Assembly: GCA_963758715.1 (NCBI GenBank)
Contig: CAVWWK010000006.1
Coordinates: 72,597-136,596 of the forward strand
Reading direction: 5' to 3'
Length of the DNA: 64,000 nt
Source: an uncultured Actinomycetes bacterium
GTDB taxonomy: Bacteria > Actinomycetota > UBA4738 > HRBIN12
Under the pieces are notes generated by a model that was given only the letters and a program-made list of their open reading frames with translations, did not search any database and had not been told where the DNA came from. A program made the translations under genes and the position numbers. Shown here piece by piece: positions 1 through 64,000 of this stretch (its first letter is position 1; each line of letters starts with the position of its first letter).

Positions 1-499
1 TGCGGAACGCGTCGCGCCCGTGGCGCGTCAGCGAGCGGATCGTCGCGTCCGTGACGCCGAGCGCATCCCCCGCCTCCTTGGACGTGAACCCGAGCATCTC
101 GGTCAGCACGAGCGCCGCGCGTTGCCGCGGCGGGAGCGTGGCGAGGACGTGCCGGACGACCTGCCGGTCGTCGGCGTCGGAGAAGTCGTCGTTCGATGGC
201 GCGAGCCCGACGGTCCGGCGGACCGCGAGCATGGTCCGCCGGTACCGCTTGCGGAAAAGGTTCATCGCGGTTCGATAGAGGTACCCGCGAGGGTCGTCCA
301 TCCCACCGACGCGGTCCCATCGCTCCCACACACTGAGGAACGCGTCCTGCATCACCTCTTCGGCCTCGGCGCGGTTCCCGGTCACGAGCCATAGCCGCCG
401 GAACAGCGTCCGAGCCTCGGCCTGGTAGAAGGTCTCGAAGGTGCGAGACGCTTCGAGCTCGTCGAGGGCCGCGTCCGAGACGACGATCGGTTCGGTCAT
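1..499 (-). CDS. ECF-family RNA polymerase sigma factor; its 3' end is cut by the window edge
   Basis: My reverse translation from ATG 499-497 gives MTEPIVVSDAALDELEASRTFETFYQAEARTLFRRLWLVTGNRAEAEEVMQDAFLSVWERWDRV... and ...LTEMLGFTSKEAGDALGVTDATIRSL, matching sigma-70 regions 2 and 4. It is absent from the ORF track because there is no in-window stop. Confidence 0.8.
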   Translation of the reverse strand, partial: MTEPIVVSDAALDELEASRTFETFYQAEARTLFRRLWLVTGNRAEAEEVMQDAFLSVWERWDRVGGMDDPRGYLYRTAMNLFRKRYRRTMLAVRRTVGLAPSNDDFSDADDRQVVRHVLATLPPRQRAALVLTEMLGFTSKEAGDALGVTDATIRSLTRHGRDAFR

Positions 500-717
500 G
501 TCGGTGTATGAACCCTCGAAACGCCCCGAACGTGCAAGTGGGCGTGGGGGCGGGACGAACCCGTACCCGTATGCCCGTACGGCGGCGGGTGCGCGCCGAT
601 GATCGACGAGGTCCGCTGCTGGCGGGTTCGGGTCGACGTGGCCCGGCTCCAGGGCTCCGGCCCCTCCGAGATCTTGACGGTCACGACCCCCGCATCCGAC
701 TCGACGTACCTCGTCAT
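496..717 (-). CDS. Possible small ORF (73 aa) translationally coupled to the downstream ECF sigma gene
   Basis: Starts at an inner ATG of track ORF 496..924. The first ~47 codons show strong G/C third-position bias. Its TGA overlaps the sigma ATG (ATGA at 496-499). No recognisable domain and no clear SD. Confidence 0.3.
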   Translation of the reverse strand: MTRYVESDAGVVTVKISEGPEPWSRATSTRTRQQRTSSIIGAHPPPYGHTGTGSSRPHAHLHVRGVSRVHTPT

Positions 718-806
718 ACTCGACAGAGAAGCCCGGGGTCTCCCACGCGTTCTGTGCGGCAGTCCTGGAATCAGAAGAACCCGATCGGTCAGAGCGGGTT
801 CTTGGG

Positions 807-884
807 TGGTGGGCCTGGATGGACTTGAACCATCGACCTCTTCCTTATCAGGGAAGCGCTCTAACCGGGCTGAGCTACAGGCCC
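807..884 (-). tRNA. tRNA-Ile (anticodon GAU), CCA encoded
   Basis: The reverse complement is GGGCCTGTAGCTCAGCCCGGTTAGAGCGCTTCCCTGATAAGGAAGAGGTCGATGGTTCAAGTCCATCCAGGCCCACCA. It folds as a cloverleaf with a 7-bp acceptor stem, D arm GCTC/GAGC, anticodon loop CTGATAA and T arm GATGG-TTCAAGT-CCATC. Confidence 0.93.
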
Positions 885-986
885 CACGAGGCCTCGGCAG
901 AGGCCAGAAGCGCAGGGTAGACACCTGCGGAAACGGGTGTCAATCGCGCGGTGGCCGCCGATGCCCAAGCCTCGCCGAAACCGGCG

Positions 987-1712
987 TCAGGGCTGGGGCT
1001 TCTCGGCGAGCGTCACTTCGACGCCGCCGATGATGTCGCTGATCAGGTTGTAGAGGAACGCGATGAACATGTTGATCAGCGACCAGACTAGCGTGAACAC
1101 GATGCCTCCGATGAATAGCCACGTGAACAACTGCCGGCCGTCGATGACGATCGGCGCGCGTCCCGCGCCCGCGGTCGTGCTCTCACCTTCGCCGAACACC
1201 CAGCCCAGGATCTGCGCCAGCGAGTCCACCGCGCCCGACGCCGACATGATGATGTAGATGATCAGCAGCGCCAGGTACACGATCAGCATCACGCAGAAGT
1301 AGAAGATCAGCGAGAACTTCAGGACCGACATCGGCCCGACCTTGCGGACGACGACGCGGGTGCGGCGGGCGGCCCGGCGCGCCGTGCCCGAACTGATCGC
1401 GCGGGCCTCGATGCTGCGGTTCCTGGGGACGCTCCAGCTTCGGGAGGCGAGGCAGCCACCGCTGCGACCAGCCCTGGCCGTTCGGCTCGGCGGCGCGCGG
1501 GGCGGGCGCGGGTGACGGGGCCGGCGGCGTGTGACGGGGCCGGCGCAGGAGCCGGTGTCGGCGGAGTGGCTTCCGTCGGTGGCGGCGCTGCGCGCGTCAC
1601 ATCGCCGCCCGGGGTGTGGGGGGCGGTCTGGGGATCTGCGGGGGTGGATCGTTCGACCGTGTGCGCCATCTCCTACCGAGTGAGTTGTAAGGGTACGCCC
1701 TGCCCGAGGCAA
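987..1712 (-). CDS. DUF3566-type membrane protein (Rv0007-like, conserved downstream of gyrA); start uncertain
   Basis: The C-terminal half reads ...RRTRVVVRKVGPMSVLKFSLIFYFCVMLIVYLALLIIYII...LFTWLFIGGIVFTLVWSLINMFIAFLYNLISDIIGGVEVTL. The gyrA - DUF3566 - tRNA-Ile synteny matches mycobacteria. A Pro/Ala-rich N-terminus appears in a second frame (1319..1669). Confidence 0.8.
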   Translation of the reverse strand: MPRAGRTLTTHSVGDGAHGRTIHPRRSPDRPPHPGRRCDARSAATDGSHSADTGSCAGPVTRRRPRHPRPPRAPPSRTARAGRSGGCLASRSWSVPRNRSIEARAISSGTARRAARRTRVVVRKVGPMSVLKFSLIFYFCVMLIVYLALLIIYIIMSASGAVDSLAQILGWVFGEGESTTAGAGRAPIVIDGRQLFTWLFIGGIVFTLVWSLINMFIAFLYNLISDIIGGVEVTLAEKPQP

Positions 1713-1729
1713 GCACCCGCTCGGCCCGC

Positions 1730-1996
1730 TCAGGTTCGGAAGGGGCCGTCGCCCGCGACGAGCGAACGCGTGTGCGCCGTCGACAGTATGCCCATGACGA
1801 GCGGGGTGAGCACCCAGGATACGGGTTCGACGTCGTCGAGGAACAGCAAGCCCCCGATCCCGAGCACGGCGCCCGTCGCGAAGAGGACGAACGTGAAGGC
1901 CAACGGTCCCACCTTCGCCCGAAGGAACCAGACGTCGACCGCCATCACGGCGAGCGAACCGCCGATGAGCACGATACCCAGCAGTGGCGCCATCAA
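1730..1996 (-). CDS. Small hydrophobic membrane protein (88 aa, about 3 TM)
   Basis: Track ORF MMAPLLGIVLIGGSLAVMAVDVWFLRAKVGPLAFTFVLFATGAVLGIGGLLFLDD... with hydrophobic segments and GC3-rich codons. Confidence 0.5.
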   Translation of the reverse strand: MMAPLLGIVLIGGSLAVMAVDVWFLRAKVGPLAFTFVLFATGAVLGIGGLLFLDDVEPVSWVLTPLVMGILSTAHTRSLVAGDGPFRT

Positions 1997-2130
1997 GCCA
2001 GCATACGGGTGCGGTGGTGCCGGCTACCCGGTTCCAGGTAGCTATGGCTTATCCCCCGGCCATTCAAGACTGACCCCCCTTTCCGCCGATACCGACGTAG
2101 GTGAGACGGACCGGCTGAAAAGGGGCTGTG

Positions 2131-2916
2131 ATGAAGCTGAGGCGAGGGCGTCGGGTGGCGGCGCTGACGATTGCGGGAATGATGGCGCTCGCCGCGCTGG
2201 TCTCTGTGGCCAGCGCCGAGTCCTCCGTCGAGGCGGCGATCCGCTCGAAGCAGGACCTGAGGGGTCGCATCGAGGATCTCCACGAGCTGCGGCGGGTGCG
2301 CCGGATCGGCATCCACCAACAGATCAAGTTCCACCAGAACCGGCTGCAGAATTCCGCGGGGCGGGGCAGCGTGGGGAATGGCCGAGGCTACGGCGAGTGG
2401 CGCAAGCGTCAGGTGAAAGCCATCAAGAAGCTCCGCAAGCGCGAGCACAAACTGGTGGTCTCGCTCGACAAGCGTGTGAGCGCACTGCGCAACCGGCGAG
2501 CCGAGCTCGCGGATTGGATCGAGTCCCAGCCGCTGCAGCGCTGCCCCGTCGATGGCGAGGTCTCGTTCGGCGAGTCCTTCGGGATCGTCCATCACCACGA
2601 GGACTACACGCACATCCACCAGGGTGTGGACATGACGGCGGCGACCGGCACGCCGATCGTGGCGCCCTTCGACGGCACCGCGGTCGCCGATCCCTCGGGC
2701 GAGGGTGGCGAGGGCGTCCTGGTCTACGGGGTCAACGGCTACGTCTACAACGCCCATCTGTCGGCCTACGGCAAGCTCGGTGAGGTGCAGTCTGGCGACA
2801 TCATCGGCTACGTGGGGGAGACCGGGAACGCGTCCGGACCGCACAACCACTTCGAGTGGCACCCGGGCGACGGGGATGCGGTGGATCCCTACGACCTGCT
2901 GGTGGAGGTCTGCTAG
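2131..2916 (+). CDS. Secreted M23-family metallopeptidase with an N-terminal coiled-coil region
   Basis: Signal peptide MKLRRGRRVAALTIAGMMALAALVSVASA. M23 motifs HQGVDM, GYVGETGNASGPHNHFEWH. SD AAAGGGG lies 5 nt before ATG 2131 (the track starts at GTG 2128). Confidence 0.85.
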   Translation: MKLRRGRRVAALTIAGMMALAALVSVASAESSVEAAIRSKQDLRGRIEDLHELRRVRRIGIHQQIKFHQNRLQNSAGRGSVGNGRGYGEWRKRQVKAIKKLRKREHKLVVSLDKRVSALRNRRAELADWIESQPLQRCPVDGEVSFGESFGIVHHHEDYTHIHQGVDMTAATGTPIVAPFDGTAVADPSGEGGEGVLVYGVNGYVYNAHLSAYGKLGEVQSGDIIGYVGETGNASGPHNHFEWHPGDGDAVDPYDLLVEVC

Positions 2917-2940
2917 ACCCGACGAGCTGAGGAGGAACCA

Positions 2941-2967
2941 ACGAGGGGCGCCCATGGCGCCCCTCGT
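2941..2967. terminator. Perfect GC-rich palindrome between the convergent M23 peptidase and gyrA genes (candidate bidirectional terminator)
   Basis: ACGAGGGGCGCC-AT-GGCGCCCCTCGT forms a 12-bp perfect stem. The U-tract is weak, as is common in high-GC actinobacteria. Confidence 0.5.
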
Positions 2968-2979
2968 TCGGTGTCTGGG

Positions 2980-5436
2980 CTACCCCTCGATCTCCTCGTC
3001 CATCTGGGTGATCACCGGGGCAAGCGCGACCACGTTGGCGTCGTCCTCGACCCGCATCGTCCTGACGCCCTGGCTCGCGCGGCCCACCCGGCGGATCTGC
3101 GCGGCAGGAACCCGCACGACCTGCCCCGAGGACGAGATCACGAACATGTCGATGTCCTTGGTGCCCACGTAGGCCCCTGCGAGCAACCCGGTCTTGTCGG
3201 TGAGCTGATGGCCGATCACACCCTTGCCCCCGCGGCCCTTCGTCGGATAGTCGCTGAGCTTGGAGCGCTTGCCGTACCCCTGTTCGGTGACGCTGATCAT
3301 CTCCTCGCCGTCCGATGCGAGTCCGACCGCGAGGACCCGATCGTCCTCGGCCAGGCGCATGCCGATCACGCCGCCCGTCGCCCGCCCCATGGCTCGTGCG
3401 AGGGACTCCCTGAATCGGATCGCCTGCCCTCGGCGCGAGACCATGATGACCTCGTCCTCACCGTCGGTGAGCTTGACGTCGATCAGCTCGTCGTCGCCCC
3501 GCAGGTTGATCGCGATCAGGCCGGTGCGCGGCGAGTCGTACTCAGGGAGAGCGGTCTTCTTCACGATCCCGTTACGCGTGGCGAACAGGAGGAAGCTGCC
3601 CTCGGCGTACTCCTTCAGGTCGATCACGGCGCTGATCTTCTCGTCGCCGTCGAGCGCGACTCCCGGCAGGTTCGCCGCGTACATGCCGCGTGCGGTGCGG
3701 CCCGACTCGGGGATCTCGTGCGCCTTCACCCGGTAGACACGGCCCTTCGTCGTGAAGAACAGCATCCAGTGATGGGTCGTCGTCGTGAACACGTGCTTCA
3801 CGACGTCCTCCTCCTTGAGGTTCTGCCCTCGCACGCCCTTGCCACCGCGGCCCTGCTGCTTGAAGGCGTCGACGGGCAGCCGCTTCACGTAGCCCGCGCG
3901 ACTCACCGAGATGATCACGTCTTCCTCGGCGATCAGGTCTTCGACGTCGAGATCGCCATCGTCGGCCTTGACCGTGGTCCGCCGCCCATCGGCGTGCTTC
4001 TTGCGGATCTCGAGGAGCTCTTCCTTGATCACCGCACGGAGTTTGACCGGGTCGTTCAACAGGGACGACAGGTAGGCGATGCGCTCGAGCAGGTCGGCGT
4101 GCTCCTTGTCGAGCTCCTCGCGTGCGAGCTTGGTCAGGCGGCGCAGCGGCATGTCCAGGATGTGGTTGGCCTGGATCTCGCTGAGCTTGAACGTGCTCAT
4201 GAGCTTCTTCCGCGCGGCGTCGGCGTCCCGCGAGCCCCGGATGATCTTGATGACCTCGTCCAAGTGGTCGAGGGCGATCAACAGACCGAGGACGATGTGG
4301 TCGCGCTCCTCGGCCTTGCGCAGGTCGAATCTGGTTCGGCGCGTGACTACGTCGACCTGATGGTCGACGTAGTAGCCGACCATCTCGGCCAGGTTCAGCG
4401 TGCGCGGCACACCGTCGACCAGCGCCAGCATGATCACGCCGAAGCTGTCCTGGAGCTGGGTGTGCTTGTAGAGCTGGTTGAGCACCACGTTGGGGTTGGC
4501 GCCCCGCTTGGTCTCGATCACCAGGCGCATGCCCTCGCGGTTGGACTCGTCCTTTAGGTCGGCGACGTCCTTCAGCTTCTGGGTCTTGACCAGGTCGGCG
4601 ATCTTCTCGGCGAGCCTGGCCTTGTTCACCTGGTAGGGAAGCTCGGTGACGACGATCCGGCTCTTGCCGTTCGGGGCCTCTTCGATCTGGGTGACCGCGC
4701 GCACCTTCAAGGAGCCGCGGCCCGTCTCGTAGGCGTCGCGGATGCCCTGACGCCCCATGATCGTGGCTCCGGTGGGGAAGTCGGGCGCTTTGATGAACTT
4801 CATGAGCTCATCGGGCGTCGACTCGGGTTCGTCGAGGTAGTGGACCACCCCGTCGATGACCTCGCCGAGGTTGTGCGGCGGGATGTTCGTGGCCATTCCG
4901 ACGGCGATGCCGCCGGCGCCGTTGACCAACAGGTTCGGGAAGCGGCTCGGCAGCACCGTGGGTTGCTGCTCGTAGCCGTCGAAGTTCGGGACGAAGTCGA
5001 CGGTCTCGGAGTCGATGTCGCGCAGCAGCTCCATGGCCATCGGCGCCAGCCGCGCTTCCGTGTACCTGTATGCGGCTGGTGGATCGCCGTCCACCGAGCC
5101 GAAGTTGCCGTGGCCGTCGACCAGCGGGTAGCGCAGCGACCACTCCTGCGCCATGCGCACGAGCGCGTCATAGACCGACTGGTCGCCGTGCGGGTGATAT
5201 TTCTTCAGCACGTCGCCGATGACGGCGGCGCACTTGCGATGGGGCCTGTCGGGGCGATAGCCCGCCTCGAGCATCGCCCACAGGATGCGCTTGTGCACCG
5301 GCTTCAACCCGTCGCGCACGTCGGGAAGGGCGCGCCCGACGATGACGGACATGGAGTAGTCCAGGTACGAACGCTGGATCTCGTCCTCGAGCTGGACCGG
5401 CTCGATGTTGCCGGCGAACAGACCTTCCTGACTCAT
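2980..5436 (-). CDS. gyrA: DNA gyrase subunit A
   Basis: Intact 818-aa ORF: ...[34 protein letters not shown]...[17 protein letters not shown]... plus C-terminal beta-pinwheel repeats. Confidence 0.97.
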
Positions 5437-5492
5437 CCGCTACGCCTTGGGCTACTTGAGCGACGTGCCACCGTGTGTGATCAGCTCCCTGT

Positions 5493-7443
<1,951 letters not shown>

Positions 7444-7568
7444 GCGACAGCCCTTCGAACACGGGACGTGCGGGGGGCGTGCGCGGGAAAGTTGCAGCCG
7501 AACAGCCCCGTCATTCTACCCGACGGGGGTGACCTCCGACCGGGTTTGGACCAGCGAAAAAGGGCCTT

Positions 7569-7911
7569 CTAGCTGCGGTTTCGCACGACGATCCGGATAC
7601 CGGTGATGCGGTCTCCGCCCAGCGCCTCGTCGGCCTTGCGGCGGATCTCCTCGGCCAGGAACGTGGCCTGCGCGCCCCACGGGCCGGTGGATACGCCGAC
7701 GGTCAGGACGCCTTCCTCCACGGCCACCGGAGCGGTCTCGGTGGCGAGGCGCTCGCCCACGATCGTGGGCCAGGCCGACGCCAGCTCGGCCACCGGCATC
7801 CCGCGGCTGAACACCTCGCGTGCGCATGAGGTCGTCGACGATGGCCCCGATGCTGACGGCGTCCTCGGAGCGGGACTCCTTCCGGCCGTCGAACCCCTTC
7901 GATCCCGGCAC
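7569..7911 (-). CDS. DUF721 / DciA-like protein (Rv0004 position), with one frame break near 7815
   Basis: GTG 7911 gives MPGSKGFDGRKESRSEDAVSIGAIVDDLMRT. The reading then shifts to EVFSRGMPVAELASAWPTIVGERLATETAPVAVEEGVLTVGVSTGPWGAQATFLAEEIRRKADEALG. It lies between recF and gyrB, as in other actinobacteria. Confidence 0.7.
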
Positions 7912-7912
7912 G

Positions 7913-9007
7913 TCAGGCCCCCCTCGGCGTCACCGCGCCGTCACGAACGTCCCAGATCGCGCGCGCGGTCGCCGGGACGTCGGCCTCGTCCGCGACCGAG
8001 ATGAAGACCTGCCCCTGCCGGGCGGCGAGACGCTCGCCGATCTGGTCGCGGCGCGTGGGATCGAGCGCGCTGAACGGGTCGTCGACCAGGAACACGGGCG
8101 GCTCCCCCAGCTCCTTGGTGACGGCGGCGGCCAGGCCCGCCCGCAGGCACAGCGCGGTGGCCCACGTCTCGCCGTGGGATCCGGCCGATCGCGCGCCCAT
8201 GTCCCGCACCGCCAGCGTCACGTCATCGCGATGAGGGCCGACGAGAGACGTGCGCCGCAGCAGCTCGTCGCGCCGGCGCTCCTCGAGCCGGGAACGGAAG
8301 GCATGCTCGAGGTCCGTGTCGTCCCACAGGTTCGGAGCGTAGGAGCATTCGAGCTCGTAGCCGGCGAGATGGGTGAACTCCTCGCTCGCGTGTGGGGCCA
8401 GTCGTTCGATCGCCTCGGCGCGAGCACCGATGACGGCCGAGCCCGCCTGGACCAACTCCTCGTCCCAGGCCTCGAGCCCGGCGGGCGTGCCGAGGCCGTC
8501 CCATTCCTTCAGCAGGCGGTTGCGCTGGCGAAGCGTGCGGTCGTAGGCGGTGAACAGCCCCTCCTTCAGCGGCCAGAGCGCGATGACGGCCTCGTCCATG
8601 AACGCTCGGCGCTTCGACGGGTCTCCGATCACGATCGGCAGATCGAACGGGCCGAACAGCACCGCACGCACGTGCCGACGGAGGTCGCGTTTGCGCCGGA
8701 CAGCCGACCGATCGACTTTGATGCGGCTGGCGCCCTGCGTGGGGATCTCGATCTCGACCAGCACACGCCCGTGCTCGGTCTCGAACTCCCCCCGCGTGTA
8801 GGCCGCGTCGGCGCCCTGACGAACCAGGGTCGCGTTCGCCGAGACTCGAGGCGATCCCAACGCGTAGAGGAAGTGGATCCCTTCCAACAGGTTGGTCTTG
8901 CCTTCGCCGTTCGGCCCGACGGCCACGATGAGCCCGTCGGGCATGGGCTCAAGCCTCGTCGAGCGATGGTTGCGGAAATCGCGCAGCTCGACCCACGAGA
9001 GCCGCAT
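7913..9007 (-). CDS. recF: DNA replication and repair protein RecF
   Basis: 364 aa: MRLSWVELRDFRNH...AVGPNGEGKTNLLEGI...(Walker A)...LVDDPFSALDPTRR. Located between dnaN and gyrB. Confidence 0.95.
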   Translation of the reverse strand: MRLSWVELRDFRNHRSTRLEPMPDGLIVAVGPNGEGKTNLLEGIHFLYALGSPRVSANATLVRQGADAAYTRGEFETEHGRVLVEIEIPTQGASRIKVDRSAVRRKRDLRRHVRAVLFGPFDLPIVIGDPSKRRAFMDEAVIALWPLKEGLFTAYDRTLRQRNRLLKEWDGLGTPAGLEAWDEELVQAGSAVIGARAEAIERLAPHASEEFTHLAGYELECSYAPNLWDDTDLEHAFRSRLEERRRDELLRRTSLVGPHRDDVTLAVRDMGARSAGSHGETWATALCLRAGLAAAVTKELGEPPVFLVDDPFSALDPTRRDQIGERLAARQGQVFISVADEADVPATARAIWDVRDGAVTPRGA

Positions 9008-9040
9008 CGCTACGGGGAAGCGGGCTCGGGAGCGGCCGTC

Positions 9041-10153
9041 CTAGGACACCGCCGCGGGCAGACGCACCGGCATCACCAGGTACGTGAACTCGTCGCCGTC
9101 CCCGCGCACGACGCCGGGCTTCAGCCCGTCGCGCACGTCCAACCGGATCGACTCGCCCGTCGCCGCAGCGAGGCCGTCCGCGAGGTACTGGGGGTTGAAC
9201 GCCACCGTCAGGTCGTCGCCCTCGTAACGCGCCTCCACGGTCTCGACCGCCTGGCCGAGGTCGGGGCTGGAGCTCGAGAGCTTCACGCCGAGGGCGTTGA
9301 ACTCGATGCGCACCGGCGTCGTGTCACGCGCCAGGAGTCCAACGCGCCGAACGGCGTCGAGCAACTGCTGCCGCGAGATCGTGAGCCTGCTCTCGTGTTG
9401 TTCGGGCAGGAGCTGGCGGTAGTTCGGGAACTCGCCTTCGATCAGGCGGGACGTGAGGGTGAGCTCGCCGATCCGGAACGCGACCTGCGACTCGTCGACG
9501 AAGACCTCGATCGTGGCCTTCTCGTCGGCGGCGGCCGCCCGGCCGGCCTCGCTGAGCGCGCGTTCGGGCACGATCGCCCTCCCCTCGCCGTCGGCGGTCG
9601 CCACGAGATCCCGCACCGCCAGCCGATAGGAGTCGGTCGCGACCATGACGACGCCTTCGCGGCTGACCTCGATCAGGACGCCGGTCAATACCGGGCGGGC
9701 CTCGTCGTGGGAAGCCCCCCGTGCCGCCTGGCTCACGGCCTCGGCGAAGGCGCCCGCTTCGGCGGTGATCTTCGTCCCGCTGGGCTCTTGCAACCCCGGG
9801 AAATCCTCGGCGGGCAGCAACCGAAGCGTGCCTTCGTACGCGGCGCAGCGGATGTGGGCCTGCGATTGATCGGTCTCGAAGTCGACGGGCGCCGCGGACA
9901 GCGACTTCACCGTGTCTCCGAGCAGCCGAGCCGGCACCAGTGCGATGCCGGGTTCGGACACCTGGACCTGGGTCGCGAGCCGCGCGGACACCTCGAGATC
10001 GGTGGTGATGAGCGTGAGGCGGCCGTCGTCGGTAGCTTCGATCAGCACACCGGTCAGCGCCGGGATTCCGGGCCGCGAGGAGACGCCCCGCTGGACGGTC
10101 TGCAGCGCCTCCGACAACGCGTCGCGATCACAACGGAACTTCACGGTGTCCAC
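9041..10153 (-). CDS. dnaN: DNA polymerase III beta sliding clamp
   Basis: 370 aa: MDTVKFRCDRDALSEALQTVQRGVSSRPGIPALTGVLIEA...FNPQYLADGL...YLVMPVRL. GTG start at 10153. Confidence 0.97.
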   Translation of the reverse strand: MDTVKFRCDRDALSEALQTVQRGVSSRPGIPALTGVLIEATDDGRLTLITTDLEVSARLATQVQVSEPGIALVPARLLGDTVKSLSAAPVDFETDQSQAHIRCAAYEGTLRLLPAEDFPGLQEPSGTKITAEAGAFAEAVSQAARGASHDEARPVLTGVLIEVSREGVVMVATDSYRLAVRDLVATADGEGRAIVPERALSEAGRAAAADEKATIEVFVDESQVAFRIGELTLTSRLIEGEFPNYRQLLPEQHESRLTISRQQLLDAVRRVGLLARDTTPVRIEFNALGVKLSSSSPDLGQAVETVEARYEGDDLTVAFNPQYLADGLAAATGESIRLDVRDGLKPGVVRGDGDEFTYLVMPVRLPAAVS

Positions 10154-10382
10154 CCCCTGATGCTTCTACTAGAAGAAGTATCCCAAGAACGGTTGTAGTA
10201 GGTCCTGTGGAAAGGTGCACGAGGGCACCGTTCCCGCAGCGTAGCGGCATTGTCCGACATGTGGACAACGGGTGGGGAAAACGTGTCGGTCCAGGGAGAA
10301 TCGTCCGGCGACGAGTCGTTGTCCACCGTCGATCCGGAGGTTATCCACAGCGCCGCGAGGGGTGTAGCCTGCGGCGTGGCGC
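10154..10382. other. oriC candidate: DnaA-box cluster in the dnaA-dnaN intergenic region
   Basis: Boxes seen: TGTGGAAA 10206-10213; TTGTCCGACA 10250-10259; TGTGGACAA 10260-10268 (reverse complement TTGTCCACA); TTGTCCACC 10319-10327; TTATCCACA 10341-10349. An AT-richer stretch sits at 10160-10200. Confidence 0.8.
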
Positions 10383-11825
10383 TCACGCGGCACCCCGGAC
10401 GCGGCCACGGATGATCCTCGTGAGGTCCTGGACCTGGCGGAACGTGGCGTCGCGCGCACGCATCTCGTCCTCGACCTTCTTGATGCCGTGCAGCACGGTC
10501 GTGTGGTCGCGCCCACCGAAGATCTCGCCGATCTTGACCAGGGAGAGGCCGGTGCACTCGCGGGTCAGGTACATCGCGATGTGTCGCGCCTGCGTGAGGG
10601 GCCTCGACCGAGACTTCGACATCAGGTCCGAGGTGGAGAGCTGGAAGTACTTCGCCGTCTCCTCCAGGATCAACGGCGGCGGGATCTCGTTCTCGGTCTG
10701 CGGGATCAGGTCCTGCAACGCGCGCTCGGCCAGCTCGATGTCGATCGCCTGGCCGGTGAGCTCGGACCAGGCGACCACGCGCACCAGGGCGCCCTCGAGC
10801 TCGCGGACCGACTGGTCGAACTTGGACGCGACGAACTCGATCACGGCAGGCGGAACGGTGATGTGGTCCCGCTCGGCTTTGAGCTGCAGGATCGCGATGC
10901 GTGTCTCCAGGTCGGGAGGCTGCACGTCGACGCAGAGCCCCCATCGGAACCGGCTGACCAGGCGATCCTCGAGGCCGCTCAGCTCGTGCGGCGGCCGGTC
11001 CGACGCGATCACGATCTGCTTGCCGGAGCCGTGCAGGTGGTTGAACGTGTGGAAGAACTCCGTCTGGGTCTCTTCACGCTTCGCCAGGAACTGGATGTCG
11101 TCGACCAGCAGCACGTCGACCTCGCGGTAGCGTTGGCGGAAGGCGTCGCCCCGCCGCTCTCGCACAGCCTTGATGAACTCGGTCACGAACTGCTCGGACG
11201 TCACGTACTTGAGGCGGAGGCTGGGCACGAGGCGATACATGTGATGGCCCACCGCGATCAACAGGTGCGTCTTCCCCAGTCCCACCCCGCCGTAGATGAA
11301 GAGCGGGTTGTAAGCCGTGGATGGGGGCGCCTCGGCGACGGCCATGGCGGCCGCGTGCGCGAACCGGTTGCTCGGGCCGGGCACGAAGGCGTCGAACGTG
11401 TAGTTGGGGAACGGCAGGCCGGGCGCACCCAGCGCTCGTCCACCGGGAAGGGCGGAGGGGTCGACGGGCGGCGGCGCGCCGATCGCCGCGTAGGAAGCCG
11501 GCGGAGCCGGGACGGGGTCGGTGACCGGGGCGTCCTCGACGCCGTTGCCGGTGCGCATGCCCTCGTCCACCTCGAGCTCGATCTTCACGGGGTGGCCCGC
11601 CGACTCGGCGGCGGCCTCCTCGATCAGGTGCAGGTGATGGTGCTGCAGGCGCTCCTTGACCAGGGGGCTGGGCACCGCGAGCGAGAGCGCATCGTCGCTC
11701 AGCGTCAGGGCCCGCACGTCGTCGAACCACATGACGACCGTGGTTTCGGGCAGGTCGGCCTTCGCCCGGTCCAGGACGTGCGCCCATGCTTGAAGTGCTT
11801 CATGTTCAGAGAACGCTACCGCCAT
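10383..11825 (-). CDS. dnaA: Chromosomal replication initiator DnaA
   Basis: 480 aa: ...NPLFIYGGVGLGKTHLL...LLVDDIQFL...(AAA+) and C-terminal HTH ...ARHIAMYLTRECTGLSLVKIGEIFGGRDHTTVLHG. Confidence 0.97.
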   Translation of the reverse strand: MAVAFSEHEALQAWAHVLDRAKADLPETTVVMWFDDVRALTLSDDALSLAVPSPLVKERLQHHHLHLIEEAAAESAGHPVKIELEVDEGMRTGNGVEDAPVTDPVPAPPASYAAIGAPPPVDPSALPGGRALGAPGLPFPNYTFDAFVPGPSNRFAHAAAMAVAEAPPSTAYNPLFIYGGVGLGKTHLLIAVGHHMYRLVPSLRLKYVTSEQFVTEFIKAVRERRGDAFRQRYREVDVLLVDDIQFLAKREETQTEFFHTFNHLHGSGKQIVIASDRPPHELSGLEDRLVSRFRWGLCVDVQPPDLETRIAILQLKAERDHITVPPAVIEFVASKFDQSVRELEGALVRVVAWSELTGQAIDIELAERALQDLIPQTENEIPPPLILEETAKYFQLSTSDLMSKSRSRPLTQARHIAMYLTRECTGLSLVKIGEIFGGRDHTTVLHGIKKVEDEMRARDATFRQVQDLTRIIRGRVRGAA

Positions 11826-11827
11826 GC

Positions 11828-11860
11828 GAATCCACAGGACCTTTCCACAACGGTGGAAAA
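11828..11860. promoter_or_regulatory. DnaA-box-like motifs upstream of dnaA (autoregulation or origin flank)
   Basis: GAATCCACAGGACCTTTCCACAACGGTGGAAAA contains ATCCACA, TTTCCACA and TGGAAAA directly 5' of the dnaA ATG (11825). Confidence 0.5.
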
Positions 11861-12087
11861 CTCATCTCCGGGGGATGGATGTCGTGGCGCCGCACCCGTC
11901 AAGGTCCGGGTCGCCTGGGGGAAGGCGGTGCGCACGTTAGCACAGGGGTTTCGGCCTCCACCCGGTCACGACGGGGTCTTGACACACTTTCTCTTGTCAA
12001 CGGGTTTGGCCAGCGATGATGCGGACTCGTATACTGCCGGGCGCCGGCGATCCGCCGGCTTTCGTCACGACTCGAGGACTCACGACC

Positions 12088-12237
12088 ATGGCCAAGGGCA
12101 AGCGCACATACCAGCCCAACAACCGTCGGCGCGCCCGCAAGCACGGGTTCCGCGCGCGCATGCGCACTCGCGCCGGCCGTTCGATCCTGAAGGCCCGCCG
12201 CCGCAAGGGCCGCGCGCGCCTCACCCCCACCCACTGA
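12088..12237 (+). CDS. rpmH: 50S ribosomal protein L34
   Basis: [49 protein letters not shown], from an inner ATG of track ORF 12016..12237. Confidence 0.95.
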
Positions 12238-12244
12238 GCCCGGC

Positions 12245-12550
12245 GTGCGCTCGTCGCAGGTTGCCCGTGTGTACCGCGACGCCACCCGTTCGCGGGGAGA
12301 CCGGGTGGTAGTGTTGCTCGCGCCCGGCTCGGGGGGATGCGCGGTCGTGGCTACCCGTCGCGTCGGAAATGCGGTGCAGCGCAATCGAGCCCGGCGGATC
12401 CTGCGGGAGGCTTGGAGACAGGTGTCGCCGCAGGCCGGGGAGACATCCGATGTCGTCTTGGTGGCTCGTGAAGCTATCCGGGGCGCCAAGACGCAAGATC
12501 TGGTGACCGAGATGAACGAGTTGCTCCGCGACCGAGGACCGCAGGCGTGA
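12245..12550 (+). CDS. rnpA: Ribonuclease P protein component
   Basis: 101 aa, basic: ...VVATRRVGNAVQRNRARRILREAWRQ.... Lies immediately after rpmH. Confidence 0.85.
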   Translation: MRSSQVARVYRDATRSRGDRVVVLLAPGSGGCAVVATRRVGNAVQRNRARRILREAWRQVSPQAGETSDVVLVAREAIRGAKTQDLVTEMNELLRDRGPQA

Positions 12551-12847
12551 GCTCCCCGCGACGACTCATGTGGTGGTCCGGGGCCCCCGCCCGAGCGATA
12601 CTGACTCTCCGCGATCCGTGCGTACCGTGCCGTCCTCTCCGGGTGGCTGGGCGGTCAGTGCCGGTTCTACCCGTCGTGCAGCCATTACGCTGAGGACGCG
12701 ATCCGGTATCACGGCGCCGTCAAAGGGACGGGCCTCGCGACCTGGAGGCTCTTGCGCTGCAACCCGTTCGGCACCGGCGGTGTAGATCACGTGCCATCCT
12801 CGCCCAGGGACTCGCGTATGAGGATGTCATACCCACTGGAAGAGTGA
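12547..12847 (+). CDS. yidD: Membrane protein insertion efficiency factor YidD, with one frame break near 12605-12613
   Basis: GTG 12547 overlaps the rnpA stop (GTGA) and gives VSSPRRLMWWSGAPARAILTL. A shifted frame then gives IRAYRAVLSGWLGGQCRFYPSCSHYAEDAIRYHGAVKGTGLATWRLLRCNPFGTGGVDHVP. That frame is closed upstream by TGA at 12602 and has no start of its own. Confidence 0.75.
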
Positions 12848-12875
12848 GCCGATCGCGGGAAGCGAACGCCTGACG

Positions 12876-14169
12876 ATGCTCGCGGCGTCTTCGATCCCCG
12901 TCGTCGGAGAGCTCTTCCAGGGACTGCTCGATGCTATCGGGTGGGTCCTGGCAGCGATCTACGACGTGGTGCCCAACTACGGCGCCTCGATCATCATCCT
13001 GACCCTGATCATCCGCTTCATCCTGTTCCCGCTCGGCGTGAAGCAGATCAAGTCGATGCAGCACATGCAGGCGATCCAGCCGAAGATCAAGGAGCTCCAG
13101 CGCAAGTACAAGGGGAACAAGCAGAAGACCCAGGAAGAGACGATGAAGCTGTACAAGGAGGCCGGCGTCAATCCGCTGGGCGGCTGCCTCCCGGTCCTGG
13201 CGCAGTTCCCTATCTTGATCGCGATGTACGCGGTGCTGCGCGCTCCCGGCCTCGTGGCCGTCGATGCGGCCGACCAGCCGGTGCCCGAGGGTTCGCAGGA
13301 GCAGGTCGCCGCGTACGAGGTCACGAACAACCACCTGCCGGTTGACAGCGAGCTGTTCGCCGACACGATCAACCACGAGGACACGGGCCTGGTCATCGTG
13401 AATCTGCAGTGTTCCGCCGCGCAGGCAGGCACGCAGGCGCCGATCAACGACTCCAACGGCCAGCAGGTGACGGCGGGGCTGCCTCTCGTGAATGACAGCG
13501 GGCAGGAGCTCGACTCTTTCACATCGCGGAGCACCATCGACTGCGGTGACAGCCCGATCGACAAGGTGGCGTACGTCTTGCTCCTGCTCCTGATGATCGG
13601 AGGCACGTTCTACCAGCAGCGGCAGATGCAGCGGGCCAGTCCCCCGAACGCGGCCTCTTCACAACAGCAGGCAATCATGAAGGTGATGCCGTTGTTCTTC
13701 GGCGTCATCGGTTGGACGTTCCCGGCCGGCCTGGTGCTGTACTGGACCGTCTCGAACCTGTTCCAGGTCGGCCAGCAGACGTTGATGCTGCGGGCCGGAC
13801 ACATCGGCCCCGATGCCCTCGACAAGCGCATGGCCGAACAGAAAGCCAAGCAAGAGGCGCGAGGCGATGCTCCGGCGAAGAAGGGCTTGATGTCCTCGTT
13901 GCTGGCGCGCGCGGAGGTCGAGCGGAAGCGGCGGGACGCAGGTGCCCAGAAGCCGAGCAGCGCCAAGAAGCCGACTGGCGGCAAGGGGCCAACGACCAAG
14001 GGTTCCGGCAGCCGAGGTGGATGCCGCCAAGGGCGGATCCAGCGGCAAGGGCAGTCGATCGAGCGGATCGAGCGGCTCAAAGGGCGGCGCCGGCGAAAGC
14101 AAGGGTGGCTCGCAGCCCAGGCGAAAGAAGCCGGGATCGGGAGGAGGCTCGGGTGGCTCGAGAGGCTGA
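12876..14169 (+). CDS. yidC: Membrane protein insertase YidC, with one frame break near 14000-14030 and an unusually long periplasmic loop
   Basis: ...IRFILFPLGVKQIKSMQHMQAIQPKIKELQRKYKGNKQKTQEETMKLYKEAGVNPLGGCLPVLAQFPILIAMY...MKVMPLFFGVIGWTFPAGLVLYWTVSNLFQVGQQ. The Gly/Ser/Lys tail continues in track frame 13942..14169. The 544-aa track ORF is a read-through into jag. Confidence 0.85.
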
Positions 14170-14821
14170 GGGTCGTGGTCCGACGGTGGACGAGGCGGTG
14201 GAGACCGCCTTGGACGAACTGTCTGCCACCCGGGACGACGTCGAGGTCCAGGTCATCCGTGAGGCAGATCAGGATGGGGGCGCCGTCGTGCGGGTCACCG
14301 TGCGCGACGCCTCGCCCGACGCCTCGCCCGATCTCCGTTCGGACGGCCCCGGGCTCGATGAGCTGGAGGAGCAGGCAGACGCCGGGGCGGACTTCCTGGA
14401 CGAGATGCTCTCGCACATGGGAATCGACGCCATCGCGGAGCCGAACCAGCAGGGTTCCCACATGTACGTCGACATCGTCGATGGGCCCGAAGAGGACATG
14501 TCGCTCCTGATCGGCCGCCATGGCCAGACGCTGGAAGCGATCCAGGAGCTGACCCGCATGGCGGTCGCCCGGAAGCTGGACCAGCGGGTGCGCATCATCG
14601 TCGACGTCGAGGACTACCGTAAACGTCGAGAATCCCGCCTGGAGGAGCATGCGCGGGAGCTCGCCGAGCGCGTCGCGAGCAGCGGCCGGGAGGAAGAGCT
14701 CGAGCCGATGAACTCCTACGAGCGGAAGCTCGTGCACGACGCGGCCGCCGAGGTGGACGGTGTCGAGACGATCTCGCGGGGCGAGGAGCCAGGCCGCTAC
14801 GTCGTCATCCTGCCCATCTAG
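14153..14821 (+). CDS. jag: Jag/KhpB-type RNA-binding protein (Jag_N, KH, R3H)
   Basis: GTG 14153 lies 5 nt after GGAGGAGG. VAREAEGRGPTVDEAVETALDEL...LLIGRHGQTLEAIQELT...MNSYERKLVHDAAAEVDGVETISRGEEPGRYVVI. Overlaps the yidC stop. Confidence 0.85.
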   Translation: MAREAEGRGPTVDEAVETALDELSATRDDVEVQVIREADQDGGAVVRVTVRDASPDASPDLRSDGPGLDELEEQADAGADFLDEMLSHMGIDAIAEPNQQGSHMYVDIVDGPEEDMSLLIGRHGQTLEAIQELTRMAVARKLDQRVRIIVDVEDYRKRRESRLEEHARELAERVASSGREEELEPMNSYERKLVHDAAAEVDGVETISRGEEPGRYVVILPI

Positions 14822-14867
14822 GCCAGTCATCCGACCAGATCCGAGCCGTTTCGCCGTCCGCTGTACC

Positions 14868-15503
14868 ATGCCGCTCGATGGGCGGAGGGGCGTGTTTCAC
14901 GTGAAACATGAGGGTTGGGATGTCCTCGCGGGCCTGGGACTGGAACTGGCCGGCGAGCAGATCGACACCCTGGAGCGATACGAACGACTCCTTGTCGATC
15001 GAGCCGCTCCGGCGGGCATGATCGCGGGGTCAGACCTCCCTCGGCTTCGGGAACGTCATGTGCTGGACTGCCTGCGGGCGGTCCCGCTCGTCCCACCGGC
15101 CGACAGCCTCTGTGATCTCGGCTCGGGAGCGGGCCTGCCCGGGATCCCCATCGCGATCGCCAGGCCCGACCTCCGGATCGTCCTCGTCGAGGTCCGGCGG
15201 AACCGAGCCGCGTTCTTGGAGTCGACCGTGACCGACCTGCATCTGCCGCACGTCACCGTTCACGGGCGGCGTTCGGAGACCCTCCGGGAATCGGTGGACG
15301 TGTGCACCGCTCGCGCGTATGCCCGTCCCGGCAAGTCCTGGGAAGCCGCCCAACGGCTTCTCGCGCCCCAGGGGCGCCTGATCTACTGGGCGGGCGCGAC
15401 CTTCGATCCGCACGAGGACGTGCCCGCGGGCGTGGCCGTCGCACTTTTCCCGAGCGTCGCACTTGCAAGGTCGGGGGTCCTCGCTATCATGGGCCGGCAG
15501 TGA
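14868..15503 (+). CDS. rsmG: 16S rRNA (guanine527-N7)-methyltransferase RsmG
   Basis: ...RERHVLDCLRAVPLVPPADSLCDLGSGAGLPGIPIAIARPDLRIVLVEVRRNRAAFLE.... Conserved position before parA. Confidence 0.9.
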   Translation: MPLDGRRGVFHVKHEGWDVLAGLGLELAGEQIDTLERYERLLVDRAAPAGMIAGSDLPRLRERHVLDCLRAVPLVPPADSLCDLGSGAGLPGIPIAIARPDLRIVLVEVRRNRAAFLESTVTDLHLPHVTVHGRRSETLRESVDVCTARAYARPGKSWEAAQRLLAPQGRLIYWAGATFDPHEDVPAGVAVALFPSVALARSGVLAIMGRQ

Positions 15504-17071
15504 CCAAGGCCTCCGGCGCCAGCGCCGCCCCGCGTTCCTCTCCGTCACGCTCCCCCACCAAGGGCGCTTCATCCACCGCAGCCAAGGCGAAGCAGGGGCG
15601 GTCGAAACCCCAGCCGGTTCCGCCGGAAACCCCCGGGATAGCGCGGATCATCGCCATCGCCAACCAGAAGGGCGGTGTGGGCAAGAGCACCACCGCCGTG
15701 AGCTTGGGAGCCACGCTCGCCGACCTCGGATACCGCGTCCTGGTCGTCGACCTGGACCCCCAGGGGAACGCCTCGACGGGACTGGGGATCAAGCACGAGG
15801 CCCGAGAGATCACCGTCTATGACGTGATCGTGTCCGAGGCGGCGGTCGGCGACTCCATCGTCGAGACCCCGGTCCCTCGGCTCCATGCCATCCCGTCGAC
15901 CATCGACCTGGCGGGTGCCGAGATCGAGCTGGTCAGTCAGTTCTCGAGGGAGACGAGGCTCAAGAAGGCCGTCGCGGCGATCCGCGAGGGCGTGTACGAC
16001 TTCATCCTGCTCGACTGCCCCCCATCGCTGGGGCTGCTCACCATCAACGCCCTCACTGCGGCTGAGGAGCTCATCGTCCCGATCCAGTGTGAGTACTACG
16101 CGCTCGAAGGTGTGGGCCAGCTCCTGAGGAACGTCTCCTTGGTCCAGCAGAACATCAATCCCGGGCTGCGACTCACCGGCATCGTGATGACCATGTTCGA
16201 CCCGAGGACCAAGCTGTCCGAGCAGGTCGTGGAAGAGGTGCAGCGATATTTCGGCGACCTGGTGTACGACGTCATCATCCCCCGAACAGTCCGCCTGTCG
16301 GAGGCGCCGGGCTACGGCCAGCCCATCACGGTCTACGATCCCAAGTCCAAGGGGGCGGAGTGCTATCGCGAGCTCGGGCGTGAGGTCGCCCTGCGACCGC
16401 CCCCCACCGAGCCGATGCCGTCGTTCGATGACCTGCCGACGATCGTGATGCCGACCGTCGGGGACGCCGTCCCACAGCGGAGCGCGCCAGCGCCACTCGA
16501 TGAGACCGAACTGGGTGACGTCCCCACGGTCCACGGAGTCATGGACGAGGCCGACGCCCCCGTCGACGAGGAACCCGCCGAGGAACCGCCCGACCTTGCC
16601 CCCGCCGAGGACCCAGTTCGCGCCGGGGACACCGGGAGTCTGCAGGACGAAGTAGAAACCATGGATCGGACCGAGGACGTGACCCCCCCGCCCCCCCTGC
16701 ACGTCCCGCCGGCGCCGGTGTCGGCGCCGGTTCCCGACCGGACCGATGTCGGCGCCGATCCGCGATCGATGGAAGACGTGGACGATGACGAACTCTGGGA
16801 GGACGACGGAACGACACGAGCCTCCGAGCCTCGAGTCGCGCCGCCGCGTTCCCCCGCGCCACCCGGGCACCTTCCCGAACGACGTGTGGTGGTCATCGAC
16901 GAGGACGCCGACCTGTCCTCTGGATCGAAAGATCCGGCCGAACCGCCCGCCGCCCAGGGACCGCACGGACCCGATGAGCATCCGGCCGTCGCCGACATCG
17001 GAACCACGCTGGAGGACGAGGACGACTCACGCAAACGTCGATGGCGATTGTTCCGCAAGGGAGGCGAATGA
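15500..17071 (+). CDS. parA: ParA/Soj chromosome partitioning ATPase with a ~46-aa N-terminal and a ~225-aa acidic Pro-rich C-terminal extension
   Basis: GTG 15500 overlaps the rsmG stop (GTGA). Core: RIIAIANQKGGVGKSTTAVSLGATLADLGYRVLVVDLDPQGNAS...LLDCPPSLG...PRTVRLSEAPGYGQPITVYDPKSKGAECYRELGREV. The tail ends in SRKRRWRLFRKGGE. Confidence 0.9.
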   Translation: MTKASGASAAPRSSPSRSPTKGASSTAAKAKQGRSKPQPVPPETPGIARIIAIANQKGGVGKSTTAVSLGATLADLGYRVLVVDLDPQGNASTGLGIKHEAREITVYDVIVSEAAVGDSIVETPVPRLHAIPSTIDLAGAEIELVSQFSRETRLKKAVAAIREGVYDFILLDCPPSLGLLTINALTAAEELIVPIQCEYYALEGVGQLLRNVSLVQQNINPGLRLTGIVMTMFDPRTKLSEQVVEEVQRYFGDLVYDVIIPRTVRLSEAPGYGQPITVYDPKSKGAECYRELGREVALRPPPTEPMPSFDDLPTIVMPTVGDAVPQRSAPAPLDETELGDVPTVHGVMDEADAPVDEEPAEEPPDLAPAEDPVRAGDTGSLQDEVETMDRTEDVTPPPPLHVPPAPVSAPVPDRTDVGADPRSMEDVDDDELWEDDGTTRASEPRVAPPRSPAPPGHLPERRVVVIDEDADLSSGSKDPAEPPAAQGPHGPDEHPAVADIGTTLEDEDDSRKRRWRLFRKGGE

Positions 17072-17961
17072 TGACCAAGCGAGGTGGTCTGGGCAGGGGA
17101 CTGTCCGCGCTGATCCCGGGGGCTCCGGAGACCGGCGAGGGGCCCGCCGGTCTGCTCGAGGTGCCGGTCAATGCCGTCGGGCCGAACCCCAAGCAGCCCC
17201 GTACCCGTTGGGACGAGGTGGAGATCCAGGCCCTCGCGGCTTCGATCCGTGAGGTCGGCATCCTGCAGCCGATCGTCGTGCGGAAGTCCGGCGAGCGGTA
17301 CGAGCTGGTCGCGGGGGAGCGGCGCCTGCGGGCCGCGAAGGTCGCGGGCCTGGCGACCGTTCCCGTGGTGTTGCGCGATACCGACGACTCCGACCTCCTG
17401 CGCGAAGCCCTCATCGAGAACATCCACCGACAGGACCTCGGGCCGATCGAGCTCGCCGAGGCGTTCCGCCAGCTGCTGGAGGAGCTCGGCCTCAAGCAGG
17501 AAGAGCTCGCCGACCGGGTCGGTGTGTCGCGGTCACACATCGCCAACACGATCCGGCTCCTGCAGCTCCCCCTCGATTCACAACAGCTGCTCACGGACGG
17601 GAAGATCCAGGCCGGACACGCCCGGGCCCTGCTGTCGCTCGGCGACGCCGAGGCCGTGAACTCGCTCGCGCTGCGTGTAGCGGCCGAGGACCTCTCCGTG
17701 CGTGAGACCGAAGAGCTCGTCCGCCGCTACGTGGAGGGACCCCCGAAGAAGGAAGAGAAGCCGGAGCCTGTGGGCGGGGACACGCCGCAGGTCGGTATGG
17801 CCGAGGTCGAGGAGATCCTGTCCGAGCAGCTGGCGACCCGCGTGCAGATCCAGATGAACAAGAAGCGAGGCCGCGTGATTATCGAGTTCGGTTCCCCGGA
17901 CGACCTCGAGCGGATCGTCTCGGAGATCGTGGGTTCAGGTCCGGGATTGGCCCCCGACTGA
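17068..17961 (+). CDS. parB: ParB/Spo0J chromosome partitioning protein
   Basis: SD GGGAGG lies 4 nt before ATG 17068. MMTKRGGLGRGLSALIP...NPKQPRTRWDEVEIQALAASIREVGILQPIVVRK...YELVAGERRLRAAK...VSRSHIANTIRLLQLP. Confidence 0.93.
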   Translation: MMTKRGGLGRGLSALIPGAPETGEGPAGLLEVPVNAVGPNPKQPRTRWDEVEIQALAASIREVGILQPIVVRKSGERYELVAGERRLRAAKVAGLATVPVVLRDTDDSDLLREALIENIHRQDLGPIELAEAFRQLLEELGLKQEELADRVGVSRSHIANTIRLLQLPLDSQQLLTDGKIQAGHARALLSLGDAEAVNSLALRVAAEDLSVRETEELVRRYVEGPPKKEEKPEPVGGDTPQVGMAEVEEILSEQLATRVQIQMNKKRGRVIIEFGSPDDLERIVSEIVGSGPGLAPD

Positions 17962-17962
17962 G

Positions 17963-18899
17963 TCAGGACCGCGCTGGCTGCCGACCGTACGATACGGTCA
18001 CACAGATCTCCCACTCCCATGCCCACCGCGTGTCCCCCCATGGGCAGGAGGCTCGTCTCGGTCATGCCGGGGCATACGTTGACCTCCAGGACCCAGGGCT
18101 CGCCGTTGGGATCGACGATCATGTCCACGCGGGTGACGTCGCGCAGGCCCAACGCGCGCGCGGCCAGGAGCGCCTGGGCCACGCACGATGCCGCGACCGC
18201 CTCGTCCACGCGCGCCGGCGCGAAGTATTCGGTGGCCCCGGCCGTATACCGCGCCGCGTAGTCGTAGACCCCGCCCTTCGGCACGATCTCCACCACCGGC
18301 AACGCCTCCAGTTGCGTCCCGATCAGGCCAACCGCGACCTCGATCCCCTCGACCCGCGCCTCGACCACAGCCGCGCCGCTGAACGACAGGGCCGCCATCA
18401 CCGCGGCGGGCAGGTCCGCCTCTCGGTCGACCGTCCCCACTCCCAGCGCAGATCCGCTCCGAGAGGGCTTCACGATGCAGGGCAGGCCCACCCGCTCGAT
18501 CGCTGCGCCCAAGGCCGCGCCGGCTCCCAGGTCGCGCAGGGCCCAGCCTTCGATGGCGACCCAGGTCGGCGTTCGGATCTCCGCCCGGCTGAGCGCGTCC
18601 TTGGCCAGGATCTTGTCGAATGCGACCTCGCAGTCGAACGCCGCGGTACCGGTGTAGGGGATCCGAAGCAAGTCCAGCAGGCGCTGCACGGTGCCGTCCT
18701 CGCCTTCCTTGCCGTGGAGCGCCAGGTAACAGAGCTCGGGTACGTGTTCCTGGAGCGCCTCGGCCAGGGCCGTCTCGCCGGGGTCGATAAGCGACGCCTC
18801 GTGCCCCAGTTCCTGCAGCGCCGTCAGGACGCGGTGGCCGCTTCGGAGCGAGACATCTCGCTCGGGGGTCCGACCGCCAGCGAGCACCGCGATCCTCAC
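17963..18899 (-). CDS. ddl: D-alanine--D-alanine ligase; a probable frame break near its 3' end (~17985)
   Basis: GTG 18899 overlaps the aminotransferase stop (GTGA). VRIAVLAGGRTPERDVSLRSGHRV...LALHGKEGEDGTVQRLLDLLRIPYTG...IVKPSRSGSALGV...EVNVCPGMTETSLLP. The track ORF runs on 235 nt into parB. A one-base shift gives a stop at 17963-17965, 2 nt from the parB stop. Confidence 0.85.
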
Positions 18900-20122
18900 G
18901 GGTGAAGGCTCCGGTACAGCTCGACCTCGTCCTCGATCAGCGCGGCGAGGCGGGTGATGCCCTCGCGGATCCGGTCCTCGGTGGGATAGCAGAAGGCGAG
19001 GCGCATCTGGTTCTTGCCGCGACCATCGGGGTAGAAGGCGGTCCCGGGCACGTAGGCGACTCGGCGTTCGACCGCCGCCGCGAGCATCGCCTGGGTGTCG
19101 AACCACTCCGGCAGCGTGACCCACACGTAGAACCCGCCCGACGGGTTCGTCCACATCGCGCCGTCGGGGAAGAGCTCCTCGATCGACTCCAGCATGACGT
19201 CGCGCCTGGACCGATAGGTGTCGACCAGCGTGGCGAGGTTCGCGAGCCAGCGGTCGCCGGCCAGGTAGCGCTCGGTCACCAACATGGTGAACGAGGAGCC
19301 GCACAGGTCGGCCGCTTCCTTCGCCAGCACCAGGCGCTGCACGACCGACTGTTCGGCCAGGGCCCACCCCACGCGCACCCCCGGGGAGAAGACCTTCGAG
19401 ACCGTGCCCAGGTAGATCACGTTCTCGGGGTCGAGGGTTCGAAGGCACGGAAGCGGCTCACCATCGAAGCGGAGCATGCCGTACGGGTTGTCCTCGATGA
19501 TGGGGATCGAGGCCTCGCGGCACAGCGACACCAGCTGCTGACGCCTGGCGTATGATAGCGTCACACCTGCCGGATTCCCGAAGTTCGGGCACGTGTAGAC
19601 GAACTTGGGCCGCTCGCCACGCACCAGCGCCTCCTCGAGCTGTTCGACCCGCATGCCATCCTCGTCCACGTCGATCTGCAGGTAGCGGGGCTCATAGGCG
19701 CTGAAGGCGGTGAGCGCGCCCACGTATGCGGGCGCCTCGACCGCGATGAGGTCGCCGGCGTCAACGAAGATCTTGCCCACGAGGTCGAGGGCCTGCTGCG
19801 CGCCGGTCGTGATGACCACGTCCTCGGGGTCTGCGACGACATCCTCGCGCGCCATCAGGTCGCGCAGCCGCTCGCGCAGGGCCGGATGACCCTGACCACC
19901 GCCGTACTGGAGGGACGTGGTGCCGTGTTCGGCCAGGACCTCGCGCACCACCTCGAGCACGTCCTCGTCGGGGATCGCCTGCACGTACGGCATGCCGCCG
20001 GCAAGCGACACCACCTCGGGGCGTGACGCGACGGCGAAGAGAGCCCGGACCTCCGACGCCGACATCCCGGAGGTCCGGTTGGCGTAGAGATCGACGAAAC
20101 GATCGATACTGAACTCGGCCAT
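18896..20122 (-). CDS. PLP-dependent aminotransferase (class I/II, 2-aminoadipate/aromatic transaminase-like)
   Basis: 408 aa: ...SLAGGMPYV...TTGAQQALDLVGKIF...YTCPNFGNPAGVTL...IIEDNPYG...GTVSKVFSPGVRVGW (PLP lysine motif). Confidence 0.85.
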   Translation of the reverse strand: MAEFSIDRFVDLYANRTSGMSASEVRALFAVASRPEVVSLAGGMPYVQAIPDEDVLEVVREVLAEHGTTSLQYGGGQGHPALRERLRDLMAREDVVADPEDVVITTGAQQALDLVGKIFVDAGDLIAVEAPAYVGALTAFSAYEPRYLQIDVDEDGMRVEQLEEALVRGERPKFVYTCPNFGNPAGVTLSYARRQQLVSLCREASIPIIEDNPYGMLRFDGEPLPCLRTLDPENVIYLGTVSKVFSPGVRVGWALAEQSVVQRLVLAKEAADLCGSSFTMLVTERYLAGDRWLANLATLVDTYRSRRDVMLESIEELFPDGAMWTNPSGGFYVWVTLPEWFDTQAMLAAAVERRVAYVPGTAFYPDGRGKNQMRLAFCYPTEDRIREGITRLAALIEDEVELYRSLHP

Positions 20123-20176
20123 GGGAAGGGCACTCAGCCTAGCAGCGGCCCTCTGCCGCTTCGGGAGCGGCGCGGG

Positions 20177-20966
20177 TCAGTAGCCGGCGGTGACGCCCCA
20201 CTCCACCGGCAGGCAGACGCCGGTGATGGGCGCCGACTCGGGGGACGCGAGGAACGTGACGACGGCGGCGATCTCGTCCGGTTGGATGAAGCGCGCTCGC
20301 TCACCCTGGGGGAGCGTGGCCTTCAACGACGCCAGGTATCCGGCCTCGTCCCCGCCGCCGAAATCCCGCGCCTGCCCCGCGAGCATCGGCGTGTCCACGT
20401 CGGCCGGGCACACGCTGTTGACGCGGACACCGTGCGGCGCGAGCTCCAACGCCAGCGACCGCACGATGCCGTTGACGCCGAACTTCGATGCGTTGTAGAT
20501 CGCGGCGCCGGGCCCCCCGACCAAGCCGTAGTCGCTCGAGATGGCGACGATGCATCCCTGCGTCCGCGATGAGCGGCGGGATCGCGTAACGACAGGCGAA
20601 GAACGTGCCCTTCAGGTTCACGTCGATCGTGCGGTCCCACTGTTCCTCGGTCATCTCCGCGCTGAGGCCCTCGACCCAAATCCCTGCAGCACAGACCATC
20701 ACGTCGAGCCGACCGTGAATCTCCAGCGTTCGGGTGACCATGCCTTCACATGCCTGCACCCGGGTGACGTCCACGTCTAAGGTGTCGACGTCCGGAAGCT
20801 CAGCCTCCGCGCCGTGCAACATGTCCTTCGAGCGGTCGGCGAGAACCACCTGGTCGCCCTGCGCGAGGAACCGGGCAGCGATGGCCCGGCCCATGCCGCC
20901 ACCACCTCCGGTGATCAACACCACGCGAGACGCCTCGTCCGGCTCGACCCCGTCGCTTCCCGTCAT
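20177..20966 (-). CDS. Short-chain dehydrogenase/reductase (SDR), with one frame break near 20550
   Basis: N-terminal part: MTGSDGVEPDEASRVVLITGGGGGMGRAIAARFLAQGDQVVLADR...NLKGTFFACRYAIPPLIADAG (inside track ORF 20301..22034). It then shifts to CIVAISSDYGLVGGPGAAIYNASKFGVNGIVRSLALELAPHGVRVNSVCP (track 20177..20524). Its ATG overlaps the upstream stop (ATGA). Confidence 0.8.
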
Positions 20967-21919
20967 GGGTCTTCGACCGCCGGGAAGACCTGTTCGGCCA
21001 GGACCTCCAACATCTCGAGGTCGTCGAACAGCTCGTGGTTCAGGAAGATCCGCTGTACGCCCGCCCGCGCGTACTCGGTGAGTCGCTCGGCTGCCTGCTC
21101 GGCCGAGCCCACGACACACGTCGCTCGAAGCTCCTCGAGCTCGTCCTCGAACCTGCCTGCTCGCATCGCTCGTTCGCGTGCCGCCCGGATCCGCGCCATC
21201 GCGTCGGCCTCCGTGGATCCGACGTAGCACCACGTCATCACCGACGCGGTGAGCGTGCCTTGATCGCGACCGTCGGCGTCGAGCCGATCGCGGACCCGTC
21301 CGATGCGCTCGCCGGCCTCGGCGGGGCCCACCCCGACGGTGTCGAACTCGTCCGCCCAACGTGAGACCAGTCTGGCCAACCTGGGCCCGCCGTCGCCGCC
21401 GACGATGATCGGCGGATGTGGTCGCTGCAGGCCCTTGGGTGCGAACGGCGCTCCTTCCACGCGGTAGTGGCGCCCCTCGAAGCGCACCTCGTTCTCGGTC
21501 ATGAGCCGATGCACGACCTCCAGCTGCTCCTCGAGCATCTCGAACCGCACACCCGCCGGCGGGAACGGGAACCCGTGCGAGACGTGCTCCTCCTCCCACC
21601 AGCCCGCGCCCATGCCCACCTCGACGCGGCCGTTGCTGATCCGGTCGACCGTCACCGCGCACTTGGCGAGCACGGCGGGGAGACGGAACGTCACCGGCGA
21701 CACGAGCGTCCCCAGGCGGATCGTGGAGGTCATGGCGGCGATGCCGGCAAGGTTCGTCCATGCGTCGGAGGAGCCACGGTCGCGATCGCCCATCACGCTG
21801 AAGTAGTGGTCCGACGTGAAGATCGCCTCGAAGCCGAGCCTCTCGGCCGCCTGAGCGGCGGCGACCCACTCGGGCCAGGTCACACCCTCTTGTCCCTCGA
21901 GCATCAGGCAGAACCGCAT
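20963..21919 (-). CDS. LLM-class (luciferase-like) F420/flavin-dependent oxidoreductase
   Basis: An inner ATG at 21919 gives MRFCLMLEGQEGVTWPEWVAAAQAAERLGFEAIFTSDHYF...RVEVGMGAGWWEEEHVSHGFPFP.... The upstream part of the 496-aa track ORF is Arg-rich junk overlapping cwlM. Confidence 0.8.
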   Translation of the reverse strand: MRFCLMLEGQEGVTWPEWVAAAQAAERLGFEAIFTSDHYFSVMGDRDRGSSDAWTNLAGIAAMTSTIRLGTLVSPVTFRLPAVLAKCAVTVDRISNGRVEVGMGAGWWEEEHVSHGFPFPPAGVRFEMLEEQLEVVHRLMTENEVRFEGRHYRVEGAPFAPKGLQRPHPPIIVGGDGGPRLARLVSRWADEFDTVGVGPAEAGERIGRVRDRLDADGRDQGTLTASVMTWCYVGSTEADAMARIRAARERAMRAGRFEDELEELRATCVVGSAEQAAERLTEYARAGVQRIFLNHELFDDLEMLEVLAEQVFPAVEDP

Positions 21920-22128
21920 GGGCGCGTAGCTTAGCGACCGAGCGACGAGCTCTACCGAGGGGATGGGATCCAGCGGGTAGCCTCTGGCCATGCCTGAGAC
22001 CCCGTCCATGCCCGAGACCCGTCCCTGCCGGCAAAGCCCTCGGAGGGCGATCGGGCTCTCCACGCGTCCACGCTGGGGGCGTTGCTCGGCGTCGTGCTGG
22101 CCCTGCTCGCCCGCCGCCGCACTCGTTC

Positions 22129-23157
22129 CTAGCCGCGGAAGAATCGCCGCACGCCGGTAGCGACGGCGCGGCCGACGCGATCGGCGAACGCGGGATCGGC
22201 GAGCAACGCCGCCTCGACCGCGTTCGTCGCGAAGACGGGTTCGACCTGGACGGCCGGCATGCGGGTCTCGCGCAACATCGCGCCGGTGAGCCGTTGCAGC
22301 CGACCGCGCACGCCGAGGTCGGCCTCGAGCTCCTCCAGGATCAGCTGTGCGAGCAGCATGCCGGCCGGTGAGTGCGTCGAGGCGCTGCCGAAGTAGGAGC
22401 AGGTAGGGCCCGAGGCCTCGGGCAATCCCGACGCCAGGTGGAGTGACACGCACATCGCGGCCCCGAGCTCGTTCGCCTCCCTAGCCCGGTCACCTGGCAT
22501 CGAAGAGTCGCTACCTTCCACGATCGCCGGCTTGGCGCCGGCGCCCGCCAGCTCCGACACCACCGCTCGAGCCATGGCGCGGGTCACGACGTCGTCCGGT
22601 TCGTCAGTCGGGGGTCCTGCGTCGATCGCGATCACCTGACCCTCGATGGCCGACTGCATCTGCCGAAGCTCCTCCTGCTCGCGGACAAGCGCGCGAGAGG
22701 TGCCGGATTCCTGCGGACGCATGCGATCGAGGGTTCCCAGAGCAAGCAGGCCGACGATGCCGTCTGGCTCCTCGCCGACGTTGCGCTGGAACTCCCGGAA
22801 CGCCCGCTCGCAGTTGGGGCCGAACAGCCCGTCTTCACGACCGGCGTCGAACCCCAACGCGTTCAGCTTGCGTTGCAGCTCGCGGACGTCGTCGCCCCCG
22901 AACATGGGGGAGTGGAGGTAGAGGGTGCGATCGCCGAGCCGGTAGCCGGCCTCCACCAGCTGGCCCCATGTGTCCGGCCCCACGAGCCCGTCGACGCGAA
23001 GCAGTCGGCGCGCCTGGAAGTCGCGCACGGCCCGATCCGTGGACGGCCCGAAACGCCCGCCGCGCTCTGCCTGGTCGATCCCGCCGCCGAGCGCGACGAG
23101 CCGTTCCTGGATGTCGCCGACCTCAGGGCCCGAGTCGCCGAGTCGGAAGATGCGCAC
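22129..23157 (-). CDS. cwlM: CwlM-like protein: two peptidoglycan-binding domains plus an amidase_3 domain
   Basis: MRIFRLGDSGPEVGDIQERLVALG...RAVRDFQARRLLRVDGLVGPDTWGQLVEAG; a second PG-binding repeat DDVRELQRKLNALGF...FQRNVGEEPDGIVG; then an amidase_3-like C-terminus. Its position next to trxA-trxB matches Rv3915. Confidence 0.85.
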   Translation of the reverse strand: MRIFRLGDSGPEVGDIQERLVALGGGIDQAERGGRFGPSTDRAVRDFQARRLLRVDGLVGPDTWGQLVEAGYRLGDRTLYLHSPMFGGDDVRELQRKLNALGFDAGREDGLFGPNCERAFREFQRNVGEEPDGIVGLLALGTLDRMRPQESGTSRALVREQEELRQMQSAIEGQVIAIDAGPPTDEPDDVVTRAMARAVVSELAGAGAKPAIVEGSDSSMPGDRAREANELGAAMCVSLHLASGLPEASGPTCSYFGSASTHSPAGMLLAQLILEELEADLGVRGRLQRLTGAMLRETRMPAVQVEPVFATNAVEAALLADPAFADRVGRAVATGVRRFFRG

Positions 23158-23211
23158 GCCGCAAGTCTGCGGGCAGGACCACCGCTCGGCAAACGCTGGC
23201 CGAGGTCCTCC

Positions 23212-23538
23212 TCAGGCCAGGTGTGGCGCGATATCGCGCAGGATCGCGTCCTTCGGCCGGGCGCCGGTGACCCGGGCGACTTCCTTGCCTTCCTTGAACA
23301 GGATCAGCGAGGGGATGCTCATGACGCCGTACGTACGGGTGGCGTTCGGGTTCTCGTCGATGTTGAGCTTGACGACCTTCAGGTCCTCGCCCTTCTCCTG
23401 ACCGATCTCTTCCACGACTGGCGAGACCATGTGGCACGGCACGCACCAGTCGGCCCAGAAGTCGACGAGCACGGGGGTCTGGGAGTCCAGGACAGAGGTC
23501 TGGAACTCCGCATCGTTCACGGTTCCGAGGTTCGACAT
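23212..23538 (-). CDS. trxA: Thioredoxin with a variant WCVPC active site
   Basis: MSNLGTVNDAEFQTSVLDSQTPVLVDFWADWCVPCHMVSPVVEE...YGVMSIPSLILFKEG. SD AAGGAG lies 9 nt upstream. Confidence 0.93.
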   Translation of the reverse strand: MSNLGTVNDAEFQTSVLDSQTPVLVDFWADWCVPCHMVSPVVEEIGQEKGEDLKVVKLNIDENPNATRTYGVMSIPSLILFKEGKEVARVTGARPKDAILRDIAPHLA

Positions 23539-23620
23539 GCGGGACGTTCTCCTTGTTCGCTCGGTGTGTTCGGGTTCGTCTCGCTTAGCAACGCCCCGCG
23601 ACCACCTGGGATTCCCGACC

Positions 23621-24574
23621 TCACGACGCGGATGCTGCCGCGGCGACGTGTGCCTTCGCTTCCAGGTAGCGCTCGGCGTCCATCGCGGCCTTGCACCCCT
23701 GCCCGGCGGCGGTCACGGCCTGCTTGTAGATCGTGTCGGTCACGTCGCCCGCCGCGAACACGCCCTCGACGCTGGTCATCGTGCGCGGTTCCTGCACCAG
23801 GATGTAGCCGTTCTCGTCCAGATCCAACTGACCCGTGAACAGCGACGTGTTGGGCGTGTGTCCGATCGCCATGAAGACGCCCTCGGTCGGGAGGTCTCGC
23901 TCCTCACCGGTGACCGTGTCGCGAAGCCGCACGCCGGTGACCGCGTCCTGCCCGTAGATCTCGTCGATCGTCGCGTGCCAGATCACCTCGATCTTCGGGT
24001 TGGAAAGCGCCCGATCCTGCATGATCTTCGAGGCCCGGAACTCGTCGCGTCGGTGCACGAGCGTGACCTTCGAGGCGAACTTCGTCAGGAACGTCGCCTC
24101 CTCCATGGCGGAGTCGCCGCCGCCCACGACCACCAGCTCACGATCTTTGAAGAAGAAGCCGTCGCAGGTAGCGCACGCGCTGACGCCGCGCCCTCGGAGG
24201 AGCTGCTCTCCGGGGACGTCCAACCACTTCGCGCTCGCGCCGGTGGACACCACGATGGTCTCGGAGCCCCACACCTGATCTCCGGCCTTGACGGTGAAGG
24301 GGCGGGCCGACAGGTCGACCTCGGTGACGTGGACGGGCAGGACCTCGGCCCCGAACCGGGCGGCTTGCTTCTCGAACCGCTCCATGAGCTCGGGTCCCAT
24401 GAGGCCGTCGACGAACCCCGGGTAGTTCTCGACGTCGGTGGTGAGCATGAGCTGCCCGCCGGCCTCGAGGCCCTTGAGCACGAGCGGGGACAGGTTGGCG
24501 CGAGCGGCGTAGAGGGCGGCGGTGTAGCCCGCCGGTCCCGATCCGATCACGATCACGCTGTGCTCGTCGCCCAT
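23621..24574 (-). CDS. trxB: Thioredoxin-disulfide reductase
   Basis: ...[23 protein letters not shown]...[13 protein letters not shown]...[16 protein letters not shown]...FAAGDV. I prefer ATG 24574 (GGGAGGA 9 nt upstream); the track ORF starts at 24613. Confidence 0.93.
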
Positions 24575-24637
24575 GGCGTCCAATCCTCCCACAGCGTCAG
24601 AACGCCCGGCCATCTCCGTGTGTTCCTGGGCACGGGA

Positions 24638-25399
24638 TCACAGACGAGCCGCGGTCAGCGACAGGACCGAGCACGCACGCCGGTCCGCCACCCAGATGGA
24701 GAGCGTGTCGGGTGCCTGTCCCGCCCCCGGGCCTTCCACCACGTAGGCCAGGTAGGCGGGCGTGCCCTGGAACGCAGCCTGCACGAGCCGGATCGGTCGT
24801 CCCGGGTGCCCGGCGAACGCCGTCCGAAGGCACTGGAGCGCCTGGGACGTTCGCGATCTGTCCGCGAGCCGAACGGATGGCGGTGGCGAGGCGAAGAGGG
24901 CATCGCCCGCGATCTCGCCTGCCCCCTGGGCCGCTCCGCGTCGAGCCGCGAAGTCGCTGGCCTCGTCCTGCAACGCAGCGCTGTCGAAGTCGGTGTCGAC
25001 CACCTCCAGGCGCAGGTCCTTCGGCGGGTCGATCGCGGCCTCGCTGTCGGCGGGGCCCGCGGCCGAGGATGCGTCGTCGGCGCTCCCCCCGATGCGAGGC
25101 AGGGTGATCGCGAGGAGCCCCACGATTGCTGCCGCGGCAGCGAACGGCACCACCTTCGTCCAGCGGGGCTGCCCCGAGCGCGGTGTCGCCTTCGCCCATT
25201 CCTTCATGGCGGGGCCACCGAGGTCCGAGGGGACGACGACGTCGGGCATCTCCCGAAGGTGGCGGCGCGCCCCCATGGCCTGAGCGACCTCTGCGCGGCA
25301 GCGGTCGCATGCGGACAGATGCTCGTCGACGGCCATGCGCTCGGAGGATGTGAGCGAGGCGTCGACGTAGGCGGCCAGGACTTCGACAGGATGGTTCAC
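24638..25399 (-). CDS. Anti-sigma factor (zf-HC2 type, single TM) paired with the upstream ECF sigma
   Basis: GTG 25399 overlaps the sigma stop (GTGA). VNHPVEVLAAYVDASLTSSERMAVDEHLSACDRCRAEV has the H-x3-C-x2-C motif. TM segment: VVPFAAAAAIVGLLAITL. Confidence 0.75.
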   Translation of the reverse strand: MNHPVEVLAAYVDASLTSSERMAVDEHLSACDRCRAEVAQAMGARRHLREMPDVVVPSDLGGPAMKEWAKATPRSGQPRWTKVVPFAAAAAIVGLLAITLPRIGGSADDASSAAGPADSEAAIDPPKDLRLEVVDTDFDSAALQDEASDFAARRGAAQGAGEIAGDALFASPPPSVRLADRSRTSQALQCLRTAFAGHPGRPIRLVQAAFQGTPAYLAYVVEGPGAGQAPDTLSIWVADRRACSVLSLTAARL

Positions 25400-26013
25400 G
25401 ACTGTCCCTCCGACGTTCGGCCGGCCCTGCCCGGTTCCCCGGAGTCCCGTTCCTCGGAGCTCCGTTCGATGCCCAGGGCCTTCGCCAGGGCGATCCGGCC
25501 TCGATGCACCCTGGACTTCACGGTCCCCACAGGCACGTCCAGGATCTTGGCGATCTCCTCGTACGGCTGGTCCTGCACGTCGGCCAGGACCAGCACGATG
25601 CGGTAGTCCTCGGGGATCGCTGCGAGCGCGTGAGCGACATCCATCGACCCGGCGACCTCGTCGGCGTGGTCGAGCGCTGCCGGGCCGATGTCGCGCTGCG
25701 GGGACTCGTCGGAATCCACCCCTCGGAGCATGGGACGTCGCTTCTTGCCCCGCAGCGAGTCGTAGCACGCGTTCACGCCGATCCTGTGGAGCCAGGTGGA
25801 GAACGCGGCGTCGCCACGGAACTGCTCGAGCTTGCGCACCGCGGTCAAGAAGGTGTCCTGAGCGGCGTCGTGCGCGTCGTCGGGGTTGCCCAGGATCCGC
25901 AGGCACAGACGGTAGATCCGCACCTGATGTCGTTCGATGAGCTCGCCGAAGGCTCCCTGGTTCCCCTGGAGCGCTCGACGGACGAGCTCCTCGTCGCCGA
26001 CCGGGTCGCTCAC
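25396..26013 (-). CDS. ECF sigma factor (SigM position by synteny)
   Basis: ...LIERHQVRIYRLCLRILGNPDDAHDAAQDTFLTAVRKLEQFRGDAAFSTWLHRIGVNACYD...PEDYRIVLVLADVQDQPYEEIAKILDVPVGTVKSRVHRGR. Confidence 0.88.
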   Translation of the reverse strand: MSDPVGDEELVRRALQGNQGAFGELIERHQVRIYRLCLRILGNPDDAHDAAQDTFLTAVRKLEQFRGDAAFSTWLHRIGVNACYDSLRGKKRRPMLRGVDSDESPQRDIGPAALDHADEVAGSMDVAHALAAIPEDYRIVLVLADVQDQPYEEIAKILDVPVGTVKSRVHRGRIALAKALGIERSSEERDSGEPGRAGRTSEGQS

Positions 26014-26023
26014 GTTCGGAACG

Positions 26024-26440
26024 CTACACGTCCGACGGGCCGTTGGTCTCCGATCGCACGACTGCGGCGTAGTGCTTGGTTGCGTCGAGCCGGCCGACCA
26101 GGAACGTCTCGGCGGTCGTGCGCAGGGTGATCGTCACCCTTCCCGTCTCCGTGTCGGCGAGGCAGAAGTTCTTGCCCAACCGCAGATCGGGTTGGAGGGC
26201 CGCGATCGTGATCGCCGCCGCCTGGCAAGCATCGTCGACGTCGCGCCGGATCCGAAACTGCACGACGCCGTCCCCGGCCGCCTCGACTGCGACGTCCGAG
26301 AGCCGGTACTGGGTCAGGGCGATCGAGACCGCGTCGGCCGCGAACACGCCGATCAAGGCCAGCAGCAGCAGCCACACCAGCACGAACTTGCCGACCAGGC
26401 CTCGCTGGTCCCTATGGATCCTGACCAAGGTGTTCATCAC
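26024..26440 (-). CDS. Small membrane protein with a TadE/TadG-like N-terminal segment
   Basis: 138 aa, strongly GC3-biased. RDQRGLVGKFVLVWLLLLALIGVFAADAVSIALTQYRLSDVA resembles the N-terminal TM motif of Flp-pilus TadE/G-like proteins. Its ATG overlaps the murJ stop. Confidence 0.55.
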   Translation of the reverse strand: MMNTLVRIHRDQRGLVGKFVLVWLLLLALIGVFAADAVSIALTQYRLSDVAVEAAGDGVVQFRIRRDVDDACQAAAITIAALQPDLRLGKNFCLADTETGRVTITLRTTAETFLVGRLDATKHYAAVVRSETNGPSDV

Positions 26441-28083
26441 CCGCGGAACCTCCTGAGCACCGCGCCCTTGACCTCATCGACCTCTTCGATGCGCAACATG
26501 AGCGCCGCCGCGATGTACGCGCCCAGGCCCGTGACCGTGGCGGCGCCCACCTGCAGGAACCTCCCGAGCACCTGCTGGGTGTCGACGACCGACCCGATCC
26601 AGGTAGCCACCGCCCAGGCCACGCCCCCCGTGACCGCCGCGGCAGGGATCACGCGCGCGATCGTCCCCCAGATGCGGCGCCCCTCCAAGGACCCGAGGCG
26701 GGGCCGGATCAACGCGAGGGCCACCGTCGTCGCGAACACGTAGGACAGGGCGTGCCCCAAGGCGAGCCCGGGCACGTCCCAGCCCAATCCCCGAGCGAAG
26801 GCGACGTCGGCCACGATCGTGACCGCCGCAGCCCCCAGGTTGATCAGCGCCGGGGTCCGGCTGTCCTGCATCGCATAGAAGGTGCGCGTCAGCAGTTGGA
26901 ACACCGAGAAGAACGGAAGCCCCAGGGCGAACGCTTGCAGGGTCCTGGCGATGAGCGCGACGTCGGCCGGACCTGCCTCGCCGTACTCCAGCAGCGCCCT
27001 GACGATCGGGCCGGCGATGACGAGGAAGGCGAAGGCGGCGGGGACGATGACGACCGCCGTGTCGCGGATGCCGCGCGACAGCAGCTCGACCACCCCTTGC
27101 GGTTGCCCCGACGCCCACTGAGAGGACATCCCCGGCAGCAGCGCGGTGAAGATCGAGACCCCGAAGATCGCATGCGGCAGGGAGAAGATGATGAACGCGG
27201 TGGCGTAGGTCTGGAACCTCCCATCGCCGATGCCGCCGGCGAGGATGTTGATGACCAGGTAGGCGACCTGGTTCGCCAAGACGTAGACGACGACCCAGAC
27301 CGAGAGCTTGCCCAGCCGCCGCACGGCCGGGTGGTTCCAGCCGCCGGTGAGCTTCCACCGGAAGCCGAGCGAACGCAGGGACGGCCAGAGGGCGACGGTC
27401 ATCGCCACCACACCCAGGGTGGTGCCGGCGCCCAGGATCACCTTCTCGAGCTGACTGATCTCGCTCACCGAGGGTGCCGCCGAGCCACGCACGACGGCGT
27501 AGCCCACGAACGCGGCGATCGCCACGAGGTTGTTGAGCACCGGAGCGAACATGGGCGCGGCGAACCGCCGCTCAGCGTTCAGCAATCCGCTCGCGACCGC
27601 GCCGATGCCGTAGAAGACGATCTGCGGCATGAACCAGCGCAACAGGTACGCGCCAAGCTCGACCTGTTGCTGCCGGTCGGGAGCATGCGAGAAGACCAGG
27701 TACAGCTGCATGATCTGCGGTGCGAAGACCATGCCGACCACGGTCACCGCCGACAGGACGACCAACGCCAGCGTCAGGACCCGCCGCCCGACGTCCCACG
27801 CTTCTTCTCGTCCGTGCTTCTGACGCCATTCGACGAACACCGGCACGAAGATGGACGTGAGGATCCCGCCCAGGATCAGCTCGTAGACGATGTTCGGAGT
27901 GGTGTTGGCTCGCGTGAACGTGTCGCCCAGAGACCCGACCAGGACACCCAGTGCCGCCGTCTGCGCCGCGATGCGAAGGTACCCGGTGATCCTCGACAGC
28001 GTGGTGCCCACGGTCATGACCGCCGTGTTGCGAGCGTAGGTCGCCCGTGAGTCTTCTTCCGGCAGCTCGGCCGGCGGCGGCAT
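26437..28083 (-). CDS. murJ: Lipid II flippase MurJ (MviN)
   Basis: ...ARNTAVMTVGTTLSRITGYLRIAAQTAALG...NTTPNIVYELILGGILTSIFVPVF... multi-TM. I prefer ATG 28083, which shares one base with the upstream stop (TGATG); the track ORF starts at 28119. Confidence 0.9.
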   Translation of the reverse strand: MPPPAELPEEDSRATYARNTAVMTVGTTLSRITGYLRIAAQTAALGVLVGSLGDTFTRANTTPNIVYELILGGILTSIFVPVFVEWRQKHGREEAWDVGRRVLTLALVVLSAVTVVGMVFAPQIMQLYLVFSHAPDRQQQVELGAYLLRWFMPQIVFYGIGAVASGLLNAERRFAAPMFAPVLNNLVAIAAFVGYAVVRGSAAPSVSEISQLEKVILGAGTTLGVVAMTVALWPSLRSLGFRWKLTGGWNHPAVRRLGKLSVWVVVYVLANQVAYLVINILAGGIGDGRFQTYATAFIIFSLPHAIFGVSIFTALLPGMSSQWASGQPQGVVELLSRGIRDTAVVIVPAAFAFLVIAGPIVRALLEYGEAGPADVALIARTLQAFALGLPFFSVFQLLTRTFYAMQDSRTPALINLGAAAVTIVADVAFARGLGWDVPGLALGHALSYVFATTVALALIRPRLGSLEGRRIWGTIARVIPAAAVTGGVAWAVATWIGSVVDTQQVLGRFLQVGAATVTGLGAYIAAALMLRIEEVDEVKGAVLRRFRG

Positions 28084-30149
28084 CAACGTTTCGGGCGTTT
28101 GATGTACCTCCTGGACCACAGGACGAGCAGGAACAACGCCGCCGCGCCCGTGATGACGACCGCGATCGTGTTGACCGCGGTTGTGCGCACCGCCAGGTTC
28201 GTCTCGTCCAGCGGGCGGCCCGACGGCGCCCGCGTTCGGACCTTGATCGTCTGCGCGCCGGCGGCCTTCGCCTGCACGTTGAACACCACGACCTGGTCGG
28301 GCTCCGTGAGCGTGACCACCCGCTCGTTCCCATCGGGGAAATCGAACCGGGAAGAGCGCAGCTGGATCTGCACGACGAGCGGCGTGTCACCCGGATCGCC
28401 CATGCGGAGCGGGACCTGACCCTCGGTGTCGGTCAACGTGAACGCCTGCGGTCCCACGGGAAGCACGCGCTGGAACACGTCGTCGGTGAACCCGTTGACC
28501 TGATCGATCCAGCGACGACCCGCGAGGTCGTCGTCTATGTACACGCCGGCCTCGGCGAACATCAGGTCGCGCAGGAGCCGGTCGGGCGTGGAGCTCGGAT
28601 CCATGAGCATCGAGCGGTACGCCTCGACGTCCTTGCGTTCGTCGTGGAGCTTCTGCACGTAGTCGAGCGGGAATCTGGCGAACGAGGGCGCCGCGAGCTC
28701 GGTCGCGGTCTGCAGGGGATAGACCTCCTCGACGAAGTCCTGCGCGTACGACGGTTCCAGGAACGCGGCCTCGGCGAGGCGGCGGGTGAGTGGGCCCCAC
28801 ACGGCGGGAGGGAGCGAAGAAGGCAACGCGACCGCGATCCCGCGAACCGTCTCGGCCCCGTCGGGCTGCGGAGCGGGGACGGGCTGCTCACGCCAGATAG
28901 TCGCGATCTCGCCCAGGACCGCCTGCGCCGCGCGCACCGGATCGGCCATCAGCACCGGATCGGCGAGCAGGGCCTGAACCCCGGGGTCGGGGAGCACGAG
29001 GTCGATCGTGCTCGGGGGCTCCAGGGTCAGGGCGGCGGCGGGCAACGGTGCGAAGTCGTTCAGCTGCGCGGCCCGCTCGACCGCGTCGGCGTTCGCCAGG
29101 ACGGCGGCGACCCCGTGCGCGGCCAGATCGTCGATCGTCGCGTCGTCGATCGCACCCGCGGGGGGCCTGGCGACCGATGCCGCGGGTGCTCGGCCGAGCG
29201 CCGCCTCCACCACATCGTCGCCGAGGGCGCGTTGCGCGGCGAGGTCCTGCTCGAGCCCACCCGACACCATGGCGGGGAGCAGGGGGCCAGAGAAGGGCAG
29301 TGCGGAGATCTGCGGACCTCCTCGTGCCTGCGCGACCTGGCGGAAGGTCTTCAGGACCGCCGCGGCCTGGGTCGCGGGCGGGGCGTCGGCCTCGACGACG
29401 GTGCCGTCCGCGCGCTCGTAGCCGCCGGCCATCCGAGCCAACTGTTCGAAGAGGGAAGGCTCCACGACCAGATCGACGGCGGAGCTGAGATCGGCGTCCT
29501 CGACCATGCGGACGAGCGCGGCGACTTGGGATCCGAGCGCGCCTCCAGGGGTGACGGCCGCCTCCAACGCGGGATCGTCGAGCCGGCCGTCCGGTCCGAA
29601 TGCGATCGGACCGGTCGCCTCGATCCACCACGCGAGCCGCAGTGGGCGTTCGGGCGGTCTCACCATGTGGATCAGCGGCGTGTTCAGGGCGACGATCGGC
29701 ACGTCGGAAGAGCGCAGGTCGACCTGTGCGGGGTAGACCGCGGAATCGATCGCCGCCCCGATCTGGGGGACGTCCTCCTTGAGGTTGAGGCGGATCGTGA
29801 AGTCCCGTCGTTGACCCGGCTCCAGGGACTCGGTCTGCGGGTCGGAGCTGGCGTAGATCGGCGCCGTTCCCGGACCGTCCGTCAGAGACTGTTCGTAGAG
29901 CACGCGGGAGATCACCCGCGGCCCGATCGTGATGCCGACCGACAGGTCCTCGATCGTCGTCTCGCCGTCGTTGGCCGCCCGGAAGACCAACTCGAGCTCC
30001 GGTTCCTGGTTCGTCGTGACCGGGGTCTGCGAGAGCAAGGTCAGCGTGACCACGGGCTCCTGTGCACGCAGCCCGGCCGAGGGGAGCAGGCACAGGGCTG
30101 CGATCAGGCTGAACGCGAGGGTTATGCGGAGCGCGCGATGGGTAGTCAT
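28083..30149 (-). CDS. Rv3909-like conserved secreted/anchored protein (DUF6049-type)
   Basis: 688 aa with signal peptide MTTHRALRITLAFSLIAALCLLPSAGLRAQ and C-terminal TM AVVITGAAALFLLVLWSRRYIKRPKR. Conserved position upstream of murJ. Confidence 0.75.
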   Translation of the reverse strand: MTTHRALRITLAFSLIAALCLLPSAGLRAQEPVVTLTLLSQTPVTTNQEPELELVFRAANDGETTIEDLSVGITIGPRVISRVLYEQSLTDGPGTAPIYASSDPQTESLEPGQRRDFTIRLNLKEDVPQIGAAIDSAVYPAQVDLRSSDVPIVALNTPLIHMVRPPERPLRLAWWIEATGPIAFGPDGRLDDPALEAAVTPGGALGSQVAALVRMVEDADLSSAVDLVVEPSLFEQLARMAGGYERADGTVVEADAPPATQAAAVLKTFRQVAQARGGPQISALPFSGPLLPAMVSGGLEQDLAAQRALGDDVVEAALGRAPAASVARPPAGAIDDATIDDLAAHGVAAVLANADAVERAAQLNDFAPLPAAALTLEPPSTIDLVLPDPGVQALLADPVLMADPVRAAQAVLGEIATIWREQPVPAPQPDGAETVRGIAVALPSSLPPAVWGPLTRRLAEAAFLEPSYAQDFVEEVYPLQTATELAAPSFARFPLDYVQKLHDERKDVEAYRSMLMDPSSTPDRLLRDLMFAEAGVYIDDDLAGRRWIDQVNGFTDDVFQRVLPVGPQAFTLTDTEGQVPLRMGDPGDTPLVVQIQLRSSRFDFPDGNERVVTLTEPDQVVVFNVQAKAAGAQTIKVRTRAPSGRPLDETNLAVRTTAVNTIAVVITGAAALFLLVLWSRRYIKRPKR

Positions 30150-30179
30150 GCCGACCGCGCCATCGTAGCGTTCGGCTCT

Positions 30180-30959
30180 CTAGCCCCCGAGCAGGGCGAT
30201 CGCTTCGTTCGCCCCGTACGCGACGGCCACGACCAGCAGGAACGAGCCGACCAGCAGTCGAAGGGTCCGTTCGCGTGTGCCCAGCGCGAGGCGGGCGCCG
30301 ACCCAGGCGCCGGGCACGGCACCCAGGGTCACGACTCCCACGATCGCCCAGTCGATGTGGCCCAGGGCCGCGTGAACGACGGTTCCCGGGATCACGAGCG
30401 GCACGATGGCCAGCAGGGACGTGCCGAGCGCGCGCTTGAGGGGCATGCCGAGCCACCCCGCCAGCAGCGGCACCATGACCAACCCACCCCCGATGCCCAG
30501 CAGTCCGCTCACGAACCCGGCCGCGAGTCCGATCCCCATGAACACCGCCGGCGTCGCTGCCATGCGCGTCTTCGGATCCACGCTCGCCCGCCTCCGCGCG
30601 CCCCTGAGGATGCCGAAGGCCTGCCACGCGAGGAGGGCGGCCGTGACGACCAGCAGGAGGTGGGTGTCCACGACGTCGGTCAACGCTGCGCCCGCTATCG
30701 ATCCGCCGATGCCGGGACCGACCATCCACGCGACCGCGTGCACATCGACCTCGCCCGCCCTGCGATACGTCATGGCGCCCGTCAACGCGGTCGGCAGGAT
30801 CACCGGGAGCGGGGTCGCGAGCGCGATGATGGGGGTCGTGCCCAGCAGCACCTGGATGCCGGGCGTCATCACGATGCCGCCTCCCACGCCGAACAGGCCC
30901 GAGAGCACGCCCGCCGCCAGGCCGATCGCGATCCCGACGATGGCCTCGAGAAGCGTCAT
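30180..30959 (-). CDS. TauE/SafE-family sulfite/anion exporter
   Basis: An inner ATG at 30959 (ATGA overlap with the NUDIX stop) gives MTLLEAIVGIAIGLAAGVLSGLFGVGGGIVMTPGIQVLLG... and a second repeat ...GLLGIGGGLVMVPLL. Confidence 0.85.
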   Translation of the reverse strand: MTLLEAIVGIAIGLAAGVLSGLFGVGGGIVMTPGIQVLLGTTPIIALATPLPVILPTALTGAMTYRRAGEVDVHAVAWMVGPGIGGSIAGAALTDVVDTHLLLVVTAALLAWQAFGILRGARRRASVDPKTRMAATPAVFMGIGLAAGFVSGLLGIGGGLVMVPLLAGWLGMPLKRALGTSLLAIVPLVIPGTVVHAALGHIDWAIVGVVTLGAVPGAWVGARLALGTRERTLRLLVGSFLLVVAVAYGANEAIALLGG

Positions 30960-31585
30960 CGGAGCAGGTCGGCGGCGCGCCCGAGCACCTCGCGCTCGCC
31001 GCGGTAGGCGGCGCGCTTCAGGGCGCGTTCGAGCGGGAACCACCGCACCTCTTCCATCTCGTCGTCACGATCGCCCGGGTCGCCCCCCGTGCATCGCATC
31101 AAGAAGAAGTGCACGGTCTTGCGGATCCGGGTCTCCTCCCAGACGTAGAAGTACTTCGTGTCGCCGAGCGAGGCCTCGATGACCGCCTGGTAACCGGTCT
31201 CCTCGCGCACCTCTCGGACGGCTGCGTCCTCGAACGACTCACCTTCCTCGATGCCGCCCTTCGCCAGGCCCCAAGCCAGATCCCCGCGACGGGTTCGTCG
31301 CGATGCCAGGACCACCTCGATCCTGTCGCCGTCACGGCGGTAGACGACCCCTCCCGAAGACACCTCCCGCTGGACCGGCGTGCGTCGGGTCGCGCGCTTC
31401 TTCTTCGCGGCCTTCTCGTGGCCCGGCTTCCTACCGCCGTGCTTCGCGGTTCCGGTGGCCGGCGGCTGTGGGGTCGGCTGCTGTGAACGTGACTCCTGGG
31501 TCTGCCCGCTGGGCGGACGTTTGCGCCGACGCCGGCGCTTCCTGCGTTTGGGCCCACCGTTTCCCGGCTGATCGTCGTCGGTCAT
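30956..31585 (-). CDS. NUDIX hydrolase with a basic N-terminal extension (MutT4/Rv3908 position)
   Basis: Nudix box GLAKGGIEEGESFEDAAVREVREETGY. The N-terminus is Arg/Lys-rich: KRRKRRRRRKRPP. Confidence 0.85.
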   Translation of the reverse strand: MTDDDQPGNGGPKRRKRRRRRKRPPSGQTQESRSQQPTPQPPATGTAKHGGRKPGHEKAAKKKRATRRTPVQREVSSGGVVYRRDGDRIEVVLASRRTRRGDLAWGLAKGGIEEGESFEDAAVREVREETGYQAVIEASLGDTKYFYVWEETRIRKTVHFFLMRCTGGDPGDRDDEMEEVRWFPLERALKRAAYRGEREVLGRAADLLR

Positions 31586-31593
31586 CGCAGGGG

Positions 31594-31599
31594 ATTGTA
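31594..31599 (-). promoter_or_regulatory. Candidate -10 hexamer TACAAT giving a leaderless or near-leaderless NUDIX mRNA
   Basis: The minus strand reads cgccTACAATcccctgcgATG. The hexamer ends 8 nt before ATG 31585 and there is no SD. Confidence 0.35.
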
Positions 31600-31708
31600 G
31601 GCGGGAGCATCATGCCGAAAAGCGCTTAGGTGCCACCGGGGGACGGCCGATGGATGGTCAGGTTCGCCGAACGGCGGCGTGCCGGTAGGGAAGGGACCCG
31701 GTCTGGGT

Positions 31709-32816
31709 ATGGAGATCGACGAGTTGCTCCGGTTCGCGGTGGAACGTGGCGCCAGCGACCTTCACCTCAAGGTGGGCAACGTTCCGTTCATCCGGGTCGA
31801 CGGTGCGCTGCACGCCCACCGAGTTCGACGTGCTCACGCCGACGGACACGGAGGCCTACGCCGCCCAGCTGATGTCGGACCACAAGAAGCGCGAGTTCGA
31901 GGCCACCAGCGAGGCCGACCTCGGGACGACGCTCAAGGGCGTCGGGCGGTTCCGGGTGAACGTCTTCAGGCAGCGAGGCGTCGTGGGCCTGGCGATCCGG
32001 CGTGTGCGGAGCGAGGTGCCGACCTTCGAGGAGCTGCGCCTCCCCGGCGTGATGGAGACCCTCGCGGATTCCCCCCGCGGACTCGTGCTGATCACCGGGC
32101 CGACCGGCACCGGCAAGACCACGACGATCGCCTCCATGATCGGGCACATCAACCGGTCCCGTCGCACGCACATCGTGACGATCGAGGACCCGATCGAGGT
32201 GGTGCACGACGACATCCTCTCGATCATCCAGCAGCGTGAGATCGGCATCGACACCGATTCCTACGCGAACGCGCTCAAGCACGTGATCCGGCAGGATCCC
32301 GACGTGATCTTCGTGGGTGAGATCCGCGACGGCGACTCGGCGTTGTCGGCGATCCAGGCCGCCGAAACCGGTCACCTGGTGATCTCGACACTGCACACGA
32401 TCGACTGCATGGAGACGATCAACCGGATCCTGGACCTGTTCCCGCCGCACCAGCAGAAGGAGGTGCGCACGTCGTTCGCCGGCTCGCTGCGCGGCATCGT
32501 GTCGCAGCGACTCGTCGTGAAGGCGGACGGGAAGGGTCGCGTGCCGGCGGTGGAGGTGCTGGTGAACACCGGTCGCGTGTTCGACCGGATCGTCGACCCC
32601 GCCACGACCGACCAGATCGTCGACGTGATCGCCGAGGGCGAGTTCTACGGGATGCAGACCTTCGACCAGTCACTCGTGAAGCTGGTGAGGGAGGGGCTAG
32701 TGACCGAGGACGACGCCCGGCGCGCGGCGACCAATCCTCACGACTTCGACCTGCAGATCCGTGGCGTGCTGGACCGCGGGTCCACGATGGCCGAATCCGA
32801 GGGTCTGCCCTTCTAA
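31709..32816 (+). CDS. pilT: Type IV pilus twitching-motility ATPase PilT, with one frame break near 31810-31820
   Basis: MEIDELLRFAVERGASDLHLKVGNVPFIRVDGALH (frame of track 31679..) shifts to PTEFDVLTPTDTEAYAAQLM...LITGPTGTGKTTT (Walker A)...VIFVGEIRD...GHLVISTLHT (track 31746..32816). Confidence 0.85.
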
Positions 32817-33202
32817 CGCTTGCGCGACTTCCGGGGCGGCGGCTCGCGTTCCCCGGCCGCGATCTGCGCCCGCACCTCCATAGGGTGCCGGCGATAGCCG
32901 AAGCCGATCGCGAGCAGGAAGTACACCGGGATGAAGAGCGGGCCCCACGCCTCGTACTGACGGATGTGGTGCAGCTCGTGCGCGAGGAGCGTGCCGGTCA
33001 AGGGCCTGGCCGACAGGATCACGAACCCCACCGTCATGGCCGAACGGTTCAGCCGGGGCATCAGGGCGGTGAGCCCTCGCGGCGTCCGGTCGAACAGGAG
33101 GGCGCCGTGGCCGACGCGCGGCCATTGGAAGGTGAGGAGCCCCAACACGAGGCCGATCACCGTATTCGGCGAGGTCCAGATGAACCCGAGCCAGATGGGC
33201 AT
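32813..33202 (-). CDS. Small membrane protein with a zincin-like HExxH motif
   Basis: 129 aa: MPIWLGFIWTSPNTVIGLVLGLL...LLAHELHHIRQYEAWGPLFIPVYFLLAIGFGY. Its stop overlaps the pilT stop convergently. Confidence 0.55.
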   Translation of the reverse strand: MPIWLGFIWTSPNTVIGLVLGLLTFQWPRVGHGALLFDRTPRGLTALMPRLNRSAMTVGFVILSARPLTGTLLAHELHHIRQYEAWGPLFIPVYFLLAIGFGYRRHPMEVRAQIAAGEREPPPRKSRKR

Positions 33203-33251
33203 GCGTGGACGCTACCGCGGCCCGAGACCCGGCCGTGGTTATGCTCGCGTG

Positions 33252-34643
33252 ATGACCGAACCCGGCGCGCCCGGCGCCGTCCTCGACGTCCCCGCCCTCG
33301 CCAAGGACCTCGGCGAGCGATTCGTCGCGGCAGGGCACGAGCTCTACCTCGTGGGTGGATCGGTTCGGGACATGGTGCTCGCTCGCCCTTCCCCCGATCT
33401 CGACTTCACGACCAGCGCGCATCCCACGCAGACCACGACCCTTCTCCGCGGGTGGGCGGACCGTCAGTACCTGGTGGGCGTGCGGTTCGGCACGGTCGGA
33501 GCGATGAAGGACGGACAACGGTTGGAGATCACCACGTTCCGCCAGGAGGTGTACGCCGAGGAGCACCGCAAGCCGTCGGTCACCTTCGGCAAGGACGTCG
33601 GCACCGACCTGTCGCGGCGCGACTTCACGATCAACGCGATGGCCGTCAAGCTCCCCGAGGGCACGTTCGTCGATCCCTACGGAGGAGTGCGACACCTCGC
33701 CGCGCGCGCGTTGGACACGCCGCTCGATCCCGAGACCGCGTTCGGCGACGACCCGCTCCGCATGGTGCGTGCCGCGCGGTTCGTGGCCCAGCTGGACGTG
33801 ACACCTTCGCCGCGGGTCGTGGAGGCGATGCGGGCGATGCGGGAGCGGCTGTCGATCGTCTCCTCCGAACGGATCCGCGACGAGCTCGACAAACTCCTGG
33901 TGGCGTCGCGCCCCGCGAAGGGACTCGAGCTCCTGGTCGACACGGGAGTCGCGGACGGGTTCCTGCCGGAGCTCGCCGCGATGCGGTTGGAACAGGATCC
34001 CGTCCATCGCCACAAGGACGTGCTGCATCACACGTTCGCGGTGGTCGAGCGCACCGAGCCCGACCTCACGCTGCGGATCGCGGCGCTGCTGCACGATGCG
34101 GGCAAGCCGGCGACCCGCGAGATCACCGGCGAGGGCGTGCAGTTCCATCACCACGAGGTGGTCGGCGCGCGCATGGCCGAGAAGCGCATGCGTGAGCTCC
34201 GCTATCCGAACGCGATGATCGAGGAAGTGCGGACCCTGGTGGAGATGCACCTGCGGTTCCATGGCTACGGCGAGGGTTGGAGCGACTCGGCGGTCCGTCG
34301 CTACGTGCGGGACGCCGGTCCGCTGCTCGACCGGCTGAACCAGCTCACCCGCGCGGACTGCACCACGCGGAACGAGAACAGGGCCGCGCGGTTCGCGCGG
34401 CTGCAGGACGAGTTGGAAGGACGGATCGCGCAGCTCGCCGAGCAGGAGAACCTGGATGCCCTCCGGCCGCCGCTCGATGGCGCCCAGGTCATGGCGCGCC
34501 TAGGCATCGAGCCAGGCCCCGCCGTGGGCGAGGCGCTGCGCCACCTCATGGAGCTGCGCCTGGAACGCGGCCCGATCGAGGAGTCGCAGGCCTATGACCT
34601 TCTCGATGCTTGGGCGGCCGACCGCGGTCTCACGCACGGATGA
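33252..34643 (+). CDS. cca: CCA-adding tRNA nucleotidyltransferase / poly(A) polymerase family with an HD domain (PcnA position)
   Basis: ...LYLVGGSVRDMVLARPSPDLDFTT...RRDFTINAMAV...DPLRMVRAARFVAQL...HRHKDVLHHTFAVV...LLHDAGKP. Starts at an inner ATG of track ORF 32964..34643. Confidence 0.88.
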   Translation: MTEPGAPGAVLDVPALAKDLGERFVAAGHELYLVGGSVRDMVLARPSPDLDFTTSAHPTQTTTLLRGWADRQYLVGVRFGTVGAMKDGQRLEITTFRQEVYAEEHRKPSVTFGKDVGTDLSRRDFTINAMAVKLPEGTFVDPYGGVRHLAARALDTPLDPETAFGDDPLRMVRAARFVAQLDVTPSPRVVEAMRAMRERLSIVSSERIRDELDKLLVASRPAKGLELLVDTGVADGFLPELAAMRLEQDPVHRHKDVLHHTFAVVERTEPDLTLRIAALLHDAGKPATREITGEGVQFHHHEVVGARMAEKRMRELRYPNAMIEEVRTLVEMHLRFHGYGEGWSDSAVRRYVRDAGPLLDRLNQLTRADCTTRNENRAARFARLQDELEGRIAQLAEQENLDALRPPLDGAQVMARLGIEPGPAVGEALRHLMELRLERGPIEESQAYDLLDAWAADRGLTHG

Positions 34644-37012
34644 CAGACACCATCGAGATCGACGCGGATCGGGGACTCTCCGCCGAGCAGGTCGCCGAGC
34701 GGATAGCCCGCGGCGACCTGAACGACGTCCCTTCGGTCCCCACTCGCACGGTGGCGCAGATCGTGCGGGGCAACATCTTCACGCGATTCAACGCGATCCT
34801 GGGCGCGATGCTCGCGATCATCCTGGTGGTCGGCCCGCTCCAGGATGCGCTGTTCGGGTTCGTGCTGATCGCGAACGCCGCGATCGGCATCGTGCAGGAG
34901 CTCCGGGCGAAGCGAACACTCGACCGGTTGACGGTCCTCACCGCCCCGAAGGCGCGGGTGGTACGCGGCGGCCAGGTGCACGAGGTCTCGGTGGGGGACG
35001 TCGTGCTCGACGATGTGCTCGACGCGGCCGCCGGGGCCGAGATCGTCGTCGACGGCGTGGTCCTGTCGAGCGCGAGCATGGAGGTCGACGAGTCGCTCCT
35101 GACCGGGGAATCCGACCCCGTCGTCAAGGCGGCGGGGGACCAGGTGCTGTCCGGCTCGTTCGTGGTGGCGGGTTCGGGCCGGTATCGCGCGAGCAAGGTG
35201 GGCAAGGAGGCCTACGCCGTGCAGCTCGCCCAGGACGCGCGCAGGTTCACCCTCACCCGGTCGGAGCTGCGCGGCGGGATCGATCGCATCCTCACCTACG
35301 TCACCTTCGCGATCGTGCCGACGGCGGTGCTGTTGTTCGTCTCGCAGCTGCGCGCCTCCGACGGTGGTTGGCGCGACGCAGTGTCCGGGGCGGTGGCGGG
35401 CACCGTGGCGATGGTGCCCGAAGGCCTGGTGCTGCTGACCTCGCTGGCGTTCGCCGTTGCGGTCGTCCGCCTCGCGCGTCAGCGGGTGCTGGTTCAGGAG
35501 CTGCCGGCCGTGGAGGGCCTCGCGCGCATCGACATCCTATGCATCGACAAGACGGGAACCTTGACGCAGGGGAAGCTGGCGGTCGAAGCTGTCGACCTCG
35601 TGGCGACGAACGAGGACTCGGTCGCCACCGACGCCCTCGCGGCGATCGCCGCAGCCGACACCGCCCCCAACGCCACCATGCTGGCGATCCGGGATCGGTT
35701 CGACGCCGCTCCGGACTGGCCAGTAGGGACCGTCGTGCCGTTCTCGAGCGCGAGGAAATGGAGCGGCGCATCGTTCGACGGGCAAGGCGCGTGGCTCCTG
35801 GGCGCGCCGGACGTGCTCCTCGCATCCGCCGACGGGCACGGGGACGTGCTCGGTCGGGTCGAGGACCTGTCGCACGAGGGCAAGCGGGTCGTGCTCCTGG
35901 CGCGGGGAACGGCGCTCGCTGACGAGTCGCTTCCCGCCGATCTCGAGCCCGTCGCGTTGGTCATCCTGGCGGATCAACCGCGCCCCGACGCGGCCGACAC
36001 CCTGCGGTACTTCCGCGAGCAGGACGTGACCGTGAAGGTGATCTCCGGCGACGACCCGCGCACGGTAGGGGCGATCGCGCGGCAGCTCGGGTTGCCCGAC
36101 GCCGAGGAACCGGTCGATGCGCGGAACCTGACGGAGGATCCCGACGAGCTCGCGGGGGAGCTGGAGAGCCATGGGGTCTTCGGAAGGGTCACGCCGCAGC
36201 AGAAGCGGGCGATGGTCAAGGCCCTGCAGGCGCACGGGCACACGGTCGCGATGACCGGCGACGGCGTGAACGACGCGCTCGCCCTGAAGGACGCCGACAT
36301 CGGCGTGGCTATGGGGTCGGGGAGCGACGCGACCCGCGCCGTCGCGCAGCTGGTGTTGCTGGACTCCAACTTCGACGCGCTGCCGCCCGTTGTGGGCGAG
36401 GGACGGCGGGTGCTGGGCAACATCGAGCGCACGAGCGGCCTCTACCTGAACAAGACCGTCTACGCCATGCTGATCTCGCTCGCGACGGGGGTTGCAGGGT
36501 TCGTGTTCCCGTTCCTGCCCCGACACCTCACGTTGATCGGGTCGCTCACGATCGGCATCCCGTCGTTCTTCCTGGCCCTCGCGCCCAACACCGAGCGGTT
36601 CCGCCCCGGGTTCGTGGAACGCGTGCTCCGGTTCGCGATCCCGACGGGAACCCTGGCGGCGATCGCCACCCTGGCTGCCTACCGGCTGGCCGCGAACGAG
36701 CCCGGCGTCACGCTCCAGGAGGCGCAGACGACCGCGGTCATGGTGTTGACCTGGATCGGGTTCCTGGTGTTGTCGATCCTGGCGGCGCCGCTCACCCGGG
36801 CGCGGTTGGCGTTGATCTGGGGCATGGCGGGGCTGTTCGTGATCGCCTTGGTATGGCCCCCGAGCGCCCGGTTCTTCGCGCTCGACGACCCTCCCGTCAT
36901 CGTGTGGCTCGCCGGCTTCGGCATCGCGGCGATCGTGTGGTCGTTCGCGCGGCTGTTCGTGCCCGGCGAGCAGCCTGTGGGCCCGCGCAACCGCGCCGTT
37001 CCCCGCCGCTAG
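34640..37012 (+). CDS. Cation-translocating P-type ATPase (P2-like, PEGL motif)
   Basis: ATG 34640 overlaps the cca stop (ATGA). TGESDPV, MVPEGL, CIDKTGTLTQG, MTGDGVNDALALKDADIGVAMGSGSD. The substrate cannot be assigned from sequence alone. Confidence 0.9.
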   Translation: MTDTIEIDADRGLSAEQVAERIARGDLNDVPSVPTRTVAQIVRGNIFTRFNAILGAMLAIILVVGPLQDALFGFVLIANAAIGIVQELRAKRTLDRLTVLTAPKARVVRGGQVHEVSVGDVVLDDVLDAAAGAEIVVDGVVLSSASMEVDESLLTGESDPVVKAAGDQVLSGSFVVAGSGRYRASKVGKEAYAVQLAQDARRFTLTRSELRGGIDRILTYVTFAIVPTAVLLFVSQLRASDGGWRDAVSGAVAGTVAMVPEGLVLLTSLAFAVAVVRLARQRVLVQELPAVEGLARIDILCIDKTGTLTQGKLAVEAVDLVATNEDSVATDALAAIAAADTAPNATMLAIRDRFDAAPDWPVGTVVPFSSARKWSGASFDGQGAWLLGAPDVLLASADGHGDVLGRVEDLSHEGKRVVLLARGTALADESLPADLEPVALVILADQPRPDAADTLRYFREQDVTVKVISGDDPRTVGAIARQLGLPDAEEPVDARNLTEDPDELAGELESHGVFGRVTPQQKRAMVKALQAHGHTVAMTGDGVNDALALKDADIGVAMGSGSDATRAVAQLVLLDSNFDALPPVVGEGRRVLGNIERTSGLYLNKTVYAMLISLATGVAGFVFPFLPRHLTLIGSLTIGIPSFFLALAPNTERFRPGFVERVLRFAIPTGTLAAIATLAAYRLAANEPGVTLQEAQTTAVMVLTWIGFLVLSILAAPLTRARLALIWGMAGLFVIALVWPPSARFFALDDPPVIVWLAGFGIAAIVWSFARLFVPGEQPVGPRNRAVPRR

Positions 37013-37023
37013 TCCGTGATGGA

Positions 37024-37719
37024 CTAGTCGATGCCCAGGTCGAGCCTGGAGGGCGGCCAGATCGCGACCTCGGCCTTCCCTATCACCTTGTCGATGGGGA
37101 TGAAGCCGACACCGCCAGACGCCTTCGTGGAGATGCCTAGCCCGAACCGCGAGTCCTCGGAGTTGGCGCGATTGTCGCCCAGCACGAAGAGCATGCCGTC
37201 AGGCACCTTGACCTTCTTGAAGTCGGCCGTCTGCTGCTTGAGGTAGGGCTCGTCGATCGCGACGCCGTCGACGTAGACCTGCCCTCCTTCCGCCCAGACC
37301 GATTCGCCGGGAAGGCCGATCACGCGCTTGATGAAGTCCTCGTTGTCCGGGCGCTGGACCCCCAGGCCCTCGAACATCCAATGGAAGAACCCGCCGATCA
37401 TGCCCCGATCGGGCCCGTTGGTGGCGTCGGGATCCTCGAACACGATGACGTCGCCACGACGCGGGTCATGGAAGTAGTACGGAACCTTCAGCACCAGCAC
37501 ACGATCGCCGGGCCTCAGGGTCGGCTCCATCGACCCCGTGGGGATGTAGAACGCCTGAACGAAGAACGTCTTGATCAGCAGGGCCAGGACGAAGGCCATG
37601 ATGATCAGCCCGGGCAGCTCCCCCAGGAACTGCAGGACGGGGTTCTTGTGCTTCGTGGGTTCGGGGTCGTTGGGGCCGGGCTCGGGAGCCTCGAGCGACT
37701 CCCGCTCGGATGTCTTCAC
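37024..37719 (-). CDS. lepB: Signal peptidase I
   Basis: ...FYIPTGSMEPTLRPGDRVLV...GDVIVF...IKRVIGLPGE...VLGDNRANSEDSR. GTG 37719 overlaps the modC stop (GTGA). Confidence 0.9.
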   Translation of the reverse strand: MKTSERESLEAPEPGPNDPEPTKHKNPVLQFLGELPGLIIMAFVLALLIKTFFVQAFYIPTGSMEPTLRPGDRVLVLKVPYYFHDPRRGDVIVFEDPDATNGPDRGMIGGFFHWMFEGLGVQRPDNEDFIKRVIGLPGESVWAEGGQVYVDGVAIDEPYLKQQTADFKKVKVPDGMLFVLGDNRANSEDSRFGLGISTKASGGVGFIPIDKVIGKAEVAIWPPSRLDLGID

Positions 37720-38819
37720 GCGCTCAGGTTACCGGCTGGCGGCGGACTGTCGTCGGCGTGCTCGACCTGCAACGAGACCTCCACGGCCTTGAAGCTGGCC
37801 CAGACCTCGGCGCTCACGCGCAGTCCCATGCGCGTCGCCGAGCCTGCCGTGATCTCGGCCGTCAGCGGAGGACGGGTCACGACCCTGATCCTGGCGCGTT
37901 CACCGTCGACGGCGATCTCACCGATCGCGCCGCGGAACACGTTGCGCGCCGATCCCTCCGGTTCGGCGGCGTGCAGCGACACATCGCTTGGCTTGATGCT
38001 GGCGAGCGCCCGGTCGCCGTGCTCGACGGGACCGGTAGGAGCCACGGTGATGTCGCCTCCCTCGGCGTGAAGAGTCGCCGCGCCGTCATCGAGCGGCTCC
38101 AACACGCCGGCGAGCAGGTTCACGCCGACCAGGTCGGCGGCGTACGCCGAGCGGGGCGCTGTGCGGATCTGCTCGGGCGTGCCGGTCTGGGTCTGGCGCC
38201 CGTCGTCGAGCAGCGTGACGCGGTCGGCAAGGGTGAGCGCGTCCAGCGGGTCGTGCGCGATCAAGATCGTGGCCCCGCCGAAGGTTCGCGCCACCTCGCG
38301 CACGAGCGCCCGCAGCCCGGGGCGCGCCGAGACGTCCACGCTGGAGAACGGCTCGTCCAGCACGAGCAGACGGGGTTCGGGCGCCAGCGCCCTCGCCAAT
38401 GCGACGCGCTGGCGTTGTCCTCCCGACAGCGACGCCGGGCGCCGCGCCGGGATCGACCTGCGGAGCGAGCTTCCCGAGGAGCTCGGTCGGCGCGACGGCG
38501 GGCCTCGGCCTTCGCGACGCCGCGCGCCCGGAGGGGGAACGCGACGTTCTCCAACGTCGAGAGCCGGGGGAACAGCAGGTCGTCCTGGAAGCACACGCCG
38601 ATCGGGCGTTCCTCGGGGGGAAGATGATCGATCCGTTCGCCGCCGAGCTCGATCGATCCCTTGCGCGACGGCGAGCGTGCCCGTGAGCGCGTCGACGACC
38701 GTCGACTTGCCGGCGCCGTTGGGCCCGAGCAGCCCGAGGGTCTCGCCGTCGGCGACGTCGAGCGCGATCGCGAGCTCGAAGGCGTCACGGCGGGCGGTGA
38801 AGTCTGCGTGCAGGCTCAC
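37716..38819 (-). pseudogene. modC: Molybdate ABC transporter ATPase ModC with a C-terminal TOBE domain; needs 2-3 frame changes between ~38400 and ~38690
   Basis: Frame A: MSLHADFTARRDAFELAIALDVADGETLGLLGPNGAGKSTVVDALTG. Frame B (track 38261..38788): GSIELGGERIDHLPPEERPIGVCFQDDLLFPRLSTLENVAFPLRARGVAKAEARRRAD. Frame C: ELLGKLA. Back in frame A: IPARRPASLSGGQRQRVALARALAPEPRLLVLDEPFSSVD...TOBE. Confidence 0.85.
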
Positions 38820-39622
38820 GCCAGCATCCTGCCAGGGTTCAGCGAGCCTGGATGATGCGACCGCGCCATAACGACGAGCACGCCGACCGACAGCGCCACC
38901 AACACCAAGGACAGGAAGATGGCCCCGCCAGGGTCGGTGTTGCGGGCCTCATAGACCGCCAGCGGCAGGGTCTGAGTACGTCCGGCCAGGTTGCCGGCGA
39001 ACGTGATCGTGGCGCCGAACTCGCCCAAGGCCCTCGCCCACGCGAGCACGGCGCCCGCGACGAGCTGCGGACCGAGCATCGGCAGGACGATGCGACGGAT
39101 CGAGTACCGGGGGCTTGCTCCCAACGCCGCCGCCGCCCGTTCGTACCGCTGGTCGATCGATCGTAACCCCGATTCGGTGGCAAGCACCATGAGCGGCATC
39201 GCGACGAACGTGGTGGCGGCGATCGCGCCCCAGACCGTGAACGTGAGCTGGATCCCCAGCCCTTCGTAGAGCCAGCGCCCCACGACGCCACCGCGCCCCA
39301 GCGCCGCGAGCAGACCGATGCCGCCGACCACGGGGGGAAGGACCAAGGGGAGCACGACGACCGCCCGCAGCACCGACCGCCCCGGGAACTCCGTTCGGGC
39401 CAGGACCCACGCGATCGGCACGCCCAACAGGATCGACAAGCCGGTCGCGGCTACCGACACGACGATCGAGAGGCGAAGCGCGGAGCTCGCCCCCACTCCG
39501 GTGAGCGCCGTCTCGAGATCCCCCCACGGGGCACGGATCAGCAGGGCTACCAACGGCAGCGCCACGAAGATCGAGCCGATGCCCGCCAGGATCCACAGGG
39601 GAAGGGGGAGCCGCGCGCGCAT
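38816..39622 (-). CDS. modB: Molybdate ABC transporter permease
   Basis: 268 aa, multi-TM: ...FPGRSVLRAVVVLPLVLPPVVGGIGLL...EAAAALGASP.... Confidence 0.9.
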   Translation of the reverse strand: MRARLPLPLWILAGIGSIFVALPLVALLIRAPWGDLETALTGVGASSALRLSIVVSVAATGLSILLGVPIAWVLARTEFPGRSVLRAVVVLPLVLPPVVGGIGLLAALGRGGVVGRWLYEGLGIQLTFTVWGAIAATTFVAMPLMVLATESGLRSIDQRYERAAAALGASPRYSIRRIVLPMLGPQLVAGAVLAWARALGEFGATITFAGNLAGRTQTLPLAVYEARNTDPGGAIFLSLVLVALSVGVLVVMARSHHPGSLNPGRMLA

Positions 39623-39629
39623 CGTGGCG

Positions 39630-40424
39630 TCAGCTCACCGCTTCGAACCCGTACTCGGTGAGGGTAGCCTGACCCTCGGGACCCGTGAGGTACGCCACGA
39701 AGTCGGCCGCGAGCGTCGCGTTGGAGGCCCCCTTCACGACAGCGACGGGATAGGTGGCGATGACGTTGACCGCGTCGGGGATCTCGACGGCGTTGACCTC
39801 GTTCCCGGCCGCCGCGGAGATGTCGGACTCGTACACGATGGCCGCGTCACCCTCGCCAGCGACGATCTTGGCCACGACGCTGGCGTTGTCCTCCTCGTTG
39901 GACACCACGTTGTCTTCGGCCTCGGTCAGGATGCCCGCGTTGTCCAGCGCCTCGCGCGAGTAGTCGCCCACGGGCACGCCCTCGGCGGCAAGCACGAGCT
40001 GGACGCCGGGCTCGCCGAGGTCCTCGATCGAGCTCACGCCCGCAGGGTTGTCCGGGGGCGTGATGACGACCAGCCGGTTCTCGACGAAGTCGGTCCGGTC
40101 GCTGACCCCGGGGTCATCCTCCACCGCGTCCATCCAGGTCCCACTGGCGCTGGCGAACACGTCGGCCGTGCCCTCGCTCTGGATCTGTCCGGCCAGCGAG
40201 TCCGAAGCGCCGAAGTTGAAGATCACGGTCGTGCCTTCGTTTGCTGCCTCGAAGGCCGGCCCGATCTCGGTCTCGAAGGCATCCGTCAAGGACGAGGCCG
40301 CGAACACCGTGAGCTCGGTCTCGGCCGGTTCCGTAGCGTCCGCCGACCCGCTCTCGTCGTTGTCGGAGGAACAGGCGCCGAGCACGAGGCTGAAGGAACA
40401 GAGCGCGATCAACAGTCGTTTCAC
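39630..40424 (-). CDS. modA: Molybdate ABC transporter substrate-binding lipoprotein
   Basis: Lipobox MKRLLIALCSFSLVLGAC. ...LTVFAASSLTDAFE...VFASASG...PVAVVKGASN.... Confidence 0.9.
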   Translation of the reverse strand: MKRLLIALCSFSLVLGACSSDNDESGSADATEPAETELTVFAASSLTDAFETEIGPAFEAANEGTTVIFNFGASDSLAGQIQSEGTADVFASASGTWMDAVEDDPGVSDRTDFVENRLVVITPPDNPAGVSSIEDLGEPGVQLVLAAEGVPVGDYSREALDNAGILTEAEDNVVSNEEDNASVVAKIVAGEGDAAIVYESDISAAAGNEVNAVEIPDAVNVIATYPVAVVKGASNATLAADFVAYLTGPEGQATLTEYGFEAVS

Positions 40425-40590
40425 GATGCAGGCCCCCCGACGGATGAGGTGAGTAGCCTAGCGTTTACGTCAGCCCGATGCCAAGAGAAAGCTGGTGATG
40501 GACCAGTCTGAAGCTAAGGGTCATGCGTAGAGGACCGCCATCATCAAAGCCACGGACGTGATGATCGGCACGGACTGAACGCGGCTGGGT

Positions 40591-40989
40591 TCAATCCTCG
40601 GGCAGGTTCACCATGACGCTGGTGGCCTTCACGGCGGCCACAGCCTCCATGCCCGGTTCCAGGCCAAGCTGATCGGCCGCCTCCCGCGTGATGAACGCCA
40701 GGACTCTGTGGGGGCCGGCCTGGATCTCCACGGTGGCGGCCAGGCCGTCACGCTTGACCTCGGTGATCACGCCCGGGAAGCGGTTGCGGGCGCTCGCCGC
40801 GGCGATCGGCTCGTCGTTCCGCCGTTCGGACAGCAGCCGTGCCACTTCGGAAGCCGGCACGGTGCGCTGACCGCCGGCCGTTCGGTCGACGTGGAGCCTG
40901 CCCTCGCTCTCCCACCGTCGCAGCGTCTCGACCCGCACGCCTAACGCCTTCGCGGCCTCGCCGATCCGGTAGCTGTCTCGGCCGCTCAT
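40591..40989 (-). CDS. MerR/excisionase-type HTH fused to a TOBE (Mop) molybdate-binding domain; probable Mo-responsive regulator
   Basis: An inner ATG at 40989 (ATGA overlap with the MFS stop) gives MSGRDSYRIGEAAKALGVRVETLRRWESEGRL..., then SARNRFPGVITEVKRDGLAATVEIQAGPHRVLAFITREAADQLGLEPGMEAVAAVKATSV. Confidence 0.8.
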   Translation of the reverse strand: MSGRDSYRIGEAAKALGVRVETLRRWESEGRLHVDRTAGGQRTVPASEVARLLSERRNDEPIAAASARNRFPGVITEVKRDGLAATVEIQAGPHRVLAFITREAADQLGLEPGMEAVAAVKATSVMVNLPED

Positions 40990-42215
40990 GAAGTGGAGGG
41001 TACTCCCGCTCGATCGTCGAGCGTCAGGAACACGAGGACCGCGACCGTCATCCACGCCGCCAGCCACAGGAACGCCGCTCGCGGCGACACGGCGGTCCAC
41101 ATCACGCCCGCGATCACGCTTGCGAGCAGGTTGCCGGTGCTCTGCAGACCGGCGAGCAACCCGAAGGCCGAACCTCGTATCGGTTCAGGCGACCGAGCCG
41201 CCACCGCAGCAGTCTCTCCGGTCTCGGCGAACCCGATCCCGACGCCGGCGAGCACGAACGCGACACCCAACACGGGCACGCTCGCTCCCACGCCCGCGAA
41301 CGACGCATAGGCGGCCAAGGATGCGCCGGCTCCCACGAGGAGGGTGATCTTGGTTCCCCGTCGATCGCCGAGGTGACCTGCCGGCACGCTCGCGAGCGTG
41401 CCGGCAGCGTTGTAGGCCACGTACAACCAGATTCCGATTTGCGTCGCGGCGTCCTGGCCACGCCCGGGTTCGAGCAGCTCGGTCGCCCGCAGGATCAGCA
41501 GCGTCGCCGCGCAGTTGCCGAACTCGAACGCTCCCATCCCCAGGAACAGCCGGCTCATGCCGGCACGCAGCACCGGACGAACCTGCAGCCGGATCGGTCG
41601 CCGTTCCCGTGTCGTGGGCTTCCGCACGTGCCTGGCCGCGAAGTACATCGCCATCGCCGCGAGCAACCCCGGCACGATCGAGAGCAGGATCGCGGTGCGC
41701 ACACCGACCACGCTCACCAGCAAGAGGGCCAGCAGCGGCCCGGCGATCGCGCCCAGGTTGTCGGCCGCGCGCTCGAACCCGAACGCGCGGCCGTACGCCG
41801 ACGGATGCACCACGTCGGCCAGGATCGCGTTCCGGGAAGGACCACGGATCCCGCGCGCAGCCCAGGCGCCGGTTCGCAGCACGCCGACCTGCCACGCGCT
41901 CGTCGCCAGCCCCACCGCGCTCGAGAGCACTGCGGTGACGGTGTACCCGCCGACGGCCACCCGCTTGCGACGACGCGGGTCGTCGGCGAGAGCTCCGCCC
42001 GCCAGTTTGGCGACCCCCGCCGCACCGTCGGCGATGCCCTCGATCAGCCCCAAGGCCGACGCGGGTACGCCGATCGTTGCGGTCAGGAAGCTGGGCAGCA
42101 GCGAGGTCGGGATCTCGTGACCCGCGTCCGAGAAGAAGCTCGAGAGCCCGATCTCTCGGACGCCCGGCGTGAGCCAACGGTCGGTAGATCTCGAATCTCC
42201 AGGGGCGGTATCCAT
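40986..42215 (-). CDS. MFS transporter
   Basis: 409 aa, about 12 TM: ...GIADGAAGVAKLAGGALADDPRRRK...GFERAADNLGAIAGPLL.... Confidence 0.85.
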   Translation of the reverse strand: MDTAPGDSRSTDRWLTPGVREIGLSSFFSDAGHEIPTSLLPSFLTATIGVPASALGLIEGIADGAAGVAKLAGGALADDPRRRKRVAVGGYTVTAVLSSAVGLATSAWQVGVLRTGAWAARGIRGPSRNAILADVVHPSAYGRAFGFERAADNLGAIAGPLLALLLVSVVGVRTAILLSIVPGLLAAMAMYFAARHVRKPTTRERRPIRLQVRPVLRAGMSRLFLGMGAFEFGNCAATLLILRATELLEPGRGQDAATQIGIWLYVAYNAAGTLASVPAGHLGDRRGTKITLLVGAGASLAAYASFAGVGASVPVLGVAFVLAGVGIGFAETGETAAVAARSPEPIRGSAFGLLAGLQSTGNLLASVIAGVMWTAVSPRAAFLWLAAWMTVAVLVFLTLDDRAGVPSTS

Positions 42216-42237
42216 CCGGCGAGGGTAAGCCTCGTCT

Positions 42238-43218
42238 CTAGACGTTGAAGCGGATGTTCAGGATGTCGCCTTCGGCGACCGGGTAGTCCTTGCCTTCCTG
42301 TCGGAGCTTGCCGGCGGCCTTCGCGGCTTCCATCGATCCTGCGGCGACCAGCTCCTGGTAGGCGATCACCTCCGCGCGGATGAAGCCGCGCTCGAGGTCG
42401 CTATGGATCACGCCGGCCGCCTCGGGGGCCTTCGCACCCCGCCGAACCTCCCAGGCGCGGGTTTCGTCCTCGCCGGTCGTGAGGAACGTGATCAGATCCA
42501 GCGCCCGATAGCTCGCCGCGATCACGGTCGCCAGCCCCGGCTCGCTGACGCCGAACTCCTCGAGCAATGCCCGTGCCTCCTCGGCGTCCATCTCGGCGGT
42601 CTCCGCCTCGATCGAGGCGTACACGCCGACGGCTCCCACGTCGGCCAGCGCACGCGGCACCTCCAGCCCTTCCTCGAGGTTGGCGACCACGGCTTCCGGC
42701 TTCAGCGTCAGGGGAGCGATGCCTCGAAGAAGTGCCGAATCATCGTCCGACACCCCCGCATCGCGCAGCGCGGTCTCGTCGTCCAGCGCCTCCTTCGCGA
42801 GCCGTAAGGCGTCGACCTCCGGTCCCGGCTTCACCCGAGCCTTCTTCTCCGCCTTCTGCAGCGCGCTCTCGATCACAACGAGGTCTGCGAGCAATAGCTC
42901 GGCGCGGACGGTCGAGAGCTCGTCGAGCGGCGAGGCATCGGACCCGAAGCACCGCAGCACGACCGCCAGTGCATCCACCTCGCGCAGCTTCGCGAGCCCC
43001 TGCGCGCTGGAAACGCCTCCGGGCACGTCGACGAACCTCACCTGGGCGGCCACGGTCTTGGCCGAGGACTCCATGTCGGTGAGCACCTGCAAGCGAGGAT
43101 CGGGCACGGGCACGACGGCGACGTTGGCCTGGCCGCCGTGGGAGCCGGCCCGGGTCAACGCCGTGAACAACGTGCTCTTGCCGCTGAACGGCACCCCGAC
43201 GAGTCCCACGTCCTTCAC
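42238..43218 (-). CDS. ychF: YchF/Obg-like ATPase (divergent P-loop, canonical YchF C-terminal domain)
   Basis: GTG 43218 gives VKDVGLVGVPFSGKSTLFTALT.... C-terminus: IHSDLERGFIRAEVIAYQELVAAGSMEAAKAAGKLRQEGKDYPVAEGDILNIRFNV. The track ORF extends upstream to 43482 with no homology-like sequence. Confidence 0.85.
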   Translation of the reverse strand: MKDVGLVGVPFSGKSTLFTALTRAGSHGGQANVAVVPVPDPRLQVLTDMESSAKTVAAQVRFVDVPGGVSSAQGLAKLREVDALAVVLRCFGSDASPLDELSTVRAELLLADLVVIESALQKAEKKARVKPGPEVDALRLAKEALDDETALRDAGVSDDDSALLRGIAPLTLKPEAVVANLEEGLEVPRALADVGAVGVYASIEAETAEMDAEEARALLEEFGVSEPGLATVIAASYRALDLITFLTTGEDETRAWEVRRGAKAPEAAGVIHSDLERGFIRAEVIAYQELVAAGSMEAAKAAGKLRQEGKDYPVAEGDILNIRFNV

Positions 43219-43595
43219 GGTGCGCGAGCCTAGCAGGGGCCGTTCGGCCGCCTGCCTCGGCCGACGGCGCGCCGCCCACCCCACCGTTCGTCCACCCTGG
43301 CTCGGCCGTTCGTCCCACAGGTCGAGCCCTTCGACGGGTGCGCGCTCACCCCGCCCGGTGCCGATGCATCCTTCGAGACCGGGCGGGGTGGGGTGCCGCC
43401 AGACCCACTCCACCTCGCCAGGTCCGTCTCGCGCGAACGCGCTCGAACGAGCAGCGAGAGGGGGATCGCGCCATCGGCGCATCGTCCCGGTGGGTGAGGG
43501 ATCCGACGGCCTCTCCCACCGGGCTCTTCGCGAGGTACGCGAGAGGCCGGGCCCCGTTGGGGTCCGACGAGGATGGGGCAGGTCTGGTGGACGAC

Positions 43596-43626
43596 GAAGC
43601 CCGGGGCACCTGGCGCCCCGGGCTTC
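43596..43626 (-). terminator. GC-rich hairpin 54 nt downstream of sodN (candidate terminator)
   Basis: GAAGCCCGGGG-(9 nt)-CCCCGGGCTTC forms a perfect 11-bp stem. Confidence 0.5.
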
Positions 43627-43679
43627 GGTTCAGTGTCGGAGCCAGGGCGAGCGGCTCGAAGCGCGCAAGCGGATCTCGC

Positions 43680-44072
43680 TCAGGACTTGGTCTCCCAGAA
43701 GACCTTGCCCAGATCGTCGACTGCATCCAGCAGCTGCTGACCCTGCGCCGGGTCCTGTGACCTCTTCGAATCGCCGGCCAGCTTGGTGGCCTTCCAGAAC
43801 TTGTCGTGCAGGTCCGGGAACTTCTCGACGTGCTCGGGCTTGAAGTAGTCGGTCCACAGCACCCACAGATGATGCTTGACCAGGTCGGCGCGTTCTTCCT
43901 TGATCGAGACGGCGCGCTCCTTGAACACGGGGTCGTCGCTGCCCTGATACTTCTCCTGACAGGCCTTGACCGACTCCGCTTCGATGCGGGCCTGCGCGGG
44001 GTCGTAGACGCCGCACGGCAGGTCGCAGTGGGCGTGGACGGTGCGGCTTGGCTTGAGGAATGCTTCGAACAT
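43680..44072 (-). CDS. sodN: Nickel superoxide dismutase precursor
   Basis: MFEAFLKPSRTVHA/HCDLPCGVYDPAQARIEAES... The Ni-hook HCDLPCG follows a 14-aa leader. Confidence 0.95.
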   Translation of the reverse strand: MFEAFLKPSRTVHAHCDLPCGVYDPAQARIEAESVKACQEKYQGSDDPVFKERAVSIKEERADLVKHHLWVLWTDYFKPEHVEKFPDLHDKFWKATKLAGDSKRSQDPAQGQQLLDAVDDLGKVFWETKS

Positions 44073-44157
44073 GGAAACGCCTCCTTCGTCCGATGACCGT
44101 TCCCTCGGCCTGGGACCGGAAACCTATCACCGCGGTCGGCGAGCGTTCTCCGGCCTC

Positions 44158-44546
44158 GTGGCTGGGGTCGCCGTGGCCGCCGGCCTGGCGGTCGCGTGCG
44201 TGCGCTGGAAGCCGTCGCGGGTGCGGATCGAGGGTGGGCGATGGCCCCCGCGCTGGCCCCCGGTGACTGGGCGCTGGTCGCGACGCGCAGGGGATACCGG
44301 CGCGGCGACGTGGTCGTCGTCGAGCACCCGTCGCGCCCCGGCTACGAGATGGTGAAGCGCGTGACGGCCGTGCCCGGCGAACGCGTCGGTGAGCGGGTGA
44401 TGGCCGCGGACGAGTTCTGGGTCCAGGGAGACTTCGAGGCCGCGTCGACCGACAGCCGCCAGTTCGGCCCCGTCATCCGTGACGCGCTCAAGGCGAAGGT
44501 CCTGCTCGTGTACTGGCCGAAGGATCGTCGAGCGCTGGTTCGGTAG
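44158..44546 (+). CDS. sodX: Ni-SOD maturation protease SodX (S26 signal-peptidase family), with one frame break at ~44236; start uncertain
   Basis: Frame 1: ...GLVAGVAVAAGLAVACVRWKPSRVRIEGG. It shifts to MAPALAPGDWALVATRRGYRRGDVVVVEHPSRPGYEMVKRVTAVPGERV...FWVQGDFEAASTDSRQFGPV (track 44196..44546). Divergent from sodN. Confidence 0.8.
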
Positions 44547-44609
44547 CCGGCCGAAACTGCCGATGCCACATAGCATCGGTCCCAGGCATCATCGAAGGAG
44601 CCTCCCGCC

Positions 44610-45430
44610 GTGCAGCCGCTTCCCCCACACATCCCGCCCGGCCCGACCGCGCGCGCTCGGGCGCCCCTGCCCCCGTGGCCACCGTGGAGCCGGCGCTGGA
44701 GCCGGCGCCGGTCGCCGGCGGTTCCGGCCGCGGTGGGCTCGGCGTCGCCACCGTCGTGCTCCATGGTCGCCGCGCTGCTGGTCTCGGTCCTGGATCGTCC
44801 GCGACGACCGCCGACCACGCCGAGGCACGGTTCCTGGCCCGGGACTTCTCGGGCGACCCGGTCCGCTGGAACCCGTGCGACCCGATCCACTACGTGGCTG
44901 AACCTGACCGAGGCCCCGCCGGATCGATCGAGGACGTGCAAGAAGCGGTGCGGCGAACCTCCGTCAGGCCACCGGCATCCCGTTCGCCTACGACGGCGCG
45001 ACGGATGAGATGCCGACAGAACGCCGCAACGCCTATCAGCCGGGGCGCTACGGGGACGTCTGGGCGCCGGTGCTGATCGCGTGGGTCGATCCCGACGAGT
45101 CGAGCATCGAGTTCTCGACCGAGGGGCATACCGCTGCCGGCGTCGCGGCCCCGCTCGTGTCCTCCGCGGGCTCGGACATCTTGGTGAGCGGGTGGATCGC
45201 GGTGAACGCCGACGACCCCAACGATCCCGGGTTCGACTCGATCGACGATCAGGGGCCCGTGGTGCTCCACGAGTCGGTCACGTGGTGGGACTCGACCACG
45301 TGGAGACGAACGGAGAGCTGATGGAGACGATCGGGAGGGGGTGTGACCGACTTCGGTCCAGGCGATCTGGGAAGGACTGCGACGGCTCGGCCTGTCCTCG
45401 GGCTGCGTCACGACGCCGGATCCCGGCTAG
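44610..45430 (+). pseudogene. Metzincin (matrixin-like) zinc metallopeptidase, needing at least 6 frame changes; 5' boundary approximate
   Basis: Pieces are spread over three frames: GDPVRWNPCDPIHYV / [13 protein letters not shown] / [42 protein letters not shown]...[10 protein letters not shown] / [16 protein letters not shown] / VTDFGPGDL / EGLRRLGLSSGCVTTPDPG*. Adding one base gives [11 protein letters not shown], the HExxHxxGxxH motif. Confidence 0.65.
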
Positions 45431-45585
45431 ACTGTTGCACCTGCAAATGATCTGCACACGCGCAGCCGGCATCGTGGGGGCGATGATCCCCGACCGCATC
45501 TGCTGTCCGCGCGTGACCGGGAGCGGATCTCACCGCTCCCGCTCCATCGTCCTCCTCCGCGCACCGCTCCGTCAGGAGGTTCCAC

Positions 45586-45823
45586 GTGTCCACGACAGTC
45601 ACCACAACCGTCGATGCTCGCGGCCAGGCATGCCCGGGCCCGCTCGTGACACTGGCCAAGGCGCTGCTGGATGCGCGAGCCGGGCGATCTGTTCGAGCTG
45701 CTCGGCCACCGATCCCGGTTCGAAGTCCGACGTGCCCAGCTGGGCCGAGATCAGCGGCAACGAGCTGCTCGAGTCGGACGAGACCCTCCGGGCCAGTTCC
45801 GCTACTTCATCCGGAAGGTGTGA
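45586..45823 (+). CDS. TusA/SirA-family sulfur carrier, with two frame breaks (~45680, ~45795)
   Basis: MSTTVTTTVDARGQACPGPLVTLAKALLDA (CPxP motif) / GDLFELLATDPGSKSDVPSWAEISGNELLESDET / GQFRYFIRKV*. SD CAGGAGG precedes GTG 45586. Confidence 0.7.
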
Positions 45824-45829
45824 GCCGGC

Positions 45830-46442
45830 ATGGCACCGACGGAGAGCCTGGGCGCCGAACGGCTGGGCTGATCTCGGCGCGCAGGATCACATCGACGCGC
45901 CAACCTACGCCGAGCTCCTGGCGCGTGTGGAGGCACTGGAGGCCGCGCAGCGAGGGCAGGTCAAGAAGAAGAACAAGCTGACGATCATCGCCTGGGGCGG
46001 CGACCTCGATCGCATCTGGCCCACCACGATCCTGGCCACCACCGCCGCCGCGAGCGGCATGGAGTCGAGCGTGTTCTTCACCTTCTGGGGGCTGTTCGCC
46101 ATCGTGAAGCCCGGCGTGCGCATCACGGGCGACAACTGGATGCAGAAGATGATGAGCGCGATGAACCCCGGCTCCGCGCAGAAGGCGAAGCTCTCGCGCT
46201 ACCACTTCGCCGGCGCGGGCCCAACGATGTTCAAGAAGCTGGCCGACGACCAACGGGTGGCCAAGCCGGAGGAGCTGATGAGGACCGCCCAGGAGCTGGG
46301 CGTCCGGCTGATCCCGTGCCAGATGACGATGGACCTCCTCGGGCTGAAGTCCGAGGACCTGCTCGACGGGCTGGAGGAGCCGATCGGTGCCGCTACCGCG
46401 ATCGCCGAGATGCGCGACGCGGCCGTCTCGCTGTTCATCTGA
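45830..46442 (+). CDS. DsrE/DsrF-like sulfur-relay family protein, with one frame break near 45865
   Basis: MAPTESLGAERLG / ADLGAQDHIDAPTYAELLARVEALEAAQRGQVKKKNKLTIIAWGGDLDRIWPTTILATTAAASGMESSVFFTFWGLFAI...LIPCQMTMDLLGL.... Confidence 0.7.
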
Positions 46443-46462
46443 GGCGGGGTACGCTCGCCGGC

Positions 46463-47839
46463 GTGTCTGAGGATCCGGCCGGAGCGTCGCACGGTGTTCC
46501 CTTCCGCGACGCCGCTCGCTTCTGGGTGAAGCTCGGGTTCATCAACTTCGGCGGGCCCGCCGGGCAGATCGCGCTGATGCACGAGGAGATCGTCGACAAG
46601 CGCCGATGGGTCTCGGCCGGACGGTTCCTCCACGCCCTGAACTTCTGCATGCTGCTGCCCGGGCCCGAGGCGACGCAGCTGGCCATCTACGTCGGCTGGT
46701 TGCTCCACCGGGTCAAGGGCGGACTGGTCGCGGGCGTGACGTTCGTGCTGCCGAGCGTCTTCGTCATGTTCGGCCTCTCGTGGCTGTTCGCCGCGAAGGG
46801 GGACGTGTCATGGGTCAGCGCGATCTTCGGCGGGATCGCGCCGGCCGTGATCGCGATCGTGGCCGCCGCGACGATCCGCATCGGCGGCAGGGCCCTGGCC
46901 AACGGCCTGATGCTCGCGGTGGCGATCGCCGCGTTCGTGGCGATCTTCGTCGTGCACGTGCCGTTCCCCTTGATCGTCGTGGGCGCCGTGGCGATCGGTC
47001 TCGTCGGCTCGACGGTCCGGCCGGGAACGTTCGACGTCGGCGTCGCGCTCGAGCTCGAAGAGCAGGAACGGATCGCGTTGCGTGACGATGCTCCGAGACC
47101 CGCACACACGGTGCCGTCGAACGCTCGCGCCGCGCGCACCCTGGTCATCGGGTCGCTCGTCTGGCTCGTGCCGATCGCGCTCATCGCCTGGTGGCGTGGA
47201 GATGGCGACACGCTCACCGAGATGGGCTGGTTCTTCTCGCGCGCCTCGCTCGTGACCTTCGGTGGCGCCTACGCGGTGCTGGCGTACGTGAACGTCGCGG
47301 CGGTCTCGACGTACGGATGGCTGTTGCCGGGGCAGATGGTCGTGGGCCTCGGCCTCGCCGAGAGCACGCCCGGGCCGTTGATCATGGTCCTGGAGTTCGT
47401 CGGGTTCGTCGGGGCCTACCAGAATCCCGGCGGCCTCGATCCGCTCGTGGCGGGCACGCTGGGGGCGTTCGTCGCGGTGTGGGCGACGTTCGCGCCCTGC
47501 TTCCTGTGGATCTTCATCGGGGCGCCGTACATCGAGAGCCTGCGGGGGAACCGCCGTCTCGCGGCCGCCCTGCAGACCGTGACGGCGGCGGTCGTCGGTG
47601 TGATCGCCAACCTCGCCGTGACGTTCGCCATCGCGACCCTGTTCGACGAAGTGGAGGGAGCGCGTCTCCTCGGGGTGTTCGACGTGCCCGCGCCGGTGTG
47701 GGCGAGCATCGACGTGTTCGCGGCGATCGTCGCGGCGATCGCGTTCGTCGGCCTCTGGCGCCTGGGATGGAGGGTATTGCCCGTCATCGCGGCGAGCGCC
47801 TCGGCGGGTCTTCTCTGGTACGGGCTCCTGGGGAACTGA
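46463..47839 (+). CDS. chrA: Chromate transporter ChrA (two-domain long form)
   Basis: GTG 46463: ...FWVKLGFINFGGPAGQIALMHEEIVDKRRWVSAGRFLHALNFCMLLPGPEATQLAIYVGW.... Second repeat: ...FSRASLVTFGGAYAVLAYV...GLGLAESTPGPLIMVLEFVGF. Confidence 0.88.
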   Translation: MSEDPAGASHGVPFRDAARFWVKLGFINFGGPAGQIALMHEEIVDKRRWVSAGRFLHALNFCMLLPGPEATQLAIYVGWLLHRVKGGLVAGVTFVLPSVFVMFGLSWLFAAKGDVSWVSAIFGGIAPAVIAIVAAATIRIGGRALANGLMLAVAIAAFVAIFVVHVPFPLIVVGAVAIGLVGSTVRPGTFDVGVALELEEQERIALRDDAPRPAHTVPSNARAARTLVIGSLVWLVPIALIAWWRGDGDTLTEMGWFFSRASLVTFGGAYAVLAYVNVAAVSTYGWLLPGQMVVGLGLAESTPGPLIMVLEFVGFVGAYQNPGGLDPLVAGTLGAFVAVWATFAPCFLWIFIGAPYIESLRGNRRLAAALQTVTAAVVGVIANLAVTFAIATLFDEVEGARLLGVFDVPAPVWASIDVFAAIVAAIAFVGLWRLGWRVLPVIAASASAGLLWYGLLGN

Positions 47840-47843
47840 TGAT

Positions 47844-48575
47844 TCAAGCGCGGCGCGCCCGGATGTTCAGGCGCACGTAGTCGATCACCCGATCGGGCAT
47901 CCTCGTCGCGACCTCGTGGACGAACGCGCGCCGCTGTTCCCGCGTCATCCCCTCGACGTGGTCTCCGAGACAGATCGCTTCCAAGTACGGCTCCAGATCG
48001 CCGTCGGCCAGCGTCGTCGGTTCCTGATGCAGCCACGTCTGCACGTCGATGAATCCCGCAGCCTCCAGTCGTTGCCGGGTCGCCTCGGGGCTTGCGAAGA
48101 GCTTGTGGCCCTGGAAGTCCTCGCCCATGGCTCGCAGCGCCGCCTCGACCGACGCGATGTTGCCCACTCCTCCGCATTGTGCCGCGAGCTGGCCTCCCGG
48201 TCGCAGGACGGCAGCCAGGTTCGCGAACAACCTGTCGTGATCGAGGATCCAATGGAAGGTGGCCGTGGACAGGATCGCGTCGACGGGCGGAAGGACTGGG
48301 AGAGGCGCAAGCAGGTCGGCCACCACGAACTCGACCCGATCCTCGCCCAGCCGGGACCGCGCCTGCTCGATCATCGACGACGAACCGTCGAGGGCGATCA
48401 CCGCGCCTTCCGGCAACCGGTCGCGGAGCATCACGGTCACCTTCCCGGTGCCGCACCCGGCGTCAAGGACCCGCTCGTCACCTCGGAGCTCGAGCCATCC
48501 GAGCACCGTGGTGCCCCACTCGGTCATGGGGACGGGCAAGCGGTCATAGGCGGCGGCGTCCCAGTCGCGAGGCAT
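47844..48575 (-). CDS. Class I SAM-dependent methyltransferase
   Basis: ...RVLDAGCGTGKVTVMLRDRLPEGAVIALDGSSSMIEQA...VDAILSTATFHWI...LRPGGQL. Confidence 0.85.
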   Translation of the reverse strand: MPRDWDAAAYDRLPVPMTEWGTTVLGWLELRGDERVLDAGCGTGKVTVMLRDRLPEGAVIALDGSSSMIEQARSRLGEDRVEFVVADLLAPLPVLPPVDAILSTATFHWILDHDRLFANLAAVLRPGGQLAAQCGGVGNIASVEAALRAMGEDFQGHKLFASPEATRQRLEAAGFIDVQTWLHQEPTTLADGDLEPYLEAICLGDHVEGMTREQRRAFVHEVATRMPDRVIDYVRLNIRARRA

Positions 48576-48622
48576 GGCCCGAGGCTACCGGCCGTCGCGA
48601 CCTCTCACCGTCGACAGGCCGA

Positions 48623-49320
48623 TCAGGGCAGGTACTGCTGTTCGATCCTGTGGATCTCACCCTCGCGAACGACGATCCACCAGGGGGCCTGGACGAAGTA
48701 GTCCGTCTGTGTCGTGCCGTTCACGGCCTCGGCGAACGCGGGGAAGTTCCCTGCTGTAAGGCGCAGCACGAGCCGTCCGGGATGTAGCGAACGACGACCG
48801 AGGCGGCCACGGGCATCGTCCGGAGCCGCGGGTTGTCGTTGACGATGTAGTAGCCGTTCACCGCCTCGTCTCCCCGGTCTTGGGCCACCTGCACCGCTTC
48901 CTCGTCGGTGTAGAACTCGGCCAGGTCGAACGTGAGCGATCGCGGACCGCTTTCCTTCGCCGCGTTCAGGAACACGAAGTGCCGGCCGTCCTCGAGGATC
49001 GGTGGTGCGGCCGACTGCGATGGCGACGCGGTGCCGGACGGTGAGGGATCGGGCGACTCGTCCTGGCTGGGGCTGGGCGCCGACGTGCGGCTCGGCGTCG
49101 CGGAGATCGCCGCGTCGCCCTCGTTCCCACCTTGCGCCAGGAGGTAGCCGCCTCCGAACGCGATCAGCAGCGAGAGAGCCGCGCCCAGGATCACGGCCAC
49201 CCGCCGGCCGTTCGATCGCGGCGGGGCGTGCGCCCCACGTCCGCTTGTGCCGCTCACGATCCTCCCGGTCGGGTGACGTCCGTCGCCACGATAGCCTTCA
49301 GATGCGGCGAACCCGTGCAT
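48623..49320 (-). CDS. Hypothetical N-terminally anchored protein with a Ser/Pro linker, with one frame break near 48775; start uncertain
   Basis: RRVAVILGAALSLLIAFGGGYLLA (TM), then SATPSRTSAPSPSQDESPDPSPSG, then ...YYIVNDNPRLRTMPVAASVVVRYIPD. It shifts to RLVLRLTAGNFPAFAEAVNGTTQTDYFVQAPWWIVVREGEIHRIEQQYLP*. Confidence 0.5.
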
Positions 49321-49340
49321 CCTCGGCAGAAGGGCATGAC

Positions 49341-49361
49341 ATAGTTAGCATCGCTTACTAT
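49341..49361. promoter_or_regulatory. Imperfect palindrome overlapping a likely -10 just upstream of marR (candidate MarR operator)
   Basis: ATAGTTAGC-ATC-GCTTACTAT has 9-bp arms with 1 mismatch. TACTAT ends 9 nt before ATG 49371 and there is no SD. Confidence 0.45.
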
Positions 49362-49370
49362 CCTGAGACC

Positions 49371-49812
49371 ATGCCGACCGCTCCCCCGCCACCGACGTCG
49401 CCGCCCTGGCCTCGAGCCTGCGCTTCAGCGTGACCCGACTCGCTCGGACCCTGCGCCGCGAGGCCGACACGGACGTCTCACCCACGCTGCTGTCCGCGCT
49501 GGCAACCGTCGAGTCTCACGGGCCCATGACGGCGGGCGACCTCGCCTCGCACGAGCAGGTGCGCAAACCGACGGTGACCCGGATCATGGCGTCGTTGGTC
49601 GACCGAGGCCTGGTCGAACGAACCTCCGACCCGGTTGACGGGCGCGTCGCGTGGATCCAGATCACCCGCAGGGCCGGAGGCTCCTGCAGCGGGTGCGCCG
49701 CCGTCACGCGGAGTACCTCTCCCGGCGCATCAGGCGCCTGGAGCCCGGCGAGTTCGCCACCTTGGAGCGTGCCGCCGCCATCCTCGACCGCATCACGGAA
49801 CGGCCGGCATGA
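49371..49812 (+). CDS. MarR-family transcriptional regulator, with two frame breaks in C-runs (49383-49387 and 49665-49667)
   Basis: MPTAP then ATDVAALASSLRFSVTRLARTLRREADTDVSPTLLSALATVESHGPMTAGDLASHEQVRKPTVTRIMASLVDRGLVERTSDPVDGRVAWIQIT then PQGRRLLQRVRRRHAEYLSRRIRRLEPGEFATLERAAAILDRITERPA*. Adding one C to each run restores a single ORF. Its stop overlaps the MFS ATG (ATGA). Confidence 0.8.
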
Positions 49813-51096
49813 GCCCGCGGGTCACCGAGGCCTTCAACCGCACCCTGTCGTCGGTGCGCACGTCCCGGAACTTCCGTCTCTACCTGACGGGTCACTTCGT
49901 CTCGGCGATCGGGATGTGGATGAACTTCACCGCGTCGGCGTGGCTGGTCCTGCGGCTCAGCGACAGCGGGACGGCCCTGGGCGCCAACGTCGCGCTCTAC
50001 TTCCTGCCCGTCCTGCTCCTGGGCGCGATCGGCGGCGTCCTTGCCGACCGGTTCGACAAACGGCGGATCCTGGTCTGCACGCAGATCGCCTACGCCGTCG
50101 TGGCGCTCGCGTTGTGGCTCCTGGTCGCCACCGAGGTCGCGCAGCTGTGGATGGTCTACGCGCTCTCGCTGGCCTCCGGGGTCGTCACGGCCTTCGACAA
50201 CCCCACCCGCCAGAGCTTCTACGCCGAGATGGTCGGAGAGGAGCACGTCCGCAACGCCGTCAGCCTGAACAGCGCGGTCTTCACCGGCTCCCGCGTGGTG
50301 GGGCCCGCCGTGGCCGGGCGTGCTCATCGCCACCGTCGGCATCGCGGTCTGCTTCCTCATCGACGCGCTGTCCTACATCGCCGTGCTCACCGCGCTGCTG
50401 CTGATGAGGACGAACGAGCTGCACCCACAGGCGAGGTCCACGCGCGAACGGGGTCACCTGGTTGCCGGGCTCAAGTACGTGTGGCGAACCGACGACCTGC
50501 GCCGGCCCCTGCTCGCCATGGCCGTGGTGTTCACGCTGGCGTTCAACTTCGCGGTCTTCGTTCCCCTCCTCGCCGAGCGCACGTTCGATGGCGACGCGGG
50601 AACGTTCGGGATGCTTTCGGCGCTGGCCGGCGTCGGGTCGTTCCTCGGCGCCATGGTCATGGCGAGCCGTTCGACGGTGCCCCGCCTGCGCGACCTCGCG
50701 CTCTGGTCGGTGGGGTGTGGGGTGGGCCTGGCCCTCCCCGGATTGGTTCCGTCGCTCTGGATGGCGGCCGTGACGATGGTGCCGATGGGATTCACGATCA
50801 TGGCGTTCATGATCACGGGCAACACGATGCTGCAGCTGAAGTCGGTGCCGCAGGCCCGCGGCCGGGTCATGGCGCTCTACGGCATCGTGTTCCTCGGCTC
50901 GACGCCGATCGGCGCCCCGATCGCCGGCCTCGTCGGCGAGCACCTCGGGGCGCGGGTCGGGTTCGTGTTGAGCGGACTGGTCGCCGCAGGGCTCGGCCTC
51001 GCTCTCATCGCGGTCGCCAGGATCCGCGCGGATCGTGCGGCCGGACTCCCGCAGGCGGTCGATGGCGAGGCGGAGCCGGTGGTCGCGTCCCGCTGA
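49809..51096 (+). CDS. MFS transporter (enterobactin-exporter/DUF894-like), with one frame break near 50315
   Basis: MSPRVTEAFNRTLSSVRTSRNFRLYLTGHFVSAIGMWMNFTASAWLVL...AVFTGSRVVGPAVAG shifts to VLIATVGIAVCFLIDALSYIAVLTALLLMR... (track 50320..51096). Confidence 0.8.
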
Positions 51097-51210
51097 ACCC
51101 CCGGGACACTGTCACTCGGATCGAGATGCGACCGAAGGCGGTACGGGAGTCGAAGAAGCCGCATTCCCGCCCGCCTTCAGTCACCGTGAGCCCGCGAGGG
51201 GGATCCCGGG

Positions 51211-51402
51211 CTACGTCCAGAGCGAACCCGTGAGGGTCGCGGCAGCAACGGTCCGGTCGTCGGGTCGGACGCCGTTCGGCCCGAGGTTCCGCCCCTCGGT
51301 GAACGCGAGCATCGCGGCGTACCAGCCGGGCTCGTAGGCGATGCTGCTGCACGTGAGGCAGCGGCTCACCGTCCCGGCGGGGTGCTCCCCGTGCTCGCTC
51401 AT
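51211..51402 (-). CDS. Possible small protein (63 aa), hypothetical
   Basis: An inner ATG of track ORF 51211..51504, preceded by GGAAGGACGGAG. MSEHGEHPAGTVSRCLTCSSIAYEPGWYAAMLAFTEGRNLGPNG.... No recognisable family. Confidence 0.25.
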   Translation of the reverse strand: MSEHGEHPAGTVSRCLTCSSIAYEPGWYAAMLAFTEGRNLGPNGVRPDDRTVAAATLTGSLWT

Positions 51403-51625
51403 GTCTCCGTCCTTCCGTGGCGGCGGTGCCGATGTGCCGGGACCATGGTGCTCCCTGATGCGCCATGAGGTCGATACCCATGGGGTGGGGAACCCGCCTA
51501 CCACGAGCTAAGTAAGTAGCACTACGTACGTTTCCATCCGTGGATCGAGGGCCTCGTACCTCCTGACCTGCAGATCCAGCGACGACGCACACTTGCGCAC
51601 GCCGCGGCCGAACCACGGATCTGAG

Positions 51626-53068
51626 TCACGGGTCGGAGATCTCCTCGTCGATCTCCCACTCGCCTCCGGCGCCCCGCCCGATCACCAGGACCGTCTCGTC
51701 GGCCAACCGAACCCGGAAGCGGCCGGCCCTGGGCGTCTCGAGCACCGCCTCGACCCGCTCGCTCACGCCGCCCCAGATCACCCGCTCCGGCGCGCCGTCC
51801 TCGTCCAGGTGCACCACGATCTCGGGGTGGCCCCGTAGCCACAGCGGAAGCACCGGGGCCCACAGGATGAACACGATGCCGACGAGCGCAGCCGAGCCGT
51901 TCTCGCCGATCGCGGGAAGCAGCAGGACCGCAAGCAGCGCAGCCGTCAGCCTGGCCAGGTTGTAGGCAACGTCGTAGACGGCGAACACGCGCCCCCGCAA
52001 CCCGTCGGGCACGGCCTCCTGCACCATCGTGTCGATCGGCACCTTCTTCCACGCGAACGTGATGCCCACGACGAAGCTTCCGATCAGGGCGGTCCACCGG
52101 TCGAGGAAGAGTGAGAGCAACACCAGGACCACGCCGCCCGATACGAACGAGAACGCCACGATGCGCTCACGCGCGAACCGGCGATCGAGCCTGCTCACCG
52201 TGGCCAGCCCCAGGAACACCCCGACACCGCCCGCGCCGATCAACCACGAGAAGGACCCGACGCCGGTCTGGAACCGCTCGCGGAACACGACGAGCGCGAG
52301 CACCAGCACCAGGCCCTGGCCCATCTGGTCGATCGAGATGGAGGTGATCGGCGCGACGGCGCGCGGCGTGCGCACGATGTGGCGCATCCCGTCGACGAAC
52401 TCGAACCCCACCCTGCGGAGCTCGTGACGAAGCAGGTCGGAGGATTCCGGCAGCTGATGGGGACGCAGGTCGCTCGTGATCCGCGATGCGACCAGCGACG
52501 TGACGACCCACATCGACGCCGCCGCGATGACGATGCCGGCGTTGCCGAACGCGTCCGACACCAGTCCGCCGGCGAACACCCCGACCAGCAGTGCCACGGT
52601 CCCGCCCACCGTGGCGATGCCGTTGGCGGCTAGCAGGTCCTCGGTGGGAACCATGCGCGGCACGACCGCCTGGGCGGTCGCGAGGAAGAAGCGGTTCACG
52701 CTGGTGACGAAGAGCGCGCCCGCGTAGTACCAGAAGGCGTACCGGGTCGGGCTGAGCAGCACGAGGAACGCGGGCGCCGCTCGCAGCAGCGGCGCCCCGA
52801 TCATGATGCGCCGGCGCGACCAGCGATCGATGAACACTCCGGCGAAGGGGCCGAGCAACGAGTACGGGACGATCACGATCGCCGAGGCGAGCGCGAAGCC
52901 TCTCGCGGTCGTGGCCCGTTCGGGCGAGAAGGCCAGCGAGGCGACCAACGCGGCCTGGACGAACCCGTCGGCGCTCTGACTGATGATCCGCATCGCGAAC
53001 AGCCGCCGGAAGTCGGCGTGGCGCAGCGCCTGCCGCGCGCTCCCGATGCGTTCGCCCGTCGTGCTCAT
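51626..53068 (-). CDS. MFS transporter with a ~75-aa C-terminal soluble extension
   Basis: Intact 480 aa: ...FRRLFAMRIISQSADGFVQAALVA...VFIDRWSRRRIM.... Tail: GHPEIVVHLDEDGAPERVIWGGVSERVEAVLETPRAGRFRVRLADETVLVIGRGAGGEWEIDEEISDP. Confidence 0.85.
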   Translation of the reverse strand: MSTTGERIGSARQALRHADFRRLFAMRIISQSADGFVQAALVASLAFSPERATTARGFALASAIVIVPYSLLGPFAGVFIDRWSRRRIMIGAPLLRAAPAFLVLLSPTRYAFWYYAGALFVTSVNRFFLATAQAVVPRMVPTEDLLAANGIATVGGTVALLVGVFAGGLVSDAFGNAGIVIAAASMWVVTSLVASRITSDLRPHQLPESSDLLRHELRRVGFEFVDGMRHIVRTPRAVAPITSISIDQMGQGLVLVLALVVFRERFQTGVGSFSWLIGAGGVGVFLGLATVSRLDRRFARERIVAFSFVSGGVVLVLLSLFLDRWTALIGSFVVGITFAWKKVPIDTMVQEAVPDGLRGRVFAVYDVAYNLARLTAALLAVLLLPAIGENGSAALVGIVFILWAPVLPLWLRGHPEIVVHLDEDGAPERVIWGGVSERVEAVLETPRAGRFRVRLADETVLVIGRGAGGEWEIDEEISDP

Positions 53069-53100
53069 CGGCCAATCGTAGGTGCGGGGTTCGGTGGGGA

Positions 53101-53775
53101 GTGCCTGCTGCCGATAGGAAACGAGTGCGACGTCTGAGAGCCGTGGTGCCGGTTGCCCTTCTCGTCGGCGCCCTCGCGCTCGCGAGCTGGGACTACCCCA
53201 CGGCCGTGGCCGGACCGGCGCGGGGTCCCTCGACCGGCGAACCGCCGCCGGGAAGCGTGCACGTCCAGGTGACAGACCAGTTCTTCACGCCGTTCACCGT
53301 GCCGATCAAGCGCGGGGGAACCGTGGTGTTCGACTTCGTGGGGTTCGACCACCACACCGCCACCGACGCCACGGGCATGCAGCTCTACGACTCCGACTTG
53401 AGGGACGAGGGGGACCCGGCCTTCTGGTACACGTTCCCCGCCGCGGGGGTGTACCGGTTCGTCTGCACCCCTCACGTGGAGTCCATGAGCGGGCGTGTCG
53501 TGATCCCGATGCGGGTCGCTCCCCGGCGCGGCACCACTTCCACGACGTTCACGGTGACCTGGGCGGCGGCGGTGGCCGACGCCGGGTTCGTCTACGACGT
53601 GCAGATCAAGCGGCCCGGTACCTCGTGGAATATGTGGCTCGCGGGTGAGACGTCACGGACGGCGAGCTTCACCCCGCGCGCCGGCGAAGGCACGTATCGA
53701 TTCCGGGCACGGATGCGTTCGCTCACCGAAGGCCGAGCCAAGTGGTCAGCCGCAGCGGTCGCCCGCGTGGGCTGA
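53101..53775 (+). CDS. Secreted cupredoxin (type-1 copper) domain protein with a C-terminal Ig/Fn3-like domain
   Basis: Signal/TM RRLRAVVPVALLVGALALASW. Copper ligand pattern FDHHTATD ... YRFVCTPHVESMSGRV (His, Cys-x2-His-x3-Met). Confidence 0.8.
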   Translation: MPAADRKRVRRLRAVVPVALLVGALALASWDYPTAVAGPARGPSTGEPPPGSVHVQVTDQFFTPFTVPIKRGGTVVFDFVGFDHHTATDATGMQLYDSDLRDEGDPAFWYTFPAAGVYRFVCTPHVESMSGRVVIPMRVAPRRGTTSTTFTVTWAAAVADAGFVYDVQIKRPGTSWNMWLAGETSRTASFTPRAGEGTYRFRARMRSLTEGRAKWSAAAVARVG

Positions 53776-53802
53776 CGAGGGCAGGCCCTTCCGTCAGGTC
53801 CG

Positions 53803-54927
53803 TCAGGCCGTCGTCGAGTTGTCGAAGAAGGCCGTCCAGTCCGCATCGGTGGATCCCCCGGTGCCCAGGATGAACTCCTCGACCATGTCATGGGCGCCCT
53901 CGTCGCTGAACTGAACGGGTGGGGACTTCATGAAGTAGGCGCTCGGCCCCACGAGCGGGCCCGACACCCCTCGGTCCAGCGCGAGCTTCGCGCAGCGCAC
54001 GGCGTCGATCACGATGCCTGCCGAGTTCGGTGAGTCCCAGACCTCGAGCTTCATCTCGATGTTGAGTGGCACGCCGCCGAAGGATTCACCCTCGAGCCGG
54101 ATCATGGCCCACTTGCGGTCCTCGAGCCACGGCACGTGGTCCGACGGTCCGATGTGGATCTCCTCCTTGCCCAGGGGCTTCTCCATCTGTGACTGGACCG
54201 ACTGGGTCTTGGAGATCTTCTTCGACGTCAAGCGCTCGCGCTCGAGCATGTTCATGAAGTCCATGTTGCCACCGAAGTTGAGCTGATAGGTGCGGTGGAG
54301 CTTCACGCCGCGGTCCTCGAACAGCTTCGTCAGCACGCGGTGGGTGATCGTGGCGCCCACCTGCGACTTGATGTCGTCGCCGACGATGGGCACGCCCGCG
54401 TCCGCGAACTTCCTCGCCCACTCCGGCGTGGAAGCGATGAAGGCCGGCAGGCAGTTGACGAAGCCGACGCCGGCGTCGATCGCGCACTGCGCGTAAAACT
54501 TCGCCGCCTGCTCCGAACCGACCGGCAGGTAGCACACCAGCACGTCGACGTCCGCGGCCTTCAGCACCTGGACCACGTCGGCCTCGGGCTGATCGGACTC
54601 GGTGATGACGTCGCGGTAGTACGAGCCCAGCCCGTCGAGCGTGCGCCCCCTGCTCACCGTGACGCCGGTGGCGGGCACGTCGGCGAACCTGATGGTGTTG
54701 TTGGGCTCGGAGAAGATCGCCTCCGCCACGTCGGTCCCGACCTTCTTGGCATCGACGTCGAACGCGGCCGCGACCTTCACGTCTCCGACGTGGTAGCCGC
54801 CGAGCTCGACGTGCATCAGGCCGGGCACCCGGTCCTCGGGGCTCGCATCCTTGTAGTACTCCAGGCCTTGAACGAGCGACGACGCGCAGTTGCCCACGCC
54901 GACGATAGCGATCCGAACCTTGCTCAT
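53803..54927 (-). CDS. ino1: myo-Inositol-1-phosphate synthase
   Basis: [28 protein letters not shown]...[31 protein letters not shown]...[12 protein letters not shown]... Confidence 0.95.
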
Positions 54928-55532
54928 GAGGTGTGCTCCTTTCGCCGGAGCGTCGAGGTGCGGCGCTCCTTACCCCCTCCGCCGGAAGACCGGAGAGAAC
55001 TGCCGTTCAGTGACTTCGTGCGCTCCGCGGCGATCAGGTCCTCGACCCACTCGATGTCGCTCTCGGTCGCGCTCTGACCGTGCTCGATCAGCGCGTGCGT
55101 GTAGTCGTCGGCCCGGGCGCGAGTGGTGCCGAACGCCCCCTTGATCGTGGACAGTCGATCCTCGAGGAGGACGCGGCGGCGTTCCAGCAGCCGGATCCGG
55201 GTCTCCGGCGGCAGGTACCGGAAGAAGGCCAGGCGCACGCGGAAACGGGTGTCCTCGGTCGAGTTGTCCGTGGGGGTCTCCTGCAGCTGTTCGATGAAGG
55301 CCATCTCGCCCTTGGGAGTGACGCGGTAGACCTTCTTGCGGCGGCCCGCCCCGGCGCCGTCGTGGGGAACCGTCTCGACCTCGTCGTCGCGTTCCATGCG
55401 CCGAAGCGTCGGGTAGAGGGTGCCATAGGACACACGCCAGAAGCCCCCCAGCGACTCGCCAAGCTCCCGCGAGAGCTGGTATCCGTGCATGGGCTGTTCC
55501 TTCAGCAATCCGAGGATCGCGAGCTCGAGCAT
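54924..55532 (-). CDS. PadR-family transcriptional regulator (Rv0047c position, upstream of ino1)
   Basis: [52 protein letters not shown].... Its stop overlaps the ino1 start. Confidence 0.9.
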
Positions 55533-55558
55533 GATCTGGTTGATCCTTTCAGCCCGGC

Positions 55559-55590
55559 ATGTATCGGCTACATATATCGGTCCGATATAT
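55559..55590. promoter_or_regulatory. Two adjacent palindromes in the AT-richest patch upstream of padR (candidate PadR operator/promoter)
   Basis: ATGTATCGGCTACAT (ATGT-N7-ACAT) at 55559-55573, and ATATATCGG-T-CCGATATAT (perfect 9-bp arms) at 55572-55590. They lie 27-58 nt upstream of ATG 55532. Confidence 0.5.
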
Positions 55591-55666
55591 CTACCCGCAA
55601 GGCTGAGGAATCGTCAACCCCCGGAGCGTGGGCCTGCAGCTGTCCGGCGCTGACAGGCGAGGCACC

Positions 55667-55716
55667 ACCGAGCGGTCTCACCCGAGCGGCTTACCCGAGC
55701 GGCTTACCCGAGCGTT
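55667..55716. repeat. Short 13-bp tandem repeat (about 3.5 copies) straddling the stop codon of the 55704..56423 gene
   Basis: ACCCGAGCGGCTT at 55680-55692 and 55693-55705, a partial copy ACCCGAGCG at 55706-55714, and a degenerate copy at 55667-55679. On the coding strand each copy carries CTCGGGTAA/TGA. Confidence 0.7.
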
Positions 55717-56423
55717 CGCACCACGAAGCTCTCGAAGCGCGAGCGGCCGTCGTCCTCGTCGCGTCGTGTCCCTCTGGCCACCAGCCGCATGCGGATGCCG
55801 ACCTTGCGTCCGCCACCGAACGCTGCGCGTTCCGCGGCGGTCAGCACGTGCCTGAGGCTCGCGTACACGGTGCTCCCGCGCACCAAGGAGCAGATGACCG
55901 TTCCCTTGTTCCTCGTCAGCTTCAGGGTGTACCGGCGTGCGGCGGTGAGCCCGAGGTTGTCCTTCGCCTTCACCAGGTCCGGCGGACGGTTGCGGATGCG
56001 GTGGCCGATCGCGAGCATCCCCTTGCGATGCGCAGGAGTGTTCTCGACCTTGCAGAACAAGTGGTTCCCGACGCTCTTGTACGGGCCCACCAGGCCCACG
56101 TTCGCGTGCGTCGGACTCAGCCGCAGCTTCGTCCAGACGGCCATGCCGCGCTTCGCGTAGCTCGAGCGCATCGTGCGAACGGAGTACCCGAGATTCGTGA
56201 CCGGCGAGACCGATGACCTCACGATCCTGGCGGCGCCGTTCACGCGCCTCCAGTCGGCGTGGACATCCTTCCAGCGGCGCGACAGCTCGGGCGCGGTGCC
56301 GTTGAACTGTTCCCCGATGATCGTCGTGGAGCCGGCGGAGGCTGTTCCCATAAGGCCGGTAACGGTCATGATCACGGCCGTCGCGCACACGACAGCCGCA
56401 CGGATGGTTCGGGTCATCTGCAA
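55704..56423 (-). CDS. Hypothetical secreted protein
   Basis: 239 aa with signal peptide MQMTRTIRAAVVCATAVIMTVTGLMGTASA. No motif I can name. Confidence 0.6.
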   Translation of the reverse strand: MQMTRTIRAAVVCATAVIMTVTGLMGTASAGSTTIIGEQFNGTAPELSRRWKDVHADWRRVNGAARIVRSSVSPVTNLGYSVRTMRSSYAKRGMAVWTKLRLSPTHANVGLVGPYKSVGNHLFCKVENTPAHRKGMLAIGHRIRNRPPDLVKAKDNLGLTAARRYTLKLTRNKGTVICSLVRGSTVYASLRHVLTAAERAAFGGGRKVGIRMRLVARGTRRDEDDGRSRFESFVVRTLG

Positions 56424-56533
56424 GCTCCCCCTCGCATCGATGTGGCGCCTCGGACCTACCTATTGTGCACCACGCCGATGCTCCCGCGTGTAACCTTTGG
56501 GAGGAAGTTCGTATCGCGGGTGGCCTACGACCA

Positions 56534-57202
56534 TCAGCCGGGTGACAAGGGGCGGTGCCAACCGGAGATGTAGCCCGGTGTCGGCACCCCGTCCTTCAGG
56601 AGCGGGTCGTCGATCGGCTCGCCGGGCACCGTGGTGAGCGGCAGGATCCCGGCCCAGACATCGAGGTCGTAATCCTCGTCGAGATCGACGGCCTGGCCGG
56701 TGCTGACCTTCGCCGACGCCTCGGCGAGTGGAACCTTGAGGAACAGCGTCTGGCGGAGCTCATCCTCGCTGGGCAGGCGCGCATCCTCACCGCGACCGGG
56801 GGCGACGTGGTTCGTGATCGCCTTGAAGACGATGCGCAATTCGTCCAGGTCGGTGACTTCGGTCGGTTCGCCATAGACCACGACCGAGCGGTAGTTCATC
56901 GAGTGCTCGAACATCGAACGCGCGAACCGGATGCTGTCGATGATCGTGACGGCGATCGCGAGGCTCGCCCCGTCGCGCAGCGTGCGGAGGGTCTGCGAAG
57001 CCCGCGACCCGTGGATGTAGAGCGTCTCGCCGATCCGGGCGTGGATGGTGGGGATGACGCGAGGATCGCCGTCCTGCGCCGTGTAGCCGACGTGGCAGAT
57101 GAGGGCCTCGTCCAAGATCGCGTTGAGGGCATCGCGTTCGTACACCCCGAGCTCCGGGAGTCGGCGGACCCGGGTCCGCGGGCTGGGCGCGTCGGTGGAC
57201 AT
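56534..57202 (-). CDS. Pyridoxamine 5'-phosphate oxidase-like FMN-binding split-barrel protein
   Basis: ...RRLPELGVYERDALNAILDEALICHVGYTAQDGDPRVIPTIHARIGETLYIHGSRAS... Confidence 0.8.
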   Translation of the reverse strand: MSTDAPSPRTRVRRLPELGVYERDALNAILDEALICHVGYTAQDGDPRVIPTIHARIGETLYIHGSRASQTLRTLRDGASLAIAVTIIDSIRFARSMFEHSMNYRSVVVYGEPTEVTDLDELRIVFKAITNHVAPGRGEDARLPSEDELRQTLFLKVPLAEASAKVSTGQAVDLDEDYDLDVWAGILPLTTVPGEPIDDPLLKDGVPTPGYISGWHRPLSPG

Positions 57203-57400
57203 GGAATCAGATGGTACCCGGTGGTTTCGGGGGCGCTGCAGGTGGTTTCGGCGTGGGGACGACGACCGCCGTTCGGTGTTCCCGCCCTACCGCTCGTCAA
57301 GGGGTTCCAGGGCTACTCGCAGGAAGTAGTCGTTCTCCCCTTCACATGAGCCTGGGCGGATCGGTACGAGATCCCCCCTTCTCGGAGAGTGGTCGCGCCC

Positions 57401-57933
57401 TCAGCCGCCCTCCGGTTCCACGCCTCGAGCCTCGAGGACCTGCGCCCGCTGGAAGGCGTAGCCCACCATCCACGTCGGGTCGACGCGACAGAGCACGATG
57501 CTCTCGCCCCATGAGAACGGCGACGACCCGTAGTGCGTCGTCAGATGCCCGGCGATCTCGTCGAAGTCTTCGTGTCCGGACTCCAGGAACTCCACTCTGC
57601 CGTGGGTGAAGATCGCGACCTCCTCGCCTTCCACGCACGCCGCGCTCACGGCCGGCCGTGCGCGGAGGTGGCGCACCTTCGCCGCCGACCCGCTCGTGGT
57701 GAACACCCAGCGGCCGTGAAGGAAGTGTCCGTCGACGGCGCTGATCCGAGGCTCGCCCTCCGCGGTTGTCGTGGCCACAGCCAAGACCCGCATCCCCGCA
57801 TCAACGCCGCGATGTCGCGTGCTCGCAGCGTGCGCGAATCATCGATGATCCCACGGAGGTGCTCGGTTGCCCGGGCGTGCGACGCGTCGAGCAACGCCTG
57901 CAGCCGATCCAGTTCCTGCTCGGTCTCCAGCAT
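57401..57933 (-). CDS. PPOX-class (F420/FMN) split-barrel protein, with one frame break in a C4/G4 run at 57794-57797
   Basis: MLETEQELDRLQALLDASHARATEHLRGIIDDSRTLRARDIAALMRG shifts to MRVLAVATTTAEGEPRISAVDGHFLHGRWVFTTSGSAAKVRHLRARPAVSA.... Adding one G (cgg ggg atg cgg gtc) joins the frames. Confidence 0.7.
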
Positions 57934-57972
57934 CAGGATCGACGGGCCAGCCGAGGCCCTCCCAGCACACTG

Positions 57973-58185
57973 TCAGTGCTCATCCCAGTGATCGCGGTGG
58001 AACCAGTGCCGATGACCGTCGTGCACGTAGTCGGTGTGGTCGTCGTGCTCCACCGCCTCGTGACCGCAGCCTTCACCGTGCTCGTGATCGTCGTGGTCCT
58101 CGTGATGGTGGTGTTCCTGTTCCTCCTCGAACGGCGAGGGGAACGCGTTCGGCTCTTCCCACATCGACGGCGGGATCTTCGACAT
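57973..58185 (-). CDS. Histidine- and acid-rich small protein (70 aa), probable metal-binding
   Basis: MSKIPPSMWEEPNAFPSPFEEEQEHHHHEDHDDHEHGEGCGHEAVEHDDHTDYVHDGHRHWFHRDHWDEH has 16 His, 21 Asp+Glu and 1 Cys. SD GGAAGGAG lies 7 nt upstream. It sits 56 nt downstream of the ECF S-component gene. Confidence 0.7.
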   Translation of the reverse strand: MSKIPPSMWEEPNAFPSPFEEEQEHHHHEDHDDHEHGEGCGHEAVEHDDHTDYVHDGHRHWFHRDHWDEH

Positions 58186-58241
58186 GACGGCACTCCTTCC
58201 GTCCTCGATGGACGCCCAGTGGCTACCGCTGGTTCATACCA

Positions 58242-59088
58242 TCAACCGGCGTCGAGGCGCATTCGTCGCGCCGCCCGGTCGAGCGCCGCGAGGAGCGGAC
58301 GCCCCAGGAGCAACACCAGCGCCGCGTTGCCCACCGCGCGGAACGTGTCCCACGCGAACGACGTTGCTGCGTAGAACGCCAGGTAGTGCCGCACGTTCTC
58401 GCCCAGGCCCGCGGCCGGGTCCCAGCTGATCGCGGACCCGCGACCAGGAAGGGCCACGACCACAGGTTCATGATCGCGCCGAACAGATAGCCGCACGACC
58501 GCTCCGTACGCTGCGAGCGATCCGAGACGCACCCTCCACGAGCTCCTGGGCAGCAGTCCGGCGCCCATGCCCACCCAGCCGACCGCCACCATCTGGAACG
58601 GCAGCCAAGGGCCGAGCCCTCCGAGGAAAAGCCCGCTCGCGAAGGTTCCCACCGTCCCAAGCAGGAACCCGAACCCCGGTCCGAAGGCGTTGCCCGCCAC
58701 CAGCACCACGATGAACATCGCGCTGAAGCCGGCGACGAACCCCGGCAATCGGAGCGCCACCATCGCCGCGCCCAAGACCCCGAGCAGGGCGACGGCCTTC
58801 GGTCCCAGGCCTCCGCGACCGAGCTCGACGAACAGCACCGAGCCCAGGCACACGAGCAGGATCGCCAGCACCAGCGGGCCGTCGGTCTCGTGGTTCTCGT
58901 TCACGCCGGGCGCCAAGGGAAGCGACGAACGGCCACAGGAACGCCAGCAGGCCGAGGAGGTTGACGACGATCAGAACCGCCAGCCGCACGCGGGTCCGCT
59001 CACGGTATGGCGCGCGAGGGCGCCCGCGGGAGCGATCCTGCGTCGTTGGGTCGGTCGCGGCCGTGTCGGGTCGTTCGACGTCGATCAC
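58242..59088 (-). pseudogene. ECF-transporter S-component-like membrane protein, needing about 3 frame changes
   Basis: GTG 59088 overlaps the ecfA stop (GTGA). VIDVERPD...RVRLAVLIVVNLLGLLAFLWPFVASL / APGVNENHETDGPLVLAILLVCLGSVLFVELGRGGLGPKAVALLGVLGAAMVALRLPG...AAYG / YLFGAIMNLWSWPFLVAG / SAISWDPAAGLGENVRHYLAFYAATSFAWDTFRAVGNAALVLLLGRPLL. Confidence 0.65.
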
Positions 59089-60666
59089 GCCAACGCCTCC
59101 GCGACCTGCTCGGGAGTGAGCCATCCCGGTCCGAACACCCGGGTCATCTGTGGTGCGAACACGGTGGAGTCACCGAGCACGATGCCGGGGTCGCCGTCGG
59201 CGACGACCTCTCCGCCCGCGAGCATGACCACGCGGGTGGCCACGGCCGCCGCGAGCTCCACGTCGTGGGTCGCCACGATCGCGACGCCACCGTCGCCGGC
59301 ATGTCCGCGTAGGAAGCGCGCGAGGCGTTCCTTCGCGTCGGGGTCGAACCCTCGGGTGGGCTCGTCCATCAGGAGCACCGGCGTCAGGCCGGCCGCGACG
59401 GCCGCGGTCGCCACCAGCAGCCGCTGCCCCGCGCTGAGAGGTCGCGAGGATGCCGAGCCGCGAGGCCGACGGATGCCGAGCGCGTCGAGCACCGGCTCGG
59501 GGGCGGCGCCAAGGCCCCGCGCCTTCAACGTGGCCCGGACCTCGCCGGCGACGGTGTCGGCGAACAGGATCGAGTCCGGATCCTGCGGACACAGCCCCAC
59601 GTCGATGCCGGGTTCGGGAGGATGACCGTCGACGGCGACCTCACCCCTCGTCGGCTCGTGAACGCCCGCGAGCGTGCGCAGCAGCGTGGACTTGCCGGCG
59701 CCGTTGCGTCCCATCAGCGCGACGATCTCACCGGCGCCGACGCGAAGGTCGATCCCGCGGAGCGCGGGGACGTCGCCGTAGCCGCGCGTCGACACCCCGG
59801 AGCTGGATCAGGGCGTGGCCGCTCGACGGCGCACGAGTCCGGGCGGGAGCGCCGAGCGAGCGCTCCGCCCATGCGACGGGCATCGCGAACCGTGAGGGGC
59901 ACGGGATCCCACCCGGCGAGCCGTCCGAGCCGAGCGACCGGAGGCCCGATCGCCAGGCGATGCGATCACCGTCGGCTGGGTCGCCGACACACACCTGGCC
60001 GGCCTCGAACCCGAGCGCGCCAGGTCGACCCAGCCGGCGACCCGCTCCAGCCGGTGTTCGGCGAGCAGCACGGTCATGCCCGTGGTCGTGCACCAGCCGC
60101 TGCAGCGCGGCCATCACGTCCTCTGCTCCCTGCGGGTCGAGCTGCGAGGTGGGCTCGTCGAGCACGAGGATCCGCGGGCCCGGCGGCGAGCGCCGCGGCG
60201 ATCGCGACGCGCTGACGCTCGCCGCCGCGAAGCGTGCGGACGCTCCGTGCCCGCAGAGCCTCGAGGTCGAGCAGGTCGAGCATCTCCTCGACCCGCCGTC
60301 GCATGTGCGCGGGATCGACGCCCAGGTTCTCCATGCCGTACGCGAGCTCGTCCTCGACCCGATCCAGCACGAACGAGGCCTCGGGGTCCTGCGGCACGAA
60401 CGCGACGACGTCCGCGAGCCGGCGCGGCGGATGCGGCGAGCGTGTCGCGGCCGTCCACCGTGACCCGGCCTCGAAGGTGCCGCCCGTGAAGTGCGGCACC
60501 AGTCCGTTGGCCGCGCGGAGGAAGGTCGACTTGCCGGCGCCCGTCGGTCCGATCGCCAGCGCGAAGGTGCCGTCGGCGATCGTCCAGAGTCGACGTCGCG
60601 CAAGGCGTCGGCTGATCCGGCTCCGGGATACGTGAAGGCACCCGATCGAAGCGACAGCGCCGTCAT
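59085..60666 (-). pseudogene. Fused double ECF/CbiO-type ABC ATPase (EcfA-EcfA'), needing at least 8 frame changes in its first two-thirds
   Basis: MTALSLRSGAFTYPGAGSADALRDV / TIADGTFALAIGPTGAGKSTFLRAANGLVPHFTGGTFE / GRVTVDGRDT / PRRLADVVAFVPQDPEASFVLDRVEDELAYGMENLGV...GGERQRVAIAAALAAGP / RILVLDEPTSQLDPQGAEDVMAALQRLVHDHG / MTVLLAEHRLERVAGWVD / ... The second half is intact (track 59085..59795): ALRGIDLRVGAGEIVALMGRNGAGKSTLL...LSAGQRLLV...LLMDEPTRGFD. Confidence 0.8.
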
Positions 60667-61509
60667 GGTTCGCTCGGCGGCGTCGGGTGAGGAAACCCGG
60701 CAGGGCGAGCAGCCCGATCGCGCGCCAGCAGCACGGGATCGACCGGGCGGCCACGCGAGCGGCGTACGTGCGACGGGTGCAGCACCGCCCAGCCGCCGAA
60801 CGAGGCGCGACAGGAAGATCGCGGCCGCCGCCACGGGCGCAGGCGGCGATGCGCCGCGGCCGGCGCCGACCACCGCTGGGGCCGGTACCGCGATCCGCCG
60901 GCCGCGGCCGTGTCCCGCGCGCGTCCATCGCTCTCGGCGAGGGTGACCGCGCTCCTCCATCCCGGACTCGAGCACGGGAACCGCGAGCGCCGGGAGCGAG
61001 CGCAGCGGTGAGACGTGGATGCCACGCAACCGTTGCGCCTCGCGCACGCGCGCGACGCTCGCGACGGTCCGCGGCGCGATCGAGAGCGCGAGCGCGGCGG
61101 CGAGCGCAGGCTCGTGGAGCCGCCGTGGCGCGAGGCGCACCACGCCGAAGGGGTCGGTCACCGCGTTGAAGGTCCCGAAGACGACGAGGAGCGTCGCGAG
61201 CCGGGCGCCCTCGAGGAAGGCGAAGGCGACGCCTGCCGGCGTCACGGTCCGAGGAGCACGAGCGACGTGCGGAGCGCCAGCGTGACGAGCCCGGCGACCA
61301 GGAACAGGCGGAACGAGCGCGCGTCGGGACCCGTCGACGCGCTGCGTCGCGTACACGAACCACGACACGGCGACGAGCAGCAGCAGGTAGAAGGGGTTCG
61401 TCGTGGTGAACGCGACCAGCCCGGCGCACGTCGCCCACGCGATCCAGGCCGCCGGATGCACGGTGCTCAGTCGCCTCCTCGAGCGATCTGTCGGCGGCGC
61501 ACGAGCCAT
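60663..61509 (-). pseudogene. ECF transporter transmembrane component EcfT/CbiQ-like, needing at least 4 frame changes
   Basis: HPAAWIAWATCAGLVAFTTTNPFYLLLLVAVSWFVYATQRVDG / PDARSFRLFLVAGLVTLALRTSLVLLGP / VTPAGVAFAFLEGARLATLLVVFGTFNAVTDPFGVVRLAPRRLHEPALAAALALSIAPRTVASVARVREAQRLRGI...LAVPVLESGMEE / AVTLAES.... The last frame ends in a TGA overlapping the ecfA ATG (ATGA at 60663-60666). An alternative start is GTG 61461. Confidence 0.7.
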
Positions 61510-62377
61510 CCGCCAGCGCCGAACACCCCGATCGCGACGAGGGCGGCGATCGCGCCGGCCGGCGGCCCGCCCCCGCTCTGTTCACGGTGACGCCCGCGGC
61601 GAGCTCCGCCCCCGGCGACGCCTGGACGACCGATCCGTCGACAGAGGGCTCGGCGGGAGTGCGGCCCTCGTTCCCGGAGCGTTCGTCGTCGGGTTCCCGT
61701 CGGTCGCCGCTTTCGGTGACGGGTTCGGCGATCCACTGGCGCCGGTCGGGCCGGTGGGCGCTTCGCCGTCGCTTCCCGATCCGCCTCCCGGGCTCCCACC
61801 GCCGCCCGATCCGCGCCGAGCCGCCGCCCGAGCCGCCGCCGCCTCCGTTACCGGGAGGCGATGCGGCGGCGGGTGAGGTCGGATCCGCCTCCTCACACAC
61901 GTCGTTGAAGGCCAGGGCGGGCGGCGAGGGTGTGTGGCGCCCGAATCGCCCGAACCCCAGACCCACCCGTCCATGTCACCGTCCTCGACCGACGCGGAGC
62001 CGCGCCCGACCCGGCCCAGCTCCACCCGCCCGAACCGTTCCCGTGCCAGTAGCCCCAGAAGTCCGGGTACTCGCCGAAGCAGTCGCCTCCGCTCGCGCCC
62101 ACGCCGGCAGCTGACAGACGGCCTGGCCACCGAACCCCAGCCGGTACTGCAGCCCGTACTGCTGGCCCGCCAGCTCGATGAGCCGGAGCCCGCTGACGCT
62201 GGACGCGTCGAGGGAGACGCAGTAGGTCGTGGTCTGGGTCCCGGTGCCGACCACCAGGGCCGGCATGCGGCGCGCCCCGTGCCTCGGCTGCGCAGACGGC
62301 GGCCGAGCCCGCGATGGCCGGCGCGAGGACCGGAGCGGCCAGGATGAGGCCGAGGCCGAGGCTCGGAGGCGGCGCAT
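61467..62377 (-). pseudogene. Secreted DUF4430-like (transcobalamin C-terminal-domain-like) protein with a Gly/Pro/Ser linker and a C-terminal TM anchor, needing at least 6 frame changes
   Basis: MRR / PPSLGLGLILAAPVLAPAIAGSAAVCA (signal) / ALVVGTGTQTTTYCVSLDASSVSGLRLIELAGQQYGLQYRLGFGGQAVCQL / AGVGASGGDCFGEYPDFWGYWHGNGSGGWSWAGSGAA / SVEDGDMDGWVWGSG / low-complexity linker / PPAGAIAALVAIGVFGAGGWLVRRRQIARGGD*. Confidence 0.6.
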
Positions 62378-62381
62378 GGCT

Positions 62382-63377
62382 CTAGCAGGCCGCCGTCGGT
62401 GGGACCTGCCGTGAGACGGGTCCGCCGAGCGGGAACGGGATGCGCAAGAGGCCGGGTATCGCGCCGATCGTTGCTCCGGGGTCGGGTCGCCCGTGACGTC
62501 GCCGTCGCACGTGTACGCCCACGCTCCGCAGCGCGGGTGCTGCAGGCGCCGCAGCGACCTGAGACCGCCCGCGGGGATCGCTGTTCGCCGGCCACGAAGG
62601 CCTGGAGCACCAGGCCGGTGGAGTTCGCGTCGGTCACCAGGAAGGCCCTCGAATACGCCCAGCCGCCGTGGTCGGGGTCGCGGACCGTGTCGAAGAAGTC
62701 GAACGGATCGTCGCCCCAGCCAGTGCGGCCAGCTTCCTCCAGCGCCTGCACCGCGTAGGCCGTGGTGTTCGAGTCCGACGTGAAGAAGTCGTTGCCCGAA
62801 CCGTCGTCACAGTGCTGGTCGTCGGTGCCCGGGGCGAACGGGGCATCGTAGGCCCAGCCGCCGTCGGGACACTGGGCATCCAGCAGCCACCTCGTCACCC
62901 GTGCGGCCGGCCTGACGCCGGCCGACTCGATCGCCAGGACGCGAGCGCCTGGTCGAAGACCGCTGCCGTGCCGATGTGGCCGTTGCCGCCGAGCTGGATC
63001 GGATCTGTCGAACGAGGTTCGTGTCGGCGAACGTGCGCGGGTTCCGTCCTGCCGCGGCCACCGCCATGACGCACCTTGGCCTGCAGGCCGACGCCTGTGA
63101 CGTCGCCGGCGAGCGTCTGCCGTCTCAGGTAGGCGAGCCCCGACCGCACGAGCGGTCTGCCCAGCCCGGTGGCCACGAAGGCCAGGACGGCGTCGGACGT
63201 GGAGCCGATCGGGGAGAAGGCCGGGATCGAGCCGTTGGGGCTGCTGCATACCGCGAGGAAACCGACGCCGCGCTCCGCTCGATCCGATCGGTGATCGCCG
63301 ACGCCGAGGCGGGCAACGCCACGACGAGCGGCGAACGAAACGATGAAGGCGGCGGTCCGCCGAACCTTCGGGCCCAT
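62382..63377 (-). pseudogene. Secreted prenyltransferase/squalene-cyclase-repeat (alpha/alpha-toroid) protein, first gene after the riboswitch, needing at least 5 frame changes
   Basis: SD GGAAGGAG lies 5 nt before ATG 63377. MGPKVRRTAAFIVSFAA.../ERGVGFLAVCSSPNGSIPAFSPIGSTSDAVLAFVATGLGRPLVRSGLAYLRRQTLAGDVTGVGLQAKV / AMAVAAAGRNPRTFADTNLVRQI / DPIQLGGNGHIGTAAVFDQALA / VLAIESAGVRPAARVTRWLLDAQCPDGGWAYDAPFAPG...DSNTTAYAVQALEEAG...DPDHGGWAYSRAFLVTDANSTGLVLQAFVAGEQ / AIPAGGLRSLRRLQHPRCGAWAY... / ...IGAIPGLLRIPFPL...*. Confidence 0.6.
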
Positions 63378-63479
63378 GGGGGCTCCTTCCCGGGCGTCTC
63401 GCGCGCCCTTACGGAACGTCCGCCGCTGGATCGACGTCGGGCCCGAGCGGGCCGGCGGCCGCTCCCCATCCTCGAGGGA

Positions 63480-63660
63480 TCGTTCAGCCGTGCGTCACGC
63501 AGGGCGGCCTGGCTCGCCCACGCGGATCCTGGATCGGATCGAGCGTGACCTACAGTTGCGGGACAGCGCCGGAATCCGACCGGCTTCGCCTCCGCGACGC
63601 GTTGTGAGCCGCACGCTAGCAGAGTCGGTTGCGCGGACGCCACCGGCGTGGAACCGGCGG
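63480..63660 (-). promoter_or_regulatory. Cobalamin (B12) riboswitch in the 5' leader of the 63377 operon
   Basis: The minus strand reads ...GGAGGCGAAGCCGGTCGGATTCCGGCGCTGTCCCGCAACTGTAG (63587-63550). This matches the conserved core GGGAAgCCGGTGngAAtTCCGGcgCtGtCCCGCAACtGTa. A B12-box-like GAGCCAGGCCGCCCTGC follows at 63515-63499. A GGGCG-N7-CGCCC hairpin abuts the SD. Confidence 0.75.
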
Positions 63661-63777
63661 GAAGTTCGGACTTTCGGCGTAGGCGCTGGGGGTATCGCGC
63701 CCTAGGGCCGAGGGTATAGGTTCGTCGCGGAACCCAAGAACCCGGGCCCACAACCTATCCCAAGGAGAATCCTCCCC

Positions 63778-64000
63778 ATGACCCGATACCGCTGCGTACA
63801 TCCGGCTCACGCATACAGCGGCGGGCCCGCGTCGGTCGATGTGACCGCCCAGGTCCGGCTGGAGCGCGAGTTCCTCCCTCGAGAGTCTGCCTACCTCGCC
63901 GACTCCGGCGACGTGATCCGCAGGGTGCGTGAGCTGTCCGACTCCGACCCGGTGGATCGCGATGCCGCGGTTCGCCGGATCCTGACCGGAACCACCTCGC
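63778..64000 (+). CDS. Hypothetical protein, 5' part only (runs off window end)
   Basis: AAGGAG lies 11 nt before ATG 63778. MTRYRCVHPAHAYSGGPASVDVTAQVRLEREFLPRESAYLADSGDVIRRVRELSDSDPVDRDAAVRRILTGTTS..., GC3-rich. Divergent from the riboswitch operon. Confidence 0.45.
   Translation, partial: MTRYRCVHPAHAYSGGPASVDVTAQVRLEREFLPRESAYLADSGDVIRRVRELSDSDPVDRDAAVRRILTGTTS

Follow-up and report, generated by a model that had tools for sequence, protein, structure and literature searches.

A cobalamin-riboswitch-led operon that likely encodes a corrinoid ECF importer with an extracellular capture pair in an uncultured actinomycete

Gene order, riboswitch leader and conservation of the locus

The window analysed here, 64,000 nucleotides of a contig from an uncultured Actinomycetes bacterium, carries on its minus strand (58242-63600) a cobalamin riboswitch aptamer followed by genes for a toroid protein, a beta protein, EcfT, a fused EcfA-EcfA' and an S component, so that all six elements named by the first-pass annotation are present in the order it gave. 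The features are as follows, in the direction of transcription:

63613..63618, minus strand: -10-like hexamer TAGCGT, read from the sequence
63492..63600, minus strand: cobalamin riboswitch aptamer, compact variant (RF00174 and an alignment of 43 leaders)
63378..63491, minus strand: expression platform and ribosome-binding site (GGAAGGAG), from the sequence
62383..63377, minus strand: exported alpha/alpha-toroid protein (frameshift-aware alignment to P0001, L001 and L002)
61467..62377, minus strand: exported membrane-tethered beta protein (frameshift-aware alignment; homologs carry PF28005)
60663..61461, minus strand: EcfT transmembrane component, CbiQ family (Pfam CbiQ; 9-11 frameshifts)
59088..60666, minus strand: fused EcfA-EcfA' ATPase, ~525 aa (two ABC_tran domains; 12 frameshifts)
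58242..59091, minus strand: ECF S component, ~282 aa (PF12822; 3-4 frameshifts)
57973..58185, minus strand: possible sixth gene, encoding an intact 70-aa His-rich protein (open reading frame list)

The five genes downstream of the aptamer are tightly packed and the same riboswitch element is kept upstream of orthologous operons, in agreement with the single riboswitch-led operon originally claimed. The ATGA and GTGA overlaps described for its gene junctions hold for two of the four, where the ecfAA' start overlaps the ecfT stop (ATGA) and the GTG start of the S gene overlaps the ecfAA' stop (GTGA), whereas the other two are 5-nt gaps. The His-rich open reading frame has the same orientation and lies 56 nt beyond the stop codon of the S gene; tblastn places it immediately 3' of that gene in 16 orthologous loci, and it is a possible operon member whose product has no Pfam match. 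A PNPOx-family gene is syntenic downstream in many loci, and the PNPOx superfamily includes some heme-degrading enzymes.

Taken alone, the RF00174 match in the window is marginal: the cmsearch alignment at 63508-63584 scores 32.0 bits, with the gathering score at 31.5, and covers only model positions 51-163. The B12 riboswitch assignment is nevertheless backed by both orthologs and covariation. Matches at the Rfam gathering score lie 5' of the toroid gene in L001-L003, eight of 12 further Actinomycetota loci have gathering-score matches (the highest at 95 bits; two were assigned to RF01482), and two distant loci carry full-length riboswitch matches (43.8 bits in L063, 71.5 bits in L064); 55 distinct loci share a conserved aptamer core that precedes the toroid gene by 128-232 nt. 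In the 43-sequence leader alignment 24 pairs are predicted, 12 of them with compensatory changes, and pairing is kept in 97% of cells, compared with 33-47% when the partners are slid; the observed covariation values were reached in 0 of 500 shuffles. The TAGCGT hexamer precedes the first aptamer helix by ~12 nt, and the block TGCTAGCGT is kept at the same place across the 43 leaders; because a sigma-70 consensus scan gave no match, a -10 role for TAGCGT is something we only infer. The ribosome-binding site lies 6 nt before the toroid ATG, a search for intrinsic terminators in the leader found none, and the single-sequence fold of the expression platform is no better than that of shuffles.

Many uncultured soil bacteria share this conserved operon, and intact orthologous copies are common. 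The same five genes occur in the same order in 51 of 51 Actinomycetota loci with enough DNA, the flanks of which vary, and every locus with upstream sequence has a cobalamin riboswitch in front of the operon, in at least two phyla. When intact orthologs were checked for co-occurrence, the riboswitch was found strictly together with the toroid, beta-protein and ECF genes. L063 (Candidatus Promineofilum, Chloroflexota) and L064 (unplaced) combine the riboswitch with a toroid, an SCO2322-type beta protein and ECF genes, after which comes a PF01923 cob(I)alamin adenosyltransferase gene. In some representatives the toroid and beta domain are apparently joined in one chain (P0361, and P0352 with reversed order).

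Origin of the frameshifts

The frame changes reported initially are present, and with a severity of ~42 frameshifts of one or two bases across the five operon genes; the window copy is untranslatable as written. We consider them most likely to be local consensus errors that arose when the metagenome was assembled from long reads, and not a sign of genuine decay, because copies of the operon in other long-read MAGs show the same defect (17 frameshifts in L047, 12 in L060 and 7 in L059, with no premature stop). The alternative is a true decaying pseudogene cluster, with B12 uptake lost in this genome and the frameshifts not an artefact. In keeping with it, the damage is confined to the five genes, at a density ~40-fold greater than in the flanks, the His-rich and PNPOx genes alongside are intact, and the frameshift sites are not associated with homopolymers or GATC sites; this concentration in the operon makes real inactivation in this genome possible. 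We nonetheless hold decay to be unlikely, as the ~1,750 codons of the five genes contain no in-frame stop and no large deletion, their GC3 is ~0.9, and identity to orthologs (~60-75% of aligned residues, depending on the gene) is comparable to that among intact orthologs. Furthermore, the essential gyrB and an MFS gene on the same contig are also split by frameshifts, and the damage in the three other long-read MAGs is likewise of indels only.

The ECF module and the exported pair

The three transporter assignments of the first-pass annotation are confirmed by family matches. Stitched EcfT scores 27.7 bits against Pfam CbiQ (cutoff 25) and shares ~70% of aligned residues with its orthologs (183/259 with L001, 190/263 with L002); the fused ATPase, with its two ABC_tran domains, is 74-75% identical to the L001 and L002 proteins, and an ortholog is matched by the NCBIfam models ECF_ATPase_1/2 and cbiO. 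The S component reaches 39.7 bits against PF12822 ECF_trnsprt (cutoff 30.7) and is very conserved in ortholog alignment A4, and it gave no sequence match to solved S components, CbrT included. Cobalt transporters are often under B12 riboswitch control, and a CbiMNQO-like module importing cobalt ions for B12 synthesis, next to exported proteins with an unrelated envelope role, would be consistent with the CbiQ and cbiO-type matches and with the small His-rich protein encoded after the operon here and in 16 other loci. Such a function is, however, highly improbable: the locus lacks CbiM and CbiN and has a generic S component in the membrane, the operon always includes the genes for the two exported proteins, whose folds are those of a corrinoid carrier, and linkage to an adenosyltransferase fits the salvage of finished corrinoids.

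The toroid protein comprises ~331 aa after correction of seven frameshifts, starts with an N-terminal signal peptide and contains the motifs CPDGGWAYD and DHGGWAYS. It has 360 homologs, the best of them 71% identical at 100% coverage, and the stitched sequence aligns end to end with intact 333-aa homologs at that identity. The proposed alpha/alpha toroid with squalene-cyclase-type repeats is supported by a profile match to squalene-hopene cyclase in the PDB (5e-11), an AF2 model with a pLDDT of 93, and Foldseek comparisons of that model, in which class II terpene cyclases, drimenyl diphosphate synthase and prenyltransferase beta subunits come closest (E 1e-7 to 1e-5) and the alpha domain of transcobalamin (4zrp_A) follows at rank 50 (E 7e-5, TM 0.50). 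As modelled, the toroid is thus nearer to terpene cyclases and prenyltransferases than to the transcobalamin alpha domain, which makes a catalytic role possible: the protein could be a terpenoid-cyclase-like or hydrolase-like enzyme acting on an envelope or corrinoid substrate, leaving the beta protein as the sole ligand binder, and the squalene-hopene cyclase repeat profile points the same way. We regard an enzymatic toroid as quite unlikely, given that the DxDD motif is not conserved (by eye) in the consensus of 54 homologs, that its signal peptide would take it away from prenyl diphosphate pools, that it is strictly paired with, and sometimes apparently fused to, the beta protein, and that its fold class also includes the alpha domain of transcobalamin.

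The beta protein gene carries 8-11 frameshifts, with FWGYWHG...WSWAGSGAA and SASVEDGDMDGWVWG both present but in two different frames. Its stitched product is organized as a signal peptide, a 130-aa domain, a ~100-aa Gly/Pro/Ser stalk and a C-terminal transmembrane helix, so the linker and tether described initially are both there; AF2 models the domain with pLDDT >90 and places a helix at residues 271-297. The original DUF4430-like label is upheld for the fold but not for family membership. The 16 best Foldseek matches of the domain consist of the crystal structure 3u7z, a DUF4430 protein, and beta domains of transcobalamin (TM about 0.76-0.77, probability 1.0), whereas Pfam DUF4430 gave no match and homologs carry PF28005 (SCO2322); judged from the model, then, the likeness lies at the level of fold.

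Proposed corrinoid uptake and related systems

In light of these results, we think it likely that the locus is a cobalamin-riboswitch-controlled uptake operon for corrinoids (the vitamin B12 family) with an extracellular capture pair, its frameshifts in the window being most likely assembly errors. Corrinoid capture by the toroid and beta protein is a reasonable reading because the riboswitch, both folds, the ECF module and strict co-occurrence all speak for it, and it is strengthened by the adenosyltransferase genes of L063 and L064. At high intracellular B12 the riboswitch would shut down expression, with initiation of translation the probable point of control since no terminator was found; under B12 scarcity, the toroid and the tethered beta domain would together enclose a corrinoid on the outer side of the membrane, much as the two domains of transcobalamin do, and pass it to the S component for ATP-driven import by the ECF module.

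Among the points that count against this reading are the RF00174 score in the window, 0.5 bit over threshold and for part of the model; the S component, with no detectable sequence relation to the B12 S component CbrT; and the link to heme of Lactobacillus sakei Lsa1836-1840, the only experimentally studied system of this kind (bioRxiv 10.1101/864751). The latter is an ECF system with separate exported proteins, Lsa1839 and Lsa1840, modelled as transcobalamin beta and alpha domains, respectively; a deletion mutant no longer accumulated heme, a defect reversed by complementation, and the authors suggested that the two proteins capture a tetrapyrrole extracellularly and deliver it to the S component (10.1101/864751). 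With this precedent, and with relatives named SCO2321/SCO2322 in NCBIfam and Pfam, the architecture is not wholly new, and the first-pass statement that it had not been characterized experimentally is only partly right. The two systems share the architecture as likened by description, not by sequence; that of L. sakei belongs to a Firmicute, no B12 riboswitch has been reported for it, and its beta protein is described with neither the long stalk nor the membrane tether seen here. Import of heme or another non-corrin tetrapyrrole, with the riboswitch link incidental or reflecting tetrapyrrole cross-talk, would also be compatible with the syntenic PNPOx-family gene. It is nonetheless most unlikely in view of the cobalamin riboswitch before the operon at every locus with upstream DNA, the adenosyltransferase linkage and an operon with no visible heme-responsive regulator or heme oxygenase.

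The proposed corrinoid-capture pair resembles transcobalamin, intrinsic factor and haptocorrin in combining an alpha6/alpha6-type toroid with a small beta domain, the latter at a TM of about 0.77 to 5no0, 2bb5 and 2bb6 and the toroid at 0.50 to 4zrp_A. Unlike in eukaryotic transcobalamin, the halves are separate polypeptides, the toroid free and the beta protein membrane-tethered, and sequence similarity to the eukaryotic carriers is undetectable, with neither Pfam Cobalamin_bind nor DUF4430 matching either protein. The toroid scores 109 bits against NCBIfam NF053823 (SCO2321; curated cut-off 300) and the beta protein 34 bits against NF040672 (SCO2322; cut-off 85); since both fall below the curated cut-offs, they are relatives and not members. 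The SCO2321/SCO2322 families (NF053823, NF040672, PF28005) have no functional name, and no functional study of SCO2321-2325 was found in the literature searched.

We know of no extracellular accessory proteins for CbrT systems, and Bacteroides BtuG is a beta-propeller. ECF-CbrT/CbrTUV (Santos et al. 2018, PMC5997447; Rodionov et al. 2019, PMC6593275) is, as here, ECF-type and linked to B12, and CbrUVT, listed as one dedicated gene set (PMC6593275, PMC8123684), likewise has its module encoded beside its own S component, although the S component here matches neither CbrT nor any solved S component in sequence. With BtuG/BtuH (PMC6143338, PMC8941943) the shared concept is that of riboswitch-controlled surface corrinoid-binding accessory proteins feeding a transporter, which in those Gram-negatives is the TonB-dependent outer-membrane BtuB, and their folds are unrelated to those of the pair described here.

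Reading frames and probable consensus errors

Stitched frames, together with Pfam and Rfam matches, confirm on the minus strand (58242-63600) the six-element operon proposed by the first-pass annotation, and every protein motif it had quoted is found in the minus-strand translations. None of the five genes is readable to its end in a single frame: the high-GC3 frame switches every 100-300 bases, and the raw three-frame translations yielded under Pfam only pieces of the ABC and S-component proteins, the toroid and beta proteins being missed before stitching. Frames were stitched by hand, after which intact orthologous proteins were aligned to the DNA by a frameshift-aware dynamic programme; the corrected frames of all five genes contain no stop codons and no large gaps.

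Genes of the window operon, with frameshifts from the frameshift-aware alignment
63377-62383, minus strand: toroid (exported alpha/alpha-toroid protein), 331 aa, 7 frameshifts
62377-61467, minus strand: beta protein (exported and tethered, transcobalamin-beta/DUF4430 fold), about 300 aa, 8-11 frameshifts
61461-60663, minus strand: EcfT, 9-11 frameshifts
60666-59088, minus strand: fused EcfA-A', 12 frameshifts
59091-58242, minus strand: S component, 3-4 frameshifts

The overlapping junctions claimed for the whole unit are present as 4-nt overlaps at ecfT/ecfAA' (ATGA) and ecfAA'/S (GTGA), the remaining two junctions being 5-nt gaps. Past the S-component stop by 56 nt, and on the same strand, lies an intact gene for a 70-aa protein with a very high content of His, Asp and Glu (57973-58185), also found 3' of the S gene in 16 orthologous loci; a Pfam search with it returned no match, and it may belong to the operon as a sixth member, perhaps one that binds metal. 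Two genes of the PNPOx superfamily (Pyridox_ox_2 and PNPOx_N) follow just downstream at 56534-57202 and 57401-57793, both on the minus strand, and in many loci the Pyridox_ox_2 gene keeps its synteny with the operon, often with an MFS transporter after it.

The broken frames amount to some 42 small indels in 5.2 kb, roughly 8 per kb, with far fewer frame breaks in the remainder of the window; a crude GC3 hidden-Markov segmentation, although unable to track the operon frames, finds the excess of frame switches to be local. Such damage could reflect either natural decay of the operon or errors in the assembled consensus. Its restriction to indels, without nonsense codons or larger deletions, favors consensus error over decay, and the breakage of an essential gene, gyrB, in the same contig agrees with assembly indel errors.

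Split genes elsewhere in the window
5493-7443, minus strand: gyrB, split in two frames near 6662, with HATPase_c in one ORF and the DNA_gyraseB, Toprim and C-terminal domains in another
49635-51233, plus strand: MFS_3 transporter, split near 50312, with profile positions 11-160 and 161-392 in two frames

Operon copies in three 'MFD' long-read MAGs are also frameshifted (17 in L047, 12 in L060 and 7 in L059, with the operon genes at about 6000-11250), carry no premature stops, and in each case adjoin a PNPOx gene that is clean. Basecalling and methylation errors are expected to place frameshifts at homopolymers or GATC sites. Both origins were rejected, as homopolymers near most sites are at most 2-3 bases long and GATC occurs at 9.5 per kb in the operon vs. 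11.1 per kb in the rest of the window. No part of the window is richer in GC than the operon (71-75%), which seems systematically hard to assemble, with high GC as a possible cause. We consider it likely that the frameshifts are consensus errors and not natural decay, and that behind the window copy there is probably a functional operon, rendered with many errors; as an example, it illustrates how a whole operon in a long-read MAG can be concealed from gene callers by indel errors that are dense locally. Near 20550 on the minus strand, an adh_short domain that ends at profile position 125 of 195 suggests a further frameshift. The window also carries a tRNA (810-884, minus strand, 74 bits), a probable gyrA adjoining gyrB (2980-7443, minus strand) and yidC followed by a jag/R3H gene (12876-14821, plus strand), a gene set typical of the surroundings of bacterial replication origins.

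The exported pair and the ECF transporter

The stitched toroid has 360 homologs among 8,000 scored candidates, the best of those scored being 71% identical from end to end, and nearly all carry the title 'hypothetical protein' at a length of 330-340 aa. A 54-sequence profile retrieves squalene-hopene cyclase repeats from the PDB (5e-11), and the AF2 model is an alpha/alpha toroid (mean pLDDT 93) with class II terpene cyclases and prenyltransferase beta subunits as its top Foldseek matches and transcobalamin (4zrp_A) matched at E 7e-5 and TM 0.50. The protein has an alpha/alpha toroid of QW-like repeats, as do class II terpene cyclases and prenyltransferase beta subunits; the catalytic DxDD motif is not conserved in the consensus or invariant columns of the 54 homologs, read by eye without structural superposition. 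Both the toroid and the beta protein begin with a basic, hydrophobic signal peptide of the Ala-X-Ala type, as read from the sequences, and by NCBIfam they fall close to the SCO2321 and SCO2322 families, respectively, below the cut-offs.

The DUF4430-like character ascribed to the beta protein holds for its fold and not for Pfam membership: the Pfam models searched give no match, and for DUF4430 (PF14478) none at E up to 1, whether with the stitched product from the window or with four intact homologs. Cobalamin_bind likewise matches neither the beta protein nor its intact homologs in any Pfam scan, and a beta-protein profile retrieves low-complexity or chance matches only from the PDB sequences. 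Most intact homologs carry a precomputed PF28005 (named SCO2322) match, so that this assignment is drawn from homologs. AF2 predicts a confident domain at residues 35-165 (pLDDT above 90), followed by a Gly/Pro/Ser stalk, some 100 residues long and disordered, and a C-terminal helix. The top 16 Foldseek matches of the domain consist of the DUF4430 structure 3u7z, at rank 1 (E 6.5e-4, probability 1.0, TM 0.76 normalised to target), and transcobalamin beta domains, with isolated-domain entries at TM 0.75-0.77 and probability about 1.0. Invariant residues include W75/G76/Y77/H79, W86, W88 and W106 in the beta protein and W165, G174/G175/W176, D179 and W241 in the toroid; an intact ortholog of the pair is encoded at 8001-9873 of L001. 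An alignment of beta-protein homologs contains five invariant cysteines, an odd number, with C29 just past the signal peptide, and in the corresponding toroid alignment a near-invariant cysteine ends the C-terminus; possible roles for these residues are an intermolecular disulfide, lipidation or ligation of cobalt.

As for the transporter, Pfam finds two ABC_tran domains in the window ATPase and the CbiQ family (PF02361) in the stitched EcfT (27.7 bits vs. a cutoff of 25); the EcfT ortholog of locus L001 reaches only 16.3 bits for the same model, and precomputed CbiQ matches exist in other loci. The fused EcfA-A' has orthologs of 523-527 aa; in NCBIfam the fused ATPase is matched best by ECF_ATPase_1/2, yet under their equivalog cut-offs. 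The S component matches PF12822 (ECF_trnsprt) at 39.7 bits vs. 30.7, and its gene lies in the operon in all 51 loci that have all five genes. EcfT, the A and A' domains and an S component encoded in the same operon make this a dedicated-module (group I) ECF transporter. Searched against the PDB as a single sequence or as a 16-sequence profile, the S component matches no solved S component, including that for B12, CbrT; the remaining profile matches are low-complexity or chance.

The cobalamin riboswitch and the orthologous loci

In the leader, RF00174 of Rfam clan CL00101 matches 63508-63584 at a marginal 32.0 bits vs. a gathering score of 31.5, and only in part (model positions 51-163 of 189). 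Since this score is marginal on its own, the riboswitch was tested via orthologs. L001-L003 have the same partial match upstream of their first gene, the leaders of orthologs reach 31.5-95 bits for cobalamin riboswitch models, RF00174 is matched over its full length in L032, L049, L063 and L064, and divergent orthologs give clearer signals.

Cobalamin riboswitches of divergent orthologous operons
L031, 5745-5891: canonical RF00174, 92 bits
L041, 5763-5904: canonical RF00174, 95 bits
L052, 5710-5857: RF01482, 56 bits
L055, 5734-5877: RF01482, 73 bits

In the window and in 55 distinct loci, a core motif precedes the toroid gene by 128-232 nt. RNAalifold predicts 24 pairs on a 43-sequence alignment, 12 of them with compensatory (both-sided) changes, and pairing is retained in 97% of cells vs. 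33-47% with slid partners, values matched by none of 500 shuffles; it also finds a 5'/3' closing helix for the aptamer, which in the window extends over about 63600-63492. A conserved TAGCGT just upstream of the aptamer is plausibly a -10 element. A consensus scan of the leader for promoters and terminators had no match, no terminator being seen before the GGAAGGAG ribosome-binding site, and folding the leader by itself gives a result no better than for shuffles; control of the operon is likely exerted at translation. The riboswitch occupies a 400-nt gap between the toroid gene and a divergent gene on the plus strand (63777-64000), which starts with ATG at 63777 after an AAGGAG site and continues beyond the window end. 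A second core-motif match at 63825, with two mismatches and within this divergent gene, was dismissed as chance. Riboswitch types vary among the orthologous operons, the majority having the compact variant seen in the window, and the differing types may correspond to different corrinoid selectivity.

Scanning one genome per GTDB species returned 59 loci, of which 58 distinct ones were tallied, nearly all from uncultured Actinomycetota or Actinomycetes MAGs. The co-occurrence anticipated by the first-pass annotation is borne out: the five genes appear in the same order in 51 of the 58, the other seven being cut by contig ends, and the riboswitch core precedes the toroid gene in 55 loci. Flanking genes vary between loci, which argues that the five genes move as a unit; the neighbour upstream of the operon, for one, differs between L001 and L002. 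The best nucleotide match of the window among the 59 loci, which do not include its source genome, is 76% identical. More broadly, 2,461 representative clusters match the beta-domain profile with E no higher than 0.001, and 1,095 still do so with E no higher than 1e-10. The toroid and beta domain are two separate genes in the window and in the 51 complete loci. Among homologous representative proteins, P0361 (529 aa) apparently joins toroid and then beta domain in one chain, P0352 (587 aa) joins them in the reverse order, and P0249 (623 aa), whose length is the sum of 333 and 290, could be an artefact of read-through.

Two distant versions of the operon follow a related plan.

Distant operon versions
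L063, 5682-11526: Candidatus Promineofilum (Chloroflexota)
L064, 5446-11769: second distant version

Their order is riboswitch (full-length RF00174, 43.8 bits in L063 and 71.5 bits in L064), toroid, SCO2322-type beta protein, S component, CbiQ, fused ABC ATPase and a PF01923 cob(I)alamin adenosyltransferase. The S gene is called before EcfT in L064, while L063 has a gap at that position with no called gene; the beta protein is short (200-206 aa), and the adenosyltransferase, of the PduO type, lies immediately 3' of the ATPase gene. This succession from riboswitch to adenosyltransferase provides independent support for a corrinoid substrate.

Proposed corrinoid capture and known systems

These data partly support the first-pass interpretation. 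Uptake of corrinoids, with a capture pair resembling a split transcobalamin, best explains the operon family and is, in our view, likely; Pfam DUF4430 membership of the beta protein is not borne out, and the belief that the architecture is uncharacterised holds only in part. More tentatively, and at somewhat less than even odds, the toroid and the stalk-tethered beta domain may associate non-covalently into a 'split transcobalamin' that picks up corrinoids on the cell surface and passes them to the ECF S component. In transcobalamin, intrinsic factor and haptocorrin, toroid and beta domain form a single chain, whereas the window operon encodes two separate proteins, which by sequence are not members of the transcobalamin family (Pfam Cobalamin_bind). 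ECF transporters are defined as a class without an extracytoplasmic substrate-binding partner; if the proposed capture mechanism is true, they would gain one, and a bacterial origin would be indicated for the two-domain B12 carriers of animals.

The closest described counterpart is lsa1836-1840 of L. sakei, which combines the S, fused A-A' and T components with two signal-peptide proteins that its authors modelled as the beta and the alpha domain of transcobalamin; its automatic annotation had been cobalamin transport, and its deletion impaired heme accumulation (Verplaetse et al., bioRxiv 10.1101/864751). Compared by its published description, this system shares with the window operon the five-part set of S, A-A', T and separate alpha-like and beta-like exported proteins. 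The supposed novelty of the architecture must be qualified accordingly: it has been described once, and the window operon is a riboswitch-marked, stalk-tethered actinobacterial variant of that kind, while literature searches found no functional work on SCO2321-SCO2325, nothing on bacterial systems for DUF4430 with cobalamin, and no paper tying these toroid or beta proteins to B12. The putative corrinoid ligand is better backed here, by comparative genomics. Should the exported pair bind corrinoids jointly, it would represent an evolutionary forerunner of the carriers transcobalamin, intrinsic factor and haptocorrin and the first substrate-capture accessory of an ECF transporter with a defined vitamin ligand, and whether heme is the L. 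sakei system's chief role would have to be re-examined.

Corrinoid-dedicated ECF systems as such are already known in CbrT and CbrUVT (PMC5997447, PMC6593275). With a specific role, the five genes of the operon would no longer be 'hypothetical' or generic in annotation. B12 uptake is poorly mapped in Gram-positive and other monoderm bacteria, where the known routes are BtuFCD, ECF-CbrT, BtuM and mycobacterial BacA, and in soil Actinomycetota the operon family has the look of a further, widespread route marked by riboswitches. Chloroflexota have related forms, and only NCBIfam family names hint at relatives in Streptomyces.
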